A model generated the notes under the pieces. It had not been told where the DNA came from, ran no database searches, and worked only from the letters and a program-made list of their open reading frames with translations. Source: Alphaproteobacteria bacterium (GTDB lineage Bacteria > Pseudomonadota > Alphaproteobacteria > JAPOUT01 > G958296285). From it: a DNA stretch of 64,000 nucleotides. This document shows, piece by piece, positions 1 through 64,000 of this stretch; the first letter of the stretch is position 1, and each line of letters starts with the position of its first letter. The stretch is taken from assembly GCA_965212115.1 (NCBI GenBank), contig CBDBUR010000002.1, positions 1,025,948 to 1,089,947 on the forward strand. Reading direction: 5' to 3'. The position numbers and the translations under genes were made by a program.

Positions 1-147
1 GCTCCGGTTCCCGTGAGGCCAATGAGCGCACAACAAAAACCAAGCGCTAGAAATAAAAGTGATCGCATTTTCTATCTCCTGTTTAAGTTCACGAGTTCAT
101 TATAACATATTTTATCGTCCGCAAAGACGATTCAGATTTGCGCAGAT

Positions 148-2826
148 TTACGACGCTGCGAGGCCGTCGAGCACAAAGGGCAGAATACCGCCCGCTTTGT
201 GATAGGCGACTTCGTCGCCGGTGTCGATCCGGCAGGTGAGAGTGATCTTTTTTTGCGAACCATCGGCGAAATTGATTGTCGCGCTGATTTTCTGCCGCGG
301 CGTGATCTGTTCGGGCGCTTCAATCGTGATGTCTTCAGCACCCGTGAGGCCTAGCATTTGCCAGTTTGTGTTTTCGTCAAATTGCAGCGGCAGGATTCCC
401 ATGCCGATCAGGTTGGAGCGGTGGATGCGCTCGAACGATTGTGCGACCACCGCTTTGACGCCGAGCAGACGCGGTCCTTTGGCGGCCCAATCACGGCTTG
501 AGCCGGTGCCATATTCGCGTCCGGCGAACACGACGAGCGGAATGTTGTTTTTCATATAATGTTGCGCGGCATCATAGATCGTTGTTGAGCTGCCATCGGG
601 GAAAGTTTTTGTGATCCCGCCTTCCGCGCCGGGGACGATCTGATTGCGCAATCTGATGTTGGCGAAAGTGCCGCGCGCCATGACATCATGATTGCCACGC
701 CGCGCGCCATAGGAATTGAATTCGCGTCGTGTGATCTGGCGCTCTTCGAGATATTGCGCCGCCGGAGACCCAGGCGCAATCGATCCCGCCGGAGAAATAT
801 GATCGGTCGTGATCGAATCGCCGAGCAAAGCTAAAATTTTAGCGCCTGCGATTTCCCCGCCGCCTTTAATTTGATCTTCAAAGAAAGGCGGTTTGCGGAT
901 ATAGGTCGAGGCTTCAAACCATTGATAGACATCGCCCTGTTCGGGCTTGATCTGGCTCCACGCTTCATCGCCCTTGAATAGATCGCCATAGCGGTTGCGA
1001 AACATTTCGCGCGTAATGTTTTGCTGCACGATTTGAGTGATTTCATCATCGGACGGCCAGATCTCCCGAAGATAGACCGGCGCGCCATTTTGATCGCGTC
1101 CGAGAGGGTCTTGGGTCAAGTCGATGGTCATTGAGCCCGCAAGCGCATAGGCGACGACGAGCATCGGCGAAGCAAGGTAATTCGCTTTGACTTCGGCGTG
1201 GATGCGGCCTTCAAAATTGCGATTGCCCGAAAGCACGGCGGCCACAGTGAGATCGTTTTCTTTGATCGCTGCTGAGATTTCTTTTTTGAGCGGCCCTGAA
1301 TTGCCAATGCAGGTCGTGCAGCCAAAGCCGACAATGTTAAAGCCGAGACGATCAAGATCATTTTGCAGGCCCGATTTTTCAAGATAATCGGCAACAACTT
1401 GTGATCCCGGCGCAAGGGAGGTCTTGACCCAAGGCCTCACTTCGAGGCCTCTAGCGCGCGCCGCGCGCGCGATCATGCCTGCGCCGAGCATAACACGCGG
1501 ATTAGATGTGTTCGTGCACGATGTAATCGCCGCGATGACTATGTCGCCATGCCCGAGACCGTGTTCGCTGTTGGCCACTTGATGTCTTTGCGTGAGCTCT
1601 TGCTCGGCCACTTTGGATTCTTTTGTCAGGAAGGCGCGAAAGTTTTGCGCCGCCTGCGTCAGCACGATTTTGTCTTGTGGGCGGCGCGGGCCAGCAAGAG
1701 AAGGGCGCACTTCACTGAGATCAATGTCGAGAATATCGGTAAATGTCGGCGGTTCGACGGCGGCATCGTAAAGTAATCCCTGATCTTCAAGATAGGTCTG
1801 AACGAGATCAATCTGTTCGTCATCGCGGCCTGTGGCGCGCAGATAATCCAAAGTTTTGCTGTCGACTGGAAAAAAGCCGCACGTCGCGCCATATTCGGGC
1901 GCCATATTGGCAATCGTCGCGCGATCTTCGAGCGCCATCTGCGCCATGCCTTCGCCGAAAAACTCAACAAATTTTCCGACAACTTTTTTCTTGCGCAAGG
2001 CTTCGGTCGTTGTCAGCACAACATCTGTCGCGGTGACCCCAGCTTGCACCACACCTGTCAATCTCACGCCGATCACTTCGGGCAGCAGCATCGAAATCGG
2101 CTGTCCGAGCAGAGCGGCTTCGGCCTCGATTCCGCCAACGCCCCAGCCCAGAACGCCGAGCGCATTGACCATCGTCGTATGACTGTCGGTGCCGACCAGA
2201 GTGTCGGGATAGGCCAGCTCAGCGCTGTCGACATCGCGCTTTGTCCAGATGACGCGCGCGAGATATTCTAAATTGACCTGATGACATATCCCCGCGCCCG
2301 GCGGCACAACGCGAAAGTTTGAAAAAGCACCTGCTGCCCAGCGCAAAAAAGCATAGCGCTCGCCATTGCGCTCATATTCGCGCTTGATGTTTTGCGCCAT
2401 CGCCTCCGACGTCCCCGATCGATCGACCATCACCGAATGGTCAATCACCAGATCCACCGGAACAAGTGGATTGATCTTTTGCGGATCGCCGCCGCGTTTG
2501 GCGAGCGCGTCGCGCATCGCAGCGAGATCGGCGACCGCCGGCACGCCGGTAAAATCTTGCATCAGCACACGCGCTGGCCGATAGGCAATCTCCTGCTGCG
2601 AGCGCCTTTCCTCAAGCCAGAGCGCCACCGCTTCAATATCAGACCTCGTCACCGAGCCGCCATCTTCATGACGCAGCAGATTCTCAAGAACGATCTTCAG
2701 CGAAAAAGGCAGATGGCGAATGTTCTCAAGTCCGTTGGTTTCGGCCTCTTTGAGGCTGAAAAACCTATATTCCCGCGCGCCGACGCTCAATATCTGGCGG
2801 GCGCGGAAGCTGTCTAGATGTTTCAT
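148..2826 (-). CDS. acnA: Aconitate hydratase A (aconitase)
   Basis: 892-aa ORF. The translation shows the aconitase family architecture: the [4Fe-4S]-ligand region 'SCTNTSN', the 'GxGSSRDWAAKG' swivel-domain motif and full length typical of AcnA/IRP-type aconitases. Confidence 0.95.
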   Translation of the reverse strand: MKHLDSFRARQILSVGAREYRFFSLKEAETNGLENIRHLPFSLKIVLENLLRHEDGGSVTRSDIEAVALWLEERRSQQEIAYRPARVLMQDFTGVPAVADLAAMRDALAKRGGDPQKINPLVPVDLVIDHSVMVDRSGTSEAMAQNIKREYERNGERYAFLRWAAGAFSNFRVVPPGAGICHQVNLEYLARVIWTKRDVDSAELAYPDTLVGTDSHTTMVNALGVLGWGVGGIEAEAALLGQPISMLLPEVIGVRLTGVVQAGVTATDVVLTTTEALRKKKVVGKFVEFFGEGMAQMALEDRATIANMAPEYGATCGFFPVDSKTLDYLRATGRDDEQIDLVQTYLEDQGLLYDAAVEPPTFTDILDIDLSEVRPSLAGPRRPQDKIVLTQAAQNFRAFLTKESKVAEQELTQRHQVANSEHGLGHGDIVIAAITSCTNTSNPRVMLGAGMIARAARARGLEVRPWVKTSLAPGSQVVADYLEKSGLQNDLDRLGFNIVGFGCTTCIGNSGPLKKEISAAIKENDLTVAAVLSGNRNFEGRIHAEVKANYLASPMLVVAYALAGSMTIDLTQDPLGRDQNGAPVYLREIWPSDDEITQIVQQNITREMFRNRYGDLFKGDEAWSQIKPEQGDVYQWFEASTYIRKPPFFEDQIKGGGEIAGAKILALLGDSITTDHISPAGSIAPGSPAAQYLEERQITRREFNSYGARRGNHDVMARGTFANIRLRNQIVPGAEGGITKTFPDGSSTTIYDAAQHYMKNNIPLVVFAGREYGTGSSRDWAAKGPRLLGVKAVVAQSFERIHRSNLIGMGILPLQFDENTNWQMLGLTGAEDITIEAPEQITPRQKISATINFADGSQKKITLTCRIDTGDEVAYHKAGGILPFVLDGLAAS

Positions 2827-2902
2827 GTTCTAATCCCTTTTTTGCCTTTCGGCGCTATAAATAGGAGCTATAAATATAGCATATCAAACGCTGATAGCCA
2901 AA

Positions 2903-3508
2903 ATGAACCTCAACACGACCTCATCACGAAATTTTGCCGTGCGGAATCTTGAATGTTCTCGCTCAGGGCGGCGAGTTTTCTCCGGCCTGTCTTTCCGCCT
3001 CGAGTCCGCCGAGCTGCTCCATCTGCGCGGCGCAAACGGATCGGGCAAGACAAGCCTCTTGCGCATGATCGCAGGCCTTTTGCCTATTTCATCGGGCGAA
3101 ATCACCCGCTCTGTCGCCTTCCATTATATCGGTCACCGCAATGCACTGAGCACGCCTTTATGCGCGCGTGATATGCTGCGATTCTGGTCCGGACTGATGA
3201 AAGGCGACAAAAACTTCAAAGCTGACGAAGTTCTCAATCATTGGCATTTGCGCGACGTGGCTTCTGTGCCAATCGCCATTCTATCAGCCGGACAAGCGCG
3301 CGCTTTGTCTTTGTGTCGGCTGCGATTGGCGTCGCGCCCGCTCTGGCTGCTCGATGAGCCCGTCGCCGGACTCGATCATATCCGCGTCGATATTTTGCGC
3401 CGACAGATCAAAGATCATCTTGCGCTAGGCGGCATGGTGATTTTAGCCGGTCATGCTCATGAGGCGCTCGACATCAAAGGCAATGTTTTGAATTTAGATG
3501 ACATATGA
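2903..3508 (+). CDS. ccmA: Cytochrome c biogenesis heme-exporter ATPase CcmA
   Basis: 201-aa ABC ATPase with Walker A 'GANGSGKTSLL', an ABC signature region and Walker B 'LWLLDEP'. Overlaps the start of ccmB by 4 nt. First gene of a ccmABCDG run. Confidence 0.85.
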   Translation: MNLNTTSSRNFAVRNLECSRSGRRVFSGLSFRLESAELLHLRGANGSGKTSLLRMIAGLLPISSGEITRSVAFHYIGHRNALSTPLCARDMLRFWSGLMKGDKNFKADEVLNHWHLRDVASVPIAILSAGQARALSLCRLRLASRPLWLLDEPVAGLDHIRVDILRRQIKDHLALGGMVILAGHAHEALDIKGNVLNLDDI

Positions 3509-4161
3509 TGCAATATAACGTCATTTTTCGCCGCGATTTGTGTCTTGTGATCAAGCAGGGATGGGCAGCGCCTTTAGGATTTTTTCTGATCGTCATGCTC
3601 GCTTTTCCTTTAGGCCTGACGCCTTCGCAGGATTTGTCGGGATTAGCTTGCGGGTTGATCTGGGTGGACTTGCTGCTTGCACACTTGCTTATTTTGCCAC
3701 GTCTGTTTGAGGCTGACCTCACCGATGGGGTCATGGATGTTTTGCTCATTGAGACGGAATTGCCGACATTGATGATTATCACAAAGTTTTTTTCTGTGTG
3801 GATTGGCGCTTCTCTGCCTTTGATCGGGCTTGTGCCTTTGGCGGGGATTTTACTGGGTCTTGAGCCATCGGCGTTTGTGCCGCTGATCGGCGCGACTTTG
3901 ATCGGCAGCGTCGCTTTAGTGTTTTTAGGCGGTTTTGCCGCCGCTTTGACCGGAGGCCTGCGCGCCACACAATGGCTGACTCCTTTGATCGTTTTGCCTT
4001 TGGAATTGCCGGTGCTGATTTTTGGCGCTGAGGCGGCTTGTGTGCCGCTCGATGTTTTTTTCACAGCGCCGCCAAGTCTGATATTGATAGGGCTGGTGCT
4101 GATGGTGGTGGCGCTTTCGCCGTTCGCGACGGCGCTGGCGCTGAAATTGCAGGAAAATTAA
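3505..4161 (+). CDS. ccmB: Heme exporter permease CcmB
   Basis: 218-aa polytopic membrane protein immediately downstream of ccmA and coupled to it by an ATGA overlap. Hydrophobic profile typical of CcmB. Confidence 0.85.
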   Translation: MMQYNVIFRRDLCLVIKQGWAAPLGFFLIVMLAFPLGLTPSQDLSGLACGLIWVDLLLAHLLILPRLFEADLTDGVMDVLLIETELPTLMIITKFFSVWIGASLPLIGLVPLAGILLGLEPSAFVPLIGATLIGSVALVFLGGFAAALTGGLRATQWLTPLIVLPLELPVLIFGAEAACVPLDVFFTAPPSLILIGLVLMVVALSPFATALALKLQEN

Positions 4162-4162
4162 A

Positions 4163-4891
4163 ATGAAATCGATGAACGCGATCATCCTTTATGCCAATCC
4201 GGTGCGGTTTATGGCTTTGAGCGCCAAACTCTGGCCGATTTTTGCTGCCGTGACGGCGATGTTGAGCGGGATCGGGCTTTATTTTGTGTTCACCGCGCCG
4301 CCGGATTATCAGCAGGGAATCACGGTGCGAATATTATTCGTCCATGTGCCGTCGGCGTGGATGGCGATGATGATCTATGGCTTTATCGCAGCTTCTTCTT
4401 TTGCGGCATTTGTTTGGCGCGCGCCTCTATCGGATATTGCGGCGCAAAGCGCGGCCTTGCCTGGTCTTGGATTCACTTTCTTGGCGCTGGCGACCGGATC
4501 TTTATGGGGTAGGCCGATCTGGGGACATTTCTGGGCATGGGATGCGCGGCTCGTTTCAGTGTTGGTTTTGTTTTTTCTTTATCTAGGCTATATCGCGCTG
4601 CTGGCTGCGATCGAAGACCGCGCGCGCGCAACAATGGCCGCGCGGTTGTTAGCGATCGTCGGCGTGATTAATCTGCCGATTATAAAATTTTCGGTCGATT
4701 GGTGGAACACTTTGCATCAACCGGCATCTATTTTGCGTTTGGAAGGCCCGGCACTCGCGCCAGTCTTTCTCTGGCCTCTGGCCTTGATGGCGCTTGCGGC
4801 GTTATTTTTGTTTATCACACTTTTAATGGTGCGTATGCGCGCCGAAATCATGCGTCGGCGGATTGAGTCGTTCGTTTTGGCGCGGGAATAA
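4163..4891 (+). CDS. ccmC: Heme exporter protein CcmC
   Basis: 242-aa membrane protein with the CcmC/CcmF/NrfE tryptophan-rich signature 'WGRPIWGHFWAWDARL'. Confidence 0.9.
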   Translation: MKSMNAIILYANPVRFMALSAKLWPIFAAVTAMLSGIGLYFVFTAPPDYQQGITVRILFVHVPSAWMAMMIYGFIAASSFAAFVWRAPLSDIAAQSAALPGLGFTFLALATGSLWGRPIWGHFWAWDARLVSVLVLFFLYLGYIALLAAIEDRARATMAARLLAIVGVINLPIIKFSVDWWNTLHQPASILRLEGPALAPVFLWPLALMALAALFLFITLLMVRMRAEIMRRRIESFVLARE

Positions 4892-4910
4892 GATGGCGCG
4901 GGAATAAGAT
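4879..4910 (+). repeat. Perfect 16-bp tandem direct repeat (GGCGCGGGAATAAGAT x 2) spanning the ccmC stop codon
   Basis: Read directly from the sequence: 4879-4894 and 4895-4910 are identical. The second copy creates the 20-nt ccmC-ccmD spacer. Confidence 0.9.
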
Positions 4911-4911
4911 A

Positions 4912-5046
4912 ATGAGTTATGGCTTTTATGTCTGGGTCTGTTATGCGCTCGCGGCAATGGTTTTGGGCGCGATTTGTTTCGTCAGCTTTTATGATATGGC
5001 GAAGCAAAGAAAGCTTCTCAGCGAGCATAAGGATCAGGCGCGATGA
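4912..5046 (+). CDS. ccmD: Heme exporter protein CcmD (small single-TM protein)
   Basis: 44-codon ORF not in the supplied track (MSYGFYVWVCYALAAMVLGAICFVSFYDMAKQRKLLSEHKDQAR). It has one TM helix followed by a charged tail. Its stop overlaps the ccmG start (ATGA). The position between ccmC and ccmG is canonical. Confidence 0.7.
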   Translation: MSYGFYVWVCYALAAMVLGAICFVSFYDMAKQRKLLSEHKDQAR

Positions 5047-5591
5047 ATCTAAGTTTTCGCATCATTGTTTTTTTGCCCGTTGCGGTTTTCATATTGGCGA
5101 GCGGCGCATTTTTGATCTTTATGCTGAATCAAAGATCTGTCGAAGAAAAAAGCGCAGCTTCTCAGATCAAAATCGCGCCGATGTTTCAATTGACGCCGCT
5201 GCAAGGTTCGGCAATCGATTCTTTTTCGGGCGATGATCTCAGACAGAAGAAGGTTTTTATCGTCAATGTCTGGGCGAGCTGGTGCGCGCCGTGTCGCGCG
5301 GAACATCCTCTGCTGATGAAGCTGACACAGCGCGACGATATCATCGTTGCGGGCATCGCCTATAAAGACGAGCCGGAAAACGCGCAGCGCTTCTTAGAAC
5401 GCTTTGGCAATCCCTATGATCGGCTCGGCCTCGATCAAACAGGCCGCGCTGCTCTCGGCTGGGGGATTTACGGCGTCCCCGAAAGCTTCGTCGTCGATGG
5501 CAGCGGGCGGATTTTGTTTCACCAGCGCGGCCCGCTCACCGATCTCGCGGCGATTACCCGCGCGCTACAACGCGCCCGCGCGCGCCGATGA
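5043..5591 (+). CDS. ccmG: Thiol:disulfide oxidoreductase CcmG/DsbE
   Basis: 182-aa protein with an N-terminal membrane anchor and the thioredoxin-fold active site 'WASWCAPCRAEHP' (CxxC with the CcmG-typical flanks). Confidence 0.85.
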   Translation: MNLSFRIIVFLPVAVFILASGAFLIFMLNQRSVEEKSAASQIKIAPMFQLTPLQGSAIDSFSGDDLRQKKVFIVNVWASWCAPCRAEHPLLMKLTQRDDIIVAGIAYKDEPENAQRFLERFGNPYDRLGLDQTGRAALGWGIYGVPESFVVDGSGRILFHQRGPLTDLAAITRALQRARARR

Positions 5592-6810
5592 GCATATGTT
5601 CACGGCGGTTTTTTATCCTCATCTGATAGACCCGTCCGGCCTCTAAAGGCGCGTCATCCCAGCGTGCGCGCGTATAAAAGGGGGTGCGCCCAGTATAGGG
5701 CGTCTCGGCGAGCACACACTGCGCGCTGCCGATCTGGCTGTTCAAGAAAATCGTCAGGCGCGCCGCAGCCTCTTGACGCAAGAGATCAGCGCGCGCGCGC
5801 GCGATCTTGGGCGCAACAAGCGGCATGCGCGACGCCGCTGTGCCGGGACGCGGCGAAAACGGAAAAATATGCGCAAAAATAATGTCGCAGTGTTTCATCA
5901 GCGCGCGCGTTGGCTCGAACATAGCGGGCGTTTCGGTCGGGAACCCGGCGATCACATCAGCGCCAAAGGTCATCATGCGCCGGGCGCGCAAGCGGGCGCA
6001 CAAAGCGATCACATCTTCACGACAATGTCGCCGCCGCATACGCTTTAAGATCAGATTATCTCCCGATTGAAGTGAAAGATGAATGTGCGGCTGCATGCGC
6101 GGCTCGGCCGCGAGAAGCGACAAAAGCAGCGGATCGATCGCGGCGGGATCAAGAGAACTCAAGCGTAATTTCAAACCCGAAGGTGTTGCGGCTAAAATCT
6201 TTTCGACGAGCGCGCCCAAAGTTATTTTGGGCGACAGATCGCGGCCATAGGAAGTGATATCGACGCCGGTCAAAGTGATTTCGCAATGCCCGGCATCAAA
6301 TAAAGATCGCGCTTCGCGCGTGATATGTTCATCCGGCCTCGAGCGCGATGTGCCGCGTCCTTGAGGAATGACGCAAAAAGTGCATTGCCAATCGCAGCCA
6401 TCTTGAACTTTAAGCATGGCGCGTGTGCGTGATTGTTGCGCCGTTATTGTTGGGTCATCATCGCCAGAGATTTTGCCGCCCGCAAGCGCAGAAAAAACTT
6501 TCGACGAAGTTTTATCTTTATTTTTGATGATGTGATCCACTTCCTGCATGGCGGCGAATTCGCGCGGCGCGATTTCCGATGCGCAGCCTGTGATAAAAAT
6601 TCGTTTTGTCGGGTGTTGGCGCGCGGCACGCCGGATAGCTTGACGCGTTTGGCGCTGTGCGGCCGTTGTTACCGCGCAGGAATTGATAATGACCGCATCG
6701 CCAAGTTTATGCCGCCGCGCAAGCTGGGCCATCACTTCGGATTCATAGAGGTTTAAGCGGCAGCCCAAAGTGATAATCTCAGCGCGCGACATGGACCATC
6801 TCCTCGCCAT
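5554..6810 (-). CDS. mtaB: Radical-SAM tRNA methylthiotransferase (MtaB/MiaB family)
   Basis: 418-aa protein with the N-terminal MTTase cysteine motif and radical-SAM 'CDWQCTFC' (Cx3Cx2C). It lacks the long TRAM-plus extension of RimO, and its size fits MtaB. The true start may be at an internal Met slightly downstream. Confidence 0.7.
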   Translation of the reverse strand: MARRWSMSRAEIITLGCRLNLYESEVMAQLARRHKLGDAVIINSCAVTTAAQRQTRQAIRRAARQHPTKRIFITGCASEIAPREFAAMQEVDHIIKNKDKTSSKVFSALAGGKISGDDDPTITAQQSRTRAMLKVQDGCDWQCTFCVIPQGRGTSRSRPDEHITREARSLFDAGHCEITLTGVDITSYGRDLSPKITLGALVEKILAATPSGLKLRLSSLDPAAIDPLLLSLLAAEPRMQPHIHLSLQSGDNLILKRMRRRHCREDVIALCARLRARRMMTFGADVIAGFPTETPAMFEPTRALMKHCDIIFAHIFPFSPRPGTAASRMPLVAPKIARARADLLRQEAAARLTIFLNSQIGSAQCVLAETPYTGRTPFYTRARWDDAPLEAGRVYQMRIKNRREHMLIGARGRVVARG

Positions 6811-7615
6811 CCCATGCGACCGGGCCGGTCATCAGCACATGGCTGTCGCTTTTGCGCCAGTGAATGTTCAAGACGCCTCCCGGCAGTTCGATTTTGGCGG
6901 CGCGCGCGATGTTCAATTTGCGGCGGTGGGCGGCGATTAAAGTCGCGCAGGCCGCCGTGCCGCAGGCGCGCGTCGCGCCCGCTCCGCGCTCCCAAACTTT
7001 GATTTTTAAATGATCCGACGCTTTTTGCTCAGCCAACGTGATGTTGACGCCTTCAGGAAATAAAGGATCATGTTCCAAAGCTGGACCGATCCTCCTGATC
7101 TCAAGCCCAGACATATCTTGCGGGAAAAAAACAATATGCGGATTGCCGATATTGAGCGCTGTCCCTTGCCCGAGCGCATCAGGCGCAGACGACAGCGAAA
7201 GCCAAGCGGTATCCTCGCGCGCTTGCGCGAGTTTGATCTCACCCCAGCCAAAGCGCGGCGTGCCCATATCCACTTCGATCTGCGCGTCTTTGATCTCGTC
7301 TTTTGCGCGGCAGGCAAACGTTCCGGCCTTTGTCTCAATGAAGACGGCGCGGCGATCCAAACGGCGCATTTCGGCCCAAGCGACGCAGCGCGTCCCATTG
7401 CCGCAGGCTTCGGCCTCGCTGCCATCCTTGTTGAATATCTCCATCAGCAGATCGCCTGAACCGCGCGGCAGCAACAGAAATAAAGCCTGATCGCAGCCGC
7501 CAACGCGTCGCGCCCAGGCCGATTTATCCGCAAGGCTCATCGCCGCCATCGCCCTGATATCGAGGATCGCGAAGCGATTGCCGAGCCCGTTCATCCGTTC
7601 AATTTTGATGTCCAT
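6779..7615 (-). CDS. dapF: Diaminopimelate epimerase
   Basis: 278-aa protein carrying both DapF catalytic-cysteine motifs ('ACGNGTRC' and 'ACGTAACA'). Confidence 0.85.
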   Translation of the reverse strand: MDIKIERMNGLGNRFAILDIRAMAAMSLADKSAWARRVGGCDQALFLLLPRGSGDLLMEIFNKDGSEAEACGNGTRCVAWAEMRRLDRRAVFIETKAGTFACRAKDEIKDAQIEVDMGTPRFGWGEIKLAQAREDTAWLSLSSAPDALGQGTALNIGNPHIVFFPQDMSGLEIRRIGPALEHDPLFPEGVNITLAEQKASDHLKIKVWERGAGATRACGTAACATLIAAHRRKLNIARAAKIELPGGVLNIHWRKSDSHVLMTGPVAWDGEEMVHVAR

Positions 7616-7628
7616 AAACTCATTCTTG

Positions 7629-7665
7629 ACATATTCACCGCTGTTTGACTAATCTATCTTTTCCT
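7629..7665 (+). promoter_or_regulatory. Candidate sigma70-type promoter of rpsP
   Basis: A perfect TTGACA hexamer at 7629-7634 is followed about 18 nt later by TAATCT. A polypyrimidine 5' leader lies before the RBS GGAGG of rpsP. This is a sequence-only prediction. Confidence 0.3.
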
Positions 7666-7681
7666 TTTATCCGGAGGCTGT

Positions 7682-8296
7682 ATGGCTCTTAGAATCAGGC
7701 TGGCGCGCTCAGGCACCAAGAAACGCCCTTTTTATCACATCGTCGTCGCCGATGTCCGCGCGCCGCGCGATGGACGTCATCTTGAGCGGCTCGGCTCTTA
7801 TAATCCGCTGATTTCCAAAACCGCGCCTGTCGGCGACGGCAAAGATAAAGGCCGGATGAGAATCGCGCTTGATGAAGAACGGATCAAGTTCTGGCTCGAA
7901 CGCGGCGCGCAGCCGAGCGATCGCGTGGCGCGATTTCTCGATGCGGCGAGCATCCTTGAGGCCAAGCCGCGACAAAATCCGCAAAAGGCGAAGCCCAAAG
8001 CTAAAGCGCAGGCGCGCGCTCAGGCGATTCTGGAGGCTAAAGAGGCTCAAAAAACAGCTGACGCTGACGCCGCCGCCGCCGCCGCAAAAGAAAAAGAAGA
8101 AGAGGCAACGCCTGCTGAAAAGGCCTCTGCCGAATCTCCCACTGAAGAATCTCCTGCCGAAGAATCTCTCGCTGAAGAAGCCGCCGCGAAAGACACGACA
8201 ATGGAAGAGCCTTTAGAAGAGCCTCCAGCAGAGCCTCCAGCAGAAGAATCCTCAACGGAAGATTCTTCCCAAGACGAACCCGAACAAAAAACCTAA
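7682..8296 (+). CDS. rpsP: 30S ribosomal protein S16 with a roughly 100-aa low-complexity acidic C-terminal extension
   Basis: The N-terminus '[24 protein letters not shown]' is canonical S16. The C-terminal half is an Ala/Glu/Pro/Lys-rich tail ([16 protein letters not shown]...). Confidence 0.9.
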
Positions 8297-8331
8297 AGAA
8301 AATAGAAAGAGAATAGATTGAAAGAGATATC

Positions 8332-9048
8332 ATGCCTGACGTAGCTCCTTGGCAGGCAAGTGTGATTACGCTTTTTCCTCAGTTTTTCCCCGGCCCGTTA
8401 GCGGCGAGCTTGATCGGTCGCGCGGCTGACAGAGGCCTATGGAGTTTAGAGGTGATCGATCTCAAAAATTTTGCGCCGACAGATCATCCCAGTCATCATA
8501 TTGATGGTCCTCCGGCGGGTGGCGGCGCGGGCATGGTTTTGCGCGCCGATGTCGCTGCTGCCGCCATCGATGCAACCAAAAGCAAAGATGATCCCCGTCC
8601 GCTGATCTATCTCACGCCTTCCGGTCGCAGGTTGACCCAAGAAAAAGTCGCCCAATTTGTGCAAAGTCAAGGGCTCGTTATTTTGTGTGGCCGTTATGAA
8701 GGCGTCGATCAGCGTGTGCTCGATGCGCGTCAGGCGGAAGAGATTAGTATTGGCGATTTTGTTCTCGCAGGCGGTGAAATCGCCGCGATGGCCCTGCTTG
8801 AGGCGATCATTCGTCTGTTGCCCGACGTGATGGGCACGGCAGCCTCGCTCGAGGAGGAGAGCTTCACTTCCGGCCTTTTGGAGTATCCGCATTATACGCG
8901 CCCGCGTCTATGGGAGGGGCGCACCATTCCCGAAGTGTTGTTATCGGGGGATCACGCCGCAATCCGCGCATGGCGCCGCGCGCGCGCCCAAAGCCGCACT
9001 GAGGCGCGTCATCCCGATTTGATAAAAAAACTTCACCAAAAGAGTTGA
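8332..9048 (+). CDS. trmD: tRNA (guanine37-N1)-methyltransferase
   Basis: 238 aa with SPOUT/TrmD motifs ('LTPSGRRLTQ', 'ILCGRYEGVDQRV', 'SIGDFVLAGGE'). It lies directly downstream of rpsP with no rimM in between. Confidence 0.9.
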   Translation: MPDVAPWQASVITLFPQFFPGPLAASLIGRAADRGLWSLEVIDLKNFAPTDHPSHHIDGPPAGGGAGMVLRADVAAAAIDATKSKDDPRPLIYLTPSGRRLTQEKVAQFVQSQGLVILCGRYEGVDQRVLDARQAEEISIGDFVLAGGEIAAMALLEAIIRLLPDVMGTAASLEEESFTSGLLEYPHYTRPRLWEGRTIPEVLLSGDHAAIRAWRRARAQSRTEARHPDLIKKLHQKS

Positions 9049-9126
9049 AACTCATGCTATATCAGAATTTTCACGCTTTTTAATTTTGTCGCCGCCTCGC
9101 GCGGTCGCAAGCATGAGGCAACTATA

Positions 9127-9606
9127 ATGAATCTGATGGAAAACATCCAAAAGGCGCAGATCGCCGCATTGGCCAAAAACGTGCCTGATTTTGCACCGGG
9201 AGATACGCTCAAGGTCGATATCCGCGTACGCGAGGGCACACGCGAGCGCATCCAAGCCTTTGAGGGCGTTTGCATTGCGCGCAGCGGCGCAAATATGAGC
9301 GAAAATTTCACTTTGCGCAAAATATCGCATGGCACGGGAGTAGAGCGGGTTTTTGCCCTGCATAGCCCGATCATCGCGGCGATCCAAGTGATGCGTCGAG
9401 GTCGTGTGCGCCGCGCCAAGCTCTATTATTTGCGCGCGCTGCAGGGCAAGGCCGCGCGCATCCCAGAAAGACGCGACACCAAATCCGAAGCCAAAACTGT
9501 CGCCAAAAAGAAAACCGTCAAAAAGAAAATCGCTAAAAAAACCGTCGCCAAAAAGAAAACAACAAAAAAAAAGACAGCTTCAAAAAAGTCAAAATCAGTA
9601 AAATAA
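9127..9606 (+). CDS. rplS: 50S ribosomal protein L19 with a lysine-rich C-terminal tail
   Basis: Canonical L19 core ('[30 protein letters not shown]') followed by a roughly 40-aa tail ([37 protein letters not shown]). Confidence 0.9.
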
Positions 9607-9624
9607 AATCGAGGGCAGAAGCTC

Positions 9625-11040
9625 ATGGCCAAAACGCTTCCAAAAACGCTTTATGACAAAATCTGGGATGACCATCTGATCGAAACAGATCAAAATGGCG
9701 TCGGATTGCTTTATGTCGATCGCCACCTCGTCCACGAGGTGACGAGCCCGCAAGCCTTTGAGGGCTTGCGGCAGATCGGTCGCAAAGTGCGCGCGCCGGA
9801 ACGCACCATCGCTGTTGCCGATCATAATGTGCCAACGCAAAATCGCAGCCATGGCATTGAAAATCCTGAGTCACGCCTGCAAGTCGAAACACTCGCGCGC
9901 AACGCTCAAGATTTTGGCATCGAGTTTTTTTCAATGGAAGATCAAAGGCAGGGCATCGTTCATATTATCGGCCCAGAGCAGGGATTCACTTTGCCCGGCA
10001 CAGTCATTGTCTGCGGCGACAGCCACACCGCAACCCACGGCGCATTCGGCGCGCTCGCGCATGGCATCGGCACTTCGGAAGTTGAACATGTGCTCGCAAC
10101 TCAAACCCTGATCCAGAAAAAAGCGCTCAATATGCGTGTGCGGGTTAAAAACGCCCTGCCTGAAAATATCACCGCAAAAGATTTAATCCTCGCCATCATC
10201 GGACAGATCGGCACGAGCGGCGGCACCGGCCATGTCATTGAATATGAAGGCGAGGCTATCACCCAATTGACAATGGAGGGACGCATGACCGTTTGCAATA
10301 TGTCGATTGAAGCAGGCGCTAAAGCTGGCCTCATCGCGCCTGACGATCAGACCTTTGACTACCTCAAAGATCGCCCGCGCGCGCCGAAAAAAAACTTATG
10401 GAATCAAGCGCGCGACGCTTGGGAGAAACTCCATTCCGATGAAGAGGCCGTATTTGATCGCGAAGTCGTTTTAGATGCCGTTGATCTGCCGCCGCTCGTG
10501 AGCTGGGGGACGAGTCCGCAAGATGTCGTTGCGATCACGGGACGTGTTCCTGATCCCGAACAGGCCGCAACGCCTGAACAGCGTCAAGCGATGAACCGTG
10601 CTCTGGATTATATGGGTCTGGTGCCCAACACAAAAATTAGCGATGTCGTGATCGATCGCGTGTTTATCGGCTCGTGCACCAATGGCCGGATTGAAGATCT
10701 GCGCGAAGTCGCTAAGCTGATCCAGCGCATGAAAAGCTCTGTTTGCGAGCACGTTCAGGCGATGATCGTGCCGGGATCAGGACTCGTCAAGGCGCAGGCC
10801 GAAGCCGAAGGCTTGGACAAAGTTTTCACCCAAGCCGGCTTTGAATGGCGTGAACCCGGCTGCTCGATGTGTCTGGCGATGAACGATGACAAGCTCAAAT
10901 CGGGTGAGCGCTGCGCGTCAACCTCCAACCGCAATTTTGAAGGCCGACAAGGACGCGGCGGACGCACCCATTTGGTCAGCCCCGCAATGGCGGCGGCTGC
11001 CGCTATGGCCGGTCATTTTGTCGATGTGCGCGAGATTTGA
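9625..11040 (+). CDS. leuC: 3-isopropylmalate dehydratase large subunit
   Basis: 471-aa aconitase-family protein. It carries Fe-S cluster cysteines ('GSCTNGR', 'CSMCLAMN') and is followed by leuD with a 4-nt overlap. Confidence 0.95.
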
Positions 11041-11654
11041 GGCCTAAAATGCAAAAATTCAAGATTCTTCAAGGCATCGCCGCACCTTTGAAAATGATCA
11101 ATGTCGATACCGATATGATCATCCCAAAGCAATTTTTGAAAACGATCAAGAAATCGGGACTAGGGCAATATCTTTTTCATGAATTGCGCACCGATGAAAA
11201 TGGCGCGACCAATCCTGATTTTGTGTTGAATCAGCCAAGCTGGCGCAAGGCTGAGATTTTGATCAGCGGCGAGAATTTTGGCTGTGGCTCGTCGCGCGAG
11301 CACGCGCCCTGGGCCTTGCTGGATTTCGGAATCCGCTGCGTGATCGCATCGAGCTTCGCTGATATTTTTAAGATGAATGCGATGAAAAATGGCATCTTGC
11401 CGATCGTTCTGCCGGAAGACAAAGTCGCTTTGTTGATGGAAGACGCAGAAAAGGGCGCCAATGCGCAGATTGAGATCAATTTGCCCGAACAAAAAATCAC
11501 CCGCCCCGATGGCAAGGAAATCCATTTTGATATTGAGGCTGCCGACAAACATTGCCTCCTCAACGGACTTGATGACATCGCGCTCACGCTTGAAAAGCAT
11601 CAAAGCATTGCCGACTTTGAAGCCAAGCGCCGCCAAGTGCAGCCTTGGATATAA
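11037..11654 (+). CDS. leuD: 3-isopropylmalate dehydratase small subunit
   Basis: 205-aa aconitase swivel-domain protein ('[17 protein letters not shown]'). Confidence 0.95.
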
Positions 11655-11666
11655 AAAGATATAAAA

Positions 11667-12767
11667 ATGTGCGCAAAAATTCTGCTGCTGCCGGGAGACG
11701 GAATTGGCCCTGAAGTCGTGGCCGAAGCGCATCGCGTTCTTGTCTGGCTTTGCGAAAATCGCGCTTTTGAAATCGAAATTGACGAAGCTTTGGTCGGCGG
11801 CGCGTCCTACGATCAAGACGGCGTTGCGATCACCGACGCGACGATCAAAAAAGCCGCCAGCGCCGATGCAGTGATTTTAGGCGCGGTCGGCGGTCCGAAA
11901 TGGTCGGATGTTGCTTATGAACATCGTCCGGAGGCGGGGCTGCTGGCTCTGCGCAAGCAGCTTGATCTTTTTGCTAATTTGCGTCCGGCATTATGTTTTC
12001 CCGCACTTGCCGAAGCATCGGCGCTCAAGCGCGAGTTGGTCGAAGGGCTTGATCTTCTGATCGTGCGCGAGCTTACTGGCGGCGTCTATTTTGGCGAGCC
12101 GCGCGGCATCGAAAATATCGGCGACGGCAAAAAACGCGGCGTCAACACCCATGTCTATGATAGCGATGAGATCCGTCGCATCGCCCGCGTCGGATTTGAT
12201 TTTGCGCGCGCGCGATCAAAGCGCATAACATCAGTTGAAAAGCGCAACGTCATGGAAGCTGGACAGCTCTGGTATGAGGAAGTCGTCAAGCTGCACGATG
12301 CGCATTATCCCGATATTGCGCTTGACCATATGCTCGCCGATAATTGCGCAATGCAATTAGTGCGCCAGCCCAAGCAATTTGATGTCATCGTGACCGATAA
12401 TCTGTTTGGCGATATGCTCTCAGACATCGCCGCGCAATTGACCGGATCACTGGGGATGCTGCCGTCGGCCTCACTCGGGGGCGCGCGCGAAAATGGCCGC
12501 CGCGCCGCGCTTTATGAGCCAGTGCACGGCTCTGCGCCCGATATCGCCGGACAAAATAAAGCCAACCCGCTCGCGATGATCCTGTCGGTCGCGCTGGCGC
12601 TGCGCTATTCGTTTGATCGCCCCGATGACGCTGCAGGGATCGAACAGGCCGTTGCGCAAGTTCTAGCGCTTGGCCATCGCACGGCGGATATCGCGTTAGG
12701 CGGTGGGGCGCTCTCGACGCAGGATATGGGCAGCGCTGTGCTTGAGATTCTCTCACAGCAGGCTTAA
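11667..12767 (+). CDS. leuB: 3-isopropylmalate dehydrogenase
   Basis: 366 aa. It has the '[12 protein letters not shown]' N-terminus and the isocitrate/isopropylmalate dehydrogenase signature '[26 protein letters not shown]'. Confidence 0.95.
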
Positions 12768-12777
12768 AGTCTTTGTC

Positions 12778-13767
12778 ATGAGCAATATCCAAAATCATAC
12801 CCAAAATCATATTGCGCTGGTCGGCGCGAGCGGCAATGTCGGGCGTAAGATTCTCGAAACATTGGACAAGCGCGCTTTTCCTTATGAGCGTTTGTCTCTT
12901 TTTGCGTCGGCGCGTTCAGCGGGAACAGCGCTTGAGGTTGGTGGGCAGGAGGTCAAAATTACCGCTTTGGATGGAGCAGATTTTTCTGATGTCAGGCTGG
13001 CTTTTTTTGCCGTCGGCGGTGCGGTGGCGCGAGAATTTGTGCCGCGTGTGGCGTCGTCGGGAACTGTCGTGATTGATAATTCTTCTCATTTTCGCATGGA
13101 CCCAGATGTTCCGCTGATTGTGCCTGAAGTCAATGGCGCTGTGCTTGAGCAAGGTTTTGCGCGCAATATCATCGCCAACCCAAATTGCTCGACAGCTCAA
13201 TTTGTCGTGGCTTTAGCGCCTTTGCATCGGGTTAAAAAAATCGAGCGCGTTCATGTGGCGACTTATCAGTCGATATCGGGCGCAGGCCGCGCGGCGATGG
13301 ATCAGCTCGTTGAAGATATTGACAGCAAAAATCATCAACCTTCATCGGTTGCTTTTAATGTTGTCCCGAAGATCGATGTTTTTCTTGAAAATGGCGAAAC
13401 CAAAGAAGAATGGAAAATGCGCGTTGAAACGGCGAAGATTCTTGATCCGGAGATCAAAGTTTCGACTCATTGTGTTCGCGTGCCGGTTTTGGTCGGCCAT
13501 AGCGAGGCGGTCTTTATCCGGTTTGCTCAAAAAATGAGCGTCGGGGAAGCCAGAGAGATTTTGCGCACAGCACCAGGCTGCGCGCTGGTGGAAGAAGATT
13601 ATGCGACGCCCAAAGAATGTGAGGGACGCGATCCGGTTTTTATTTCGCGTCTGCGCCAAGACCCAGCGGATGAAAATGCGCTTCAAATGTGGATCACGGC
13701 TGATAATTTGCTCAAAGGCGCAGCACTTAATGCCGTGCAGATCGCCGAGCTTTTGATTCAAAACTAA
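12778..13767 (+). CDS. asd: Aspartate-semialdehyde dehydrogenase
   Basis: The most probable start is the ATG at 12778, just after the leuB stop; the track ORF begins earlier at 12703. It has an NAD-binding 'VGASGNVGR' motif and the catalytic Cys in 'ANPNCSTAQ'. Confidence 0.9.
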   Translation: MSNIQNHTQNHIALVGASGNVGRKILETLDKRAFPYERLSLFASARSAGTALEVGGQEVKITALDGADFSDVRLAFFAVGGAVAREFVPRVASSGTVVIDNSSHFRMDPDVPLIVPEVNGAVLEQGFARNIIANPNCSTAQFVVALAPLHRVKKIERVHVATYQSISGAGRAAMDQLVEDIDSKNHQPSSVAFNVVPKIDVFLENGETKEEWKMRVETAKILDPEIKVSTHCVRVPVLVGHSEAVFIRFAQKMSVGEAREILRTAPGCALVEEDYATPKECEGRDPVFISRLRQDPADENALQMWITADNLLKGAALNAVQIAELLIQN

Positions 13768-14228
13768 GCGCGCGCAACGCCTCTGAGACTTTTTATCAAT
13801 CCGTCGGCGGCTTTTTCGATCATCTGTAGAACTTTGGCAAAGCCCTCTTCGCGGTCATAATAAGGATCGGGCACTTCATCCATGTTGAGGTCGGGCGCAT
13901 AATCAAGAAACAGGCCGATCTTGGCCTTTGAGCCTTTAGGTTTCATCGCCTTGACCTCGGCGAGATTATTGCGATCCATCACCAAGATCAGATCAAATTT
14001 TTCAAAATCCTCGCCGCAGATGGGCCGTGAGCGCTGATCGGAAATGTCAATTTGGCGCTGCGCGCAGATGGCCTGCGCGCGCGGATCAGGGGGCGCGCCT
14101 TGATGCCAATCGCTTGTGCCAGCGCTGTCGATGTTGACGTCGAGCCCATTGGCGCGCGCGGCAAACGCGCCTTCGGCCATCGGTGAGCGGCAGATATTGC
14201 CATAGCATACGAATAAAATATGTATCAT
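13764..14228 (-). CDS. Low-molecular-weight protein-tyrosine phosphatase
   Basis: 154 aa with the N-terminal P-loop 'VCYGNICRSPMAEG' (CX5R) and the DPYY motif near the C-terminus. Confidence 0.8.
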   Translation of the reverse strand: MIHILFVCYGNICRSPMAEGAFAARANGLDVNIDSAGTSDWHQGAPPDPRAQAICAQRQIDISDQRSRPICGEDFEKFDLILVMDRNNLAEVKAMKPKGSKAKIGLFLDYAPDLNMDEVPDPYYDREEGFAKVLQMIEKAADGLIKSLRGVARA

Positions 14229-14272
14229 GATGCGAATATGCTAAACCATTTTGAGCAAGGGGGGAAACCGAG

Positions 14273-15563
<1,291 letters not shown>

Positions 15564-15580
15564 GCTCATCACATGAGGCT

Positions 15581-15868
15581 TTACGCCTTTTCTCCGGTGA
15601 AGCTGGAATTGCCCATCGGGGTTTTGATCTCGCCGGTGACATTATCGCCGTCAACATTGACCTCGATTGTCGCTTGAAGATCGCGCCCCATGACCTTGAG
15701 CGTCACCGGCGCGCTGACTTTATTGCCGTCGACGCTCCCGCCTGAGATCGCGACGTCGCCCTGCGGCGAATTCAACGAGCCATTGCCGCTATCATCGAGT
15801 GTCAAAATCGGGGTTTGTTTCCCCATCGGTGTGTTGACAGTTAACTGCCATTTTCCTGCAACAGACAT
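15581..15868 (-). CDS. Small conserved hypothetical protein (95 aa) with an internal duplicated 'TPMG' motif
   Basis: A strong SD (AAGGAGGA) sits 6 nt upstream of its ATG. Codon usage matches the neighbours. The sequence 'GKWQLTVNTPMGKQ ... GEIKTPMGNSSFTGEKA' suggests a duplicated beta-rich unit. There is no signal peptide. Confidence 0.55.
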   Translation of the reverse strand: MSVAGKWQLTVNTPMGKQTPILTLDDSGNGSLNSPQGDVAISGGSVDGNKVSAPVTLKVMGRDLQATIEVNVDGDNVTGEIKTPMGNSSFTGEKA

Positions 15869-15968
15869 ATTGTCCTCCTTCTTAGTTTATTAAGAAATGC
15901 ATACTAACATGAAATAATATGAAATAGTAGTGTATGAATAAGGCAGACATCGTCAGGGGAAGGATTTT

Positions 15969-17129
15969 ATGAATCTCCATGAATATCAGGCGAAGGCCTT
16001 GCTGAAGGCATTTGACGCCCCTGTGCCGCAGGGGCAGGCGGCTTTTTCGGTCGATGAGGCCGTCCAAGCAGCTGAGGCACTCGGCGGCGCTCACTGGGCG
16101 ATCAAGGCGCAGATCCACGCAGGCGGGCGCGGTAAAGCAGGCGGGATCAAATTGGTCAAAGGAATCGATGAGCTCAAGCTGGGCGCAGCCAGTATGATCG
16201 GCAAAATCCTGATAACGCCGCAGACCGGCGCGCAAGGCAAACAGGTGCGCCGCCTTTATATCGAGCAGCCCGCCGAGATCGCCCGCGAATTCTATTTATC
16301 ATTTCTGATCGATCGCAACGCTTCGCGGCCAGCCTGTATCGTCTCCACTGAGGGCGGCATGAACATCGAAGAAGTCGCCGCGCAAACGCCCGATAAAATC
16401 CTAACCTTGTCGATTCATCCGATCGGAGGCATAAGGCCTTTTCACGCAAGGCGCGTGGCGCAGCTTTTAGGCCTTGAGAGCCAAGCGGCCAAACAATTAA
16501 ATGCTCTGTTGCGCAATTGCTATCGCTTGTTTGTCGAAAAAGATTTGAGCCTGCTTGAAATCAATCCTCTCATCACGACGCAAGCGGGCGATCTATGCTG
16601 TCTTGATGCCAAGATCAGCATTGATGATAATGCTCTGTTTCGCCACCAAGACCTCGCCGCGCTGCGCGACTGGGACGAAGAAGATCCCGCCGAGCGCGAA
16701 GCCGGAAAATATGATCTCAGCTTCATCAAGCTGGACGGCCAGATCGGCTGCATGGTCAATGGCGCGGGGCTGGCTATGGCGACGATGGATATCATCAAAC
16801 AGCATGGCGGACTGCCGGCGAACTTTTTAGATGTCGGCGGCGGTGCAGACAAGGAAAAAGTCGCCCATGCATTTCAAATTTTATTATCCGACAAGAATGT
16901 TCGCTCAATTTTGGTCAATATCTTTGGCGGGATCATGCGCTGCGATATTATCGCTGAGGGCATCATCGCCGCCGCGCGCGAAATGAATCTCGCTGTGCCG
17001 CTGATCGTTCGCCTTGAAGGGACGAATGTTGACAAAGGCAAAGAGCTTTTGAAGCAATCAGGCCTTGAGATCATCGGCGCTGATAATCTCGATCAAGCGG
17101 CGGCCAAAGCTGTGAAGTTGATTAAATAA
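15969..17129 (+). CDS. sucC: Succinyl-CoA ligase (ADP-forming) beta subunit
   Basis: 386 aa with the ATP-grasp N-terminus '[12 protein letters not shown]' and the CoA-ligase C-domain motif 'GGIMRCD'. Confidence 0.95.
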
Positions 17130-18016
17130 TGGCTGTATTGGTTGATCAAAACACGCGCGTGATCTGTCAAGGCCTGACCGGCGCGCAGGGGACATTCCAC
17201 ACTGAGCAGGCGATCGCCTACGGCACAAATATGGTTGGCGGGGTGACGCCCGGCAAAGGCGGCGGCGAGCATGTCGGCCTGCCGATCTTTGACAATGTCG
17301 CCGAAGCGCGCGCGGCAACGCAAGCTAATGCAAGTGTGATCTATGTGCCGCCGCCTTTCGCTGCCGATGCGATCTTGGAGGCGATCGACGCCGAGATCGA
17401 ACTCGTCGTTTGTGTGACTGAAGGCATCCCGGTGATGGATATGGTGCGGGTCAAAGCGGTGCTTCAAGGCAGTGCGACGACATTGATCGGCCCGAATTGT
17501 CCCGGCATCATTACGCCGGGCGCGTGCAAGATTGGGATCATGCCGGGACATATACATAAGAAAGGCGCTGTCGGGATTGTGTCGCGCTCGGGCACGCTGA
17601 CCTATGAGGCCGTCGGCCAGACCACAGCGCAAGGTCTTGGGCAGAGCACCTGTATCGGCATTGGCGGCGATCCGGTGCGCGGCGCTGGGTTCATCGATTG
17701 CCTTGAGATGTTTCTCGCTGATGAGGAGACGCAGGGCATCGTCATGATCGGTGAGATCGGCGGCGCAGATGAAGAGGCGGCGGCTGAGTTTTTGAAGCGC
17801 GCGCGCCGCCGCAAGCCAGCGGCGGGCTTTATTGCCGGGCTGACAGCACCGCCAGGACGGCGCATGGGTCATGCGGGGGCGATTGTTTCTGGGGGTTCGG
17901 GCGGCGCTCAGGGCAAAATCGAGGCGATGAAGTCGGCGGGCATCACGATTGCGCGCTCGCCCGCCCATATCGGCGAAGCCATCGCTGAGGCGATCAAGGG
18001 GGTGCATAAAAATTGA
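17129..18016 (+). CDS. sucD: Succinyl-CoA ligase alpha subunit
   Basis: 295 aa. It has the phosphohistidine loop '[10 protein letters not shown]' and the 'SRSGTLTYE' CoA-binding motif. Confidence 0.95.
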
Positions 18017-18051
18017 TGTGCAAGAAATTATTCAGATGGTAAAAAGATGAT

Positions 18052-20940
18052 ATGAGGCCCGAAGACAAAGATCTTTTGACGAACAAGGATTTCCTTGAAG
18101 CGCTTTATCAGCTTCATCAGGAGAATGCAGGCGGACTCGCGTCGCAATGGCAGGAGCTGTTTAATCAGGTTTTCACCGATGCGCCGCCGCCGCGTCGAGC
18201 GTCATGGGCGCGGCCTTTGCCTAATATCTGTGAGCACCAGCCTTCCGAAAAGAAAGAGCCAAAGACAAAACGGGTATCGCGCGAAGGCTATGCGGCGGCG
18301 CTTGATTCTGTGCGCGCCATCATGATGATCCGCGCTTATCGTGTGCGGGGTCATCTCAATGCTGATCTTGATCCGCTTAGGCTTGAGACGCTGCAGCCTC
18401 ATCCTGAGCTTGATCCGGTGAGCTATGGCTTCAAACCTGAAGATTGGGATCGCCCGATTTTCATCGATCATGTGCTTGGGCTTGAGACGGCAACCATTCG
18501 TCAGATTTTGAAAATCGTCCAGCAGACCTATTGCGGCACTTTAGGGGTCGAGTTCATGCATATTTCCGATCCTGCGGAAAAGTCTTGGCTTCAAGAGCGG
18601 ATTGAAGGTCGTGATAAAATCGGCTTGCGGCTCTCCCGCGAGCAAAAACACGCGCTTATGCGCGAGCTGGTCGAGGTTGAAGGCTTTGAGAAATTTCTTG
18701 GCAAGAAATATGTTGCGACCAAACGCTTCGGTTTGGACGGCGCCGAGATGACCGTTCCCGCAATCGAATGGATCATCGATGCGTCAGCCAAAATGGGAGT
18801 CAAAGAAGTTGTGATCGGCATGCCGCATCGCGGACGACTCAACATTCTGGCGCATGTGCTCGACAAGCCTTATGAGGCTTTTTTCACCGAGTTTCACGGC
18901 GGCGGCGATCTCGACGAAGTGGAAGGGTCGGGCGATGTGAAATATCATTTGGGCGATTCGGAAGATCGAGTTTTTTCGGGTCATCCAGTTCATTTATCGC
19001 TTGCGGCGAATCCGTCTCATTTGGAAAGCGTTGATCCAGTGGTGCTTGGCCGCGCGCGCGCCAAGCAGGATCATTATGATTCCGATCGCGCGAGTGTCCT
19101 GCCGATCTTATTGCATGGCGACGCCGCCTTTGCCGGGCAGGGCATCGTTGCTGAATGTCTTGGACTTTCGGGATTGAAAGGCCATCGTTCGGGGGGGGCT
19201 GTTCATTTTATCGTCAATAATCAGATTGGCTTTACGACCTCGCCGCGTTATGCGCGCTCGTCGCCTTATCCGTCGGATGTCGGCAAGATGGTCGAGGCGC
19301 CGATTTTTCACGTCAATGGCGATGACCCCGAAGCGGTGCTTTATGCCGCGCAGCTCGCCGCAGAGTTTCGCCGCAAGTTTTTGAGGCCGGTCATTATAGA
19401 TATGTTTTGTTATCGCCGCTTTGGTCATAATGAAGGCGACAATCCGGAATTCACCCAGCCTTTAATGTATAAGGCGATTAAGAAGCATAAACCGGTCGCG
19501 CAGATTTATGCTGACAGGCTCGTCGCGCGCGGCGATATGTCACAGCAGGAAATCGACGCGCAGCATGAAGCGCAAAACCTGCTCCTTGAGACAGCTTTCC
19601 AAAAAACCGCAACTTTTGAACCCGAAGACCCGGATTGGCTCGCGGGCAAATGGAAAGGGCTCAAACAGGCGTCAGGTGATGTCCGGCGCGGGCAGACCGG
19701 CGTGGCGATCACGCGACTCAAAGAGATCAGCGAGGCTTTGTGCAAGATTCCCGAAGATTTCAACGCGCATCCGGTTGTCCGCCGTATTTACGAAACGCGG
19801 CACAAAATGATCGTTGATGGATTCGGCATTGATTGGGCAATGGCCGAAGCGCTGGCTTTGGGATCGCTTTTGCGCGAGGGCTATCGTGTGCGCCTCGTCG
19901 GGCAGGATTGCGAACGCGGCACCTTTTCGCAGCGTCATTCTGTTCTTGTCGATCAGGAAGATGAAAGTAATCACACGCCCTTGAATCATTTGCACGCCGA
20001 TCAGGCGCAGTATGAGGCGGTCAATTCGATGTTGTCGGAGGAGGCCGTTTTGGGCTTTGAATATGGCTACACCCAGTCCGAACCCAACGCGCTGACGCTC
20101 TGGGAAGCGCAATTTGGCGACTTTGCCAATACGGCGCAATCGATCATCGACCAGTTCATCTCTTCAGGTGAGGAGAAGTGGCTCAGGATGAGCGGGCTCG
20201 TCATGCTCTTGCCGCACGGCTATGAGGGGCAAGGGCCGGAACATTCATCGGCGCGGCTTGAGCGCTATTTGCAATTATGCGGCGACGACAATGTTCAAGT
20301 TGCCAATTGCACGACGCCCGCCAATTATTTTCATATTTTGCGCCGTCAATTGCATCGCAATTTCCGCAAGCCTCTGTTTTTGATGACGCCGAAATCTCTG
20401 CTGCGGCATAAATCCTGCGTTTCGGTGATTGAGGATTTTCGTCCCGGCGCGTCTTTTCATCGCGTGCTCGAAGATGATGCGCCGACCGGGCTTGTGGGCA
20501 CCGTCAAGCTCGCTAAAGATGAAGAGATCAAGCGCGTGATCCTATGTTCGGGCAAAGTCTATTATGATCTGTTCGCCGCGCGCGAGGCCAAAAAAATCTC
20601 TTCGATTTACTTGATCCGAATCGAGCAGCTCTACCCGTTTCCGCTGAAAACAATGGCGAGGCTGCTCGCGCGGTTTCCACAGGCTGAGATCATCTGGTGT
20701 CAAGAAGAGCCTCAAAATATGGGGGCATGGAGCTTTGTCGTCCCTCATATTGAAGCCGCGCTGGCTCAAGCGGGTCGGCGCGATGCTCGTCCCTCTTATG
20801 TTGGCCGCCCCGAAGCCGCCGCGCCCGCCACAGGATTCGCCACGCTGCATAAAAAAGAATTACAAACCTTCCTTGAACAAGCGATTCATGTTAAAAACAA
20901 TTCTTCCTTTCCCCACCTTGTCGGAAGGCAAAGTCTATGA
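18052..20940 (+). CDS. sucA: 2-oxoglutarate dehydrogenase E1 component
   Basis: 962-aa thiamine-diphosphate enzyme whose motifs and length match SucA. Its stop overlaps the sucB start (ATGA). Confidence 0.95.
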
Positions 20941-22139
20941 GCCAAGATATCATCACCCCGGCATTAGGCGAGTCGATCGTTGAAGCGACGATCGCCGAAT
21001 GGCTGAAAAAACCCGGCGAGAACGTTCGTGTTGACGAACCACTCGTCATTTTGGAGACCGACAAAGTCACCGTTGAAGTGCCTGCGCCATGTGCCGGTGT
21101 GCTTGTCGAAGTTCTGGCGCAAGTGGGTGCCAACATCGCGGTCGGCGCTTTATTGGGGCGCATCGATGAAAACGCATCTGCGTCTGTGCAGTCCCAAGTC
21201 AAACCAAGTGAAGAAATTAAAACCAAAGCCCCCCCGCAAGCCGCGCCCTCGCCGACTCCAGCGTCCGGACAAGATCATGCGCTGATGTCGCCAGCGGCGC
21301 GCAAAATCGCGGCGGAGAAGAATATCACGCCAGGTCAGATCTCCGGATCAGGGCCGGATGGCCGCATCTTAAAAGAAGATGTCGCCGCAGTTCCACCGCG
21401 CGCGCCGATGACCCCTGCGCCGATTGATCCTCAGCCGACAGGTCGCCAAGAGCGGGTGCGCATGTCCCGCCTGCGCCAGACCATTGCCAAGAAGCTCAAA
21501 GAGGCGCAAAACACTGCCGCCATGTTGACGACATTCAACGAGGTCGATATGAGCGCGGTGATCGATCTGCGCAAGACCTATCGCGATATTTTTGAGGCGC
21601 GTCATGGCGTGCGGCTTGGGTTTATGAGTCTGTTTGCGCGCGCTTGTATTGCAGCTTTGCGCGAAGTCCCTGAGGTCAACGGGCAGATCGACGGCGACGA
21701 AATTGTCTATCGCGATGATTACAATATCGGCGTGGCGATAGGCACTGAACGCGGTCTGATTGTGCCAGTGTTGCATCATGCGCAGAATATGTCGCTTGCC
21801 GATATTGAAAAGGCAATTCATAATTACGTGCAAGCGGCGCGCGACGCCTCATTGTCAATTGAGGCTTTGCAGGGCGGGACTTTCACGATCTCCAATGGCG
21901 GGGTTTATGGCTCGCTTTTATCGACGCCGATTTTAAATATGCCGCAATCGGGCATTTTGGGTATGCACAAAATTGAAAAGCGTCCGGTTGCCATTGATGA
22001 TGAAATTGTTATCAAGCCGATGATGTATTTAGCGCTAAGTTATGATCATCGCCTTGTTGATGGTCAGCAGGCGGTTACTTTTCTCGTGCGCGTCAAGGAA
22101 ATGATCGAAGATCCGGCGCGTCTGGCGCTTGAAGTGTAA
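20937..22139 (+). CDS. sucB: Dihydrolipoyllysine-residue succinyltransferase (E2o)
   Basis: 400 aa with a lipoyl domain ('[14 protein letters not shown]'), an Ala/Pro linker, a PSBD region and the catalytic 'SYDHRLVDG' motif. Confidence 0.95.
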
Positions 22140-22166
22140 GACGCGCAAATGGCCGAAGCCTAAAAT

Positions 22167-23564
22167 ATGGAACCCTATGATATAATCGTGATCGGAGCCG
22201 GGCCAGGAGGATATGTCTGCGCTATTCGCGCCGCGCAGTTAGGGATGAAGGTCGCCTGCATCGAGCAGATGGATCAGCCCGGTGGCACGTGTTTGAACAT
22301 TGGCTGTATTCCGTCCAAGGCGCTGCTGCACGCGTCTCATCTTTATGCGCATCACGGCGCGCTCGGCGCGTTTGGGATCAAAGCGCAGCCACCGCAGCTT
22401 GATCTCACGGCGATGATGAAGTTCAAACAGGAAGGAATCGAGGCCAACACCAAAGGCGTGGCGTTTTTATTGAAAAAGAACAAAGTGGATTATGTTCAAG
22501 GGCGCGCGCGCTTGCGCGGCGCGGGCAGGGTTGAAGTTCAAGGGGGCTCTTCGACGCAGACTTTGTCGGCCAAACATATCGTCATTGCGACCGGCTCGGT
22601 CCCGGCGTCGCCGCCGGGGATTCAGATCGACGAGAAAAACATTATTTCGTCGACCGGCGCTTTATCTTTGGAGGCTGTGCCTGACCGTTTAGCGGTTATT
22701 GGCGGCGGCTATATCGGGCTTGAGATGGGCTCGGTCTGGCAGAGACTGGGCGCGCAAGTTATGGTCGTTGAGATGTTGCCGCATATTCTGCCCGGCATGG
22801 ATCAAGAGATCGCGCGCGCCGCACTTGCTTTGTTCAAAAAGCAGGGTATGGAGTTTAAGCTCGCGACAAAAACCGAAAAAATAGAAACAGATGGCAATTC
22901 TGTGGTTTTGCATCTCGTTTCAGTGAACGCGCCAGACAAAGCCGCCACGATTCGCGCTGATAAAGTGCTCGTGGCGACGGGCCGCAAACCGGCGATTGAA
23001 GGGCTTGATCTCGCCGCGGCAGGCGTTTCAAAAGATCAGCGCGGCGCGATTATCGTCGATCAAAATTATAGCGCGGCGCAAGGCGTTTATGCGATCGGCG
23101 ATGTGATCGCTGGCGCGATGTTGGCGCATAAAGCGTCGGAAGAAGGTGTGGCGCTTGCCGAGCGGCTCGCCGGACAAAAGTCCAGCGTCAATTATGATGC
23201 AATTGCCGGTGTCGTCTATACCCAGCCGGAGATCGCAAGCGTCGGCTTTAGCGAAGAGATGCTCAAAGAAAAAAACATTGATTATCGCGTCGGCAAGTTT
23301 CCTTTTACGGCCAATGGCCGCGCGAAAGTCAATCATGTTTCTGAGGGTTTTGTCAAAATTTTGGCGGACAAAAAGACAGATCGCATTTTAGGGGTTCACA
23401 TCATCAGCGCTGAGGCGGGCGCAATGATCGCTGAGGCGGTCGTCGCGCTGGAGTTTGGCGCGGCCAGCGAAGATATTGCGCGCATTTGTCATGCGCATCC
23501 GACATTGAGCGAGGCGATGAAAGAAGCCGCGCTCGCTGTTGAAGGCCGTTCGCTTCATATGTGA
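22167..23564 (+). CDS. lpdA: Dihydrolipoyl dehydrogenase (E3)
   Basis: 465 aa with FAD-binding 'GAGPGGY', the redox-active disulfide 'GGTCLNIGCIPSK' and the C-terminal interface motif 'HAHPTLSE'. Confidence 0.95.
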   Translation: MEPYDIIVIGAGPGGYVCAIRAAQLGMKVACIEQMDQPGGTCLNIGCIPSKALLHASHLYAHHGALGAFGIKAQPPQLDLTAMMKFKQEGIEANTKGVAFLLKKNKVDYVQGRARLRGAGRVEVQGGSSTQTLSAKHIVIATGSVPASPPGIQIDEKNIISSTGALSLEAVPDRLAVIGGGYIGLEMGSVWQRLGAQVMVVEMLPHILPGMDQEIARAALALFKKQGMEFKLATKTEKIETDGNSVVLHLVSVNAPDKAATIRADKVLVATGRKPAIEGLDLAAAGVSKDQRGAIIVDQNYSAAQGVYAIGDVIAGAMLAHKASEEGVALAERLAGQKSSVNYDAIAGVVYTQPEIASVGFSEEMLKEKNIDYRVGKFPFTANGRAKVNHVSEGFVKILADKKTDRILGVHIISAEAGAMIAEAVVALEFGAASEDIARICHAHPTLSEAMKEAALAVEGRSLHM

Positions 23565-23583
23565 GGAAATATTGAAGCGTGGA

Positions 23584-24522
23584 TTAATTTCTCGGATGGG
23601 CTTTTTCGTAGATTGAGAGAATCTGCGTCGTGTCGATTTCGGTATAGATCTGCGTTGTCGAGAGGCTCGCATGGCCGAGCAGCTCTTGGATCGCGCGCAG
23701 ATCGCCGCCATGTCCGAGCAGATGGGTTGCAAAAGAATGGCGCAGCGCATGAGGCGTTGCGCGTTCGCTCAGCCCGAAACTTTGTCTCAGATTTTTCATC
23801 AAGAGCTGCACGCGCCGCGCGCCTAATCTTTTGCCGCTTTGCGCGCGAAACAATGCGCCGACTTCAATCTGGAAAGGGCATAATCTCAAATAGGTTTTGA
23901 TCGCATTGCGCAGCACGGGCAGCATGGGCACGAGGCGCTCTTTGCCACCTTTGCCGATGATCCGCAGCGCGGCGGTTGCGTCGGCGGGAATGTCTTCGAC
24001 ATTGAGCCGCAGCGCTTCGGAGATGCGCAAGCCCGCGCCATAGAGCATCAGCAAGACAGCGGCGTCGCGCGCGCCGATCCATTCGGCGCGGCGGACATGA
24101 TGAGAATGTTTGCGCGCTTCGTCGATGAGCGTGGCGGCGGCTTTTTCGCTCAGCGCGCGCGGAATGTTATGGCCGCGCTTGGGCGAAGAGATCGCCGACA
24201 AGGCCGCGTTCTTGATTTGACTATGCTGCCCGAGATAAAGATAAAAAGCGCGCAGACTCGACAATTCCCGCGCGCGGGTTGATCCGCCGACACCTTGATT
24301 GCGTCGCCACGCTAAGAAGGCACGGAAATCTGAGGGAGTCAGTGTGTCCAGCTCTTTGAGCGCGACCTCGTGGCCGAGATGGTCTTGGATGAAAGTGAGA
24401 AATAAGCGAACATCGCGCCCATAGGCTTTGATGGTCAAGGGGCTCAATCTTTTGATTCCGGCGCAATAAGTGAGCCATTCCTCGACCTGTTTCATTCTAT
24501 TTTTTGTCCGGTTTTTGCCCAA
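23584..24522 (-). CDS. Tyrosine site-specific recombinase of the XerC/XerD type
   Basis: 312 aa with the R...HxxR...Y catalytic signature ('[12 protein letters not shown]', '[15 protein letters not shown]'). I cannot separate XerC from XerD on sequence alone. Confidence 0.8.
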
Positions 24523-25148
24523 TCGTCGAGGAAATCCTTGAGTCCCTTATCGGTCAGCGCGTGGGTGAGCGCGGCGCGCAATATCTTTGGCGGCGCGGTG
24601 ATACATTCTGCGCCCGCAAGCGCTGCATCACGAATATGATTGACGCTGCGAATCGACGCCGCCAAAATCTGGGTGTCGAATTCGGGGTAATTATCGTAGA
24701 TCTGTCGGATTTCATCAATGAGTTTCATGCCATCAAGACCAGCATCGTCGAGTCTGCCAATAAAGGGCGAGATATATGTCGCGCCCATGCGCGCCGCCGC
24801 GAGCGCCTGTGCTGATGAAAAACACAAAGTCACATTGACTTTGATATTGCGCTGGCGCAGGCGTCGGCAGGCGATGAGCCCGTCTTCGGTGAGCGGAACT
24901 TTGATGACAATATTGTCGGCGATCGGCGTGAGGATATCGGCCTGTGCGCACATGGCGCAGGCCTCAGTCGCGACGACTTCAGCCGAGACCGGCCCATTGA
25001 CTAAATGGCAAATATCGCCGAGCACGAGTTTGAGATCGCCGCCGTTCTTGGCGATTAAGGAAGGATTGGTCGTCACGCCATCGATCATGCCCGATTCGGC
25101 AAGCTCGGCGATTTCAGCGACATCGGCGCTATCGGCAAAGAATTTCAT
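24492..25148 (-). CDS. Transaldolase-family protein (short TalC/Fsa type)
   Basis: 218-aa class I aldolase of the transaldolase fold ('[10 protein letters not shown]'). The Schiff-base Lys region is conserved. Confidence 0.8.
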
Positions 25149-25205
25149 CAGCGAATCATCTCCGGGCTATTTGGTTCACTATGCCTGTTTGTGTGAGGAT
25201 AGTCT

Positions 25206-27254
25206 ATGAGCGCGCGTCTATCGGTTTTGCTGCCTCTTGCGCTGGACGAGCCTTATGATTATCGCTCGCCTCAAGAGGAGGTCAAACAGGGGAATATCAA
25301 ACAAGGTCAATTTGTTAAAGTGCCGTTGCGCAATAAAGAAATGGTCGGCGTGGTTTGGGAGGACTCGAAGGCGCGACCGTCTGTTGGAGATGATAAATTG
25401 CGTCCAGTGATATCAGCGCTTGATCTGCCGCCGCTGCCCGGCGATCATTGCGCTTTTATCGACTGGGTTGCTGATTACACTTTGGCGCCCAAAGGCGCGG
25501 TGTTGAAATTGACGATGAACACCGCTGCGGTGTTTCGACCGGCGCGCGCGCGCAAGCAGAGTCAATCCTGCGCGAGCGCCCCGCCAGCGCGAGCAGAAAT
25601 CGAGTTTTCCGATGCGCAAATTCAGGCCTCGTCGCGCATTCGCGCCGCAATCGAGCAAAACAAGTTTAAGACTTTGCTGCTGGATGGCATGACGGGGTCG
25701 GGCAAGACCGAAATCTGTTTTGATGCGATCATGGCCGTTTTAGATCAAGATAAGCAGGCGCTGATGTTATTGCCCGAAATCGCCTTGACGTCTTATATGC
25801 TGCGCCGCTTTGAAAATTATGCCGGTATTGCGGCGGCGATCTGGCATTCGGGTTTGACTCCGGCGGCGCGGCGGCGTTTGTGGCTTGATATCGCTTATGG
25901 GCGCACACGACTCGTGATCGGCGCGCGCTCGGCATTGTTTTTGCCGTTTCCCAAGCTGCGCCTCATCATCGTCGATGAGGAGCACGATGAAGGCTTTAAG
26001 CAAGAAGATGGCGTGATCTATCACGCGCGCGACATGGCGATCGTGCGCGGTGCTTTGGCTGAGTTTCCTGTCATCTTGAGCTCGGCGACCCCCTGCCTTG
26101 AGACATTGGCCAACATTGAGCGCGGGCGCACAGAACATTTGATTTTGCCGCAGCGTGTTCGTCCTGATGCGCAGCCGCCGGAGATTAAACTTATCGATAT
26201 GCGTCAGGTGGCGCAAAAGTCGGGCAGATGGATCGCGCCTGAACTTGTCGAAGCGATCGGCAAAGCCTTGGAGCGCAAAGAGCAGGCTTTATTGTTTCTC
26301 AATCGTCGCGGTTATGCGCCTTTGGTTTTGTGCCGTAAATGCGGTCATCGCTTTGCCTGTCCAGATTGCGATGTTTGGCTTGCGCATCATCGCTCCTCGC
26401 CGCGAGAGGACGCGCGATCATGGGACGCGAAAATATGGGGTTCGAAGCTATTATGTCATCATTGCGGGTTTGAGCAGGCTCTGCCGCAGTCTTGTCCGAG
26501 CTGTGATGCGGCTGAGAGCTATGCGCCCTGCGGACCAGGCATAGAGCGCATTTTTGAAGAGGCGCAAGGTCTTTTTCCTGCGGCGCGACTTGCTTGTTTG
26601 TCGCGCGATCTGCCGCGTGATGTTGACGCGCGTCGCACTTTGATCGAGCGCATGACCGCGCGCGAGATTGATATTTTGATCGGCACACAGATGATCGCCA
26701 AAGGGCTGCATTTCCCTTATTTGACGGTGGCAGGGATGATCGACGCGGATTTAGGTCTCGCCAATGCCGATCTGCGCGCGAGCGAACATAGTTTTCAGCT
26801 TTTGCAGCAGGTGGCGGGCCGCACCGGGCGCGATCGATTCCCCGGCGAGGCCTTTTTGCAAACCCATATGCCGGATCATCCGGTGATGCACGCGCTTGTT
26901 GCCAATGATCGCGCCTGCTTTTTGCAAGCTGAAGCGCAAGAGCGACGTCGCGGCGGCTGGCCGCCTTATGGTCGACTCGCGGCGGTGATTTTCTCGAGCG
27001 CCGATCGGGGCAAGGGACACCTCCATGCGCGCGATTTTGCGAAGGCCGCGCCGCAACAAGAGGGCATCCAATGGTTCGGACCGGCACCTGCGCCTATATT
27101 TCGCCGCAAGAAGCTCTATCGGCTGAGGTTTCTTGTCAAAGCGCGGCGCGGGGTTTCGCTGCAAGCCTATATGCGGCGCTGGCTCGCCTCAGCGCCGATG
27201 CTGCCGCGCGACATCCGCCGCGCCATCGACATTGATCCGCACAGCTTCTTATAA
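25206..27254 (+). CDS. priA: Primosomal protein N' (replication restart helicase)
   Basis: 682 aa. It has Walker A 'GMTGSGKTE', a DEEH box and two Cys4 zinc clusters ('CRKCGHRFACPDC', 'CHHCGF...CPSC'). Confidence 0.9.
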   Translation: MSARLSVLLPLALDEPYDYRSPQEEVKQGNIKQGQFVKVPLRNKEMVGVVWEDSKARPSVGDDKLRPVISALDLPPLPGDHCAFIDWVADYTLAPKGAVLKLTMNTAAVFRPARARKQSQSCASAPPARAEIEFSDAQIQASSRIRAAIEQNKFKTLLLDGMTGSGKTEICFDAIMAVLDQDKQALMLLPEIALTSYMLRRFENYAGIAAAIWHSGLTPAARRRLWLDIAYGRTRLVIGARSALFLPFPKLRLIIVDEEHDEGFKQEDGVIYHARDMAIVRGALAEFPVILSSATPCLETLANIERGRTEHLILPQRVRPDAQPPEIKLIDMRQVAQKSGRWIAPELVEAIGKALERKEQALLFLNRRGYAPLVLCRKCGHRFACPDCDVWLAHHRSSPREDARSWDAKIWGSKLLCHHCGFEQALPQSCPSCDAAESYAPCGPGIERIFEEAQGLFPAARLACLSRDLPRDVDARRTLIERMTAREIDILIGTQMIAKGLHFPYLTVAGMIDADLGLANADLRASEHSFQLLQQVAGRTGRDRFPGEAFLQTHMPDHPVMHALVANDRACFLQAEAQERRRGGWPPYGRLAAVIFSSADRGKGHLHARDFAKAAPQQEGIQWFGPAPAPIFRRKKLYRLRFLVKARRGVSLQAYMRRWLASAPMLPRDIRRAIDIDPHSFL

Positions 27255-27336
27255 AACCCCGCGCCGACCCTTGCGAGCGCACGCCGCTCATGCTAGGCAT
27301 GGGGCGGTTAAAGGAGTCATCTCAAAAGAGGAAATC

Positions 27337-27921
27337 ATGGCGGTCGCCACACAAGACGAAAGGCAGGGCTCGCGGTTTGATGTCGCGGGGCGTTATGCCA
27401 GAGCGCTGTTTGAGCTCGCCGCGCAAGACGCGCAGCTTGCGCGCGTCGATCAAGACATCGCCGCTTTGCGCGCGATGATCGCGGCGTCCTCTGATCTGAT
27501 GTTTGCGCTGCGCGATCGCACTTTGGAAGCGTCTATGCGCAATCAGGCTTTGCATCAGGTGTTTGTCCGCGCTGAGCTCGGTGAGCTGACGCGCAATTTT
27601 ATTGGTCTTGTTTTGCACAATGGCCGCGGCGCGCAGCTGGCTGATATCGCCAGACATTTCACCGCTTTGATGGCAGAACATCAAAAAATTGCGCATATTG
27701 AAATCAAAACCGCACGCGAGTTGAGCGCAGCGCAGAGTCAAAGGCTTGAGTCTATTTGCCGCGCGCATTTTGGCAACAAGGCGCAAATCAAATTAACTCT
27801 TGAGCCTGATCTTATTGGCGGCCTCACATTGGAGATGGCCGGTGATATGTTTGACGCTTCACTTCGCGGCAAGCTCGATCAGCTTGAGAAAAACTTCAAA
27901 CAAACTTTTCACGCAAACTGA
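27337..27921 (+). CDS. atpH: ATP synthase F1 delta subunit (OSCP)
   Basis: The start is set at ATG 27337 ('MAVATQDE...'); the track ORF 27133..27921 would overlap the priA stop. The OSCP-family C-terminus 'LEPDLIGGLTLEMAGDMFDASLRGKL' is present. Confidence 0.85.
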   Translation: MAVATQDERQGSRFDVAGRYARALFELAAQDAQLARVDQDIAALRAMIAASSDLMFALRDRTLEASMRNQALHQVFVRAELGELTRNFIGLVLHNGRGAQLADIARHFTALMAEHQKIAHIEIKTARELSAAQSQRLESICRAHFGNKAQIKLTLEPDLIGGLTLEMAGDMFDASLRGKLDQLEKNFKQTFHAN

Positions 27922-27936
27922 TTGAAGGGGATCAAT

Positions 27937-29472
27937 ATGGATGTTCGCGCCGCAGAAATTTCCAGCCTTTTGAAAGAACAAATTCGCAATTTTGATGCCG
28001 CCGCCAAGCGCACTGAGACTGGCCAAGTGCTTTCAGTCGGTGATGGCATTGCGCGCGTCTATGGGCTGTCTGAAGTTCAGGCCGGTGAGATGGTCGCGTT
28101 TGAAAATGATGTGCGCGGCATGGCGCTCAACCTTGAGCATGACAATGTCGGCATTGTGATTTTCGGCTCCGATCAGCACATCCGCGAGGGCGATCAAGTG
28201 CGCCGCACCGGCGCGATCGTCGAGTCGCCGATCGGCAAAGGATTGCTTGGCCGCGTTGTTGATCCGCTCGGCCAGCCGATCGATGGCAAAGGCGCGATCA
28301 AGTTTGAAGCCACCAGTCAAGTGGATGTCAAAGCGCCCGGCATCATTCCGCGACGCTCGGTGCATGAGCCGATGCAGACCGGCATTAAGGCGATCGACGC
28401 ACTCATTCCGATCGGGCGCGGCCAGCGCGAGCTCATCATCGGCGACCGCCAGACCGGCAAAACCGCGATCGCCATCGATACGATCTTGAATCAAAAGCAA
28501 GCGCATCAATCGGGCGATGAGAAGCAAAAACTTTATTGCATTTATGTTGCGGTGGGCCAGAAGCGCTCTACAGTGGCGCAGATCGCGCGGCAACTGGAAG
28601 AGCGCGGCGCGCTCGATTATACGACGATCGTTGCCGCGACCGCCTCTGATCCCGCGCCTTTGCAATATCTCGCCCCTTTCACCGGCTGCACGATGGGCGA
28701 ATATTTCCGCGACAATGGCATGCACGCTTTGATTGTTTATGATGATCTGTCAAAACATGCTGTGGCCTATCGGCAGATGTCGCTTTTGCTGCGCCGCCCG
28801 CCCGGGCGCGAGGCCTATCCGGGCGATGTTTTTTATCTTCACTCGCGCCTGCTCGAGCGCGCGGCCAAGCTCAATGATGATCATGGCGGCGGCTCTTTGA
28901 CCGCTCTGCCAATCGTCGAGACCCAAGCCAATGATGTAGCGGCCTATATTCCAACCAATGTGATTTCAATCACTGACGGCCAGATTTTTCTCGAGACCGA
29001 TTTGTTTTATCAAGGCATTCGGCCTGCGTTGAATGTCGGAATTTCGGTGAGCCGCGTGGGTTCGTCGGCGCAGATCAAGGCGATGAAGCAGGTGGCCGGA
29101 CGCATCAAGGGAGAGCTTGCGCAATATCGCGAAATGGCGGCTTTTGCGCAGTTTGGCTCTGATCTCGATGCTGCGACGCAAAAGATGCTTCATCGCGGCG
29201 CGCGCTTGACCGAAACCCTCAAACAGGATCAATTTTCGCCGCTTTCGGTGGAGGAGCAAGTGATCGTCATTTTTGCTGGCACGAACGGTTTTCTCGATGA
29301 TTTGGCGGTCGAAGATATCGCCGCGTTTGAAGATAATTTGCTGCGTCATTTGCGGCAAAATCACGCCGACATCATCACGGCGATCGCTGAGGAGGGCAGC
29401 CTGTCGGATGCCACGCAAGATCGCCTGCGCGAGGCAATCGCCGGTTTTGCGAAAACTTCCACTTCGGCTTGA
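27937..29472 (+). CDS. atpA: ATP synthase F1 alpha subunit
   Basis: Start at '[16 protein letters not shown]'. P-loop 'GDRQTGKT' is present. Confidence 0.95.
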
Positions 29473-29475
29473 TCG

Positions 29476-30354
29476 ATGGCTAATCTTAAATCATTGCGTT
29501 CTCGGATTAACTCGGTGGGCTCGACGCGCAAGATCACGCGCGCGATGCAGATGGTTGCCGCAAGCAAATTGCGCCGCTCCCAAGAGACGATTTTTGCGGC
29601 AAGACCCTATGCGCAAAATATGCATCAAACGATTGCGGCTTTGGCGACGCAGACTCCCATGGGGCAATTATCGCCTCTTGCGCGCAGCTTTTTCGATGAG
29701 CAGGCGCAGCGCGCGCGGCATCTTTTGATTGTGATGACAACACAGCGCGGCCTGTGCGGCGGATTTAATGCGCAGATTTTGCGTCTCATGCGCGCACAGG
29801 CGCGGCGGATCAAGGGGCAAGGCCGCGAGCTTGCGATTTTGTGCGTCGGCAAGAAGGCGCGCGAGGGTTTGCGGCGCGAATGGGGCGATGAGATGATCGG
29901 CGCACTTGACGCCAATGTTCCGCCTTTGGACTTGGCGCGTGAGATTGCCGATATTGTTCTTGCGCGGTTCAAAAGCGGCGAGAGCGATAACTGCACGGTT
30001 TTTTATTCGCGTTTTATATCTGTTTTGGCGCAGGAGCCGACGGCGCAGCGTCTGATACCTGTGTCGCGCGAGGGGATTGCGGCGCATGACCGCCTCCATG
30101 CGGTCTATAGCTATGAGCCCGACGAGGCGCAGATGTTGGATAAGTTATTGCCCTCTCATCTTGTGGCGCAATTATTTCGCGGCCTGCTGGAAAATGAAGC
30201 CGGTGAACAGGGCGCGCGCATGACAGCGATGGATAATGCGACGCGCAATGCCGATGATATGATCGGCGCTTTGTCTCTGGTTTATAATCGCACGAGGCAG
30301 GCGGCGATCACGAAAGAATTGGTTGAAATCATTTCAGGAGCCGAAGCGCTTTGA
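29476..30354 (+). CDS. atpG: ATP synthase F1 gamma subunit
   Basis: 292 aa with 'KITRAMQMVAASKLRRSQ' at the N-terminus and the 'ITKELVEIISGAEAL' C-terminal helix. Confidence 0.95.
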   Translation: MANLKSLRSRINSVGSTRKITRAMQMVAASKLRRSQETIFAARPYAQNMHQTIAALATQTPMGQLSPLARSFFDEQAQRARHLLIVMTTQRGLCGGFNAQILRLMRAQARRIKGQGRELAILCVGKKAREGLRREWGDEMIGALDANVPPLDLAREIADIVLARFKSGESDNCTVFYSRFISVLAQEPTAQRLIPVSREGIAAHDRLHAVYSYEPDEAQMLDKLLPSHLVAQLFRGLLENEAGEQGARMTAMDNATRNADDMIGALSLVYNRTRQAAITKELVEIISGAEAL

Positions 30355-30372
30355 GGCGCGGTTTTCAAATAG

Positions 30373-31833
<1,461 letters not shown>

Positions 31834-31845
31834 AGGGAATTATCA

Positions 31846-32259
31846 ATGAGCTCGTTGATTTCTTATGCGCTGATCTGTCCTGAAGCTGAGCTTGCTTCGG
31901 GCGAGGCGGTGATGGTCACAGCGCCGGGCAGTGAAGGCGAGTTTGGCATTTATGCATCTCACGCGCCGTTTGCGACTTTGCTGCGCGCGGGATGTGTGAT
32001 CATTGAAGCAGCTGATGGCGGCAAGGATTATTTTTTTGTCAGCGCGGGTTTTTTGCGCGCCGACGGGGAATCAGTGACGATTTTGGCCGATGAGGCCAAG
32101 TCGGCGCGCGAGATCAACAAGCAAGATTTAGCGCAAGCTATTCAAGACGCGCAAGATGATATGCTTAACGCCGAGCCGGTCGAGCGCCGCACACGGGCCG
32201 GTGAGCGTTTGCTGCAATTGCAAGCCATGCAAAATGTTCTTGCGCGCGCGCAGGCCTAG
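31846..32259 (+). CDS. atpC: ATP synthase F1 epsilon subunit
   Basis: 137 aa. Beta-sandwich plus helical hairpin, positioned last in atpHAGDC. Confidence 0.9.
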   Translation: MSSLISYALICPEAELASGEAVMVTAPGSEGEFGIYASHAPFATLLRAGCVIIEAADGGKDYFFVSAGFLRADGESVTILADEAKSAREINKQDLAQAIQDAQDDMLNAEPVERRTRAGERLLQLQAMQNVLARAQA

Positions 32260-32753
32260 CTGGGCAAAAAAGGCGAAAACTCCTCCACCACCTGCTGGTA
32301 GATTTTCTGCTTGAACGGCACAACAAGAGAAGCGAGCTCATCGACGCGGCACCATGTCCACGCGACAAATTCCGGATATTCGTCGCCTGCGATATTGACT
32401 TCGTCATCATGGCCATCGAAGCGCATGGCAAACCATTTTTGTTTTTGGCCGCGAAAGCCTGACAAGACTTTCCCCAATAAATCTTCGGGCAGATCATATG
32501 TGAGCCAGTCGCGGCTCTCGCCGACATAGCTCACGCGAGTGATGCCGGTTTCTTCGCGCAATTCGCGCCGTGCGGCTTCAAGGGCGGTTTCGCCGTCATC
32601 GATGCCGCCTTGGGGCATCTGCCAGAGATAAGGCTGGCCATAGGGGCTTGGCGGCATCAAAGCGTGATCGCGCTTTCCGGTCCAGACGCTGCCCTCGTCG
32701 TTGAACAGAAAAATGCCGACGCCCTTTCGCCAGGGCAGATCGTCATGCCGCAT
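32256..32753 (-). CDS. rppH: RNA pyrophosphohydrolase (NUDIX)
   Basis: 165 aa with the Nudix box 'GGIDDGETALEAARRELREETGI'. Confidence 0.8.
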   Translation of the reverse strand: MRHDDLPWRKGVGIFLFNDEGSVWTGKRDHALMPPSPYGQPYLWQMPQGGIDDGETALEAARRELREETGITRVSYVGESRDWLTYDLPEDLLGKVLSGFRGQKQKWFAMRFDGHDDEVNIAGDEYPEFVAWTWCRVDELASLVVPFKQKIYQQVVEEFSPFLPS

Positions 32754-32761
32754 GGCCGGGA

Positions 32762-34102
32762 TTATTTGGCCGCCGCCGCCAACGCGTTATTGGCGACAAC
32801 CGCGCGCATCAGATCAAACGCATAATTGAGCTGCGTGTCTTTTTCAACCTCTTTGGGAATGTAAGACGCCGAGCCCGAACGTTTATTTTTATTGCCCGTA
32901 TCTAAATGGCCGCGCAGGTCGGTTTCTCCGGTGATGCCTAAGCGCTCTTTGTCTTTTGCGTCGAGCTTCTGGTTGATGACGATATCCGGCACGACGCCGT
33001 GCGCCTGAATGGATCGTCCCGAAGGGGTATAATATCGCGCGGTTGTCAGGCGCAGCGCGCCATTGCCTTGACCCAAAGGCCGCACGGTTTGCACCGATCC
33101 TTTGCCAAAGGACAAAGTGCCCACAGTGATTGCGCGGCGCTGATCTTGGAGCGCGCCCGCGACGATTTCCGAAGCGCTTGCCGAGCCGCCATTGATAAGC
33201 ACGATGATCGGCTTGTCATTGGTGAGGTCGCCGCCGCGCGCATTATAGCGATCGCCTGACTGGCCTTTTTTGTCGGCGCGGCCTCGGATCGATACGATTT
33301 CGCCGCGCCGCAAAAACAGATCGGCGACCGCTACCGCTTGATCGAGCAGCCCGCCCGGATTATTGCGCAGATCAAGAATATAGCCCTGCGGGCCGTTTTT
33401 TGTTTCGCGCTTCAATTTGCGAATCGCTTTGCTGAGGTTTTCAGTAGCGCGCTCATTAAAAGTTGTGAGTCGCAGATAGCCGATCTGTCCTTCGCTGCGC
33501 GATGTGACCGCCTTGATTTCTATAATGGCGCGTGTGATGACGAGCTCAAGAGGTTGTTTGCGTCCTTCGCGTCTGATCTTGATCTTGATTTTTGTTCTGG
33601 GCTTGCCGCGCATTCGGCTGACCGCATCGGACAATGTCATGCCCAAGACGGGTTCGCCGTCCAAATGGGTGATGAGGTCGCCCGCGAGCACACCGGCGCG
33701 GTCGGCGGGCGTGTCGGCGATTGGCGAGACGACCTTGATCAGGCCATTATCCATTGTTACTTCGATGCCCAGTCCGCCGAATTCGCCGCGGGTATTGATC
33801 TGCATACTTTTGTAGGTTTCAGCATCGAGCCAGGATGAATGAGGATCCAACGACGACAACATGCCGTTGATCGCAGCACGAATGAGTTCCTCGTCATTTT
33901 TGGGAGAGACATGTTCTTTGCGCACGGTTTCCAAGATTTGTCCGAACAAATCGAGTTGGCGATAGACGTCGCGCTGTTGAGCGCTGTCGGCGGCTTGAGC
34001 CGGTCCGAGCCAAGCGAGCAGCATAAACAGGCCAAGATAGGGTGTGATTTTACGGGCGGATATTTTCTGCAAACAGAGAAGTTGGGTCAATCGGTCGGCC
34101 AT
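32762..34102 (-). CDS. ctpA: Carboxy-terminal processing protease (S41)
   Basis: 446 aa with a long signal peptide, a PDZ domain and the S41 catalytic region ('NGGSASASEIVAGALQD'). Start choice is uncertain: the first ATG overlaps the envC-like stop by about 50 nt. Confidence 0.85.
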   Translation of the reverse strand: MADRLTQLLCLQKISARKITPYLGLFMLLAWLGPAQAADSAQQRDVYRQLDLFGQILETVRKEHVSPKNDEELIRAAINGMLSSLDPHSSWLDAETYKSMQINTRGEFGGLGIEVTMDNGLIKVVSPIADTPADRAGVLAGDLITHLDGEPVLGMTLSDAVSRMRGKPRTKIKIKIRREGRKQPLELVITRAIIEIKAVTSRSEGQIGYLRLTTFNERATENLSKAIRKLKRETKNGPQGYILDLRNNPGGLLDQAVAVADLFLRRGEIVSIRGRADKKGQSGDRYNARGGDLTNDKPIIVLINGGSASASEIVAGALQDQRRAITVGTLSFGKGSVQTVRPLGQGNGALRLTTARYYTPSGRSIQAHGVVPDIVINQKLDAKDKERLGITGETDLRGHLDTGNKNKRSGSASYIPKEVEKDTQLNYAFDLMRAVVANNALAAAAK

Positions 34103-35087
34103 GTTTACGCACCTCCAAGTAAAGTATAGGCAGGGTCGGGTTTATTTTTTTTGTGTGCGGCATGAGTCCGATGGGCTCACCAGCAGCGAGAGCCTCGCCA
34201 GCGTGCACATCAAGGCGTGCCATGCCGCGCAGGAATAGATGATAGCCGCCAGGGGCGGCAATAATCAAGACCTGGCCGTAGTGGCGGAAAGGACCGGCAA
34301 AGACGACCTGCCCGCTGATCGGCGTGATGATGCGCGCTTGAGAGATCATGGCAAAGCCGAGGCCGAGAGAATGCATGCCCAGCGCGTTTTTATGTCCGAA
34401 GCCAATCGCTAATTTTCCGACCCCGGGCTTGAGGAATTTGAGCGTTTTAGCTTTTTGTTTTGTTTGCGGCAGTTTCGTTTTTTCGATGATGGTTGAGATC
34501 AGCGCATTCGTGTTGCGCGCCTGAGATGATATAGCAGCTATTTTTTTTGCCTGTCGGATGAGCGCGCCGCTGTTTTTGGTGTTGAGGTTTTGTTTTTTGC
34601 GCGCGAACAGATTTTCAAGGGCGCGGTGGATTTGGATTCTGTGCTGGAGTCCTTGTTTGAGCGCGCGCTCGTTTTTTTGAACATCGGAGGCTAGTTTGGC
34701 GATCGCCTGATTGCGTTCGACGAGTCTGCCGAGCAGGTGGTCGATTTGTTTTTGCGCGCGCGCGAGCATGATCTCGCCGCGCACAAGCTCGATGCCGGAG
34801 ACGAGCGGCATATTTCGAGGCCGCCGCGCGAGGCGCATCAAAGATGTTGAAGCGGCTTTTTGAGTCTTGGTGTATGTTTGGCGATTTTTTTCCATTTCGG
34901 CGAGTTTTTCGCGCAGCTGTGCCAGACGCATTGTGGTGCGGGTGATCTCATATTCGATCGATTGGATTTCTGAAGCTTTGGCGATCAGCGCTTGATGGAT
35001 GGCCTTGATCGTTTCGTCGGCGCTCGCTGCCGCGGGCCGCAGAATGAGGGCGAGGCTAAAAATAAAAATAAGGCGCGGCATCATCAT
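34050..35087 (-). CDS. EnvC-like murein hydrolase activator (coiled-coil plus M23/LytM domain)
   Basis: 345 aa. Signal peptide, a long Gln/Ala/Lys-rich coiled-coil and a C-terminal M23-like domain ('GLGFAMISQARIITPISGQVVFAG'). Confidence 0.7.
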   Translation of the reverse strand: MMMPRLIFIFSLALILRPAAASADETIKAIHQALIAKASEIQSIEYEITRTTMRLAQLREKLAEMEKNRQTYTKTQKAASTSLMRLARRPRNMPLVSGIELVRGEIMLARAQKQIDHLLGRLVERNQAIAKLASDVQKNERALKQGLQHRIQIHRALENLFARKKQNLNTKNSGALIRQAKKIAAISSQARNTNALISTIIEKTKLPQTKQKAKTLKFLKPGVGKLAIGFGHKNALGMHSLGLGFAMISQARIITPISGQVVFAGPFRHYGQVLIIAAPGGYHLFLRGMARLDVHAGEALAAGEPIGLMPHTKKINPTLPILYLEVRKHGRPIDPTSLFAENIRP

Positions 35088-35172
35088 GGGTTAAACATAG
35101 ATTAAGCATATTAACGCATAAGGAAAGGTTAATGTTTTAATTGATTTTATATTTAATCGGCCATGATTTTGA

Positions 35173-36087
35173 TTATGGTTTCGTTGATTTGACGAAGTTG
35201 ATAATTGTTTGCGCGAATTCAGGGCCGCAATCTTCTTGGAGGAAATGTCCGCCGCCTTTTGTTGTGGTATGAGGCTGACCCTGCGCGCCCGCGATGCGTT
35301 TTTGCAGAATGATCTCGCCGCCCTTTGAGACCGGGTCTTGATCACTGAAGGCGGTTAAGAAAGGCCTGTCCCATTTTTCGAGGATTTTCCACGCTTCGAT
35401 ATTTTCTTTGGCCTGATCGTGTTCTGGTGTGATCGGCACGAAAGTCGGGAAGCAACGCGCGCAAGATTTATAACTTTCATCAGGGAAGGGAGCATCATAG
35501 GCGGCGACTTCTTCATCGCTCAATCCTTTTTGTGTGCCGCCTTTGACGATCTGACCGACCGGAAAGTTCGGCACGCTCTGGCTAAATTCGAGCCATTGTT
35601 TGAACGCCTCTGGTGCGCCGCCCTCGCCGGTGGGCAGGCCGGTATTGGCCGCGATAACGCGCGCAAAGCGATCTGGAAAGATCGTGACCAATCTTAATCC
35701 GATCAGGCCGCCCCAATCCTGACAGACGAGCGTCAGATTTCGTCCGTCGATTTTTTCGATCCAAGCTGACATCCAATCGAGGTGGCGCTTATAGCTGTAG
35801 TCGGTTTTTTCGGCCGGCTTGTCAGAGCGGCCAAACCCCACAAGATCAGGCGCAAGCACACGAAAACCCTCAGCGACAAAGGGGGGGATCATCTTGCGGT
35901 AGAGATAGCTCCATGAGGGCTCGCCATGTAGGCATACAATCACTTCATCGGCGTCGGCCGGGCCTTCGTCGATATAGTGAACGCGCAACTCTTCGTCCTC
36001 ACCGGACGGGACGTTGCAGTAATGGGGGGCGAAATTGTAGCCGGGCAGATTTTCAAAGCGACTGTCGTCGGTGCGTAAAATTTTCAT
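35173..36087 (-). CDS. Haloalkane dehalogenase (HLD-I, DhlA-like alpha/beta-hydrolase)
   Basis: 304 aa. It has the oxyanion-hole 'HGEPSWSYLYR' and the nucleophile elbow 'VCQDWGGLIGL'; DhlA has 'VVQDWGG'. A cap domain and a C-terminal 'GGGHFLQED' holding the catalytic His are also present. Confidence 0.75.
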   Translation of the reverse strand: MKILRTDDSRFENLPGYNFAPHYCNVPSGEDEELRVHYIDEGPADADEVIVCLHGEPSWSYLYRKMIPPFVAEGFRVLAPDLVGFGRSDKPAEKTDYSYKRHLDWMSAWIEKIDGRNLTLVCQDWGGLIGLRLVTIFPDRFARVIAANTGLPTGEGGAPEAFKQWLEFSQSVPNFPVGQIVKGGTQKGLSDEEVAAYDAPFPDESYKSCARCFPTFVPITPEHDQAKENIEAWKILEKWDRPFLTAFSDQDPVSKGGEIILQKRIAGAQGQPHTTTKGGGHFLQEDCGPEFAQTIINFVKSTKP

Positions 36088-36149
36088 TATGATCCTCCCT
36101 GAAAATTATTTGTGATATTATCATAGCAACACCTGGCCCCCAAACAAAT

Positions 36150-36737
36150 ATGGAGAATGATATGTCTCAGCAAAGCGCGGATTTTGGCTCTTTTGAACAG
36201 AGCACACAGGAAGATTGGGCGATCATCAATCGCGAGTCGAAGAGATTTCAAGCGGGTTTAGCACGGCGCGTGATTGACCATCTGAAATTATTGGGCGGCG
36301 ATTATGGCGGTTTTCCGGTCGACCGACTTGAGCATTCGCTGCAGACCGCAACGCGCGCGCATCAGGATGGCCGCGATGAAGAATATGTCGTTTGCGCGCT
36401 GCTGCATGATATTGGCGACACGCTTGGCTGTTATAATCATCCTGATATTGCGGCGGCGATTCTTCAGCCTTTTGTCAGCGAGGAGAATCATTGGCTTGTT
36501 GCCAAGCACGGCATTTTTCAGGGTTATTATTTTTTTCATCATCTCGGGCTCGACCGCGATATGCGCGAGCAGTTTCGCGGCCATCAATGGTTTGAGGCCA
36601 CCGCGACGTTTTGCGAAAAATATGACCAGCCTGCTTTTGACAAGAGTTTCACCTCGATGCCGCTCGACGCCTTTGTGCCGATGGTCGAGCGCGTGTTTGA
36701 GCAGCCGCAGCGGAGCATCTATCGCCGCGCAAAATAG
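36150..36737 (+). CDS. HD-domain metal-dependent phosphohydrolase/oxygenase-family protein
   Basis: 195 aa with an H...HD metal-binding pattern ('LEHSLQTA...ALLHDIGDTLG') and a further His cluster ('HHLGLD'). Its length and motif spacing recall the short HD proteins of the PhnZ/MIOX-like subgroup, but I make no firm assignment. Confidence 0.6.
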   Translation: MENDMSQQSADFGSFEQSTQEDWAIINRESKRFQAGLARRVIDHLKLLGGDYGGFPVDRLEHSLQTATRAHQDGRDEEYVVCALLHDIGDTLGCYNHPDIAAAILQPFVSEENHWLVAKHGIFQGYYFFHHLGLDRDMREQFRGHQWFEATATFCEKYDQPAFDKSFTSMPLDAFVPMVERVFEQPQRSIYRRAK

Positions 36738-36775
36738 AAATTCACAAAAGAAATTCACAAAGGAGAAGAGAGATC

Positions 36776-37174
36776 ATGACAAAAGGCGGTGTTATTATTC
36801 CGATCTTGCGCTATGCCGATGCGCCCGCAGCGATCGAATGGCTGTGCGAGGCTTTTGGCTTTAAGCAGCATCTTGTTGTCGCAGATGACAAAGATCAGAA
36901 AATCATTCATCACGCGCAGCTTGTCTATGGCAACGGAATGATTATGTTGAGCTCGGCGAACATTAGCGACTTTGATCGGTTTCTTGATAAAAACCACAAG
37001 CAGAACCTCTATATGATCGTCGCGAACGCCGATGAGCATTACGCTCAGGCCAAAGGCGCGCGCGCCGAGATTTTACGCGATATCGTCGATCAAGATTATG
37101 GCGGACGCGGTTATACCTGCCGCGATCTCGAGGGAAATGTTTGGAGCTTCGGCGATTATGATTCATGGGCGTAG
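36776..37174 (+). CDS. VOC-family protein (glyoxalase/bleomycin-resistance fold)
   Basis: 132 aa with duplicated beta-alpha-beta-beta-beta modules and conserved metal-ligand positions ('HHAQL', 'E...D'). A strong RBS is present. Confidence 0.7.
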   Translation: MTKGGVIIPILRYADAPAAIEWLCEAFGFKQHLVVADDKDQKIIHHAQLVYGNGMIMLSSANISDFDRFLDKNHKQNLYMIVANADEHYAQAKGARAEILRDIVDQDYGGRGYTCRDLEGNVWSFGDYDSWA

Positions 37175-37668
37175 TTGTTTGCAGCTTTGCGCCTGTTGTC
37201 GCGACGCGGCCACATTTGCTCATTTTAGGCTCGATGCCCGGCGAAGAATCGCTTAAGCAGAGCCGCTATTATGCTCATCCGCGCAATGCGTTTTGGCCGA
37301 TCATGGCGCGGCTCGCCGGTTTTGCGCCGGAGCTTGATTATCCAAAACGGCTTCGAGCTTTAGGTCGCGCGCGCATCGCACTTTGGGATGTGTTGCAACA
37401 TTGTGAGCGCGTCGGCTCACTCGATCAGAACATTAAAAACGAGACGCCCAACGACATCGCCGATTTTTTGGAGCGTCATCGATCGATTGACGCGGTGTTT
37501 TTGAATGGCGGCAGAGCGGCGGCGAGTTTTCGACGTCATATTTTTGATCATCTGCCGCGCCGCTTGTTGGTTTGTGATTTGCCCTCGACGAGTCCGGCTC
37601 ATGCGCGCCTCAGCAGGGAAGATAAGTTCCGCATTTGGCGCAAGGCATGGAATAAAGCTCATAAATAA
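37165..37668 (+). CDS. UDG-superfamily DNA glycosylase (hypoxanthine/deoxyinosine-DNA glycosylase-like)
   Basis: 167 aa with 'LLILGSMPGEESL...YYAHPRNAFW' near the N-terminus and 'LPSTSPA' near the C-terminus. This pattern resembles UDG family 6 (hypoxanthine/deoxyinosine glycosylase). Confidence 0.55.
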   Translation: MGVVVCSFAPVVATRPHLLILGSMPGEESLKQSRYYAHPRNAFWPIMARLAGFAPELDYPKRLRALGRARIALWDVLQHCERVGSLDQNIKNETPNDIADFLERHRSIDAVFLNGGRAAASFRRHIFDHLPRRLLVCDLPSTSPAHARLSREDKFRIWRKAWNKAHK

Positions 37669-37671
37669 GGT

Positions 37672-38472
37672 TTAGCGCCCGGTAAATTTTGCCGGACGTT
37701 TTTCGATGAAAGACTTGACGCCTTCGGAGAAATCCTCTGATGTTTGTGCGAGCGCAAAGCCATCCATATCGGCGCGGCTCGCTAGAGGTGCGAGCGCAAG
37801 TGCTGCGGCATTGATATCCTGCTTGGTCATGCGGACAGAGTTGGGCGGCAGCGAGGCCGCGCGCGCCGCGATGTCGAGCGCGCGGGCGAGGGTCTTTCCG
37901 GCGGGGGTGATTTCGTCGATCAATCCGTAATGATGGGCTTGGTCGGCGTTCCATTTTTCACACAAAGTGATGAGCTTTTTTGCTTTGGCCGGCCCGACCA
38001 AAGCGACGATGCGCGGGATTGATCCCCAGCTCATATTCATGCCGCGTTCGACTTCGGGGATATAGAATTTCGCCTGCGCGCTTGCGATGCGCAGATCGCA
38101 CGCCGCCGCGAGCGCCACGCCGCCGCCGACCGTCCAGCCTTCGATGGCGGCGATTGTCAACATATCGAGTCTTTCCCAAGCGGCGCATAATCTTGGGCCT
38201 AGTTTCAAAGCTTGGCGTCGCGCTGCGAGGCCGTGCGCTCTTTGCTCGCTGCCCTGCGCTTCCTTGAGATCAGCGCCGAGCGTGAACACATCGGCGCGGC
38301 CTGTGAGGACGATCGCCGCGAGGGCGGGGTCATCTTCGAGTGTTATGGCGGCTTCCATGAGCTCTTTCATCAAGGGGCGTGAGAGGGCGTTGGCCGTGTT
38401 GCCGCGGTCGAAGCTGACGATCGCCACGCGGCCTTGATATTGATCTAGCCGTTTGATCGCAACAAAGCTCAT
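37672..38472 (-). CDS. Enoyl-CoA hydratase/isomerase (crotonase fold)
   Basis: 266 aa. Oxyanion-hole segments 'AIVLTGRADVFTLGADL' and 'IAAIEGWTVGGGVALAAACD' are present. Confidence 0.8.
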   Translation of the reverse strand: MSFVAIKRLDQYQGRVAIVSFDRGNTANALSRPLMKELMEAAITLEDDPALAAIVLTGRADVFTLGADLKEAQGSEQRAHGLAARRQALKLGPRLCAAWERLDMLTIAAIEGWTVGGGVALAAACDLRIASAQAKFYIPEVERGMNMSWGSIPRIVALVGPAKAKKLITLCEKWNADQAHHYGLIDEITPAGKTLARALDIAARAASLPPNSVRMTKQDINAAALALAPLASRADMDGFALAQTSEDFSEGVKSFIEKRPAKFTGR

Positions 38473-38486
38473 AAGAACATTGCGCT

Positions 38487-40010
38487 TTATTGCGCGGCGA
38501 CTTTGTGGCCGATTGCGACGCGATCGCTATCGACTTCATCGCGCGCACGGCAGGTGAATTCGTTAAAGTTGGGGCGGCGAGTTTTCCACCAATAGTAGAA
38601 AGTGTGGTTGGCCCAATTATTTGTGACTTTGCCGTCGGCGGTTTTATACCAGCTTGTGCAGCCGGTCGCGAAGACAGAGTTAGCGTTATCGGCTTGCACT
38701 TTTTTATTGGATGTTTTCTGCACATCGGCCTTGACATCGATATAGAGAATATCGTCTTTGCGGATTTTCTCGACGCATTGGGTGATGTAATTGGCTTGAC
38801 ATTCGATCATGAAGATAATCGAATTATGTCCGAGGTTGGTGTTGGGGCCATAGAGCATGAAGAAGTTGGGGAAGCCGCTCACGGTGATTCCGTGATGCGC
38901 GAAGGCGCCATTGGCCCAAATATCTTTTAAAGCGCGATTAGCGACGCCGGTCATTTTCATCGGCCCGAGAAAGTGGGTTGTATCAAAGCCTGTGCTATAG
39001 ATCAGGGCGTCGAGTTCGACGTCGCGGCCATCCTGCGTTTGGACGCTTTTTTCTGAAACTTGCGCAATCGGCGAGGTGATGATTTCGACATTATCCTTCC
39101 CGACGGTCGGCCACCAATCATTGGCGAACAGGATGCGCTTGCAGCCGGGTTCATAATCGGGGGTTAATTTTTGGCGTTTTTGCGGATCTTGGACATGGCA
39201 TTCCATTTCCTTATTGGCCATCTCTTTGAGTTTTTCGCCCTGTTTGTGGAAGGCGATCCATAAGAGTTCGCCCTGCCAGTAGATTTTCCAGCGCTGGAAG
39301 TTCATCGCCCAGGGAGCGATGCGATAGAGGAATTTTTCGATGCCCAGAAAATTGCGCTGAGGCCGTTCGACCACCCAGCTCGCTGAACGTTGGAAAATGC
39401 GGATATTGCCGCCCTCGCCGATCTGTTTGGCGATCTCCGGCACGAATTGGATCGCGCTGGCGCCATTGCCGATCACGCCGACCTGTTTGCCTTTGAGATC
39501 AACATTATGATCCCATTGCGCGCTATGCCATGAAGGACCTTTGAACAATCTCTGCCCTTGAATGTCGGGCCAGCGCGCGTGATGAAGCTGTCCGGACCCG
39601 GCGATAAATATGTTGGCTGTTGTTTTGCGTTCACCGCTGAATGTGAGTTCCCAAAAACCGCGGGCTTCACTGAAGTGAGCGTCGGTGAGCTCATGGCCAA
39701 ACTTGATATGGCGTCGGAGATCATATTTGTCGGCGACATGATCGAGATAGGTTTTGATCTCATCGGCGGCGACGAATTTTTTTGTCCAGCTGGGCAGCAT
39801 TTCAAACGAATATTGATACATATGCATAGGCACATCGCATGAGCAGCCAGGATAGGTGTTTTCGCGCCATGTGCCGCCGATGTCGTCGGTTTTTTCGTAG
39901 ATCGTGATATCGTCGAATCCGGCGCGTTTGAGCTTGATCGCCATGCACAGACCCGCGACGCCCGCGCCGAGAATGGCAATCTTGAGAGGGTTATCTGTCG
40001 CTGATTTCAT
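38487..40010 (-). CDS. Type I Baeyer-Villiger monooxygenase (FAD/NADPH-dependent)
   Basis: FAD Rossmann 'GAGVAGL', NADPH Rossmann 'GVIGNGASAIQ' and the BVMO fingerprint FxGxxxHxxxW[P/D] at 'FKGPSWHSAQWD'. The likely start is an internal Met ('MKSATDNPLKIAIL'); the track ORF extends to 40046. Confidence 0.8.
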   Translation of the reverse strand: MKSATDNPLKIAILGAGVAGLCMAIKLKRAGFDDITIYEKTDDIGGTWRENTYPGCSCDVPMHMYQYSFEMLPSWTKKFVAADEIKTYLDHVADKYDLRRHIKFGHELTDAHFSEARGFWELTFSGERKTTANIFIAGSGQLHHARWPDIQGQRLFKGPSWHSAQWDHNVDLKGKQVGVIGNGASAIQFVPEIAKQIGEGGNIRIFQRSASWVVERPQRNFLGIEKFLYRIAPWAMNFQRWKIYWQGELLWIAFHKQGEKLKEMANKEMECHVQDPQKRQKLTPDYEPGCKRILFANDWWPTVGKDNVEIITSPIAQVSEKSVQTQDGRDVELDALIYSTGFDTTHFLGPMKMTGVANRALKDIWANGAFAHHGITVSGFPNFFMLYGPNTNLGHNSIIFMIECQANYITQCVEKIRKDDILYIDVKADVQKTSNKKVQADNANSVFATGCTSWYKTADGKVTNNWANHTFYYWWKTRRPNFNEFTCRARDEVDSDRVAIGHKVAAQ

Positions 40011-40104
40011 AATGAGCCATTTTACCCGATTATTTCTTTGCATCATAGATTTTGTGGGATTTTATAGAGCTTTGGAATGGTCTATAATTAGGGTTTGTTG
40101 ATCC

Positions 40105-41268
40105 ATGGGGGGCTTGATGAGCACAGATTTTCCAGAAATTCGCGAGTCGATCCAGCGTTTATGCCTGAAATTTACCGGCAATTATTGGCGGCGGCTTGAT
40201 CGTGAGCGCGCTTATCCGAAGGATTTTGTCGATGCGCTGACGCGAGAGGGTTTTTTGAGTGTTTTGATCCCCGAAAGCTATGGTGGCGCGGGGCTGGGTG
40301 TTGCGGCGGCGGCGGCGATTTTGGAGGAGATCCACCACGCCGGATGTAATGGCGCGGCGTGTCATGCGCAGATGTATGTGATGGGGACTTTGCTGCGTCA
40401 TGGCTCGGCGGCGCAGAAGGAGGCCTATTTGCCGCAGATTGCGTCGGGTGCTTTGCGGCTGCAGGCTTTTGGCGTCACCGAGCCGAACAGCGGCACGGAT
40501 ACAACGCGCATCGAGACTTTCGCGCGGCGCGACGGCGGCCATTATATCGTCAGCGGCCAGAAGATTTGGATCTCGCGCGCGGAGTATTCTGATCTGATGG
40601 TGCTGCTTGTGCGCACGACGCCGCGCGCGGCGTCGTCGAAGTCGAGCGACGGCATGAGCGTTTTGCTTGTTGATATCAATAAGGCGCGGGGTCATGGTTT
40701 GACGATCAAGCCGGTGCGCACGATGATCAATCATGCGACCACCGAGCTTTTTTTTGACGAGCTCAAAGTGCCGGTGGAGAATCGGATTGGTGAAGAGGGA
40801 CAGGGCTTTCGTTATATTTTGGACGGCATGAATGCCGAGCGCATTCTGATTGCGAGCGAATGTATTGGCGACGGCAAGTTTTTTATTGATCGCGCTTCGG
40901 CCTATGCGAAGGAGCGCTCGGTTTTTGGCCGCGCGATTGGAGAGAATCAAGGTGTGCAATTTCCATTGGCGCGCTCTTATGTTCAGCTTTCGGCAGCGCG
41001 CCTGATGGTCGCGGAGGCGGCGAAATTGTTTGACGACAATCTTCCGTGTGGCGCGCAGGCCAATATGGCGAAGATGCTTGCCTCGGAGGCGTCGTGGGCG
41101 GCAGCGGATATGTGTTTGCAAATTCACGGCGGGTTTGGCTTCGCCGAAGAATATGACATTGAGCGCAAGTTTCGTGAGACGCGGCTTTATCAAATTGCGC
41201 CGATCTCGACCAATTTAATTTTATCTCATGTGGCGACTCATATTTTGGGTCTGCCGAAATCTTTTTGA
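40105..41268 (+). CDS. Acyl-CoA dehydrogenase
   Basis: 387 aa with the ACAD N-terminal, middle and C-terminal domains and a catalytic-base region ('IHGGFGFAEEYDIERKFRETRLYQI'). Confidence 0.85.
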   Translation: MGGLMSTDFPEIRESIQRLCLKFTGNYWRRLDRERAYPKDFVDALTREGFLSVLIPESYGGAGLGVAAAAAILEEIHHAGCNGAACHAQMYVMGTLLRHGSAAQKEAYLPQIASGALRLQAFGVTEPNSGTDTTRIETFARRDGGHYIVSGQKIWISRAEYSDLMVLLVRTTPRAASSKSSDGMSVLLVDINKARGHGLTIKPVRTMINHATTELFFDELKVPVENRIGEEGQGFRYILDGMNAERILIASECIGDGKFFIDRASAYAKERSVFGRAIGENQGVQFPLARSYVQLSAARLMVAEAAKLFDDNLPCGAQANMAKMLASEASWAAADMCLQIHGGFGFAEEYDIERKFRETRLYQIAPISTNLILSHVATHILGLPKSF

Positions 41269-42119
41269 CCGTGTTAGAAGATCTGCAAAATTGGGTGGGG
41301 CGCACACAGACCCAAAGTGATCGCTGTGATCGCGCGCGCATCGATAGGCTCGCCGCCCTGATTGATGACGAGCCGGTCTGGCGCGCGGGGGTTTTGCCTT
41401 ATTTGGCGCATTGGATTCACTTTTTGCCGATCGCGCGACAGGCGGCATTAGGTCCTGACGGCCACGCCAAGCGCGGCGGCTTTATCCCGCCGGTGGCTTT
41501 GCCGCGTCGCATGTGGGCAGGATCGGACGTGATTTTTCACGAAGATATCCGATTAAATCAGACGATCACGAAGCGCTCGGAGATTTTAAGCGTTGAGCCG
41601 AAAACAAGCCGCACAAGCCACAGAGGCGAAGAACTTATCTTTGTCAAGATCAGGCATGAGATGACGGGTGCGCAAAATGGGCGCATTGAGGAAGATCAGC
41701 ATATCGTCTATCGCGCAGCGCCTTCGAGCAAGGCCGCAAATGAGTCCGCGCCGCCGCGGCATAAAAAAGATCAAGAGATAGAATTTAGCCGCGCGGTCAA
41801 TTTTGATCCGGTTCTGCTTTTTCGCTTTTCGGCGCTGATGTTCAACGCACATCGGATTCACTATGATCGTGACTATGCGCGCCAAGAGGGTTATCCCGGT
41901 CTTGTTGTGCACGGGCCTTTGGTGGCGATGTGGCTGTTGATTCATTTTTTGCGCCACCATCCGAATATAAATATCCGGCGGTTTAGTTTTCGCGCGCGGC
42001 GGCCTTTATTTGATATATCCTCGCCCGCGCTTTTATGCAGCGCGCCGGATAATGAATTATGGGCGCAGGACAAAGGCGGCAATGTCGTGATGACCGCAAG
42101 TGTGGAGATGGCGCCATGA
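41265..42119 (+). CDS. MaoC-like (hotdog-fold) acyl-CoA hydratase/dehydratase
   Basis: 284 aa. The C-terminal hotdog carries the MaoC hydratase motif ('RIHYDRDYARQEGYPGLVVHGPL'). The N-terminal half is MaoC_dehydrat_N-like. The ATG overlaps the ACAD stop (ATGA). Confidence 0.7.
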   Translation: MTVLEDLQNWVGRTQTQSDRCDRARIDRLAALIDDEPVWRAGVLPYLAHWIHFLPIARQAALGPDGHAKRGGFIPPVALPRRMWAGSDVIFHEDIRLNQTITKRSEILSVEPKTSRTSHRGEELIFVKIRHEMTGAQNGRIEEDQHIVYRAAPSSKAANESAPPRHKKDQEIEFSRAVNFDPVLLFRFSALMFNAHRIHYDRDYARQEGYPGLVVHGPLVAMWLLIHFLRHHPNINIRRFSFRARRPLFDISSPALLCSAPDNELWAQDKGGNVVMTASVEMAP

Positions 42120-42937
42120 GTTATTTGTTATGGCGCTCTTTATTGTTTGTTCCGGCTGATCGGGTTGATCTGCTTGAAAAAGCGCCGCGCTGTGATCCGG
42201 ATGCGGTCATTCTTGATCTGGAGGATGGCGTGGCGGCGGCGCATAAGCAGGCGGCGCTTGATGTGCTCGCGGAGAAAATTTCTTTTTTGCGCGCGCAGGA
42301 CATTCCGGCTCTGGTGCGCATTGATCGGGCTTTCGCGCAAAAAGATTTTGATAAAATCGCCGCCGCGCAGCCGATGGCGCTGATATTGCCGAAAATCAAA
42401 CAGGTCGCAGAGATTTCTCGGCTCAGCGCGCAGATCGGCTCATCAATGGATTTGGTGGTGTTGGTTGAACATCCGCGCCTGCTGGACAATCTTTTTGAGC
42501 TTGCCGCTATGCGCTCTGTGGTCGCTCTGGCTTTGGGCAGCGAAGACTTTTCCCTCGCCATGAACGTTATGAACGCGCCTTCTGCCGCGCTTGATTTGCC
42601 GTGCAAGATGATCGCGCTGGCCGCGCGCGCTTATGAGATTGCCGGTTTTGGCCTGCCGATATCCGTCGGGGCGTTTGGCGATCTAGCCGCCTACCGGCGC
42701 GCCGCCGAAGCTGCGCGGACTTTTGGACTTTCGGGCGCGTTATGTATTCATCCGGCGCAAGTGGAGATCATCAACCAAGTGTTTCGCCCGACCGCTGCCG
42801 ATGTTGCTTTGGCTCATCAGATCATCAAAGCATGGGATGAGCGCGGCGGTGATGTTGCGGTCATTGCCGTCAATGGGCGGATGGTGGATCAGCCTGTTGT
42901 CGCACGGGCACGCAAAATCATCAAAAGCGAAAATTAA
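42116..42937 (+). CDS. CitE/HpcH-family acyl-CoA lyase (citryl/malyl/citramalyl-CoA lyase-like)
   Basis: The start is set at the ATG overlapping the upstream stop ('MSYLLWRSLLFVPADR...'). 'RSLLFVPADR', 'ILDLEDGVA' and a C-terminal 'CIHPAQVE' are hallmarks of the CitE beta-subunit fold. Confidence 0.75.
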   Translation: MSYLLWRSLLFVPADRVDLLEKAPRCDPDAVILDLEDGVAAAHKQAALDVLAEKISFLRAQDIPALVRIDRAFAQKDFDKIAAAQPMALILPKIKQVAEISRLSAQIGSSMDLVVLVEHPRLLDNLFELAAMRSVVALALGSEDFSLAMNVMNAPSAALDLPCKMIALAARAYEIAGFGLPISVGAFGDLAAYRRAAEAARTFGLSGALCIHPAQVEIINQVFRPTAADVALAHQIIKAWDERGGDVAVIAVNGRMVDQPVVARARKIIKSEN

Positions 42938-43965
42938 TTGGCAAACAAAATTTCGCAGCCCGTATCTTTGAGCAGCCGGTCAATGAAGATGCGGTCTTGC
43001 TGACTCAAAGCCTGATAGGCCTCGCGCAGCCAGTTAAGGCATTTGCCTTGATAGGGAAACGGCTTTTGCACCCATGTCTGGCCGTCAATCTCGGCGCGGA
43101 CTTCCTCATCGCTGTTGGCGAGGGCCTGCGCATTGGCGAGCATCACTGGCGCATAGAGCCTTCCGGCTTCGCCAAGAATGTCGCGCAGAGTGCCGCCGAG
43201 CGCGTCGCGGGAGAGCCAGTCTTGCGGCTGCGGCTCCACGCCCGACAGATCATCGACGACATCCACCCAAGCATAGATGCGCGGCGCGCGCGCCAAAACC
43301 AGCTTCATCGGCGTCGGATCAAATTTGGCCAACTGCGTCAATTGGCCATAGGCGGCAAAATCGCAGGCCGCAGGCCGCGCGCCTAATAAAAAACTATGAT
43401 GCTCCAAATGGCGCTTCATCACATCAAGGTAGCGCTCAAAGCCGCTTTCAATGATCGGCGCGGTGGTCTCGTTGGAGCCGACGACATAAAGCCGCGAGAT
43501 CTGCCGCTCGGCAATGAGCGCGCTCATGGGTTTGAGCTGCTCTTCGCTGCGCGGCGCAACCGACCAGCGCGGCAAAATCGCAGCGCCGTTGGCGATGTCG
43601 TCTTTGTAATGCCAGCGATAATGAAACATCGCTTTGGTCAGCCATTCATCGGCATAATCTTCAAGCAGATCATTGATAAAGGCGAGCGCCGGATCATCGG
43701 GCGTGATTTTGCGCTGCGGGAAGGCGGCCTCAAACCGGCGGATCAGAGGCGTGGAATCGACGCAGGCTTGGAGTTGGCCATTATTGTCGGGTAGATAAAA
43801 CACTGGCAGGAGTCTGACTTTCGGCTCGGGCAGACCCAGATCATTATCCTGCGCGCCGATGAGCAGTTGATAGGCGATGCGCCGGTAGCGCAGCACCGCG
43901 AGCATTTTGCGCGTATAGGGCGAGCCGGGCGCCCCCATCAGCAGAACGGGTTCGGGGATATTCAT
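42934..43965 (-). CDS. Glutathione S-transferase-family protein (thioredoxin-like N-domain plus extended C-domain)
   Basis: 343 aa. The N-terminus 'LLMGAPGSPYTRKMLAVLRYRRIAYQL' fits the GST_N pattern with the catalytic Ser-Pro. Longer than canonical GSTs. Confidence 0.5.
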   Translation of the reverse strand: MNIPEPVLLMGAPGSPYTRKMLAVLRYRRIAYQLLIGAQDNDLGLPEPKVRLLPVFYLPDNNGQLQACVDSTPLIRRFEAAFPQRKITPDDPALAFINDLLEDYADEWLTKAMFHYRWHYKDDIANGAAILPRWSVAPRSEEQLKPMSALIAERQISRLYVVGSNETTAPIIESGFERYLDVMKRHLEHHSFLLGARPAACDFAAYGQLTQLAKFDPTPMKLVLARAPRIYAWVDVVDDLSGVEPQPQDWLSRDALGGTLRDILGEAGRLYAPVMLANAQALANSDEEVRAEIDGQTWVQKPFPYQGKCLNWLREAYQALSQQDRIFIDRLLKDTGCEILFAN

Positions 43966-43978
43966 CTACAGCAATCCT

Positions 43979-45109
43979 CTACAAAAGATCATCAACGATG
44001 ATGTCTTTACTATCGGCGGGCAGGGAGATCAAAGTGCCGTCGCGTCCGAGTGTGATGTCGCCGTCGAAGGCGTCATCGGTGCCGCGCAGGAAGACGTCTT
44101 CGAGTCCGCTGAGCGGCAAAGGCGGCACGATATGATAATAGAGCAGGTGGCCGACATTGGCCTTCTGCGCGATTTGCGCCGCTTCGACCGGCGTGGTGTG
44201 GTAGTCGAGAATATCGGTCGTAATTTTGGCGAGTCTTTTGTTTCCGGCTTTTTGCGCCGCGCGGGTGATAATCTTGACGAGTTTTCTTGACAAAGCTTCA
44301 TGGACGAGCAGATCGACGTTTTGCGCGAAGGTTTCCATTTCGGGGATTTCTTTTGTATCGCCGCTGATGACGACCGAGCGGTTTTTATATTCGAATTTAT
44401 ATCCGACTGCTGGTTCGATCGGATCATGTGCGACGCGGAACACGGAAATTTTGACGCCCTCCTTGTTCCATATTGTGAGCATTTGTCGCGGCGGTGGTAG
44501 GGGGAAGGTCCGCGCGATCATGCCCGCGCCAGAAGGCGGGGCAATGTCGATGCCGTGATGCCCTGCGCGATAGCCGACATCAGCGCGATAGGCGAGATTA
44601 AGACCTTCGACGATCAGTTCGACACCTTTGGGCCCTAAAACGGGCAGGGGCGTTTTATGACCGGCATTGATCCAGCGCAATAGGGCCATTTCGCCGAGTC
44701 CGTCGATATGATCGGAGTGGAAATGGGTGAGCAGAAGGGCGTCAATGCGCCCGGGTGTCCAGCGCATGCGCGTGAGGTTGCGCGCGCCATTTGTGCCAGC
44801 GTCGATGATGAACATTTGCTTGCCCGCAATCACAGCGACACAAGGCCCTGACCTTTTATCATCGGGCAGAGGGCTGCCGGCACCGCAAAGGGCTATATGT
44901 AGTCCGTCATCGAGGCTGTCGATCGCATCGCTTGCGGTCATATTGCTGGCGATGACGCGCTCCATAATAAAGATCGCGATCGAGCCGCGAAAAAGAAAAA
45001 AGCCGCCAACTAGAGCTAAAATAACGACTAAAATTCCAGAAGCTGCTTTGGTAGCTGTTTTGGTAGCTGTTGTCATTTTCCTCTCCTTTTTATATTTATA
45101 TATAGCCAC
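43979..45109 (-). CDS. Membrane-anchored MBL-fold metallo-hydrolase
   Basis: 376 aa with an N-terminal TM helix ('ILVVILALVGGFFLF') and the metallo-beta-lactamase motif 'LLTHFHSDHIDGLGE'. Downstream His/Asp ligands are present. Confidence 0.7.
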   Translation of the reverse strand: MAIYKYKKERKMTTATKTATKAASGILVVILALVGGFFLFRGSIAIFIMERVIASNMTASDAIDSLDDGLHIALCGAGSPLPDDKRSGPCVAVIAGKQMFIIDAGTNGARNLTRMRWTPGRIDALLLTHFHSDHIDGLGEMALLRWINAGHKTPLPVLGPKGVELIVEGLNLAYRADVGYRAGHHGIDIAPPSGAGMIARTFPLPPPRQMLTIWNKEGVKISVFRVAHDPIEPAVGYKFEYKNRSVVISGDTKEIPEMETFAQNVDLLVHEALSRKLVKIITRAAQKAGNKRLAKITTDILDYHTTPVEAAQIAQKANVGHLLYYHIVPPLPLSGLEDVFLRGTDDAFDGDITLGRDGTLISLPADSKDIIVDDLL

Positions 45110-45114
45110 GTTGA

Positions 45115-45897
45115 TTATAGCGCAGCGCCAACATGGCCGCCATCAACAATGATGGTTGCGCCGGTCATATAGGCACCGGCGCGTGATGCGAGCAGCAAGA
45201 GCGGGCCGGTGAGTTCATCGAGCGCGCCGATGCGGTTCATCGGGATTCGCTGGATCATTTTAATGCCGCTCTCGCTGTCGAGGAAGTCGCTGCTGATGGC
45301 GGTGCGGAAATAGCCGGGCGCGAGCGCATTAACGCGAATATTATGCCGCGCCAATTCGATTGCGATTGTGCGGGTAAATTGTTTGACCCCGGCCTTAGCA
45401 GCGGCGTAGGAGGCGAGCATGAGGCCGGGACGCTCGGCGAGAATCGACGAAATGTTAATGATCGCACCGCCGCTTTTGGCTCTGATCATTCTGTTGGAGG
45501 CTTCTTTAGAGACCCGCCACACGGCGCTGAGATTAGTTTCGATGACATCGTGCCATTCCTCTTCGCAGAGAAGCTGCGCGAAATTGTTGCGCGCCAGGCC
45601 GGCATTATTGATAATGATCGTCGGCATGGAGAGGGTCTGCTCGGCTTCGTCGAAGGCGCTGCGGATGCTTCGGGCGTTTTTGACGTCGGTCTGGATGGCG
45701 ATGGCTTTTTGGTCGGTTGCGGCGCTGATTTTTTCAGCCTGATCTCTGATCTGGTCTAAGCGGCGAGCAGCAAGCACGACATCAGCGCCCGCCTGCGCGA
45801 GCACATGGGCGAAATGTGCGCCGAGCCCGCTCGATGCACCAGTAATGAAGGCCGTTTGCCCCTTCAGATCAAACAAATCGCTAATCGCATTATTCAT
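45115..45897 (-). CDS. Short-chain dehydrogenase/reductase (SDR)
   Basis: 260 aa with 'TGASSGLGAHFA' cofactor binding, 'NNAG' and a catalytic Tyr...Lys ('YAAAKAG'). Confidence 0.85.
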   Translation of the reverse strand: MNNAISDLFDLKGQTAFITGASSGLGAHFAHVLAQAGADVVLAARRLDQIRDQAEKISAATDQKAIAIQTDVKNARSIRSAFDEAEQTLSMPTIIINNAGLARNNFAQLLCEEEWHDVIETNLSAVWRVSKEASNRMIRAKSGGAIINISSILAERPGLMLASYAAAKAGVKQFTRTIAIELARHNIRVNALAPGYFRTAISSDFLDSESGIKMIQRIPMNRIGALDELTGPLLLLASRAGAYMTGATIIVDGGHVGAAL

Positions 45898-45936
45898 GGA
45901 TACCCCCTATTTTGCGGTTTCATGCTAAAAGAGATT

Positions 45937-47997
45937 ATGGCCAAGATAAACCCTATCTTTTGCATTTTGCCTCTTTTGGTTTTGTTGATATCAGGGGCGC
46001 AAGCGGGGTCGTGGCGTGAGAGCGACAATCATCGGTTTCGGGTTTTTTTGGGCTCCTATGACGAAGAACGGCTTTATGGAGGGTTTGCGTTTGAGTTGAA
46101 GGGCAATTGGAAGACCTATTGGAAAAATGCCGGTGATGCGGGTCTTCCGCTCAAACTGCGTAAAGCGAGCTCAGATGTTATGATTCACTGGCCTTCGCCG
46201 CGGCGGTTTTTTTATCAAGATGGCCTTTATTCCTATGTCTATGACAAGCAGGTGGTGATCCCTTTTTCTTTCCCTCATCCCAATTCCGGTAAAGGTGTGA
46301 AGCTGAGAATAATCGGGGAATATTCGGTCTGTGATGTTTTATGCGTTCCCTATACTTTTGACGAGACGCTTGAGATTCCGGTTGCGGCGCGGCGCGCTGA
46401 CGAGGATCAATCGATTCGACACGCGCTTGGCGAGATGCCAAAGAACGTCGCCCAAGATGATGCGCTTGATGTTGTTCTCGCGGCGGATCGCAACATTATC
46501 AATGTGTCATTTCGCGCGCAGCAGCTTGGCGCGGTGCGCGATGTGATGATCGATGGCGGTGATCTCTCTTTGCGCGCGCCAAAAATCATCGCTGATGGGG
46601 ATAAAGTTTCGGCTTTGTTTGATTATCAGGCTTTTTCAAAGAAACAAACAAGATCGCCGCTAGAAAACATCACTCAAGAGATCAAAACGATTCTTGTGCA
46701 AACGGATCGCGGGACGTTTCAGATTTTTGGCGCCGCGCCGACGACGATAACGCCTGCCGCGCCTGAAATGATGTTGTGGTCGTTTATTTTGATTTTGGCA
46801 TCGGCGTTTTTGGGCGGTTTGATTCTCAATATCATGCCGTGCGTTTTGCCGGTGATATCTTTGAAGCTGGCGCAGATGACGCTGCCTGCGGCGTCATTGA
46901 GTCTGCGCGCGCAATTAGGGTGGACGGTTTTTGGCATTTTGCTGTCGTTTGTTTTGCTCGCGGCGATTGTTTATGTGCTGCAGCAGGCGGGCGAGATTGT
47001 CGGCTGGGGTTTTCATTTTCAGCAGCCGGTTTTTGTTTTGTTGATGATGAGCGTCTTGTTGTTTTTTGCATTTGCACAACTGGGATTTTTGCGCTTGGGA
47101 TTTGCGTCGAGTGTACAGGGCGGAATCAACCAATGGCTCGATCGATTTCAGCCGGATCGCCCTGCGTTTCATATTTTTTATGGCGGGGTGATCGCTTTGC
47201 TGGCGACTCCGTGCACGGCGCCTTTTTTAGGCAGCGCGGTGGGGTTTGCGCTGACGCAATCTTTTGCGGTGATTTTGCTGGTTTTTGTGTCGATTGGATT
47301 GGGTCTCGCGGTGCCGCTTTTGATTTTGTTGGCATGGCCAGGATGGGCAAATGACGGCAGCGGGCACGGCTTACGGGCATCGCGCTGGACGGTTTATGTA
47401 AGGAATTTTGCGGCGATTTTGCTCTATGGCTCGGCGCTGTGGCTGCTGTGGGTTTCGTCGGGACAATTAGGTCTTGGCTGGGCGCTCGGTTTTTTTGTGA
47501 CGCTTCACGCGGCGTTGCTGATCTTGGCGCTCGCCGACAGGCGGGCCGCGCGTTATGCGGCGGCGGGGATAATTTTTGCGGTGGTTGTTTCACCGCTGGC
47601 TTTGCCGTCGAGTCCGATAGTAGCGCGTGTGGTCGAAGATGACGGATTGGTCTGGCATATTTTCAGCGAAGCGGAGTTCAAGACGCAAAGACAAAAAGGC
47701 AAGATTGTATTTATTGATATTTCAGCCGATTGGTGTTTGAGCTGCCAATATAACAAAGCAAATGTCTTGCTCGATGACGAAGTGCGGACAGCTTTGGGCA
47801 GCGCGGATGTCTATTTGATGTCGGGTGATTTAACGAAGGTCAATGATAAGATCACGAGTTTCATTCGCAAAGAGGGGCGCGGCGGGATCCCGTTCAACGG
47901 ATTTTATGGCCGCGCGCGCAAAGAAATTCTTAGCGAGATTTTAAGCAAGAAAGCTTTGCTGAAGAGTCTGGAAGCGATCAGGGCGAATAATTATTAA
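45937..47997 (+). CDS. DsbD/ScsB-type transmembrane thiol:disulfide reductase
   Basis: About 687 aa. Signal peptide, an N-terminal periplasmic domain ('KGNWKTYWKNAGDAGL'), a polytopic core with the conserved Cys/Pro segment ('MPCVLPVISLKL') and a C-terminal thioredoxin domain with 'DWCLSCQ' (CxxC). The start is set at the SD-preceded ATG; the track ORF starts at 45805. Confidence 0.75.
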   Translation: MAKINPIFCILPLLVLLISGAQAGSWRESDNHRFRVFLGSYDEERLYGGFAFELKGNWKTYWKNAGDAGLPLKLRKASSDVMIHWPSPRRFFYQDGLYSYVYDKQVVIPFSFPHPNSGKGVKLRIIGEYSVCDVLCVPYTFDETLEIPVAARRADEDQSIRHALGEMPKNVAQDDALDVVLAADRNIINVSFRAQQLGAVRDVMIDGGDLSLRAPKIIADGDKVSALFDYQAFSKKQTRSPLENITQEIKTILVQTDRGTFQIFGAAPTTITPAAPEMMLWSFILILASAFLGGLILNIMPCVLPVISLKLAQMTLPAASLSLRAQLGWTVFGILLSFVLLAAIVYVLQQAGEIVGWGFHFQQPVFVLLMMSVLLFFAFAQLGFLRLGFASSVQGGINQWLDRFQPDRPAFHIFYGGVIALLATPCTAPFLGSAVGFALTQSFAVILLVFVSIGLGLAVPLLILLAWPGWANDGSGHGLRASRWTVYVRNFAAILLYGSALWLLWVSSGQLGLGWALGFFVTLHAALLILALADRRAARYAAAGIIFAVVVSPLALPSSPIVARVVEDDGLVWHIFSEAEFKTQRQKGKIVFIDISADWCLSCQYNKANVLLDDEVRTALGSADVYLMSGDLTKVNDKITSFIRKEGRGGIPFNGFYGRARKEILSEILSKKALLKSLEAIRANNY

Positions 47998-48730
47998 GCG
48001 ACCAGTCATAATCGAGGTGGCTGTTGATGGATGTCTGCTTTGGCAGGTCGGGTTTATATTTTTGGACGAACCGGATGATGTCTTTTTGCGTTCCGAAATC
48101 TTGGGCAAACCACTTAAAAATTTGCGACAGGTTGATCCCGTCGGGAGATGCGTTGACGCCTTTGCGCTTATTGTTGAGGAAAGCGCGGGTTTGGTCGTCG
48201 AGCTGCTGGTTGAGTTTTTTAGCGTTGTAGGGTTCGCGCCTGAGGTCGGGGCAAGAGAGTGAAGCGCACACGATGGCCATATGGATTCGCGGATCGCCCA
48301 TAGGTCTGAGGATTTTATGCTCAATATGGTCGAGGGTGATGGACTGGCCGTTAATGTTCCAGCGATGGATCACCCAAGGCGATCGCCACCATGAGCCGAG
48401 GTTTTTAATTGTTTCGCGCTCGGCCTTTTTGATGATGAGGTCAATGGTGAGGAGGTTGTAAGCATTGATCCAGAAGGCCATTTTCTGACGACCTTTAAGG
48501 CGCGCGGTATCGGCCTTGAGGATTTTATTCATAGCTTTTTTGTGGAGAGGGTTTTTTGCCCAGAGGTCATAGTTGATGAGGTTTGCCGGGATGTTATTTT
48601 TTTTGCCCTTCACGACGTATTGAGCGAGGAGTTTTTGATAAGGGTCGAGGCTGTCGGTTTCTGCGGTGACGTGGCTTGAGAGACCGCCCGCTAGCAAAAC
48701 GAGAAAGAACAAAAGAGGGTTAAAGTTCAT
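47978..48730 (-). CDS. Exported DUF547-family protein
   Basis: 250 aa with a signal peptide ('MNFNPLLFFLVLLAGGLSSHVTA'). The central 'FWINAYNLLTIDLII...CASLSCP' block is characteristic of DUF547. Convergent, and slightly overlapping, with the dsbD-like gene. Confidence 0.55.
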   Translation of the reverse strand: MNFNPLLFFLVLLAGGLSSHVTAETDSLDPYQKLLAQYVVKGKKNNIPANLINYDLWAKNPLHKKAMNKILKADTARLKGRQKMAFWINAYNLLTIDLIIKKAERETIKNLGSWWRSPWVIHRWNINGQSITLDHIEHKILRPMGDPRIHMAIVCASLSCPDLRREPYNAKKLNQQLDDQTRAFLNNKRKGVNASPDGINLSQIFKWFAQDFGTQKDIIRFVQKYKPDLPKQTSINSHLDYDWSLNNYSP

Positions 48731-48898
48731 GGTAACGCCTTATATTAAAATATATTACAGCCTATATGGCAGATGGTCTTGCTGTTTGATAAAAAGCCTC
48801 CAATTTTTTGAGCTTGATAGAATTTTCTTGACTTATAAATGAATAGAAGGCAACAATAAAAAAGGATAGTAGATGTTTAACGGGTGTTTTATTAACAG

Positions 48899-51800
48899 GT
48901 GAATAAAAAGGGAGTTTCCTGCGTTTTGCGAAATTATAGAGCGAGACTGTCGGCGCGCTTTTTCGCCGTTTTTGTAGGTATTTCTGCATTGACTGTAGGG
49001 TCAATAGCGGCAGCTGGCCCTCAGGGGGGCCGGATCACGCAAGGGCAAGGCCGCATCGAGCAGATCGGTAGCCACACCGACATTCGCCAAAACAGCGACT
49101 TTCTTGCGACGCAATGGCAGAATTTTGACATTGGCGCCAATGAGAGCGCGCAGGCTCATCAGCCGAGTGCGTCCTCGCGGCTGCTGATCCGCGTCGATGG
49201 CGCAGGAGCGACGAATATCGCCGGAAGTTATACCTCCAACGGCATCACGATCATAGAGAATCAAAACGGCGTCCAGTTTAGTCGCGGTGCTGTCGTTAAT
49301 GTCGGCGGCCTGCTCGCGACAAGCGCGCGGATTTCGGGTGTTGCAGGGTCGAAATGGACGCTTGATGGAATAGGCGGCGCGGTTGTCAATCACGGGACGA
49401 TCACGGCAGGAGCAGGCGGCGCGGTTCTCGCGGCGGTTCGGGTAGAAAATACCGGCGAGATCACTTCAAACGGCGGCGATGTTGCGCTCGGGGCAGGCGA
49501 GGCCTTTACAGTAGATTTTGCTGGAGGTCTTGTCGGATTTGAGGTCAAAAAAGGCGCGGCAGGTGCAGCACTTGTCAATGAAGGACGAGTTGAAGCGCAA
49601 GGCGGGGTTGTAAAACTCACGGCGCAGGAAGCGCAAGCAGTTCGGGCGAATGTCGTGTCGGTTGGCGGCGTTGTCAAGGCGACGAAGCTGGAGCGTCGCG
49701 GCGGTGTTGTGTATCTTTCGGGCGGCGGCGAAGGGATCAATGAAGTGTCGGGCGCGGTTGAGGCCGATGAAAAGGTTGAAGCGACCGGCAAATATGTTGT
49801 GGTGAAAAGCGGGGCGCAAGTCAAAGCGCCGGAGATTCTCGTTGGTGGTGATTATCAAGGCAAAGGCCCGGTACCGACGGCTTTGCGCACCTTTGTTGAG
49901 CCCGACGCGCTGCTCGATGCCGGAGATAAGGGCCGAGTGATTGTGTGGGCGGATGAGACGACATGGTTTCATGGTCGGCTCAGCGCGCCTGGAGGTTTTG
50001 CGGAGGTTTCGGGCAAAGTGAATCTCGCGGCGGTCAATCTGGCGGGGATCGATGTCGGCACACTGTTGCTTGATCCTAGCACGATCACCATTACAAATGC
50101 TGGAGGAGGAGTAGTCTCTGTAGGTGGACCTGATAATATTTTCAATACTGGTGAGGGCAACAATGTTTTGGTTGCATCAGATACTATTTCAACAGTGCCG
50201 TTAATGATTAGTAATAGCTCATTCAATGATCTCGCTGAGGGCACGACAGTTATTCTGGCAGCGGTTCAAAGTATTCTAGTCACTGCGCCCATCTCGACGA
50301 CCAACAATATCAATCTAACTTTGATAGCTGAAAGCTCTCCGAGCACAAACAACATCGAGCTTAGAGCCAACATCAATATTGGCAGCGGCACTTTGACCCT
50401 CAGTTCAGGAGTCATCAATGCTTTTGGCGCTCGCACACTGACAGCGGGTGTCATTAATATAGAATTTACGCGCGCGAGTTCTGTGGACATAGCTAGTGGA
50501 TTCAATAATACTTTTGCCTCTCTCACCTTTGCGAACACTGTCGTGCCGACATATACCTTTCAGCCTCTTAGGTGTGTTTCGGGCACCGCTTGCAACTTGA
50601 CTGTGTCGGTCGGGCAAACGATTGCCGCCACTTTAGATGCAGGAACTGCGGCCATTACGATTGCCGCAGGGTCTTTAGCTCTTACGTCGGCGAGCTTTGT
50701 GGACGCTGATGGCGGCACGGACGGCCCGATCAGCATCAGTGGCGCAGGCGTTTCGATTACCGCGGGCTCCATTGATACCGAAGGGCGCAATTTGACCATC
50801 AACGCCAGCACGGGCTCTTTGACCTTGACCCTCGCTAGCATCGGCGTCGGGGAGGGCGATTTGAGCATGACGGCGAATGATATCTCGGCGACTACGCTCG
50901 CGCTGACAGCCGCCTCCATCGCGATCACGCTGACAGACGACAGCGATATAAATGTTGGTCTGGGCGGTGTCACCTATGACGGAGATACAAGCCCGACAAT
51001 CACTCTTCCCAGAACCATCACCTTGTCGAGGAATAACTCGATCATCATCAATGCGCCGGGTGCCAACGTGGAATTCGATTCTAGCGGCGACATCACAATC
51101 GGGAGAAATAATTTTACGGGCATTGACAAGGTTGAGATTACCGCTACTTCTCTCCTGACCCAAGGCCGGAATTTGACGATTGCAACCACCCGCGGCGTAG
51201 TCAACTCGATTGTCTTGAACGCTGACATTAACACCACCGCCTCTAGCGGCACGGCAAGGGGCGATATGCTATTTTCAACTAGAAATCTTAGCATAGCTGG
51301 CAGTGCGGCAGGCGAAACGCGCAACTTAGTGGCTGATGACATCACGTTTAATCTCGGACTGGGTATAAACAACGGAACGTTTGACGCCTCAACATCAACA
51401 TTTACGGAGTCATCTACAGAATTCAACGGGATAGGGCCAGAAGATGATGTGCTGGTAGATAATACCAACTTCAATGTTGATGCCAGCGGCACATTGCTCT
51501 CGATTACCACGGCGTTCGGGTTGAATTTTAATGCCGGCGATTTCACTGCGGAGGCTGGCAAGATTCAGCTTGCTCGCCGTACAAGGACAGGCGACAGCGT
51601 TCTTTTGCAACTGTCAGCCACAAACATCACGCTCAGGTCGAACGCGGAGGATGACGCCAACAAGCTCATTGAGGTCGGCTTTGCTGATGACAACAATGTA
51701 TTTACTCGCAATAATAGTGAAGACGATAATGTTGATTTACAGATTGTCGCTTTTAGCGGCGGCGTTATAACACTGGGTGCCAATATCAATGCTGGCACAG

Positions 51801-54800
51801 GCGATATAGAATTAGGGGAGCTCGATGGGACAGGTATTGAAATTATCTCTGATGATGGGCTGGCGCTGACACTCACAGCTGGCAATATAACTATCCATAA
51901 CTCATTTGAAGCGGGCTTGGGCACAGTCGGCGGCGCGGGCACAGCTCTCACCATCAATGCGACAGACATTTTGACTCTTCGGGAAGATATCTCAACAGGC
52001 CTTTCGAGGATTGACCTCAATATAGGGGGCATCAGCGCCTTCGGGTCGCGCACTATCGATGTGCACCGCGCAGACGGCACCATCAATCTTGTCTTTACGA
52101 GCCAGGCGACCCTCAGCGCCGCAGATCCCAATACGAATATCAGCAACATCAGGTTTCGGCGGGGGGCGGCGGCAGATTCACTGACATCTATCAATGTGAC
52201 GCCGACCTATCCTGATCCGTTTAGGGCCTGCACGGCACAAGCAGGCGGCGCTGCCGCATGCGCGTTGAGAAGCCTGGTCGGCGCGGGGCTGCAGGCTGTC
52301 CGGACTTTAAGCGCGACAGTCAGCATCCAGATCAATGTTGACGGCGATTTGACCTTTGCTGCTGGCACAGGCGCAATCACGATCACCGCGCCGACGGTTC
52401 AAATTACTGCCGCCAACATCGACACCTCAAACCGCGATTTGACCATCACTGCCGACACGGGCTCTTTGACCTTGAACGCTGATGTCAATACTGGCACGGG
52501 CGCGCTTGCGCTGACAAGCGCGCTGATCCAAATCGCAGGCACGACAGGCACAGAGCGCGTTTTGATGAGCACGGCAGGCGACATCACGATCACCTCCGCC
52601 GCCAATGTCCTCAGCGGCACATTTGACGGCACTGATTTTACGCAGGCGGATGTTCCTGTCAGCATCACCGCCACCACCAGCGGCAATTTGAACTTGAACG
52701 CGGACATCAATCTCGGCAAGGGCAGCACGCTCACTTTGGAGGGCATGCAGATCGTGCCGATGAAGTCTCTGAAATTAACGTCGGGAGACATGGAGCTGAC
52801 CGGCGTGGTCATGAGCGCAAATGATGTGAGTTTCACGATTGATGCCGGAAGCGACGAAGAAGGCCTTTTGACTCTCAATAATGACATCTCTCTTGCCGCA
52901 GGCGGGCTGAGTGTGAGGGCAGGAACAATTGATGTGACAACCGCCATAACTGTGACAGTGGCTTCAAAGGACAGAGTGTCATTCACCTTCACCAATGAGG
53001 ACGTCAGGACTTTTTCGGATTTGCCCACTTATCCGGGTAATGTCACTTTTGTTGCAACAAATGGAGACATGATTGCCGCCGGGTTGATTACCATGTTTGA
53101 CAATGAGCCACTAACAGAGTGCTCAAGCACACCAGCGACGTGCACACTCATGAGTTCAGGCGATGACGAAGATTTTGAGGCGGCGGCGGCTCTAACGGCG
53201 TCGGCCAGCCTGACGATCATGGTTCCCGGCGGCATATTGACCTTTGCGGCAGGAGAAATCGTGCTTGACGCGCCGACGATTACAATCACTGCGACGAGCA
53301 TTGATTTGAATGGCCGCGCGCTGAAGGTCATCGTCTCTGGCGGCACTTTAACGCTCACCGCGAACATTGTCGATGCGGGCGCGATCAATGTGGGCATAAC
53401 TGACGGCGGCGGCAATGCGGCGATCGCTTTCATGGGTGCCAATCGCTCAATCACAGGCATGAGCGACATAGCTGTCAGCATTTCGGCGAGTTCGATCACA
53501 ACGAACGGCAATAACAATCTCACTATTCAAACTTCGGGAAGCGGCGATTTTGATTTAACCATCTCCGCCAATATCAATGCTGGCACCGGGGCGCTGAGGC
53601 TGATCTCAACCGGCGGCGAGATCGTCAATGGCGGCACCGCCCCGATGCTGACTGCGGCAGGCACAACGCTCGAGCAAAAAGCTTTATTTGGCGCGACGGC
53701 GGCCTTTGTGTTTGAAGCTGCCACCACAGGGCTGACGCTCAAGACCGGCTCGATTTCAGCCGGTGCAGGCGCAAATCAGGATGTTTTAGATTGGATGCTT
53801 GGCTTTAGCAGAGGCCTAACCCTTGAGGCGACCGGCGGCAGCATAACGATTGCAACCGCGATCACGTTCGGGGAAGAGACAAATGTGCAGCCGCGTGATG
53901 TTGGTGATAGCAACCTCAGGTTTGTTGTCAGCGCCGATGACAGCAGCTTGATCCTCAATGCAGACATTCGGACTGGAGGCACTCTCACTTTGGAGGGGCC
54001 GACTGGCACGTCTACTATAGGGGAGGAAGGCGGCATCATTCTTGGCTCTAGTCTCACCTTGTTAAGGGGAGACAAAAATGTCTCGCTGACGGTGGTCGGG
54101 GACGGCAATATCGCCGTCGCTTCGGGTAATGTCGACCTTCTCATCAATGCGACAATTTTTAGCTCTAGCTCGGTAGAGATTTCAGTTGAAGATGGCAATT
54201 TTGATGTCGGCACGGGGGGTTCTTTAGAGCTGAGATCCACTAGCGACATTTCTATCACGAGAACCGGCGCTGACGCTGGTTCTCTTGTTCCTTTTGTTGC
54301 GGCGTCGTTCACGTTCCGAAAATTTTCTCCTTTTGACAACAATCCTTTAGTCGCATTTCCTGCAACCTTCACCTCGCTGACTATCGCTACTAGTCAAAAC
54401 GCCGATCAAACAGTCCATAACTGGATGATTAACACAAATGCCAATTTAACGATTAGAGGCAACGGCAATACCATTGTGGATGCGGCCATCATATCTACGG
54501 GAGCCAGCGCGCGCTCCATCGGCAGCGGCAGCCTCGATTTTCAAGGTAGCAACATCATTCTCAACGCAGACATCACCACTACCGGAGCGATCACCTTGAA
54601 TAGCGCGACAATCGAATTCGATGCAGCTCGCACGCTCACGGGCGGCGCGGTTTCTCTCGGCGGCGCTATCGATGAATCGGTTGGTAATTTTGCCCTCACC
54701 GTCAACGCAAGCGCCGCTTTGACGATCAATAACAATATCAATACCGGCTCCGGCGACCTCAACTTGACCGGCACGACCATCAGTTTCGACGAGGCGCGCA

Positions 54801-57800
54801 CACTCACGGGCGGCGCGGTTACTCTCTCCGGCGTTATCAATGAATCAGTCGCCAATCGCAGCCTCACCATTACCGCAGGCGGCCTGCTGACACTCAATAG
54901 CACCATCAATCTGGGCAACGGCGCTTTGACCGCCACCGCGGCAACAATCTCCGCACCCAACGCCGCCACCACCGTCAGAGCCAATGCCGCCACCTTCACA
55001 TTCACAGAAGCTGCTGCAACTGCTTTCAATACAAGCAACCTCAGCTTTAACGGCGTCACGCCGACATACACCTTGCCCAGAACTCTCAACGCAATAGAAG
55101 AGATCAACTTGCCGGGCGGCGTCATCACCTTCGCAGGCTCATCAGGGCCTATTGCGCTCAGCAACACAACATCAAGCCTCGTCATCGCCGCGGCTTCCAT
55201 CAATACTCAAGGGGATGATGTGGCAATCAGCGTCAGCGGCGCATCTAACAACTTGACCTTGATCGCCAACATCGACGCGCGCACCACCCCTGATTCAGGC
55301 CTCGGCGGCGGCAATATCACATTGGCAAGCCCCAATGCTAGAGTTCAATTCGGCGGCGCAGCAAGCACAACACGCAATTTGTGGGGTGAGAATATCTCGA
55401 TCACTTCTTCATCCTCTCTTCAAGCCAAAGTGTATGACGGCACGACGCCGGGAAGCGATGATATTAATCTCACCATGATGGCTGGCGATAGCGATAGTGG
55501 CATATTGCTTTTGAACATCGGTGGCCTAGGGATAAACGGCGGCGATGTTTCTTTGAAGGGCTACACTATCCAATTTGCGACAGCGACCAGCGCAGATGAT
55601 ACGAGTATCGCTTTAAGAGGCCAGAACATCACGATTGATTCCGATAATGCGGCAGATGATGCGATTCAAGTTGGTGTTATCAGGGGCAGCGTCTTTGCCA
55701 AAAATGATAGCGCGTCGGCAAATGTTGATTTGAACATAGCTGCAGTAGATTCCGGAAAGATCGTATTGGGCGCGAGCATAGATGCTGGTGATGGGGATGT
55801 AGTTTTCCCCACTGATGCTGCAGTGGGAAGCATGGCAGGCCCCCTTGAGCTGACAACATCGTCAGTGAAGCTAACAGGCAGCGCGATAGGGCTCTCCAAT
55901 GTCCAGACGACCGTCGCAGACACAGTTTTGACTTTAGATGGCGGCACTGTATCGTTCAGCGGCGGCCAAATAAATCTTGTTGCAGGCGGCGCAACCAACA
56001 GCGCTTTGATTGTGAGCGCAGAGATGATTTCGTTGCCCGGTTCCCCCACAATAACGGCAAACCGCGCCGAAATCACATTTACAAGCGGCTCAACCGCGTC
56101 TTTTGATTTCAGCCGCGCCACATTTATAACAGCCACGCCGTCATATATTTTGCCAGCAACTTTAACGCAGACGACCGGTAGTATCACGATCGACTTGCCT
56201 GGCGGTGAGGTGGCTTTCTCAGGCACGGGAGACATCGCGATCTCAGCGCCGACTGTTTCGGTCACCGCCAGTGTCTTGGACGCCGTCGCGCGCAATTTGT
56301 CAATCACCTCTTCCGCCGCCGTTTTGACTTTGGGGGCCGATCTTATCACCAGCGGCAATCTCACTTTAGCAGGCGACACGATCGCTTTCATGGGCGGCGC
56401 GCGCACTATTTCCGGCAATGATATTGCGCTTACAGGCGCGGCCTCAGCGACTGACGATCTCACCATCACCGCGACCGGCCTCTTGACTCTCAATGATAAT
56501 ATCACGCTGAGCACCGGCAATTTGAGCGTTAGCACAGGGACAATCTCCGTTCCGAGCGCCATCACGGTGACAGCCGCCTTCGCCGCGAATATCACATTGT
56601 TTGAGTTCACCGGCGAGGTCTTCTCGCCAAGCAATGTGCCGGATTTTGACAACATCAACTTTGTCGATACAAGCTCAAACCCGCTGACTATAACGCCGAC
56701 CTTTACTCAAACGCTGTTTACAGACTGCACAGACACGAGTCAGGCAGCCACCTGCTTGATTAGAAGCGATCAAGATGGCGCGGACTTTGAAGCAGGCCCG
56801 AGTTTGACAGCAACAGCCAGCCTCACGATCAGCGCGCCCGGGGGCACTTTGACTTTCTCAGGCACGGGCGACATCGCGATCACTGCGCCGAGCCTTTCGA
56901 TCACCGCCGCGACCATCGACACTGAAGGGCGCAAGCTGACAATCAGCGGCGGCGGCACCGCGCTGACTCTAGCTGTCGGCAGCATTGACGCGATCATGGA
57001 AGCTGCTGACGGAAACCCGGAAGTTGCCGGTGATATCATTTTCCCGAGCGTTGATGCCGCGCTGATGGCGAGTCTGACATTAAGCGGCAACAACATCACT
57101 TTGCCTGGCTTCAACGAGGCATTCTCTGATAGAGACGACATTACTATTATTGCAAGAGAAACTGTGACCTTGCAGAGGGACATGGCTTTTGGCGGGGGTG
57201 TGACGCCTGGATTTACATTCAGAGATATCGCTAATGCAACAGTCAATACGTTGAGAATATCTGGAAACGGGATCAGATTTGGGTTAACAAGCGACAGCGA
57301 AATTTTGAGCAGTGCTGATTTAGCGACCGTGCTCGCCGACGCTCGAATCCAAGTGGTGGATCGTGAAGGAAATCAGGTTTTGAATATCGATGGCTCCTCG
57401 GGTATTGTACTTTTTAGTGGTAATTTTGGCTCGCCGCTGACAGAGTGCGCAATTGCTGCGTGTGTGCTCAGAACCGGCGGCAGCGGCGATCTCGAAGGTG
57501 TCAACCCGACTTTAGGCGCAGATGACAGCATCACAATTGATGCCCCAGGCGGCGTTTTGACCTTCGCTGATTTTAGCGGTGGGACGACCGAGATCACGAT
57601 CACATCGCCGATCGTTATGATTACCGCGTCTTCCATTGACACCGCAGGCCGCCCCTTATCGATCACCGCCGCCAGCGGCACGATCACTTTGAACACCAAC
57701 ATTGCCGCTGATGCAGGCAACCTCACTTTGACCGCTGACAATATCATTTTGGGCGGCGGCTCGCGCAGCCTTTCGGGCAATGTCGTGACGATTGGGATCA

Positions 57801-60800
57801 CCTCCGCGACAGGCGAGATCACGCTTGCGGGCACGACCAACAACCTCACCATTGAGGCGCGCGGCAACTTGATGCTCGATACGCCAGCGCTTACGGTTGG
57901 AGGCAGACTTTTCTTAACAGCAGGTCGGGGTGGCGATAGTTCAGGCGTCATTTCCTTTGCAAATAGCCTAAACGCCGGCGCCAAACCGTCTATAACAGCT
58001 ACCGCCACCACAAGCCGCGCAACGCCAGCCATCACGCTGGAGCAGGATGAAGAGTATTTTGCCGCAGATGATGCGGGTGATGCGACGAATAGAGGTCCGG
58101 CGATATTTAACACAACACCTGAAGGTATTTTTGCCGGCCCCACGGTTCCCGCGGACACCGACCGGTTATGGATTAATATCGATACGAGCACCTTTAGCCG
58201 GACATTCGGCTCCGGTGTGGGTTATGCGATTTTGAACGCCGACCTCACGGGAGCATCGGGAACAGGAGAGATCACCGCTCGAGTGAGGCTCACATTTGAC
58301 GCTGGCACGGGGGTTCTTTCTTTTGCCGCCGACGTCACGGACACGGCGATCAGGCTTGCCGCGCCGATAATCTCGATCACAGCGGGGAGCTTTGATCTCG
58401 GCAGCAAAACTTTGATCATCACGACCGAAGGCGGCGATCTTGAGCTCACTGGCGACAGCACAAACGGCTTTTCATTCATGAGCACTGCCACCGCGCCTGC
58501 CACTGGCCATGTGCTTGTCATCGATACCGGCGCTCTCATTGTCACCGGCACACCGGCCACGCCGTTGTTTGATGTGCGCAGCCTGTCTGTCACGCAAACC
58601 GCCGCCTTTGCCGACGCGTCGCCTTTTAGATTCACCAATGTCACGGGGTTGACCCTCATGACAGCGGCAGATCAAACGATCGCCAGCTGGATGATCGCAA
58701 GCGGTCGGGATTTGTCGGTTGCCTCGACTAGCGGCGATGTCATCGTGGCTGCGGAGATCACGAGCGCGGCCATTGGCGCGGGCGACCTCACTTTGATTGC
58801 CCCCGAAAGCTCGTCTCAGGTTCAGATCAGCGCGTCTATTACAACCGGCGGCGATCTCATTGTGCGCGGCGGCGGCGGGGTCTTGTTTGATGACGATGAC
58901 AGCTTGGCATCCACCGCGCTGGTCTTGACCTTAACCGGCGCGTCGCTCATTTTTGGCGGCGACATCACAGCCGATGATGGCGTTGATATTGCTTTGATGG
59001 CGACAGGCGCAGGCAGCGCAGGCAATATCACCTTTGAGAGCGATGTTTCTTCGATCATGGTCAGCGGTGATGGCGTGGGCGGCACATTCACGGTGGACGC
59101 GAATGCAATTATCACCACCTTCAACGCCACGACGCTAGTTTCAGCAACTATTGATTTAACGCAGGCCGCGCCGTTTGTTACCAGGCTATTCATTTTTTCA
59201 ACCGCAATCGTCAATCAACTGACTTTGGCAACCACCACCACCGCCATCCAGCAGGTTAGAGCTTGGATGCACGATACTGCAGGCAATTGGGGCTTCGCCC
59301 TCACGGTTAGTGCAGGCGCGATCCGCGTGGGCGACCTCAACACCGGCACCAACGATCTTGTTTTGTCCGCCAACAGAATCAGAATTGAAGTCCTTGGAAG
59401 CTTAAGCAACCCGACCGAGCTATCCGGCAATAATGTTGTGCTCAGCGCGCCAGGCGGCATTGAAGCTGGGTCTTTAAGTCTCTCCGCCACCCCGGACGAC
59501 ATCCGCATCAGTTCGAGCGCCACCGTGTCCGGCACCAGCTTGCAAATCTCTGGAGATATTAATCTGGGCACCAACGCGAGTTCAACGCTTACTTTGTCGG
59601 GGATGTCGTTTGGCGGCGACGCCTCGAGTGCGCTCACCACCTCTGGGAGCGTCACTTTCAACCTGCGCAGCACCACAAGCGCGTTTGACGCCACCGCCCC
59701 CTATAATGTTGATGCCGTGGCTACCGCTTTGAACCTCATAGTCAATAATGACGCCGCAACGCCTCAGCCGCTCCAAAGCTGGATGACTGATTTTGCAACC
59801 GCCAACAAAACTCTGTCTCTGACATCGGCCTCTGGCACGATTGACATTGACGCAGATATTTCCATCAGCGGCAGCCTCACGATCAACGCGCACACGCTTG
59901 ATACATCTGACCGCGACCTGTCGATCAGCGCGGCTAATATCGATATAGAGATCACGACGGGCGAAGTCGTTTTGGGAGCTAACGATCTCACTGTTGCGGC
60001 CAGCGGCACTTTGCGGTTCGTCGTTACAGGCGGCTTGAGCGCCGTTGATGTCAGCGACGCCGTCACGGCCAACACGATCAGCTTGACCGCAGGCTCAGGC
60101 GCCATCGACGGCAGCGGCACATTGGAAGTCCAAACAATCGCCCTGATCCAAGAGAATACGTTTGTCGCCACCGCGCCGTTCACCTTTGATGCAGATGTAG
60201 CCGCGCTGGCTCTCACAGTCACGCGGTCATCGTCGGCGACGCAGCCGCTCCAGACTTGGATGGAGACTTCTGATCGCAGTCTCAGCCTCACCTTCACCAA
60301 CGGCATCATTGAGTTCAGGCGCGTCCTTGACTTTGGCACGGCAGGCGACCTCGCTTTGTCGGCGACGCAAATTCGCATTGGGAGTGTTCCCGCCACGCCA
60401 ATCACAGTGGTCGCCAATAATATCAGTCTCACTGCTACTAGAAATGATTCTGGCATTGAAGCCTTTGCGTCAAGTGGGAATTTTCTCAACGCTCGTTTCA
60501 ATATGACCATAACAGCGCAGAGGAATTTGATGCTCGTCGGCGATTTTACTGTCGCAAGAGGCACTAACAATGTCTTTACGCTGGAGGCAGGCGCAGGCGC
60601 AGGTGTTACTGATGGTGCCATCACCACGACAGGTTCTTCTGAGGTCGACACAACAAACTTGAGACTCGTCCAAGATGCGGCCTTTGCCGATAATTTATTC
60701 ACAATTACGGTTAATAATGGAGAGTACCGCGAGCCCTTATCCAGCACGCTTGAGCTGGACACCAAAGCAGCGCAGGTTATCCATGGCTGGATGCTTTTCC

Positions 60801-63800
60801 CCGGCATTAATCTGGATTTGACAAGCACTGCGGAAATTATCATCAGGCGCAACATCGATCTTGTCCGAAATCTAGCCGATGGCATTGGTGGGACAGATAA
60901 TCGGCGCAGCAATCTCGCTTTGAGCGGCACCGAGATTCAAATTGAACGCGATGCGAGTGCCGCGCGCTTCATAGAGGCCAACAATATCAGCCTTACGGCC
61001 AGCGCTGCGGCGGGCATCAGAATTGGGACTTTCTCAGGCGATACTTTCACGCCAGCGGTCGCAGCGGATGCTTTTGCTCTGGCTATCCGAGCTGACGGCA
61101 ATTTGACGCTGGCGACCCCCAGCCTCAATGTTGGGGGAGGCGCTCTGACGCTCGTGGCTGGCAACGATGTCGATCTTCTCAGCACCGTCAGCCCCAATGT
61201 TGACGCCGACATTGATTTTGGCACCCTGCCTGACATCACGGCGTCGTCGGTTGCGCTGCGCAAGGGCGGAGCCGTCTTTGGTTCGAGCCCGCCTGCGACG
61301 TTCCAAGATGCTGACGGCACGGCTCTGTCTGAGGGCATGATAACGGCTAGATATACCGGAGATGCCGCCGCGCAAACAGATGAAAACTGGTTCACCATCG
61401 CATTTATTTCGAATCCCTTTGTCATGACGCCGGGCGGCACTGACGATCTTGCGGTTTCCGGTGTCATTCAGCGCAGCGCCGCGATCACCATAGACATCGG
61501 CACAGGAACGCTCACTTTCAACGGCAGCGGCGGCATCATTTTGCAGGGGACGGCGATAGCGATCACAGCGGGCAGCATCGATCTTGAAGGCCGCGCCTTG
61601 ACGATCACCGCCACGGGCACATTGATGATCACCGCGAACATAGCCAATGCGCAAATGATTGAAGTTGTCGGCGCCACCACTTTGTCTTTCCTGGGCGCGA
61701 CGCGCACAATCACCGGCATGACCGGCGATATTGATGTTGTTCTCAATGTGAGCGCGATCACCCTTCCTGATGACGGCACTCTGACTGTTTCGTCGCAGGG
61801 CGGTTTGGAGATTGGCGGCGACATCACGATTGGCGGCGCCGGGGCGCTGACTTTGACAGCCGACTCAAATGACAATGCCACAGATGGAGCCATTACCAAT
61901 GGCGGCGGCGCGGGCACGCTTTCTGCGGCGAGCGTGACCCTCACGCATGATGTTGGCTTTGGCACTGGCTTGTTTGCTCTGCCCGCCGCGGTGACTTCGC
62001 TGGCTCTCACGGCCAATGGCAGCACCACGCAGTTCGTCCAAACGTGGATGTTGAATGACAGCGCCACTAGCTCTGCCGCCAACAATAGAGGCTTCACCTT
62101 CACGGCGACTAGCGCACAGATTTCGGTCGGGCTTGATATTGCCGCAGGCACCGCCGCTCTCGTTTTGAATGGCACCGATCTGGCTTTTGGCACTGATCGC
62201 TCTTTGTCTGGCAGCAACATTACGCTTAGCGGAGCAATGACCGCGACCAACTCACTCACCGTCGCCGCGAGCGGCAACTTAATGATTGGCGGCAATATAA
62301 CTCTTGCAGCCAACAGCGATGGCGATGCCACCACGCTGACCCTCAATGCGGGTGTTGGCGGCACAGGAACAGTCTCCGAAACGGTGTCGGGAAGCCCAAC
62401 CCTGACCGCAGGGACGGTCACTATCGATCATGATGGCGCTTTCCCCTTTGATCTGTTCGCTACTGCCTCTGCTGTCGGCATGTGGGATCTTGCATCATCA
62501 GGCAGCAACAGTTTCGCGATCTACAACTGGATGTTTGGGGTGGGAGAATCCTTGAAATTAAACATTCCAAACGGCCCGCTCACCATTGGCGTCTCTCGTA
62601 TCACGAACGTTGACGTTGGCTCCGCCGGGACCATTGATCTGAATGCTAGTGCTATTACAATCAATGATAACAGCCCAAGCACAACAGCAACAATCACATT
62701 ACGCGGTGGAACTATAACGTTGAGGAGCGGCGTCGGCTTATCCAACATTGCCTCAGGAAGCGAGAGCCTCGCCGTCGTCGCGCAAAACGTTTTGACGCTC
62801 GCTGCCTCCTTCATTGACTTGAGATCCGGCACCCTCTCGCTGACGGGGAGCACAATAGTCAACGACAGCGGCTCCGCTTTGGCGTTGACTGCGGCAATTG
62901 TCAATTTGACGCAAACCAGCACGACGGCCACCGCGGTGTTTGCCTCAGATATATTCACGCTGGCTGACGCCGTGAATGAGTTAAATATCACGCTTAGTGC
63001 GGCGTCCACGCAGTCCGAGACGGCGACGCAGATTCTCCATCCGTGGATGCTCCAGCAAGGCGGTTCGGATGATGCCGGCAGAGACGTAACACTCACTGCG
63101 ACCGACGCTGTCATTCAAGTGGCGCGCACTTTCACCATCAGCGATCTCAATTTGAGCGGCGCTTCAATCACGACCGATGCTACCGCGCGCACCGTGACTG
63201 CGGGAACGATCACGCTCGACGGGCCGGTTGAGCCGGGCAGCGCACTCACGCTCGCGGCGACAGGCACATCGAACGGCGCTCTGACACTAGGAAGCCGCAC
63301 GACAGCCATCACGAGCTCGAATGACCTGACGCTGTCAACCAATGGCACGATCTCTTTTGCCGCCAGCAGTCTGGAGATCGTCGGTGATAACATCTCGCTC
63401 AATGGAGAGATCCCCGTGACCACTTCCGGCGCGCTTGCTGCGGCGCGCGTCATCACGGGAACGGCCTCTAACCCCGCGCTCACCATCACAGCCCTGCATG
63501 ATGTTAGGATTAACATTCACATCAATATCGGCGGCGGCGCTTTGGAGATCACCGCTGGCAATCAGGCAGGCGATGGCACGGGCAGCACAAGTGAAACTGG
63601 TCTCATTGAGTTCCGGAACGGAGATACCGTCACGACTGTTACAAACACGCCTCTGCCGCCAGCCATCAATATCACGATGGGCAGCGTTGTGTTGGTGCAG
63701 GATGGCGCACTTTTCGTCAATGATCGTCCTGCGCTGTTCTTTGATTCTAATTTTGATCCTGCGAACGCGATAGAAAGCACCGGCAATCCTGATCAAATCA

Positions 63801-64000: not shown

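Follow-up and report, generated by a model that had tools for sequence, protein, structure and literature searches.

Three adjacent genes in the 64-kb alphaproteobacterial window (the whole stretch of DNA that was analyzed) probably make up a single operon for the CoA-ester core of a Pseudomonas-type pathway for branched C5-dicarboxylates. The pathway itself is a known one, and the finding an ordinary one: the operon would help convert methylsuccinate, itaconate and mesaconate to acetyl-CoA and pyruvate. In the first step, an acyl-CoA dehydrogenase (ACAD), Mcd, would oxidize (R)- or (S)-methylsuccinyl-C4-CoA to mesaconyl-C4-CoA (3-methylfumaryl-CoA), presumably passing the electrons to ETF. 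The hydratase, Ich/Meh, would then hydrate mesaconyl-C4-CoA to (S)-citramalyl-CoA and would also form this product from itaconyl-CoA by isomerization and hydration, and Mg-dependent cleavage of (S)-citramalyl-CoA by the lyase, Ccl, would release acetyl-CoA and pyruvate. We infer the substrates and activities of Mcd, Ich and Ccl from characterized homologues. The sequence-only reading had seen in the triad an oxidation, hydration and lyase module acting on a branched C5-dicarboxylyl-CoA and had compared it with the itaconate operons of Pseudomonas; both proposals gain support from the homology of the hydratase to that of P. aeruginosa (PaIch) and from the orthology of the ACAD; the class of the lyase supports the module as well. 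The features discussed below are as follows.

15969 to 18016, + strand: sucCD, succinyl-CoA synthetase (Pfam ATP-grasp_2/Ligase_CoA and CoA_binding/Ligase_CoA), a candidate for the activation step, outside the operon.
40061 to 40088, + strand: promoter-like site (TTTATA-16-TATAAT), a consensus match in the 58-bp gap between a divergent BVMO gene and the ACAD gene.
40105 to 41268, + strand: mcd, FAD acyl-CoA dehydrogenase of 387 aa, predicted (RS)-methylsuccinyl-C4-CoA dehydrogenase (ACAD Pfam domains, cluster orthology).
41271 to 42119, + strand: ich/meh, PaIch-type hot-dog hydratase of 282 aa, predicted mesaconyl-C4-CoA/itaconyl-CoA hydratase (match to 8KHG/8HUC; in-frame TTG at 41265).
42110 to 42137, + strand: hairpin over the ich stop and ccl start (ATGA), predicted dG -21.9 kcal/mol, z -4.2.
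42116 to 42937, + strand: ccl, CitE-like Mg-dependent acyl-CoA lyase of 273 aa, predicted (S)-citramalyl-CoA lyase (HpcH_HpaI, C-C_Bond_Lyase, motifs).

All three open reading frames of the proposed compact chain are present on one strand and tightly packed, the hydratase frame running from 41265 or 41271 to 42119 (284 or 282 aa). ATGA overlaps had been described at both junctions, and this holds for the second (42116-42119), which has GGAG 5′ of it at 42103-42106 and is kept as ATGA in both close relatives (L001 and L002); the lyase start at 42116 is also that of the 100% identical, 273-aa database protein P0121. The first junction (41265-41268), however, reads TTGA. In L001 and L002 it takes the form TTTTTGA-NN-ATG, in which the ATG aligns with the GTG at 41271 of the window, and the database protein P0001, at 282 aa, matches a hydratase start at this GTG. 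The most likely arrangement is thus a start at GTG 41271 after a 2-nt gap (TGA CC GTG) with no overlap, a spacing that is compact enough for coupled translation. The longest-ORF starts TTG 41265 and ATG 42059 were dropped for GTG 41271 and ATG 42116 because of the alignment with the relatives, the database proteins and N-terminal conservation.

Gene order provides further evidence for a functional unit. The order ACAD-hydratase-lyase is common to the two relatives, in which the ACAD is 86-89% identical to that of the window, and the three genes are also found together repeatedly in distant lineages, suggesting that the triad is more than a product of chance. The layout, with its 2-nt gap, its ATGA overlap and one promoter-like site ahead of mcd, likewise speaks for a single operon. 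We observe the homology, the catalytic motifs, the gene order and its conservation directly. Neighboring genes were called by GC3-weighted calling and then by direct tblastn probes; greedy longest-ORF calling of neighbors in high-GC loci was rejected, as it selected antisense shadow ORFs.

The hydratase belongs to the hot-dog proteins and matches FAS1_DH_region/MaoC-N weakly, and its residues 9-269 align with PaIch, the itaconyl-CoA/mesaconyl-C4-CoA hydratase of P. aeruginosa (PDB 8KHG/8HUC; E 8e-50; 38.7% pairwise identity). The motif N-x-H-R-I-H-Y-D is invariant in the family alignment, homologues carry the JGI annotation 3-methylfumaryl-CoA hydratase, and the best match in a collection of species-representative genomes is 48% identical. 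Among 52 Ich loci flanked on each side by 5 kb or more, 34 had an ACAD like that of the window (identity cut-off 45%) within 10 kb; the MmgE/PrpD isomerase Msi was present in only 15, and 10 had no partner gene at all, which indicates that this hydratase family serves other pathways too (see also PMC12290011).

The PaIch-type hydratase also bears on the actinobacterial parallel that had been drawn and on methylglutaconate as a substrate. A leucine/HMG-CoA module such as M. tuberculosis Rv2498c-Rv2500c, consisting of an isovaleryl-CoA dehydrogenase, a methylglutaconyl-CoA hydratase and an HMG-CoA/citramalyl-CoA lyase, has the same enzyme types, and Rv2498c is a distant relative of the window lyase (69 bits, 30% identity). 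However, neither the type of the hydratase nor the lack of a methylcrotonyl-CoA carboxylase, or of any carboxylase, in the window fits such a module, and the ACAD matches isovaleryl-CoA dehydrogenase structures at 156 bits, below many other ACADs (up to 203 bits). We consider a leucine role very improbable.

The ACAD has all three ACAD Pfam domains, and its top match in the PDB scores only 203 bits. Over its full length it is 61-67% identical to the ACADs in ich-mcd-ict-msi-ccl clusters of Burkholderia, Cupriavidus and Mesorhizobium, whereas paralogues encoded at those loci share 27%. With alphaproteobacterial ACADs whose genes adjoin Ich or CaiB-type transferase genes, its identity is 72-79%. 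These comparisons, in which the syntenic ACADs of related genera stand for PA0879/Q0K3E4, place the protein by sequence in the orthologous group of the itaconate/methylsuccinate clusters. Because ACADs at 61-79% identity usually act on the same substrate, the window enzyme would be expected to do so too. The ACAD of the Pseudomonas operons had been described as being of unknown role, a view that is now outdated: PA0879 of P. aeruginosa and the C. necator enzyme were shown biochemically in 2025 to be (RS)-methylsuccinyl-C4-CoA dehydrogenases that form mesaconyl-C4-CoA (PMC12290011), and genetics had established that growth on methylsuccinate needs PA0879 (PMC9875883).

The third protein is a predicted (S)-citramalyl-CoA lyase. 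It contains HpcH_HpaI and C-C_Bond_Lyase domains, matches 1SGJ (106 bits), PaCcl (8KHL, 95 bits) and RipC (78 bits) in the PDB, and keeps the DLED, Arg, Glu and Asp metal-ligand, IHP and MVD motifs. Its gene adjoins that of the hydratase through the ATGA overlap, and its closest homologues (41-47% identical) are likewise encoded directly 3′ of Ich homologues; the five members of its group that were examined, from Parvibaculaceae, Sphingobium, Paraburkholderia, Azospirillum and an uncultured alphaproteobacterium, all directly follow an Ich gene. Identity to PaCcl is 33%, and in a neighbor-joining tree with PaCcl, RipC, Rv2498c, 1SGJ and E. coli CitE as references the lyase falls into a weakly supported alphaproteobacterial group outside that of PaCcl (bootstrap 57%), the deep nodes having support of 5-15%. 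The clade of the window lyase contains no characterized enzyme. A Lys in place of the Glu of 'PKxE', which is confined to the window protein, its L001 counterpart and one further protein, was considered as a lost metal ligand and rejected, since the ligands map to the Glu of LVEHP and the Asp of GSED, both of which are kept. The ligands were located by residue counting against the numbering of Rv2498c, whose metal ligands we take to be E112 and D138.

Weak family similarity could also be read as a sign of a true CitE, or of a malyl-/beta-methylmalyl-CoA lyase of the ethylmalonyl-CoA pathway or 3-hydroxypropionate bi-cycle, with the ACAD as a C1-specific methylsuccinyl-CoA dehydrogenase: the lyase scores 118.6 bits with TIGR01588 (citE) and 47-64 bits with malyl-CoA lyases in the PDB. 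We give this reading next to no weight. The TIGR01588 cut-off is 443.4 bits, identity to E. coli CitE is 24%, and neither citD nor citF was found in the 64-kb window. The malyl-CoA lyases 5UGR (64 bits) and 4L9Y (47 bits) align only with the C-terminal ~100 residues (168-270 and 183-270), and NF041626 gives 36 bits against a cut-off of 500, so that the lyase stands apart from both classes. Among ACAD matches, 6ES9, a 551-aa dehydrogenase of the ethylmalonyl-pathway type, ranks about 28th (158 bits), and the 387-aa window protein has no comparable N-terminal extension.

The itaconate cluster of P. aeruginosa was reportedly treated by Sasikaran 2014, a study cited in Gonner 2025. This cluster and its C. 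necator counterpart (PA0878-PA0883 and E6A55_22580-22600, encoding Ich, Mcd, Msi, Ict and Ccl; Gonner 2025, PMC12290011; de Witt 2023, PMC9875883) share with the window the hydratase family, the ACAD orthologous group, a CitE-like lyase and the predicted route. The window differs in having no Ict, Msi, lactonase, transporter or LysR regulator, in its mcd-ich-ccl order, and in its lyase, which belongs to a separate group from PaCcl and has G-S-E-D instead of G-S-(L/V/I)-D at the second metal ligand. The same ACAD ... Ich-lyase order occurs on pMESCI01 of Mesorhizobium ciceri (LysR, ACAD-oxidoreductase-CaiB-Ich-lyase-MmgE/PrpD), in Parvibaculaceae (ACAD-CaiB-Ich-lyase) and in the uncultured alphaproteobacterium L051 (ACAD-Ich-lyase-RipA-like transferase), with ACADs 67-77% identical to that of the window and, in the latter two, lyases of the window's group. 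All three variants include a CoA transferase (CaiB- or RipA-type) in the cluster, whereas the window and its two relatives do not. Meh of Chloroflexus aurantiacus is of the same hydratase family and catalyzes the same reaction, mesaconyl-C4-CoA to (S)-citramalyl-CoA. The Chloroflexus step differs in direction and context, as it belongs to autotrophic glyoxylate assimilation (the 3-hydroxypropionate bi-cycle), with a trifunctional malyl-CoA-type lyase and no ACAD. RipABC of Yersinia pestis follows the same itaconyl-CoA logic, a hydratase and then a CitE-like lyase, in a convergent system; the window lyase scores 102 bits with NF038242 (RipC; cut-off 375), no AcetylCoA_hyd_C-type (RipA-like) transferase was found in the window, and clusters of the Y. 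pestis type have no ACAD (PMC12290011).

The genes upstream raise the question of whether the triad could act on a different substituted acyl-CoA, perhaps one supplied by the divergent BVMO and crotonase (ECH) with a nearby alpha/beta hydrolase, the lyase clade then not being specific for citramalyl-CoA. ECH and BVMO genes adjoin the triad in three of three genomes of the lineage, sharing the 58-bp divergent intergenic region, and no member of the window-type lyase clade is characterized; moreover, in Paraburkholderia L085 an Ich-Ccl pair of the same clade is joined to a different ACAD (<45% identical to that of the window), a crotonase, a thiolase and a CoA transferase. Yet the BVMO and ECH genes lie next to the triad in this lineage and in none of the other searched loci, for which reason a general link between them and the triad was rejected, and the ACAD is closely orthologous (61-79% identity) to those in bona fide itaconate/methylsuccinate clusters. 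We judge a different substrate to have only a small chance of being correct.

The 64 kb contain no transferase, isomerase, transporter or regulator gene alongside the operon, which counts against a C5-dicarboxylate pathway. Probing by tblastn with beta- and alpha-type family III Ict sequences gave no match in the window, nor up to 10 kb from the triad in L001 and L002, Msi had no tblastn match in the window, L001 or L002, and neither a transporter nor a regulator lies alongside the operon in the 64 kb or within 10 kb in the relatives. Nor were a CaiB-type or RipA-type CoA transferase, an acyl-CoA synthetase or a carboxylase found in the 64-kb window. The earlier statement that CoA-transferase, CoA-ligase and carboxylase are all missing from the window therefore stands for the transferase and the carboxylase but not for the ligase, as the succinate-CoA ligase sucCD lies 22 kb upstream of the operon. 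Promiscuous activation of itaconate by SucCD has been reported (PMC12290011; PMC9875883), and SucCD has already been put forward as the alternative activator for clusters without an ict gene (PMC12290011). On itaconate, P. putida with a deleted ict gene continues to grow, if slowly, and growth of P. putida on methylsuccinate required Ict (PMC9875883); in C. necator, deletion of sucCD left residual itaconate conversion unchanged (PMC13491972). The need for Ict in P. putida and the lack of effect of the sucCD deletion in C. necator weigh against the pathway reading here, in which the free acids may be activated by SucCD or by a transferase encoded elsewhere in the genome. As characterized Mcd enzymes accept both enantiomers, the lack of an isomerase would be of consequence only with a stereoselective activating enzyme.

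This gene content would also suit a housekeeping or detoxification role based on the same chemistry, in which the three enzymes clear itaconyl-, mesaconyl- or methylsuccinyl-CoA that arises by side reactions, such as the action of SucCD on itaconate from the environment. An analogous clearing role has been proposed for human CLYBL. The operon lies amid housekeeping genes (ATP synthase, TCA cycle, ribosomal proteins) in a lineage with genomes of 1.6-1.9 Mb (contigs 1.1-1.9 Mb), and neither ict, msi, a transporter nor a regulator accompanies it within the distances searched. On the other hand, a transferase could be encoded elsewhere in the genome, since the search covered the 64-kb window, and that an Mcd is encoded at all suggests methylsuccinate to be a genuine substrate; mcd is missing from the clusters of pathogen type that specialize in itaconate detoxification (PMC12290011). 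We regard a clearing role as unlikely, although it deserves consideration. We also think it rather improbable that the transferase-less operon is fed by a new route instead of being a trimmed copy of the Pseudomonas cluster, with SucCD as the only activator that matters physiologically for itaconate and methylsuccinate, or with the BVMO and crotonase yielding a methylsuccinyl- or mesaconyl-CoA-like ester from a precursor not yet recognized.

The assignment to the itaconate/methylsuccinate pathway leaves the understanding of that pathway unchanged; its value lies in annotation and distribution. The three proteins are nameless in the collections searched, and the names Mcd, Ich/Meh and Ccl could now be given to them. 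The range of the pathway would come to include an alphaproteobacterial lineage with small genomes that is represented solely by metagenome assemblies, consistent with the view that itaconate and methylsuccinate are commonly encountered as substrates in the environment (PMC12290011). The lyase draws attention to a second group of Ich-coupled CitE-like lyases, one without a characterized member, and loci such as L051 are hybrid clusters that combine a Pseudomonas-type Mcd-Ich-Ccl set with a Yersinia-type transferase.

Two minor elements flank or lie within the operon. The hairpin over the second junction was rejected as a coupling element, as it is weaker in L001 and broken by an insertion in L002, and it is probably not a conserved element. 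The promoter-like site upstream of mcd, purely a consensus match, agrees with the consensus at 10 of 12 positions and is the best match between 37500 and 44200.

The ACAD, hydratase and CitE-like lyase genes correspond to Mcd-Ich-Ccl, the core of the known itaconate/methylsuccinate pathway of Pseudomonas type, a reading that we consider essentially right, with the individual activities being predicted. The triad had been taken from the sequence alone for a C5-dicarboxylyl-CoA module with a parallel in Pseudomonas itaconate operons, and homology of both the hydratase and the ACAD to the cluster enzymes agrees with that view. Unlike the canonical Pseudomonas-type cluster, the window is without transferase and isomerase genes, a form already acknowledged in the literature. 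Readings of the triad as a leucine/HMG-CoA, a citrate-lyase or an ethylmalonyl-CoA system were rejected. The genes and their immediate surroundings are as follows.

Features of the triad region (window coordinates, strand, description)
37672-38472, −, crotonase-family enoyl-CoA hydratase (ECH)
38487-40046, −, Baeyer-Villiger-type flavin monooxygenase (BVMO)
40061-40088, +, putative promoter-like site, 10/12 consensus match, inside the 58 bp that separate the ACAD gene from the divergent gene upstream
40105-41268, +, ORF 1 (ACAD), from ORF calling; all three acyl-CoA dehydrogenase Pfam domains
41265-42119, +, ORF 2 (hydratase) in its longest form; weak FAS1_DH_region (MaoC N-terminal type) Pfam match only
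42059/42116-42937, +, ORF 3 (lyase); HpcH_HpaI and C-C_Bond_Lyase Pfam matches

The P. aeruginosa itaconyl-CoA hydratase (8KHG/8HUC) matches the window hydratase over nearly its whole length (E 8e-50) with 38.7% identity. The hydratase has matches to at least 7,997 database entries at E <= 1e-10, many of them named 3-methylfumaryl-CoA (mesaconyl-C4-CoA) hydratase by JGI, and the motif N-x-H-R-I-H-Y-D is invariant in the family alignment. The ACAD, at 387 aa of ordinary length for such enzymes, had no close relative among known structures (best match 203 bits). It is 61-65% identical to the ACADs of canonical betaproteobacterial clusters, which run ich-mcd-ict-msi-ccl, and 67% identical to that of a Mesorhizobium plasmid cluster, whereas paralogous ACADs of those loci reach 27% at most. 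The cluster ACADs of P. aeruginosa and C. necator are (RS)-methylsuccinyl-C4-CoA dehydrogenases that yield mesaconyl-C4-CoA, and the MmgE/PrpD protein of the cluster is a methylsuccinate isomerase (Gonner et al. 2025, PMC12290011); genetic evidence shows that PA0879 is required for growth on methylsuccinate (De Witt et al. 2023, PMC9875883).

The lyase is a member of an uncharacterised sister group. Its structure matches were D. radiodurans 1SGJ (106 bits), PaCcl 8KHL/9NZB (95), RipC (78), Rv2498c (69) and CLYBL (61), with identities of 33% to PaCcl, 32% to 1SGJ, 30% to Rv2498c, 28.5% to RipC and 24% to E. coli CitE; malyl-CoA lyases align over the C-terminal ~100 residues only. NCBIfam scores fall far under all equivalog cut-offs (citE, 118.6 vs 443; RipC_Ccl, 102 vs 375), and all family motifs are retained (DLED, Arg, the Glu and Asp metal ligands, IHP and MVD). 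A neighbor-joining tree places the protein among alphaproteobacterial "CoA ester lyases" (bootstrap support 57%), the deeper nodes being unresolved at 5-15%. The second metal ligand lies in G-S-E-D in this group vs G-S-(L/V/I)-D in PaCcl-type proteins. Because all five group members whose context was examined (from Parvibaculaceae, Sphingobium, Paraburkholderia, Azospirillum and an uncultured alphaproteobacterium) have an Ich gene immediately upstream, a functional link of the group to the hydratase product is well supported, even in a group without a characterised member. At residue 95 (PKIK), the window lyase and that of L001, one of two close relatives carrying the triad in the same order, have Lys where the P-K-x-E motif has Glu; the Glu is present in L002, the second relative, and in nearly all other aligned CitE-like proteins, and the known metal ligands of the window lyase are intact despite this Lys.

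For wider comparison, we sampled the surroundings of Ich homologues in species-representative genomes (80 loci), adding the two close relatives, three loci of the nearest lyase homologues and annotated plasmids, all probed by tblastn. Among the 52 loci with >= 5 kb on both sides of the Ich gene, an ACAD >= 45% identical to that of the window (mostly 55-79%) was near Ich in 34, a CitE-like lyase in 31, a CaiB-type transferase in 27 and an MmgE/PrpD protein in 15; all four partners were present in 10 and none in another 10. In 5/52 loci, Mcd and Ccl occurred with no CaiB-type transferase nearby, namely in the window, its two relatives, L051 and L026. At 8786-12907 of L051, from an uncultured alphaproteobacterium, mcd-ich-ccl is directly followed, overlapping by 4 nt, by a RipA-like AcetylCoA_hyd_C transferase gene, and the cluster resembles a hybrid between itaconate clusters of the Pseudomonas and Yersinia types. 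In L026 (Acidobacteriota), neither a CaiB-type nor a RipA-type transferase was found within 10 kb.

The 64-kb window likewise contains no CaiB-type or RipA-type transferase and no MmgE/PrpD protein, and no further ORF in it is big enough for an unrecognised ligase or carboxylase; its other large ORFs encode aconitase, leuCDB, asd, mdh, sucCDAB-lpd, priA, the ATP synthase operon, proteases, DsbD and similar proteins. The only candidate in the window for the entry reaction is SucCD (15969-18016), for which the evidence as activator is mixed. Itaconate can undergo activation by succinyl-CoA synthetase, and some clusters are without ict (PMC12290011). P. putida without ict still grows slowly on itaconate, and growth of this host on methylsuccinate needed Ict (PMC9875883); in C. 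necator, deletion of sucCD left residual itaconate conversion unchanged (PMC13491972).

All three ORFs run in tandem on the plus strand, and ATGA overlaps had been proposed at both junctions. This holds for the hydratase/lyase junction, where ATGA at 42116-42119, preceded by GGAG at 42103-42106, is kept in both close relatives; the matching database protein P0121 is 100% identical to the window lyase and 273 aa long, placing the lyase start at ATG 42116. The ACAD/hydratase junction (41265-41268) instead reads TTGA. L001 and L002 have an ATG two bases past the ACAD stop, aligned with window GTG 41271, and database hydratase P0001 is 282 aa; 41271 is hence the most likely start of the window hydratase, again with two bases between it and the ACAD stop. 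The genes are thus tightly packed, with a true 4-nt overlap at one junction only. Downstream, the lyase stop codon overlaps that of a convergent 343-aa GST-like gene (−) on a common TTAA (42934-42937), leaving no room for a terminator between them. The lyase start codon is buried in a hairpin at 42110-42137 (10-bp stem, dG -21.9 kcal/mol, z -4.2); a G-to-A change weakens this hairpin in L001 and a 24-nt insertion breaks it in L002, which makes it probably fortuitous.

Across the 58-bp gap, BVMO and ECH (37672-40046, −) diverge from the triad and are 80-81% identical in both relatives, which keep the whole order of leftward ECH and BVMO, rightward ACAD, Ich and Ccl, and leftward GST and MBL. 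By tblastn of all loci sampled, BVMO and ECH adjoin no other Ich locus. In L001, the closest relative, a cytochrome P450 gene (2992-4257) adjoins the alpha/beta hydrolase gene, and a fused restriction-modification gene of 939 aa (13902-16721) separates MBL from SDR; the P450 and restriction-modification genes are both absent from the window (at ~35100 and ~45100, respectively), indicating indel variation around the island. The host lineage, alphaproteobacterial and represented by contigs of 1.1-1.9 Mb, apparently has a small genome; the window SucA is 68-86% identical to a few metagenome proteins and only ~61% identical to Hyphomicrobiales-like sequences, among them those of Parvibaculum and Chelatococcus. 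An ORF at 36150-36737 (195 aa) has no Pfam match, as is also true of its 190-191-aa counterparts in both relatives. Minus-strand ORFs at 59764-60930 (388 aa) and 61468-62421 (317 aa), also without a Pfam match, may represent either genes missed in annotation or shadow ORFs. In their longest forms, the SDR (−, 45115-45897) and DsbD-like (+, 45805-47997) ORFs share 93 nt in head-to-head orientation (45805-45897), suggesting that one of the two true starts probably lies further in.

Follow-up and report, generated by a model that had tools for sequence, protein, structure and literature searches.

Proteins secreted by the type V route have few cysteines, which occur as closely spaced pairs, and their small loops pass the outer-membrane channel (PMC8151025, PMC3546941, PMC9769942). 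In IcsA of Shigella, a type Va protein, C375 and C379 form a short, DsbB-dependent disulfide in the periplasm; the loop is compatible with passage across the outer membrane, after which it constrains the conformation of the protein (PMC9769942). Among TpsA proteins, HMW1 and HxuA feature a C-terminal disulfide anchor (PMC5422565, PMC8151025). Like IcsA, whose pair (4 residues between the cysteines) is central in a beta-helical secreted passenger, the giant exoprotein described here has closely spaced cysteines. Unlike IcsA, it has five pairs instead of one, is a putative type Vb TpsA protein, and hosts each pair at the same spot of a repeated module, for which an alternative connector lacking cysteines exists. 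Low cysteine content and close pairing are shared with VacA, Ssp and the engineered loops of Pet and Hbp (PMC9769942, PMC8151025, PMC3546941). Yet, passengers of the VacA/Ssp type have only one pair, whose members are commonly 11 residues apart and lie close to the C-terminal end, and which is neither repeated nor set in a module. On such passengers, PMC9769942 lists Leyton et al. 2011 (J Biol Chem 286:42283). In common with HMW1 and HxuA, a short loop resides in a TpsA protein, and a terminal pair found in relatives resembles their anchor; the anchor is however single, C-terminal and periplasmic, whereas the loops reported here are several, lie inside the protein and are presumably exported.

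The gene lies at the end of the window, i.e. the whole 64,000-nucleotide stretch of alphaproteobacterial DNA analysed. The stop-free frame spans 48896-64000 on the plus strand (15.1 kb, at least 5,035 aa), and its 3' end is past the window edge. The start codon is uncertain, the first candidate being a GTG at 48899, which gives a product of at least 5,034 aa. With the same uncertainty on the start, a basic and then hydrophobic stretch, RNYRARLSARFFAVFVGISALTVGSIAAA followed by GPQ, can be read by eye at the N-terminus as a candidate Sec signal peptide. The TPS domain is the sole region of the visible protein matched by curated family libraries; the conserved NPNGI position of the domain reads ENQNGV. 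No TpsB is found among the upstream ORFs of at least 440 aa in the window, which covers only the upstream side of the gene, and none is called within 10 kb upstream of the relatives' genes at loci L001, L002 and L007-L009. With no TpsB gene visible and the giant gene cut short by the window edge, it is from the TPS domain that a TpsA-type exoprotein, exported by type Vb secretion, is predicted. A gene encoding a DsbD-like protein adjoins the giant gene in the window and at the locus of one relative (L003). That DsbD might be a dedicated partner was considered and rejected, as this neighbour is missing at five other loci.

The protein shares with FHA and CdiA the N-terminal TPS domain, the giant size and a repetitive, beta-rich sequence with abundant T/A/G/S/N. 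Fil_haemagg (PF05594) and Fil_haemagg_2 (PF13332) repeats gave no match at E<=0.01 over 5,034 aa, and the best module match to PF05594 (E=0.27) scored 12 bits, below the cut-off of 21.5. The FHA/CdiA-type shaft assumed in the preliminary description is thus not recognizable as such by sequence. Neither a PT-VENN motif nor a toxin end is seen in relatives; their C-termini, a Cys pair followed by TxxTP and devoid of any further Pfam domain, argue against membership in the CdiA family of contact-dependent inhibition toxins.

Beyond the putative signal region, the translation of 48896-64000 contains exactly 10 cysteines in 4,990 aa, arranged as five pairs (C-x5-C, C-x9-C, C-x6-C, C-x8-C and C-x4-C, in this order along the protein; Table 1). 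The only other cysteine is residue 9, in the putative signal-peptide region, and the last 2,179 aa of the visible protein have none. Peptides and coordinates of the five loops had been given correctly in the preliminary description. When 10 cysteines were placed at random in 4,990 residues, none of 200,000 trials gave five consecutive pairs at most 11 residues apart, and the analytic estimate of the chance of five close pairs is ~2e-12.

The core ITAxxIDTxGRxLTI is detected in 10 copies by the core HMM run over the window protein, and the loop is hence present in five of 10 modules. This corrects the earlier figure of about five macro-repeats; the modules, moreover, are dispersed, not tandem. 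Each pair is located 48-55 aa upstream of the core, within the distance of about 40-60 aa proposed earlier, and all five fall in the same alignment columns; self-comparison thus places the pairs at equivalent positions of homologous modules. Other elements of the context are less constant. The PTY/PTF motif said to precede the loop is clear at residues 560, 1112 and 2611, but weak or displaced at 1409 and 2851; the acidic or Gly-rich stretch said to follow it is clear at 1409, 2611 and 2851, and weak in the other two. The picture of evenly spaced, periodic loops must be abandoned, as successive loops are separated by 552, 297, 1202 and 240 aa, one module in two carries none, and module loops are entirely absent from P0058 (7,821 aa), the closest full-length relative.

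Table 1. Features of the giant gene and of the protein that it encodes, in window coordinates
Feature	Position	Strand	Evidence
TpsA-type exoprotein gene (predicted), 5' part	48899..64000	+	stop-free frame, translation, giant homologues
TPS secretion domain, aa 40-279	49013..49732	+	Pfam PF05860 E=2e-17; NCBIfam TIGR01901 E=5e-12
Cys loop 1, CVSGTAC, aa 560-566 (Cys codons start at 50573/50591)	50573..50593	+	translation + module profile
Core 1, xIxIxAxxVSITAGSIDTEGRNLTI..., after loop 1	50726..50842	+	core HMM iE=2.5e-17
Degenerate core VEITATSLLTQGRNLTI, without Cys loop	51131..51229	+	core HMM iE=2.4e-4
Cys loop 2, CTAQAGGAAAC, aa 1112-1122 (Cys codons start at 52229/52259)	52229..52261	+	translation + module profile
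Core 2, after loop 2	52373..52489	+	core HMM
Cys loop 3, CSSTPATC, aa 1409-1416 (Cys codons start at 53120/53141)	53120..53143	+	translation + module profile
Core 3, after loop 3	53255..53371	+	core HMM
Core without Cys loop; TPTYTLP kept, loop and acidic stretch deleted	55154..55270	+	core HMM, alignment
Core without Cys loop; TPSYILP kept, loop and acidic stretch deleted	56231..56347	+	core HMM, alignment
Cys loop 4, CTDTSQAATC, aa 2611-2620 (Cys codons start at 56726/56753); its module was modelled	56726..56755	+	translation + module profile
Core 4, after loop 4	56870..56986	+	core HMM
Cys loop 5, CAIAAC, aa 2851-2856 (Cys codons start at 57446/57461)	57446..57463	+	translation + module profile
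Core 5, after loop 5	57590..57706	+	core HMM
Core, Trp-type Cys-less connector DRLWINID	58346..58462	+	core HMM, family alignment
Core, Trp-type Cys-less connector DENWFTIA	61535..61645	+	core HMM, family alignment

An exhaustive profile search of 1.84e9 representatives identified only 73 proteins matching the module profile, mostly giants (2,000-7,800 aa) of uncultured Alphaproteobacteria. Other searches were less rewarding. A word-index search with a two-module segment found no match, the giants being seemingly out of its reach; with the TPS domain as query, only fragments shorter than 700 aa were retrieved, from low-coverage long-read assemblies with frameshifts; and no relative emerged when metagenomes were scanned twice, once with the C-terminal portion of the window protein, once with the TPS domain. 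Cysteines make up 0.18% of the residues of the family, and of the 327 that lie past residue 45, 315 have another cysteine no more than 15 residues away. Two cysteines are found in 85 modules, none in 88, one and three in a single module each, and this two-or-none rule is the pattern predicted by a disulfide pair. In the alignment of 139 family modules both columns are occupied by cysteine in 84 of 84 cases; in modules lacking cysteines the second column (C2) is hydrophobic (I/F/V/L). The pair closes an inserted connector of 15-25 aa, which is replaced in Cys-less modules by a shorter connector containing a tryptophan. Judging from one BLAST alignment to P0058, this tryptophan had seemed to take the place of the first cysteine (C1). 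The idea was rejected, since in the 139-module alignment the tryptophan aligns with a conserved phenylalanine 20-25 aa upstream of C1, and the loop is an insertion.

Family loops are 4-6 residues long in 78 of 85 instances, and always located 34-46 aa before the core. Leucine or isoleucine occupies position C2+2 in 83 of 87 cases, and C1-1 is mostly D, G or N. The loops consist chiefly of A, G, T, D, I and V, with IIAA, TVAA and TIAV as recurrent variants. The cysteine state never differs between modules at least 55% identical, whereas loop length and sequence do vary (for example, CLEDPC, CPVGEADC and CAVGEADLLC in homologous modules); an apparent gain or loss of the pair at high identity proved to be a counting artefact, due to one module with a third cysteine. 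Loops are found also in metagenomic and MAG homologues, and conservation of the pairs at the same position in giants from independent assemblies could be verified. Relatives carry up to seven short loops per chain, plus a terminal pair, and Cys-bearing modules are skewed to the N-terminal 70% of the proteins. In about 28 relatives the last ~15-20 residues include a cysteine pair, within a conserved C-x4-8-C-TxxTP terminus. CxxC pairs also occur in relatives; CxxCH motifs were not found.

Modelling of the loop 4 module by AlphaFold2, fed with 43 family modules, gave a structure of moderate confidence (mean pLDDT 77.6, pTM 0.60); an earlier run on 9 paralogous modules only had been poor (pLDDT 60). 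A regular run of short strands is predicted on both sides of the loop, with C2 within a strand (E99-103) and pLDDT values of 74-85 around the loop. Foldseek gave no significant structural match to the model (best E=1.3), beta-helices being present only among the weak matches. Nothing meaningful came from a profile search of PDB sequences, in which a phage tail-tip protein ranked best (E=0.024).

Judging from these sequence patterns, each pair most likely (probability about 0.7) forms a small intramolecular disulfide, closing a loop of 4-9 residues and stapling the inserted connector. The staple would join the end of the 15-25 aa connector, of the pattern PTYxF, linker and [DGN]-C-x4-9-C-x-[LI]-[GT], to the beta-strand with which a conserved module of ~200 aa begins. 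Such modules are scattered through a giant exoprotein, putatively beta-solenoid-like and exported by the two-partner (type Vb) route. From what is established on Dsb and type V secretion, the chain should reach the periplasm unfolded, where DsbA would oxidise consecutive cysteines. As each cysteine is next to its partner along the chain, the loops formed would be only tiny ones, and long-range mispairing would be avoided over a length exceeding 5,000 aa. Such loops could pass the TpsB pore, and the limit set by type V secretion, through which small loops only can pass, would explain their shortness. After export, the cystine may locally rigidify or nucleate the connector. The staple is an accessory, as the shorter Trp-containing connector serves half of the modules without it. 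Any stabilising role must therefore be dispensable, in the light of these modules and of P0058. A further difficulty for this reading comes from the terminal pair of relatives, equal in size to the internal ones: were it to work as an HMW1-like plug, it would be hard to reconcile with internal loops freely passing the pore.

Differently, as the preliminary description had it, the loops could be functional surface elements, either redox-sensitive hinges or loops recognizing ligands or receptors along the fibre. Cysteines are fixed while loop sequence and length vary, as in displayed variable loops, and the loop-bearing connector is an insertion relative to Cys-less modules; moreover, the short-spaced pair of IcsA affects surface conformation, and has been likened to redox switches (PMC9769942). 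This is unlikely, since loops mostly of 4-6 residues, simple variants made of A/G/T/D/I/V, are poor recognition material, a module subtype either has the loop or lacks it, with no variation at high identity, and half of the modules and whole relatives do without. Slightly less credit is given to a bolder scenario, in which the loops are programmed control points, for example oxidised only post-export, or acting as redox-gated hinges or pause sites, and the C-terminal pair, of the same size, plugs the TpsB pore. If true, the giants would be a new class of anchored TpsA fibres, and the context of a loop, not its size, would decide passage through the type Vb channel.

A role during export, in which the loops are speed bumps or ratchets pausing or orienting TpsB translocation, is purely speculative and rather improbable. 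It ties the loops to the C-terminal pair of relatives as a possible pore anchor, in analogy with HMW1 and HxuA, whose C-terminal anchor the C-x4-8-C-TxxTP end resembles (PMC5422565, PMC8151025). The internal loops match the terminal one in size, the N-terminal bias of Cys-bearing modules is in line with this role, and so is the DsbD-like neighbour seen at two loci. Small loops, however, are reported as merely tolerated, and not as pausing signals (PMC8151025, PMC9769942), DsbD linkage fails at the five other loci, and no compensating pause element is evident in the loop-less half of the modules. Very improbable is that the cysteines stay reduced and bind a metal or cofactor, or that intermolecular disulfides bundle the fibres. 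A pair of thiols at this spacing (4-9 residues) is capable of chelating soft metals, and relatives have CxxC; but sites would have two ligands each, at variable spacing (4-9), with no conserved His/Cys/Asp partners and no CxxCH, and an exported protein crosses the oxidising periplasm. The strict two-or-none rule, with adjacent partners, fits intramolecular better than intermolecular bonding. That the pairs are a compositional artefact, or the frame not a real gene, is practically refuted by family-wide conservation: only the low-complexity T/A/G/S-rich composition speaks for it, against a chance of ~1e-12, a 15.1-kb open frame carrying a TPS domain, and the same paired cysteines at the same position in independent assemblies.

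The claim that such loops are not a described feature stands in part. Recurrence within a repeated TpsA module finds no description in the literature searched, and recurrent loops are absent from five canonical plasmid TpsA proteins taken as controls (0, 1, 2, 4 and 0 cysteines, the four making two close pairs); the rule that small loops are admitted had already been described. The pattern is real and conserved, only moderately new, and most likely made of small disulfide staples of the kind that this secretion route is known to admit. The gain is incremental, not conceptual, because the principle is known from C375-C379 of IcsA and from VacA. Still, the signature [DGN]-C-x4-9-C-x-[LI]-[GT], ~40 aa before xVSITAGxIDIGxRxLTI, allows annotation of proteins left blank beyond the TPS domain by curated libraries. 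Matched modules with and without the putative staple are suited to testing how a short-range disulfide affects a beta-solenoid connector in its folding or stability. Provided that the pairs are disulfides, this small family of unannotated giants would represent a natural experiment on a question of long standing in type V secretion, namely how much cross-linked or folded structure a TpsB channel can pass.

Besides a lone residue at aa 9, in the putative signal peptide, the portion of the giant protein encoded in the window carries exactly ten cysteines, arranged in five close pairs (see the table). Translation places the five loops at the same nucleotide positions indicated in the preliminary description, and all of them share common columns when homologous segments are matched by BLAST self-comparison and multiple alignment, in agreement with the equivalent context there proposed. 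Every pair lies 48-55 aa upstream of the 'ITAxxIDTxGRxLTI' element, the core of a repeated module of ~200 aa. The core occurs ten times, in five modules with the loop and five without it. In the Cys-less modules at aa 2097 and 2456 the 'TPTY/TPSY' motif is kept, and the loop and the acidic stretch after it are deleted; those at aa 3161 and 4223 have a different, Trp-containing connector, and the one at aa 746 is degenerate. The even spacing initially attributed to the loops is contradicted by distances of 552, 297, 1202 and 240 aa between them; modules are dispersed among other repeats, and are therefore neither tandem nor evenly spaced. No cysteine is present in the last 2,179 aa of the protein within the window. 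The sequence at the window end ('IIISYGGTESQLQVDWAASLL...IRLVLNAGTG') resembles the beginning of a further connector of the Trp type (Cys-less), whose module core would fall just past the window.

Features of the giant gene, its product and adjacent genes
Feature	Position	Strand	Basis or remark
Giant gene	48896 to window end	+	5,035 codons without stop
TPS secretion domain	aa 40-279		Pfam PF05860, E=2e-17; also NCBIfam TIGR01901
Cys pair	aa 560/566	+	translation
Cys pair	aa 1112/1122	+	translation
Cys pair	aa 1409/1416	+	translation
Cys pair	aa 2611/2620	+	translation
Cys pair	aa 2851/2856	+	translation
Twelve 'Q.[VIL]..WM' motifs	~53790-63050 (aa 1633-4717)		second repeat, ~150-250 aa
Trp-type connector, possible start	63740-64000 (aa ~4950-5035)
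DsbD-like thiol:disulfide interchange protein	45805-47997	+	DsbD_N, DsbD_TM, Thioredoxin_7; upstream of giant gene
DUF547-family gene	47978-48730	-	between DsbD-like and giant genes; 20-base overlap with DsbD-like ORF end
DsbD-like gene in the related locus L003	6890-8974		directly upstream of giant gene

The protein is the product of a single giant gene, the 3' end of which lies beyond the window. Its N-terminal TPS secretion domain identifies a TpsA-type exoprotein, a putative substrate of two-partner (type Vb) secretion. In the other ~4,750 aa, T, A, G, S, L, I, N and D abound, and neither Pfam nor NCBIfam has a family that matches this part, FHA repeat families included. The WM repeat (QTVHNWM, PLQSWMT, LQTWMET, ILHPWML are examples of the motif) predominates in the distal part of the protein in the window, and is also devoid of Pfam annotation. 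Its chromosomal neighbours are of ordinary kinds (aconitase, 2-oxoglutarate dehydrogenase, ATP synthase, PriA), and the 48.9 kb that precede the giant gene include no TpsB transporter gene.

No relatives emerged from a word-index search querying the repeats; an exhaustive HMMER search, using a profile of the five modules against 1.84 billion representative proteins, identified 73 proteins only, most of which are 2,000-7,800 aa long and share the same TPS domain. Genomic relatives are uncultured Alphaproteobacteria: among them are the MAG chromosome OZ243043.1 (1.6 Mb), whose TPS domain is 70% identical, and contigs from a single ENA metagenome, part of which have several giant genes arranged in tandem. 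Loci L002, L007 and L009 (ENA sample ERZ25069326; contigs of 0.7-1.9 Mb) host several giant TpsA genes, some arranged head-to-tail; no TpsB was called within 10 kb upstream of them, and many genes in these contigs are broken by frameshifts (low-coverage long-read assemblies). The cysteine pairs are conserved in homologous giants, as translated searches located them at the same place in L002 (e.g. 'PRDCGGEAVCELTS', 'LGCVDPVNCILD', 'PSPCLADPCRLGT') and L003 (e.g. 'TGCTVGACVINR', 'VDCSHGAQAADCAITR', 'TDCSNEEQDAECLITR').

Once three outlier matches are left out, cysteine makes up 0.18% of the residues in the family, and 315 of 327 cysteines beyond the signal region have a partner at most 15 residues away. 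Pairs sort into three classes. The first includes 85 module loops, plus ten or so below the core threshold; 4-6 residues separate the cysteines in 78 cases (maximum 9), and the loops are always 34-46 aa before the core (median 40). The second is a pair in the last ~15 residues of ~28 full-length members (P0045-P0111), 'F[ST]xxxxC-x4-8-C-[TV]xxTP' followed by the stop; the window gene is interrupted at 64000, short of its own C-terminus. The terminal pair equals internal loops in size, and is reminiscent of the HMW1/HxuA C-terminal disulfide anchor. The third, a CxxC in 'GDLxAC.TCTLTA', precedes another repeat type and is absent from the window protein. In the form 'GTGDLxAC.TCTLTA..L.L.Q.G.F' it opens WM-type repeats in P0043, P0044, P0053, P0056, P0057, P0081, P0085 and other relatives. 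Gly-rich 'GGxGGxG...' stretches (as 'GGRGGDGGDV' and 'GGNGGSGGAV') separate WM repeats in P0042 and P0045-P0051; none is seen in the window protein.

Upstream of the core, 85 modules have two cysteines and 88 have none, with a single module each having one or three. D, G or N usually stands right before the first cysteine, and L or I occupies the second position after the second cysteine in 83 of 87 loops. Modules at least 55% identical between different proteins never differ for the presence or absence of the pair; apparent gains or losses at this identity all trace to one module with an extra third cysteine. Loop length and sequence vary among homologous modules (CLEDPC, CPVGEADC, CAVGEADLLC, CADPADC). 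Because co-occurrence is strict, and both cysteines are conserved while the loop drifts, the pattern is the one that a disulfide-bonded pair would be expected to leave in the sequence.

When 84 Cys-bearing modules were aligned with 55 of the Trp type, both cysteine columns proved fully Cys in the former; in the latter the first is a gap, and the second is I, F, V or L. The conserved Trp is matched not by Cys but by a conserved Phe, located 20-25 aa ahead of the first cysteine, and the idea that it substitutes for cystine, raised by one BLAST alignment, was therefore abandoned. Relative to the Trp type, the Cys-bearing class thus has 15-25 aa inserted: 'PTYxF', then a linker that is Pro-rich or variable, and finally the loop. 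At its end, the inserted stretch is tied to a strand position facing the core. For aa 2521-2730, an AlphaFold2 model based on 43 modules of the family (mean pLDDT 77.6, pTM 0.60; pLDDT 74-85 around the loop), has short-strand runs at residues 2-51 and 99-173 and a less regular connector between them, the second cysteine being residue 100, within strand 99-103. Foldseek found no significant neighbour of the model in the PDB (best E=1.3), and beta-helices (Ag43, FHA secretion domain) are among the weak matches only; the beta-helix is therefore a putative fold.

Type V passengers have few cysteines, and those that occur stand a few residues from each other; when oxidised in the periplasm, such cysteines give small loops only, and outer-membrane translocation is unblocked (PMC8151025; PMC3546941). 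In IcsA, the central short-spaced pair C375-C379 undergoes oxidation in the periplasm and is tolerated during export, and it constrains surface conformation (PMC9769942); the TpsA proteins HMW1 and HxuA are anchored by a C-terminal disulfide loop (PMC5422565). The window protein conforms to the rule of few, close cysteines, as do five canonical plasmid-borne TpsA controls (0, 1, 2, 4 in two close pairs, and 0 Cys). We hold it probable (about 0.7) that the pairs are intramolecular, consecutive, short-range disulfides, stapling the inserted connector at the entry of the repeated module.

That the loops act as recognition elements or redox hinges seems unlikely, as they are very short, A/G/T-rich, and set by module subtype. 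Even less plausible is a role in pausing or anchoring the chain during export, for which the only hints are the analogy to relatives' terminal pair and the adjacency of the DsbD-like gene. The latter also flanks the giant gene in L003, the MAG locus with 70% identity, but does not adjoin it in five other related loci; linkage in 2 of 7 loci only therefore probably denotes local synteny, not functional pairing. Metal binding or intermolecular bonding is very improbable, as it poorly fits the two-or-none pattern and the variable spacing. Chance is excluded, five consecutive close pairs being obtained by random placement in 0 of 200,000 cases (analytic estimate ~2e-12).

Such loops had been regarded as an undescribed feature of FHA/CdiA-type beta-helices. 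The general phenomenon is already known for type V secreted proteins; new is a short disulfide-type loop that recurs as many as seven times in one protein, its place within the repeated module being fixed. New are also the Cys-less alternative connector, the conserved terminal pair in relatives, and the small family of giant alphaproteobacterial TpsA proteins itself, which had no earlier annotation. The module as such can do without the staple, since it is missing from half of the modules and from P0058 (7,821 aa), the closest relative of full length. Where staples are present, DsbA would oxidise the cysteine pairs, the small loops would go through TpsB, and the disulfide would exert its stabilising effect after export; constraints of two-partner secretion would hold the cysteine spacing short.

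Follow-up and report, generated by a model that had tools for sequence, protein, structure and literature searches.

Results and Discussion

The window analysed here, a 64-kb stretch of DNA (64,000 nt, with positions counted from its first letter), ends inside a giant gene whose product carries a recurrent Trp-Met (W-M) pair. The locus raises the question of whether this pair marks a true repeat module and, if so, what such a module might do in the encoded protein.

The Giant Gene Encodes a TpsA-Like Protein

The gene is read in frame +2, which stays open for 5,035 codons, from 48896 up to the end of the window, and is the sole stop-free stretch of more than 1,000 codons in the window. A probable GTG start was found at 48899, with an AT-rich spacer upstream. 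Because the gene continues past the end of the window, the C-terminus of the protein is not seen. The protein sequence is low in complexity and very rich in repeats; its hydrophobic, signal-peptide-like N-terminus (reading ...FFAVFVGISALTVGSIAAAGPQGG) is followed by a TPS secretion domain, which was matched by PF05860 (E = 2e-17, 64.4 bits with a cut-off of 33.5, residues 40-279) and by TIGR01901 (45.5 bits, cut-off 29.1). TpsA proteins are characterized by an N-terminal signal peptide, a TPS domain and a long stretch of repeats with a predicted beta-helix or solenoid fold; all were found here, the last in AlphaFold models. From its sequence, the protein is assigned to the two-partner-secretion (TPS, type Vb) exoproteins, TpsA class, and is in this respect of a well-known kind.

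The cognate TpsB, an Omp85-type transporter with POTRA domains and a beta-barrel, is usually encoded beside tpsA. The ORFs scanned over 48 kb upstream of the giant gene included no TpsB gene, nor was one present on either side of a complete homologue in L002, and no chaperone gene was located near the giant gene or the homologue locus. At the loci scanned no gene for an HMW1C-like glycosyltransferase was adjoining, and N-x-S/T sequons showed no enrichment in the window protein (75 versus 69 ± 7). The features of the gene are listed in Table 1.

Table 1. Features of the giant gene (positions in the window, residues of the window protein).
Feature	Positions (nt)	Strand	Residues	Details
Giant tpsA-like gene	48899..64000	+		at least 5,035 codons; leaves the window at its end
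TPS secretion domain	49013..49732	+	40-279	preceded by signal-peptide-like N-terminus
Type-A element	50297..50881	+	468-662	Cys pair 560/566
Type-A element	52037..52525	+	1048-1210	Cys pair 1112/1122
Type-A element	52931..53410	+	1346-1505	Cys pair 1409/1416
WM module 1	53657..54286	+	1588-1797	W1633, W-M 53792-53797; absent from the original prediction
WM module 2	54287..54874	+	1798-1993	W1843, W-M 54422
Type-A element	54839..55303	+	1982-2136	no Cys
Type-A element	55904..56380	+	2337-2495	no Cys
Type-A element	56546..57016	+	2551-2707	Cys pair 2611/2620
Type-A element	57224..57742	+	2777-2949	Cys pair 2851/2856
Hybrid element	57989..58498	+	3032-3201	degenerate W element ITLEQDEEYF ... PADTDRLWI (W3092, nt 58169) and type-A element
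WM module 3	58553..59128	+	3220-3411	W3265, W-M 58688
WM module 4	59129..59644	+	3412-3583	W3457, W-M 59264
WM module 5	59645..60121	+	3584-3742	W3629, W-M 59780; structure modelled
WM module 6	60122..60652	+	3743-3919	W3788, W-M 60257; structure modelled
WM module 7	60653..61252	+	3920-4119	W3965, W-M 60788
Hybrid element	61181..61678	+	4096-4261	degenerate W element AAAQTDENWF (W4165, nt 61388), then type-A element ITAGSIDLEGRALTI
WM module 8	61910..62392	+	4339-4499	W4384, W-M 62045
WM module 9	62393..62908	+	4500-4671	W4545, W-M 62528; most divergent copy
WM module 10	62909..63475	+	4672-4860	W4717, W-M 63044
Probable degenerate W element and start of type-A element	63707..64000	+		QLQVDWA (W4983, nt 63842) and RIRLVLNAGTG, cut at window end; weak, from alignment and by eye

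The W-M Segments Form One Homologous Module

Tryptophan accounts for only 20 residues (0.4%) of the window protein, and in ten of these cases Met follows directly; in 5,000 shuffles of the protein the pair appeared 0.20 times on average and three times at most. The original prediction, made from the letters of the window, had placed nine of the ten pairs correctly to within about 10 nt and had overlooked that of WM module 1. Its unit length of 160-195 residues agrees with the W-M spacings measured in the distal run (192, 172, 159, 177, 419, 161 and 172 residues), where the 419-residue interval contains a degenerate copy (W4165) fused to a type-A element. Further degenerate copies were found at W3092 and, probably, at W4983.

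All ten pairs sit in one homologous element, with the consensus LTA..VSLtQ..AF....PFtF......L.LtT.....Q.[VIL][HQY].WM...gR.LsLTS. The motif had been described as an invariant Q-x-W-M, which was imprecise: it reads Q-x-[VIL]-[HQY]-x-W-M, with the conserved Gln at position -5 from the Trp (nine of ten window copies, 96% family-wide) and not at -2 (just three of ten). The [L/F]xLTxxxGxIxxxxxI pattern reported downstream is present, but it is a generic coil motif which occurs along the whole protein.

In leave-one-out HMM searches every omitted copy scored 10.3-48.9 bits, above the best non-WM segment, for which the hybrid element at 61181..61678 was repeatedly the top match; with the 47 upstream residues alone, nine of the ten copies passed. 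The median Smith-Waterman score was 54 for WM-WM pairs versus 35 for WM-random pairs (Mann-Whitney p = 2e-17), and 40 versus 23 for the upstream half alone (p = 6e-22). The W-M segments thus represent a true homologous module, and the claim survived the comparison with random segments of the protein by which it was to be refuted. The repeat is real and has no sequence match in Pfam, NCBIfam or the PDB. The window protein has ten full copies of the arrangement that defines this family: regular coils come after an element of about 48 residues, and this element recurs at intervals of 140-200 residues.

In a protein so rich in repeats and so low in complexity, the recurrence of W-M could be taken for a meaningless by-product of composition or of recent DNA duplication. 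The excess over the shuffled sequences, the lack of any DNA-level tandem repeat, the divergence of the modules, which are 28-39% identical among themselves and closer to modules of other proteins (35-43%), and the retention of the motif in other proteins (431 of 450 modules) refuted this explanation, whose probability we regard as negligible.

A Second Element Is Interleaved with the W-M Modules

The window protein contains a second kind of repeat, here called the type-A element, in nine copies; its PTY/Cys-loop consensus is V.FTFT..F..PTY..C-x(5-10)-C...PGG.LTFAG.G.I.I.AP.I.ITA.SID..GR.LTI. The existence of two repeat kinds within one polypeptide was thereby borne out. A change of repeat grammar at 58.6 kb had also been proposed, and type A does dominate the proximal part, but the two types are not cleanly separated there: a pair of WM modules is found as early as 53.6-54.9 kb, the supposed distal part contains type-A elements at 58.0-58.5 kb and at 61.2-61.7 kb, another one seems to start at the window end, and generic coils are common to both types. 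The first of these type-A elements belongs to the hybrid element that stands before the run of five WM modules. In profile-profile comparison the WM module and type A matched with 95% probability (E = 4e-8) through the shared generic coils only; no confident alignment was obtained between their N-terminal elements.

Predicted Structure of the Module

AlphaFold models showed a continuous all-beta solenoid of short strands and turns (pLDDT 89-90, pTM 0.85-0.89). In the single-module model (pLDDT 89.7) the surroundings of W-M were the most confident part, with pLDDT 97. The structural modelling suggested in the original prediction placed W-M on a one-turn helix; this helix is part of an irregular stretch, about 48 residues long, that has ordinary coils on either side, and in the two-module model this short helix is located directly ahead of the strand R.LSLTS. 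No structural neighbour returned by Foldseek was significant (lowest E = 0.7 and 2.1, TM at most 0.29); the weak matches were beta-helices in every case, among them HpmA and HxuA, both TpsA proteins. The type of these matches, the strand pattern and the TPS context suggest a fold of the beta-helix class.

Beta-helices commonly carry a short capping helix at their N-terminal end, and the W-M helix comes before the first regular strand of its module, so each module might be pictured as an independent domain with its own cap, the stalk being a flexible string of beads. This is very unlikely, because the two-module model (pLDDT 89.3, pTM 0.89) is confident over the between-module junction (pLDDT 92-97), the strand TIALIQ ahead of the W-M element continues the previous module, and the alignment showed no linker-like low-complexity segment between modules. 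The same model, one continuous rod, leaves the proposal of distinct structural or functional segments unsupported as it was worded.

We consider it reasonably probable that the W-M segment is a conserved joint which opens each super-repeat of 160-190 residues in the beta-solenoid stalk of a giant type Vb exoprotein. The first part of the module would be the irregular stretch of about 48 residues, consisting of a short strand, a 17-residue aperiodic loop with the conserved Phe residues, a second strand, and at its end a conserved Gln and the one-turn helix bearing Trp-Met; the second part would be about six ordinary coils of 17-24 residues each. The conserved residues of hydrophobic or aromatic character (F-32, F-26, L, V-3, W, M and L+8), two Gln and an Arg would lock the irregular stretch onto the adjoining coils, with the W-M pair presumably buried. 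The stalk could thereby stay one rigid rod although it is built of duplicable units, and the length of the fibre would be set by strings of modules whose surfaces diverge rapidly. Such a structural role is suggested by the conservation pattern together with the confidence of the models.

The Module in Related Proteins

An exhaustive HMMER profile search detected 150 related proteins at E <= 0.001, of which 116 at E <= 1e-10. They reach 7,821 aa and have the same TPS domain wherever the N-terminus is intact. Judged by sequence, uncultured Alphaproteobacteria have roughly a hundred giant proteins that share the W-M repeat. In one case two genes, of 7,703 and 7,821 codons, share one contig, with more than 45 kb for such fibres.

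From at least 116 related proteins 450 full-length modules were collected, in which W is present in 100%, M in 96% (W-M in the 431 cases given above), Q(-5) in 96%, F(-32) in 95%, Q(-36) in 88% and L(+36) in 95%, with an overall identity of no more than 20-35%. Compared with a syntenic MAG locus, identity is 60-93% for the flanking genes and 72% for the TPS domain, but no more than 27-37% for the stalk, which is not colinear. At the sequence level, the stalk diverges fast relative to the flanking genes and the TPS domain. In full-length homologues the WM modules are followed by F.F...C-x(3-7)-C..TP, with no toxin domain, pretoxin/VENN or other Pfam domain after them. A Cys pair is found within the last 30 residues in 59 of the 150 related proteins, most of which lack a toxin domain and finish in a short tail whose two Cys are separated by 3-7 residues (..F.F...C.....C..TP).

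The conservation pattern bears on two other roles for the W-M element. It could provide periodic ligand-binding sites, aromatic platforms for glycans or for a host or prey surface molecule, making the fibre a multivalent lectin-like adhesin. A rare residue used once per module, its conserved polar companions (two Gln, His/Gln/Tyr at -2 and Arg at +6) and the presumed binding of blood-group glycans by the C-terminal EtpA repeats (PMC10284417) would fit with such a role. We regard it as decidedly unlikely, since the conserved set is mainly hydrophobic (F, F, L, L, V, W, M, L) and invariant over 450 modules whose remaining residues have diverged, and therefore indicates a folding constraint and not the binding surface of a fast-evolving antigen; the surroundings of W-M are, moreover, the best-modelled part of the module.

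The aromatic-rich element (F....PF.F ... W-M) could instead serve mainly in export, as a periodic folding nucleus ratcheting the chain through the TpsB pore or as a periodic binding site for periplasmic holdases keeping a chain of more than 5,000 residues unfolded. At the surface TpsA proteins undergo vectorial folding, and formation of the beta-helix has been proposed to drive export (PMC5422565; PMC10284417). The element is located at the N-terminal edge of the module and is far more conserved than the coils after it, in line with this role, but no chaperone or TpsB gene is near by, and sequence data would look alike for an export nucleus and for a purely structural joint. An export function as the main one appears unlikely; it would be compatible with a structural role in the final fold.

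Comparison with Known Systems

The FHA/FhaB repeats (PF05594 Fil_haemagg, PF13332 Fil_haemagg_2; the 19-residue R1/R2) share their length class (17-24 residues) and pattern with the regular coils described here, L.LtA.G.LtLn..I..G.G.LtL. Unlike the WM modules, they lack a superperiod of 160-190 residues, and the family is not known to have a W-M element. Neither half of the window protein nor any of the ten modules matched PF05594 or PF13332 at the gathering score, and in homologues Fil_haemagg remained below threshold (17.5-18.1 bits, cut-off 21.5). The contact-dependent inhibition toxins CdiA differ from the window protein, which is without FHA-1/FHA-2 Pfam repeats, and from the full-length W-M homologues, which are without pretoxin/VENN or toxin domains.

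The PATR element (PF12951) of autotransporters is a recurring conserved element in a secreted beta-helix, thought to aid export or folding, and the W-M element resembles it in recurring within a secreted, here predicted, beta-helix. A PATR unit has 32 residues and occurs in type Va/Vc passengers, unlike the W-M element of about 48 residues every 140-200 residues, and PF12951 had no match in the window protein.

In HMW1 and HxuA a C-terminal disulfide loop has been described as holding the end of the TpsA protein within its TpsB or just beneath it (PMC5422565). The W-M relatives resemble them in the C-terminal Cys pair and in having no toxin domain, the tails being alike by description. By analogy, the Cys-loop tail seen in full-length relatives may anchor these proteins at the surface.

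A precedent is EtpA, the TpsA adhesin of enterotoxigenic E. coli (PMC10284417). It has four C-terminal super-repeats of 228 residues, each of nine helical turns and closed by a constriction, and its solenoid is kinked where a short alpha-helix is wedged in. Both are TPS-secreted beta-helical fibres (predicted for the window protein) in which each high-order repeat comprises many coils (nine turns for EtpA and about eight here) and has a conserved signature motif and structural punctuation. Past the TPS domain the Pfam and PDB sequence searches showed no relationship between them. The repeats of EtpA are nearly identical, in contrast to the at least ten old, diverged modules of the window protein, with their invariant W-M and a second interleaved element, and the window protein is at least three times longer. 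These data are best read as a surface fibre that diversifies rapidly and in which W-M marks the structural joint of a super-repeat, much as EtpA has its 228-residue repeats; the whole protein most likely acts as a long surface fibre or adhesin.

Significance of the W-M Module

A more speculative reading, which we hold with considerable doubt, is that the W-M joint has no counterpart among solved beta-helices (no Foldseek neighbour was found at E < 0.7). It could impose a regular kink or super-helical path or form a periodic docking site and, together with the type-A Cys-loop and the Cys-loop tail, would then define a separate TpsA subfamily confined to uncultured Alphaproteobacteria with small genomes of 1.6-1.9 Mb. 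If so, the coding capacity of more than 45 kb devoted to such fibres would point to a key role in attachment to hosts or particles. The module reveals no new secretion principle and no new kind of system. Being a repeat family outside the databases searched, it could allow annotators to recognise and delimit giant hypothetical proteins in metagenome-assembled genomes, and, with a single beta-solenoid joint present in over 450 diverged versions, it offers a natural set for the study of register and of export-folding in very long solenoids. For the organism, the finding flags a predicted, rapidly evolving surface fibre in a little-known small-genome lineage of the Alphaproteobacteria.

Results and Discussion

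The Giant Gene and Its TPS Domain

The giant gene occupies frame +2, which runs for 5,035 codons without a stop from 48896 to the window end, and GTG 48899, preceded by an AT-rich spacer, is its likely start. The TpsA-like product begins with a signal-peptide-like segment followed by a two-partner-secretion (TPS) domain, recognised by PF05860 (64.4 bits, cut-off 33.5) and TIGR01901 (45.5 bits, cut-off 29.1); no other Pfam or NCBIfam match was found over its 5,000 residues. The protein is rich in Thr, Ala, Gly, Ser, Leu and Ile with only 20 Trp, is not enriched in sequons for N-glycosylation, and gave repeats throughout in self-comparison. FHA-type TPS domains have an NPNG(I) motif. The stretch ITIIENQNGVQFS of the TPS domain contains ENQNG at residues 121-125 (window 49256-49270), and a Pro-to-Gln (or Arg) change in this motif was common to all family members inspected. 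The gene also contains many long antisense ORFs (Table), which its biased, repetitive composition most likely explains; they are probably not genes. No Rfam family reached its gathering score on either strand of the whole 64 kb.

Homology of the W-M Modules

Met follows 10 of the 20 Trp residues, while in 5,000 shuffled versions of the protein the WM pair occurred 0.20 times on average and three times at most; a chance origin of the recurrence is excluded. The nine W-M positions of the original prediction were all correct, and a tenth copy at nt 53792 had been overlooked. Alignment of 90-residue windows centred on W-M gave the shared pattern ..L.L.Q..AF....(P)F.F....V..L.L.T......Q.[VIL]..WM....R.LsLT..G.I.I...I..G..dL.L.A..I. 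The name 'Q-x-W-M' does not describe it, since Gln at -2 from the Trp is present in only three of the ten copies, and it is position -5 that carries the conserved Gln.

The W-M segments were compared with the rest of the protein in two ways, and their proposed homology was upheld. With leave-one-out profile HMMs every left-out copy (10.3-48.9 bits) outscored the best segment lacking W-M, and nine of ten copies were still recognised from the 47 upstream residues, which leave out the generic coil downstream of W-M. Median Smith-Waterman scores were 54 between W-M windows and 35 when these were compared with 200 windows drawn at random from the protein (p = 2e-17), or 40 versus 23 for the upstream half only (p = 6e-22). 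The W-M modules are therefore homologous. PDB sequence searches and Pfam scans with each module returned only noise.

Type-A Elements and Order of the Repeats

A second punctuating element, type A, has the pattern V.FTFT..F..PTY.., often a Cys-x(5-10)-Cys loop, and then PGG.LTFAG.G.I.I.AP.I.ITA.SID..GR.LTI. Cys occurs ten times in the mature protein, always in one of five type-A pairs (Table), and among 98 near-full copies found in 66 related proteins the Cys pair is present in 74. The order along the giant protein is TPS domain, three A, two W-M modules, four A, a degenerate W with A, five W-M modules, a degenerate W with A, three W-M modules and, at the window end, a degenerate W with the beginning of another A. 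From this order it follows that W-M modules dominate the distal part, as had been proposed; the two elements interleave, however, so that there is no clean switch between them. The suggestion of two sub-families of repeat was partly right: two element types exist, but these share their coils and one continuous fold. In a profile-profile comparison the W-M and type-A families matched with 95% probability (E = 4e-8); only the generic coils common to both gave confident columns, and the N-terminal elements were not confidently aligned.

Table. Coordinates of features in the window and in the related loci (L001, syntenic locus; L002, ENA contig with a complete homologue).
Feature	Location	Strand	Remarks
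DsbD-like thiol:disulfide protein, divergent	window 45805-47997	+	directly upstream of giant gene
DUF547 protein	window 47978-48730	-	directly upstream of giant gene
Long antisense ORFs	window 49466-63829	-	inside giant gene; e.g., 59764-60930 (388 aa), 55666-56658 (330 aa)
Type-A elements, span	window 50297-58498 and 61181-61678		nine elements
Type-A elements, anchors	residues 621, 1170, 1464, 2097, 2456, 2669, 2909, 3161, 4223		nine copies
Type-A Cys pairs	residues 560/566, 1112/1122, 1409/1416, 2611/2620, 2851/2856
Restriction-modification fusion	L001 3134-5953		939 aa
Frame change in giant gene	L001 12600-12660
Shorter homologue (~2,590 aa) with neighbours	L002 1-9727 and 10001-17740		three ORFs; 3x-coverage contig

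Relatives and Conservation of the Module

The family became visible when 1.84 billion representatives were scanned exhaustively by HMMER with the module profile; a word-indexed profile search was empty, which is a limit of the index. The scan gave 150 proteins at E <= 0.001, 116 at E <= 1e-10 and 82 at E <= 1e-30, the longest of 7,821 residues, and where the N-terminus was intact the TPS domain was 71-84% identical to that of the giant protein. A search with the TPS domain itself returned a tight clade at 67-94% and then fell abruptly to <=46%, the level of ordinary proteobacterial TpsA. By a GTDB scan with the TPS alignment the family was found in one of 185,579 species genomes, a 1.6-Mb chromosome named 'MAG: Alphaproteobacteria bacterium' (OZ243043.1). 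Other members lie on ENA contigs of 0.7-1.9 Mb, one of which carries two giants of 7,703 and 7,821 aa. A scan of genome contigs with the last 363 residues of the giant protein detected no relative.

Among 1,288 module matches in the relatives 450 were full length, and 431 of these had W-M. Over the full-length modules Trp was conserved in 100%, Met in 96%, Gln(-5) in 96%, Phe(-32) in 95%, Leu(+36) in 95%, Gln(-36) in 88% and Phe(-26) in 77%, the remaining positions showing only 20-35% identity. Module starts are spaced mainly by 140-160 residues, with other peaks near 100, 220 and 300, and W-M elements are therefore separated by variable numbers of ordinary coils. The modules of the window protein are 35-43% identical to those of other proteins versus 28-39% to their own siblings, and no DNA tandem repeat is left in the giant-gene region; the W-M array is old, without recent duplication or concerted evolution.

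Predicted Structure

AlphaFold models were obtained for one module in an alignment with 50 others (pLDDT 89.7, pTM 0.85), and for two consecutive modules (residues 3584-3919) in an alignment with 32 non-overlapping paralogous and homologous module pairs (pLDDT 89.3, pTM 0.89). Both are all-beta; their strands measure 4-6 residues and are connected by tight turns, and a coil takes up about 17-24 residues. The modelled W-M element departs from these coils: after the strand TIALIQ comes an irregular loop of 17 residues, the site of the conserved Phe, then the strand ALALTV and a short strand with the conserved Gln; W-M follows in a helical turn (three residues in one module, nine in the module with an insertion), straight after which comes the first long strand R.LSLTS. 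We infer that the Trp and Met are buried. The pLDDT peaks at 97 around W-M and is 92-97 over the inter-module junction, which argues for the two modules forming one continuous rod in the model and speaks against the lower-ranked reading of the modules as independent capped domains, like beads on a string. Foldseek comparison of both models with the PDB gave nothing significant (best E 0.7 and 2.1, TM <= 0.29); the weak hits were beta-helices, including pectinases, tailspikes, an antifreeze solenoid, IgA protease and the TpsA proteins HpmA and HxuA.

Genomic Surroundings and Protein Ends

The 48 kb around the giant gene are housekeeping (aconitase, sucAB-lpd, priA, ATP synthase, fatty-acid oxidation), and no gene for a TpsB transporter was found there. 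The DsbD-like protein immediately upstream has DsbD_N, DsbD_TM and thioredoxin domains and scores far under the NCBIfam DsbD cut-off. This gene and that of the DUF547 protein keep their synteny in L001 and do not adjoin the L002 homologue; that they are linked to the giant protein's Cys loops is possible, but nothing supports it.

L001, the OZ243043.1 locus, is syntenic with the window, its flanking proteins being 60-93% identical. Between the two giant genes identity is 72% in the TPS domain, 55% in the first 660 residues and 27-37%, not colinear, in the remainder; this gradient suggests that the stalk is under diversifying selection or module shuffling. The L001 gene changes frame near 12,640, a 912-codon frame being followed by one of 2,757 codons up to the locus end, and is either a pseudogene or the product of an assembly error. 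A long ORF inserted in L001 between the MBL-fold and SDR genes was considered as TpsB and ruled out, being a type I restriction-modification fusion which the window lacks.

In full-length members W-M modules continue nearly to the C-terminus and are followed by a tail ..F.F...C-x(3-7)-C..TP. Whole-protein Pfam scans of three members detected the TPS domain and sub-threshold Fil_haemagg only, and no toxin domain. A C-terminal disulfide loop holds HMW1 and HxuA on their transporter (PMC5422565); the tail is likened to it by analogy and not by sequence comparison, and on this analogy the family is probably surface-retained. An origin of the type-A Cys loops as relics of such tails, by end-to-end gene fusion, found no support: an HMM of 29 tails scored no more than 4.1 bits on the giant protein, against 1.0 bit for shuffled sequences, and its hits lay over generic coils only, none of them at a Cys loop.

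No TpsB was found on either flank of the complete homologue in L002. The shorter homologue listed for L002 (Table) adjoins a serine recombinase, DUF2924, a SIR2_2 protein, a UvrD helicase and a DNA methylase; these surroundings resemble a mobile or defence island, and some family members may therefore move horizontally.

Conclusions

Most simply, the W-M element can be read as a structural joint within the high-order repeat of a beta-solenoid fibre of the TpsA kind. Its mostly hydrophobic residue set would be held by a constraint on packing or folding, which fits the near-absolute conservation of that set amid 20-35% module identity, and also a stalk evolving much faster than the TPS domain and the neighbour genes. 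Periodic ligand-binding sites, or sites that serve export as folding nuclei or by binding chaperones, are less likely explanations of the conserved element than a structural joint. The closest described analogue of the W-M super-repeat is EtpA. Towards its C-terminus EtpA contains four repeats of 228 residues; each makes nine helical turns, bears a signature motif and closes with a constriction, and a short alpha-helix is wedged in where the structure kinks (PMC10284417). The W-M repeat family is previously uncatalogued, but the proteins that contain it are of a well-known kind. It is no new kind of system; its uses lie in annotation and in the natural library of solenoid joints that it provides.
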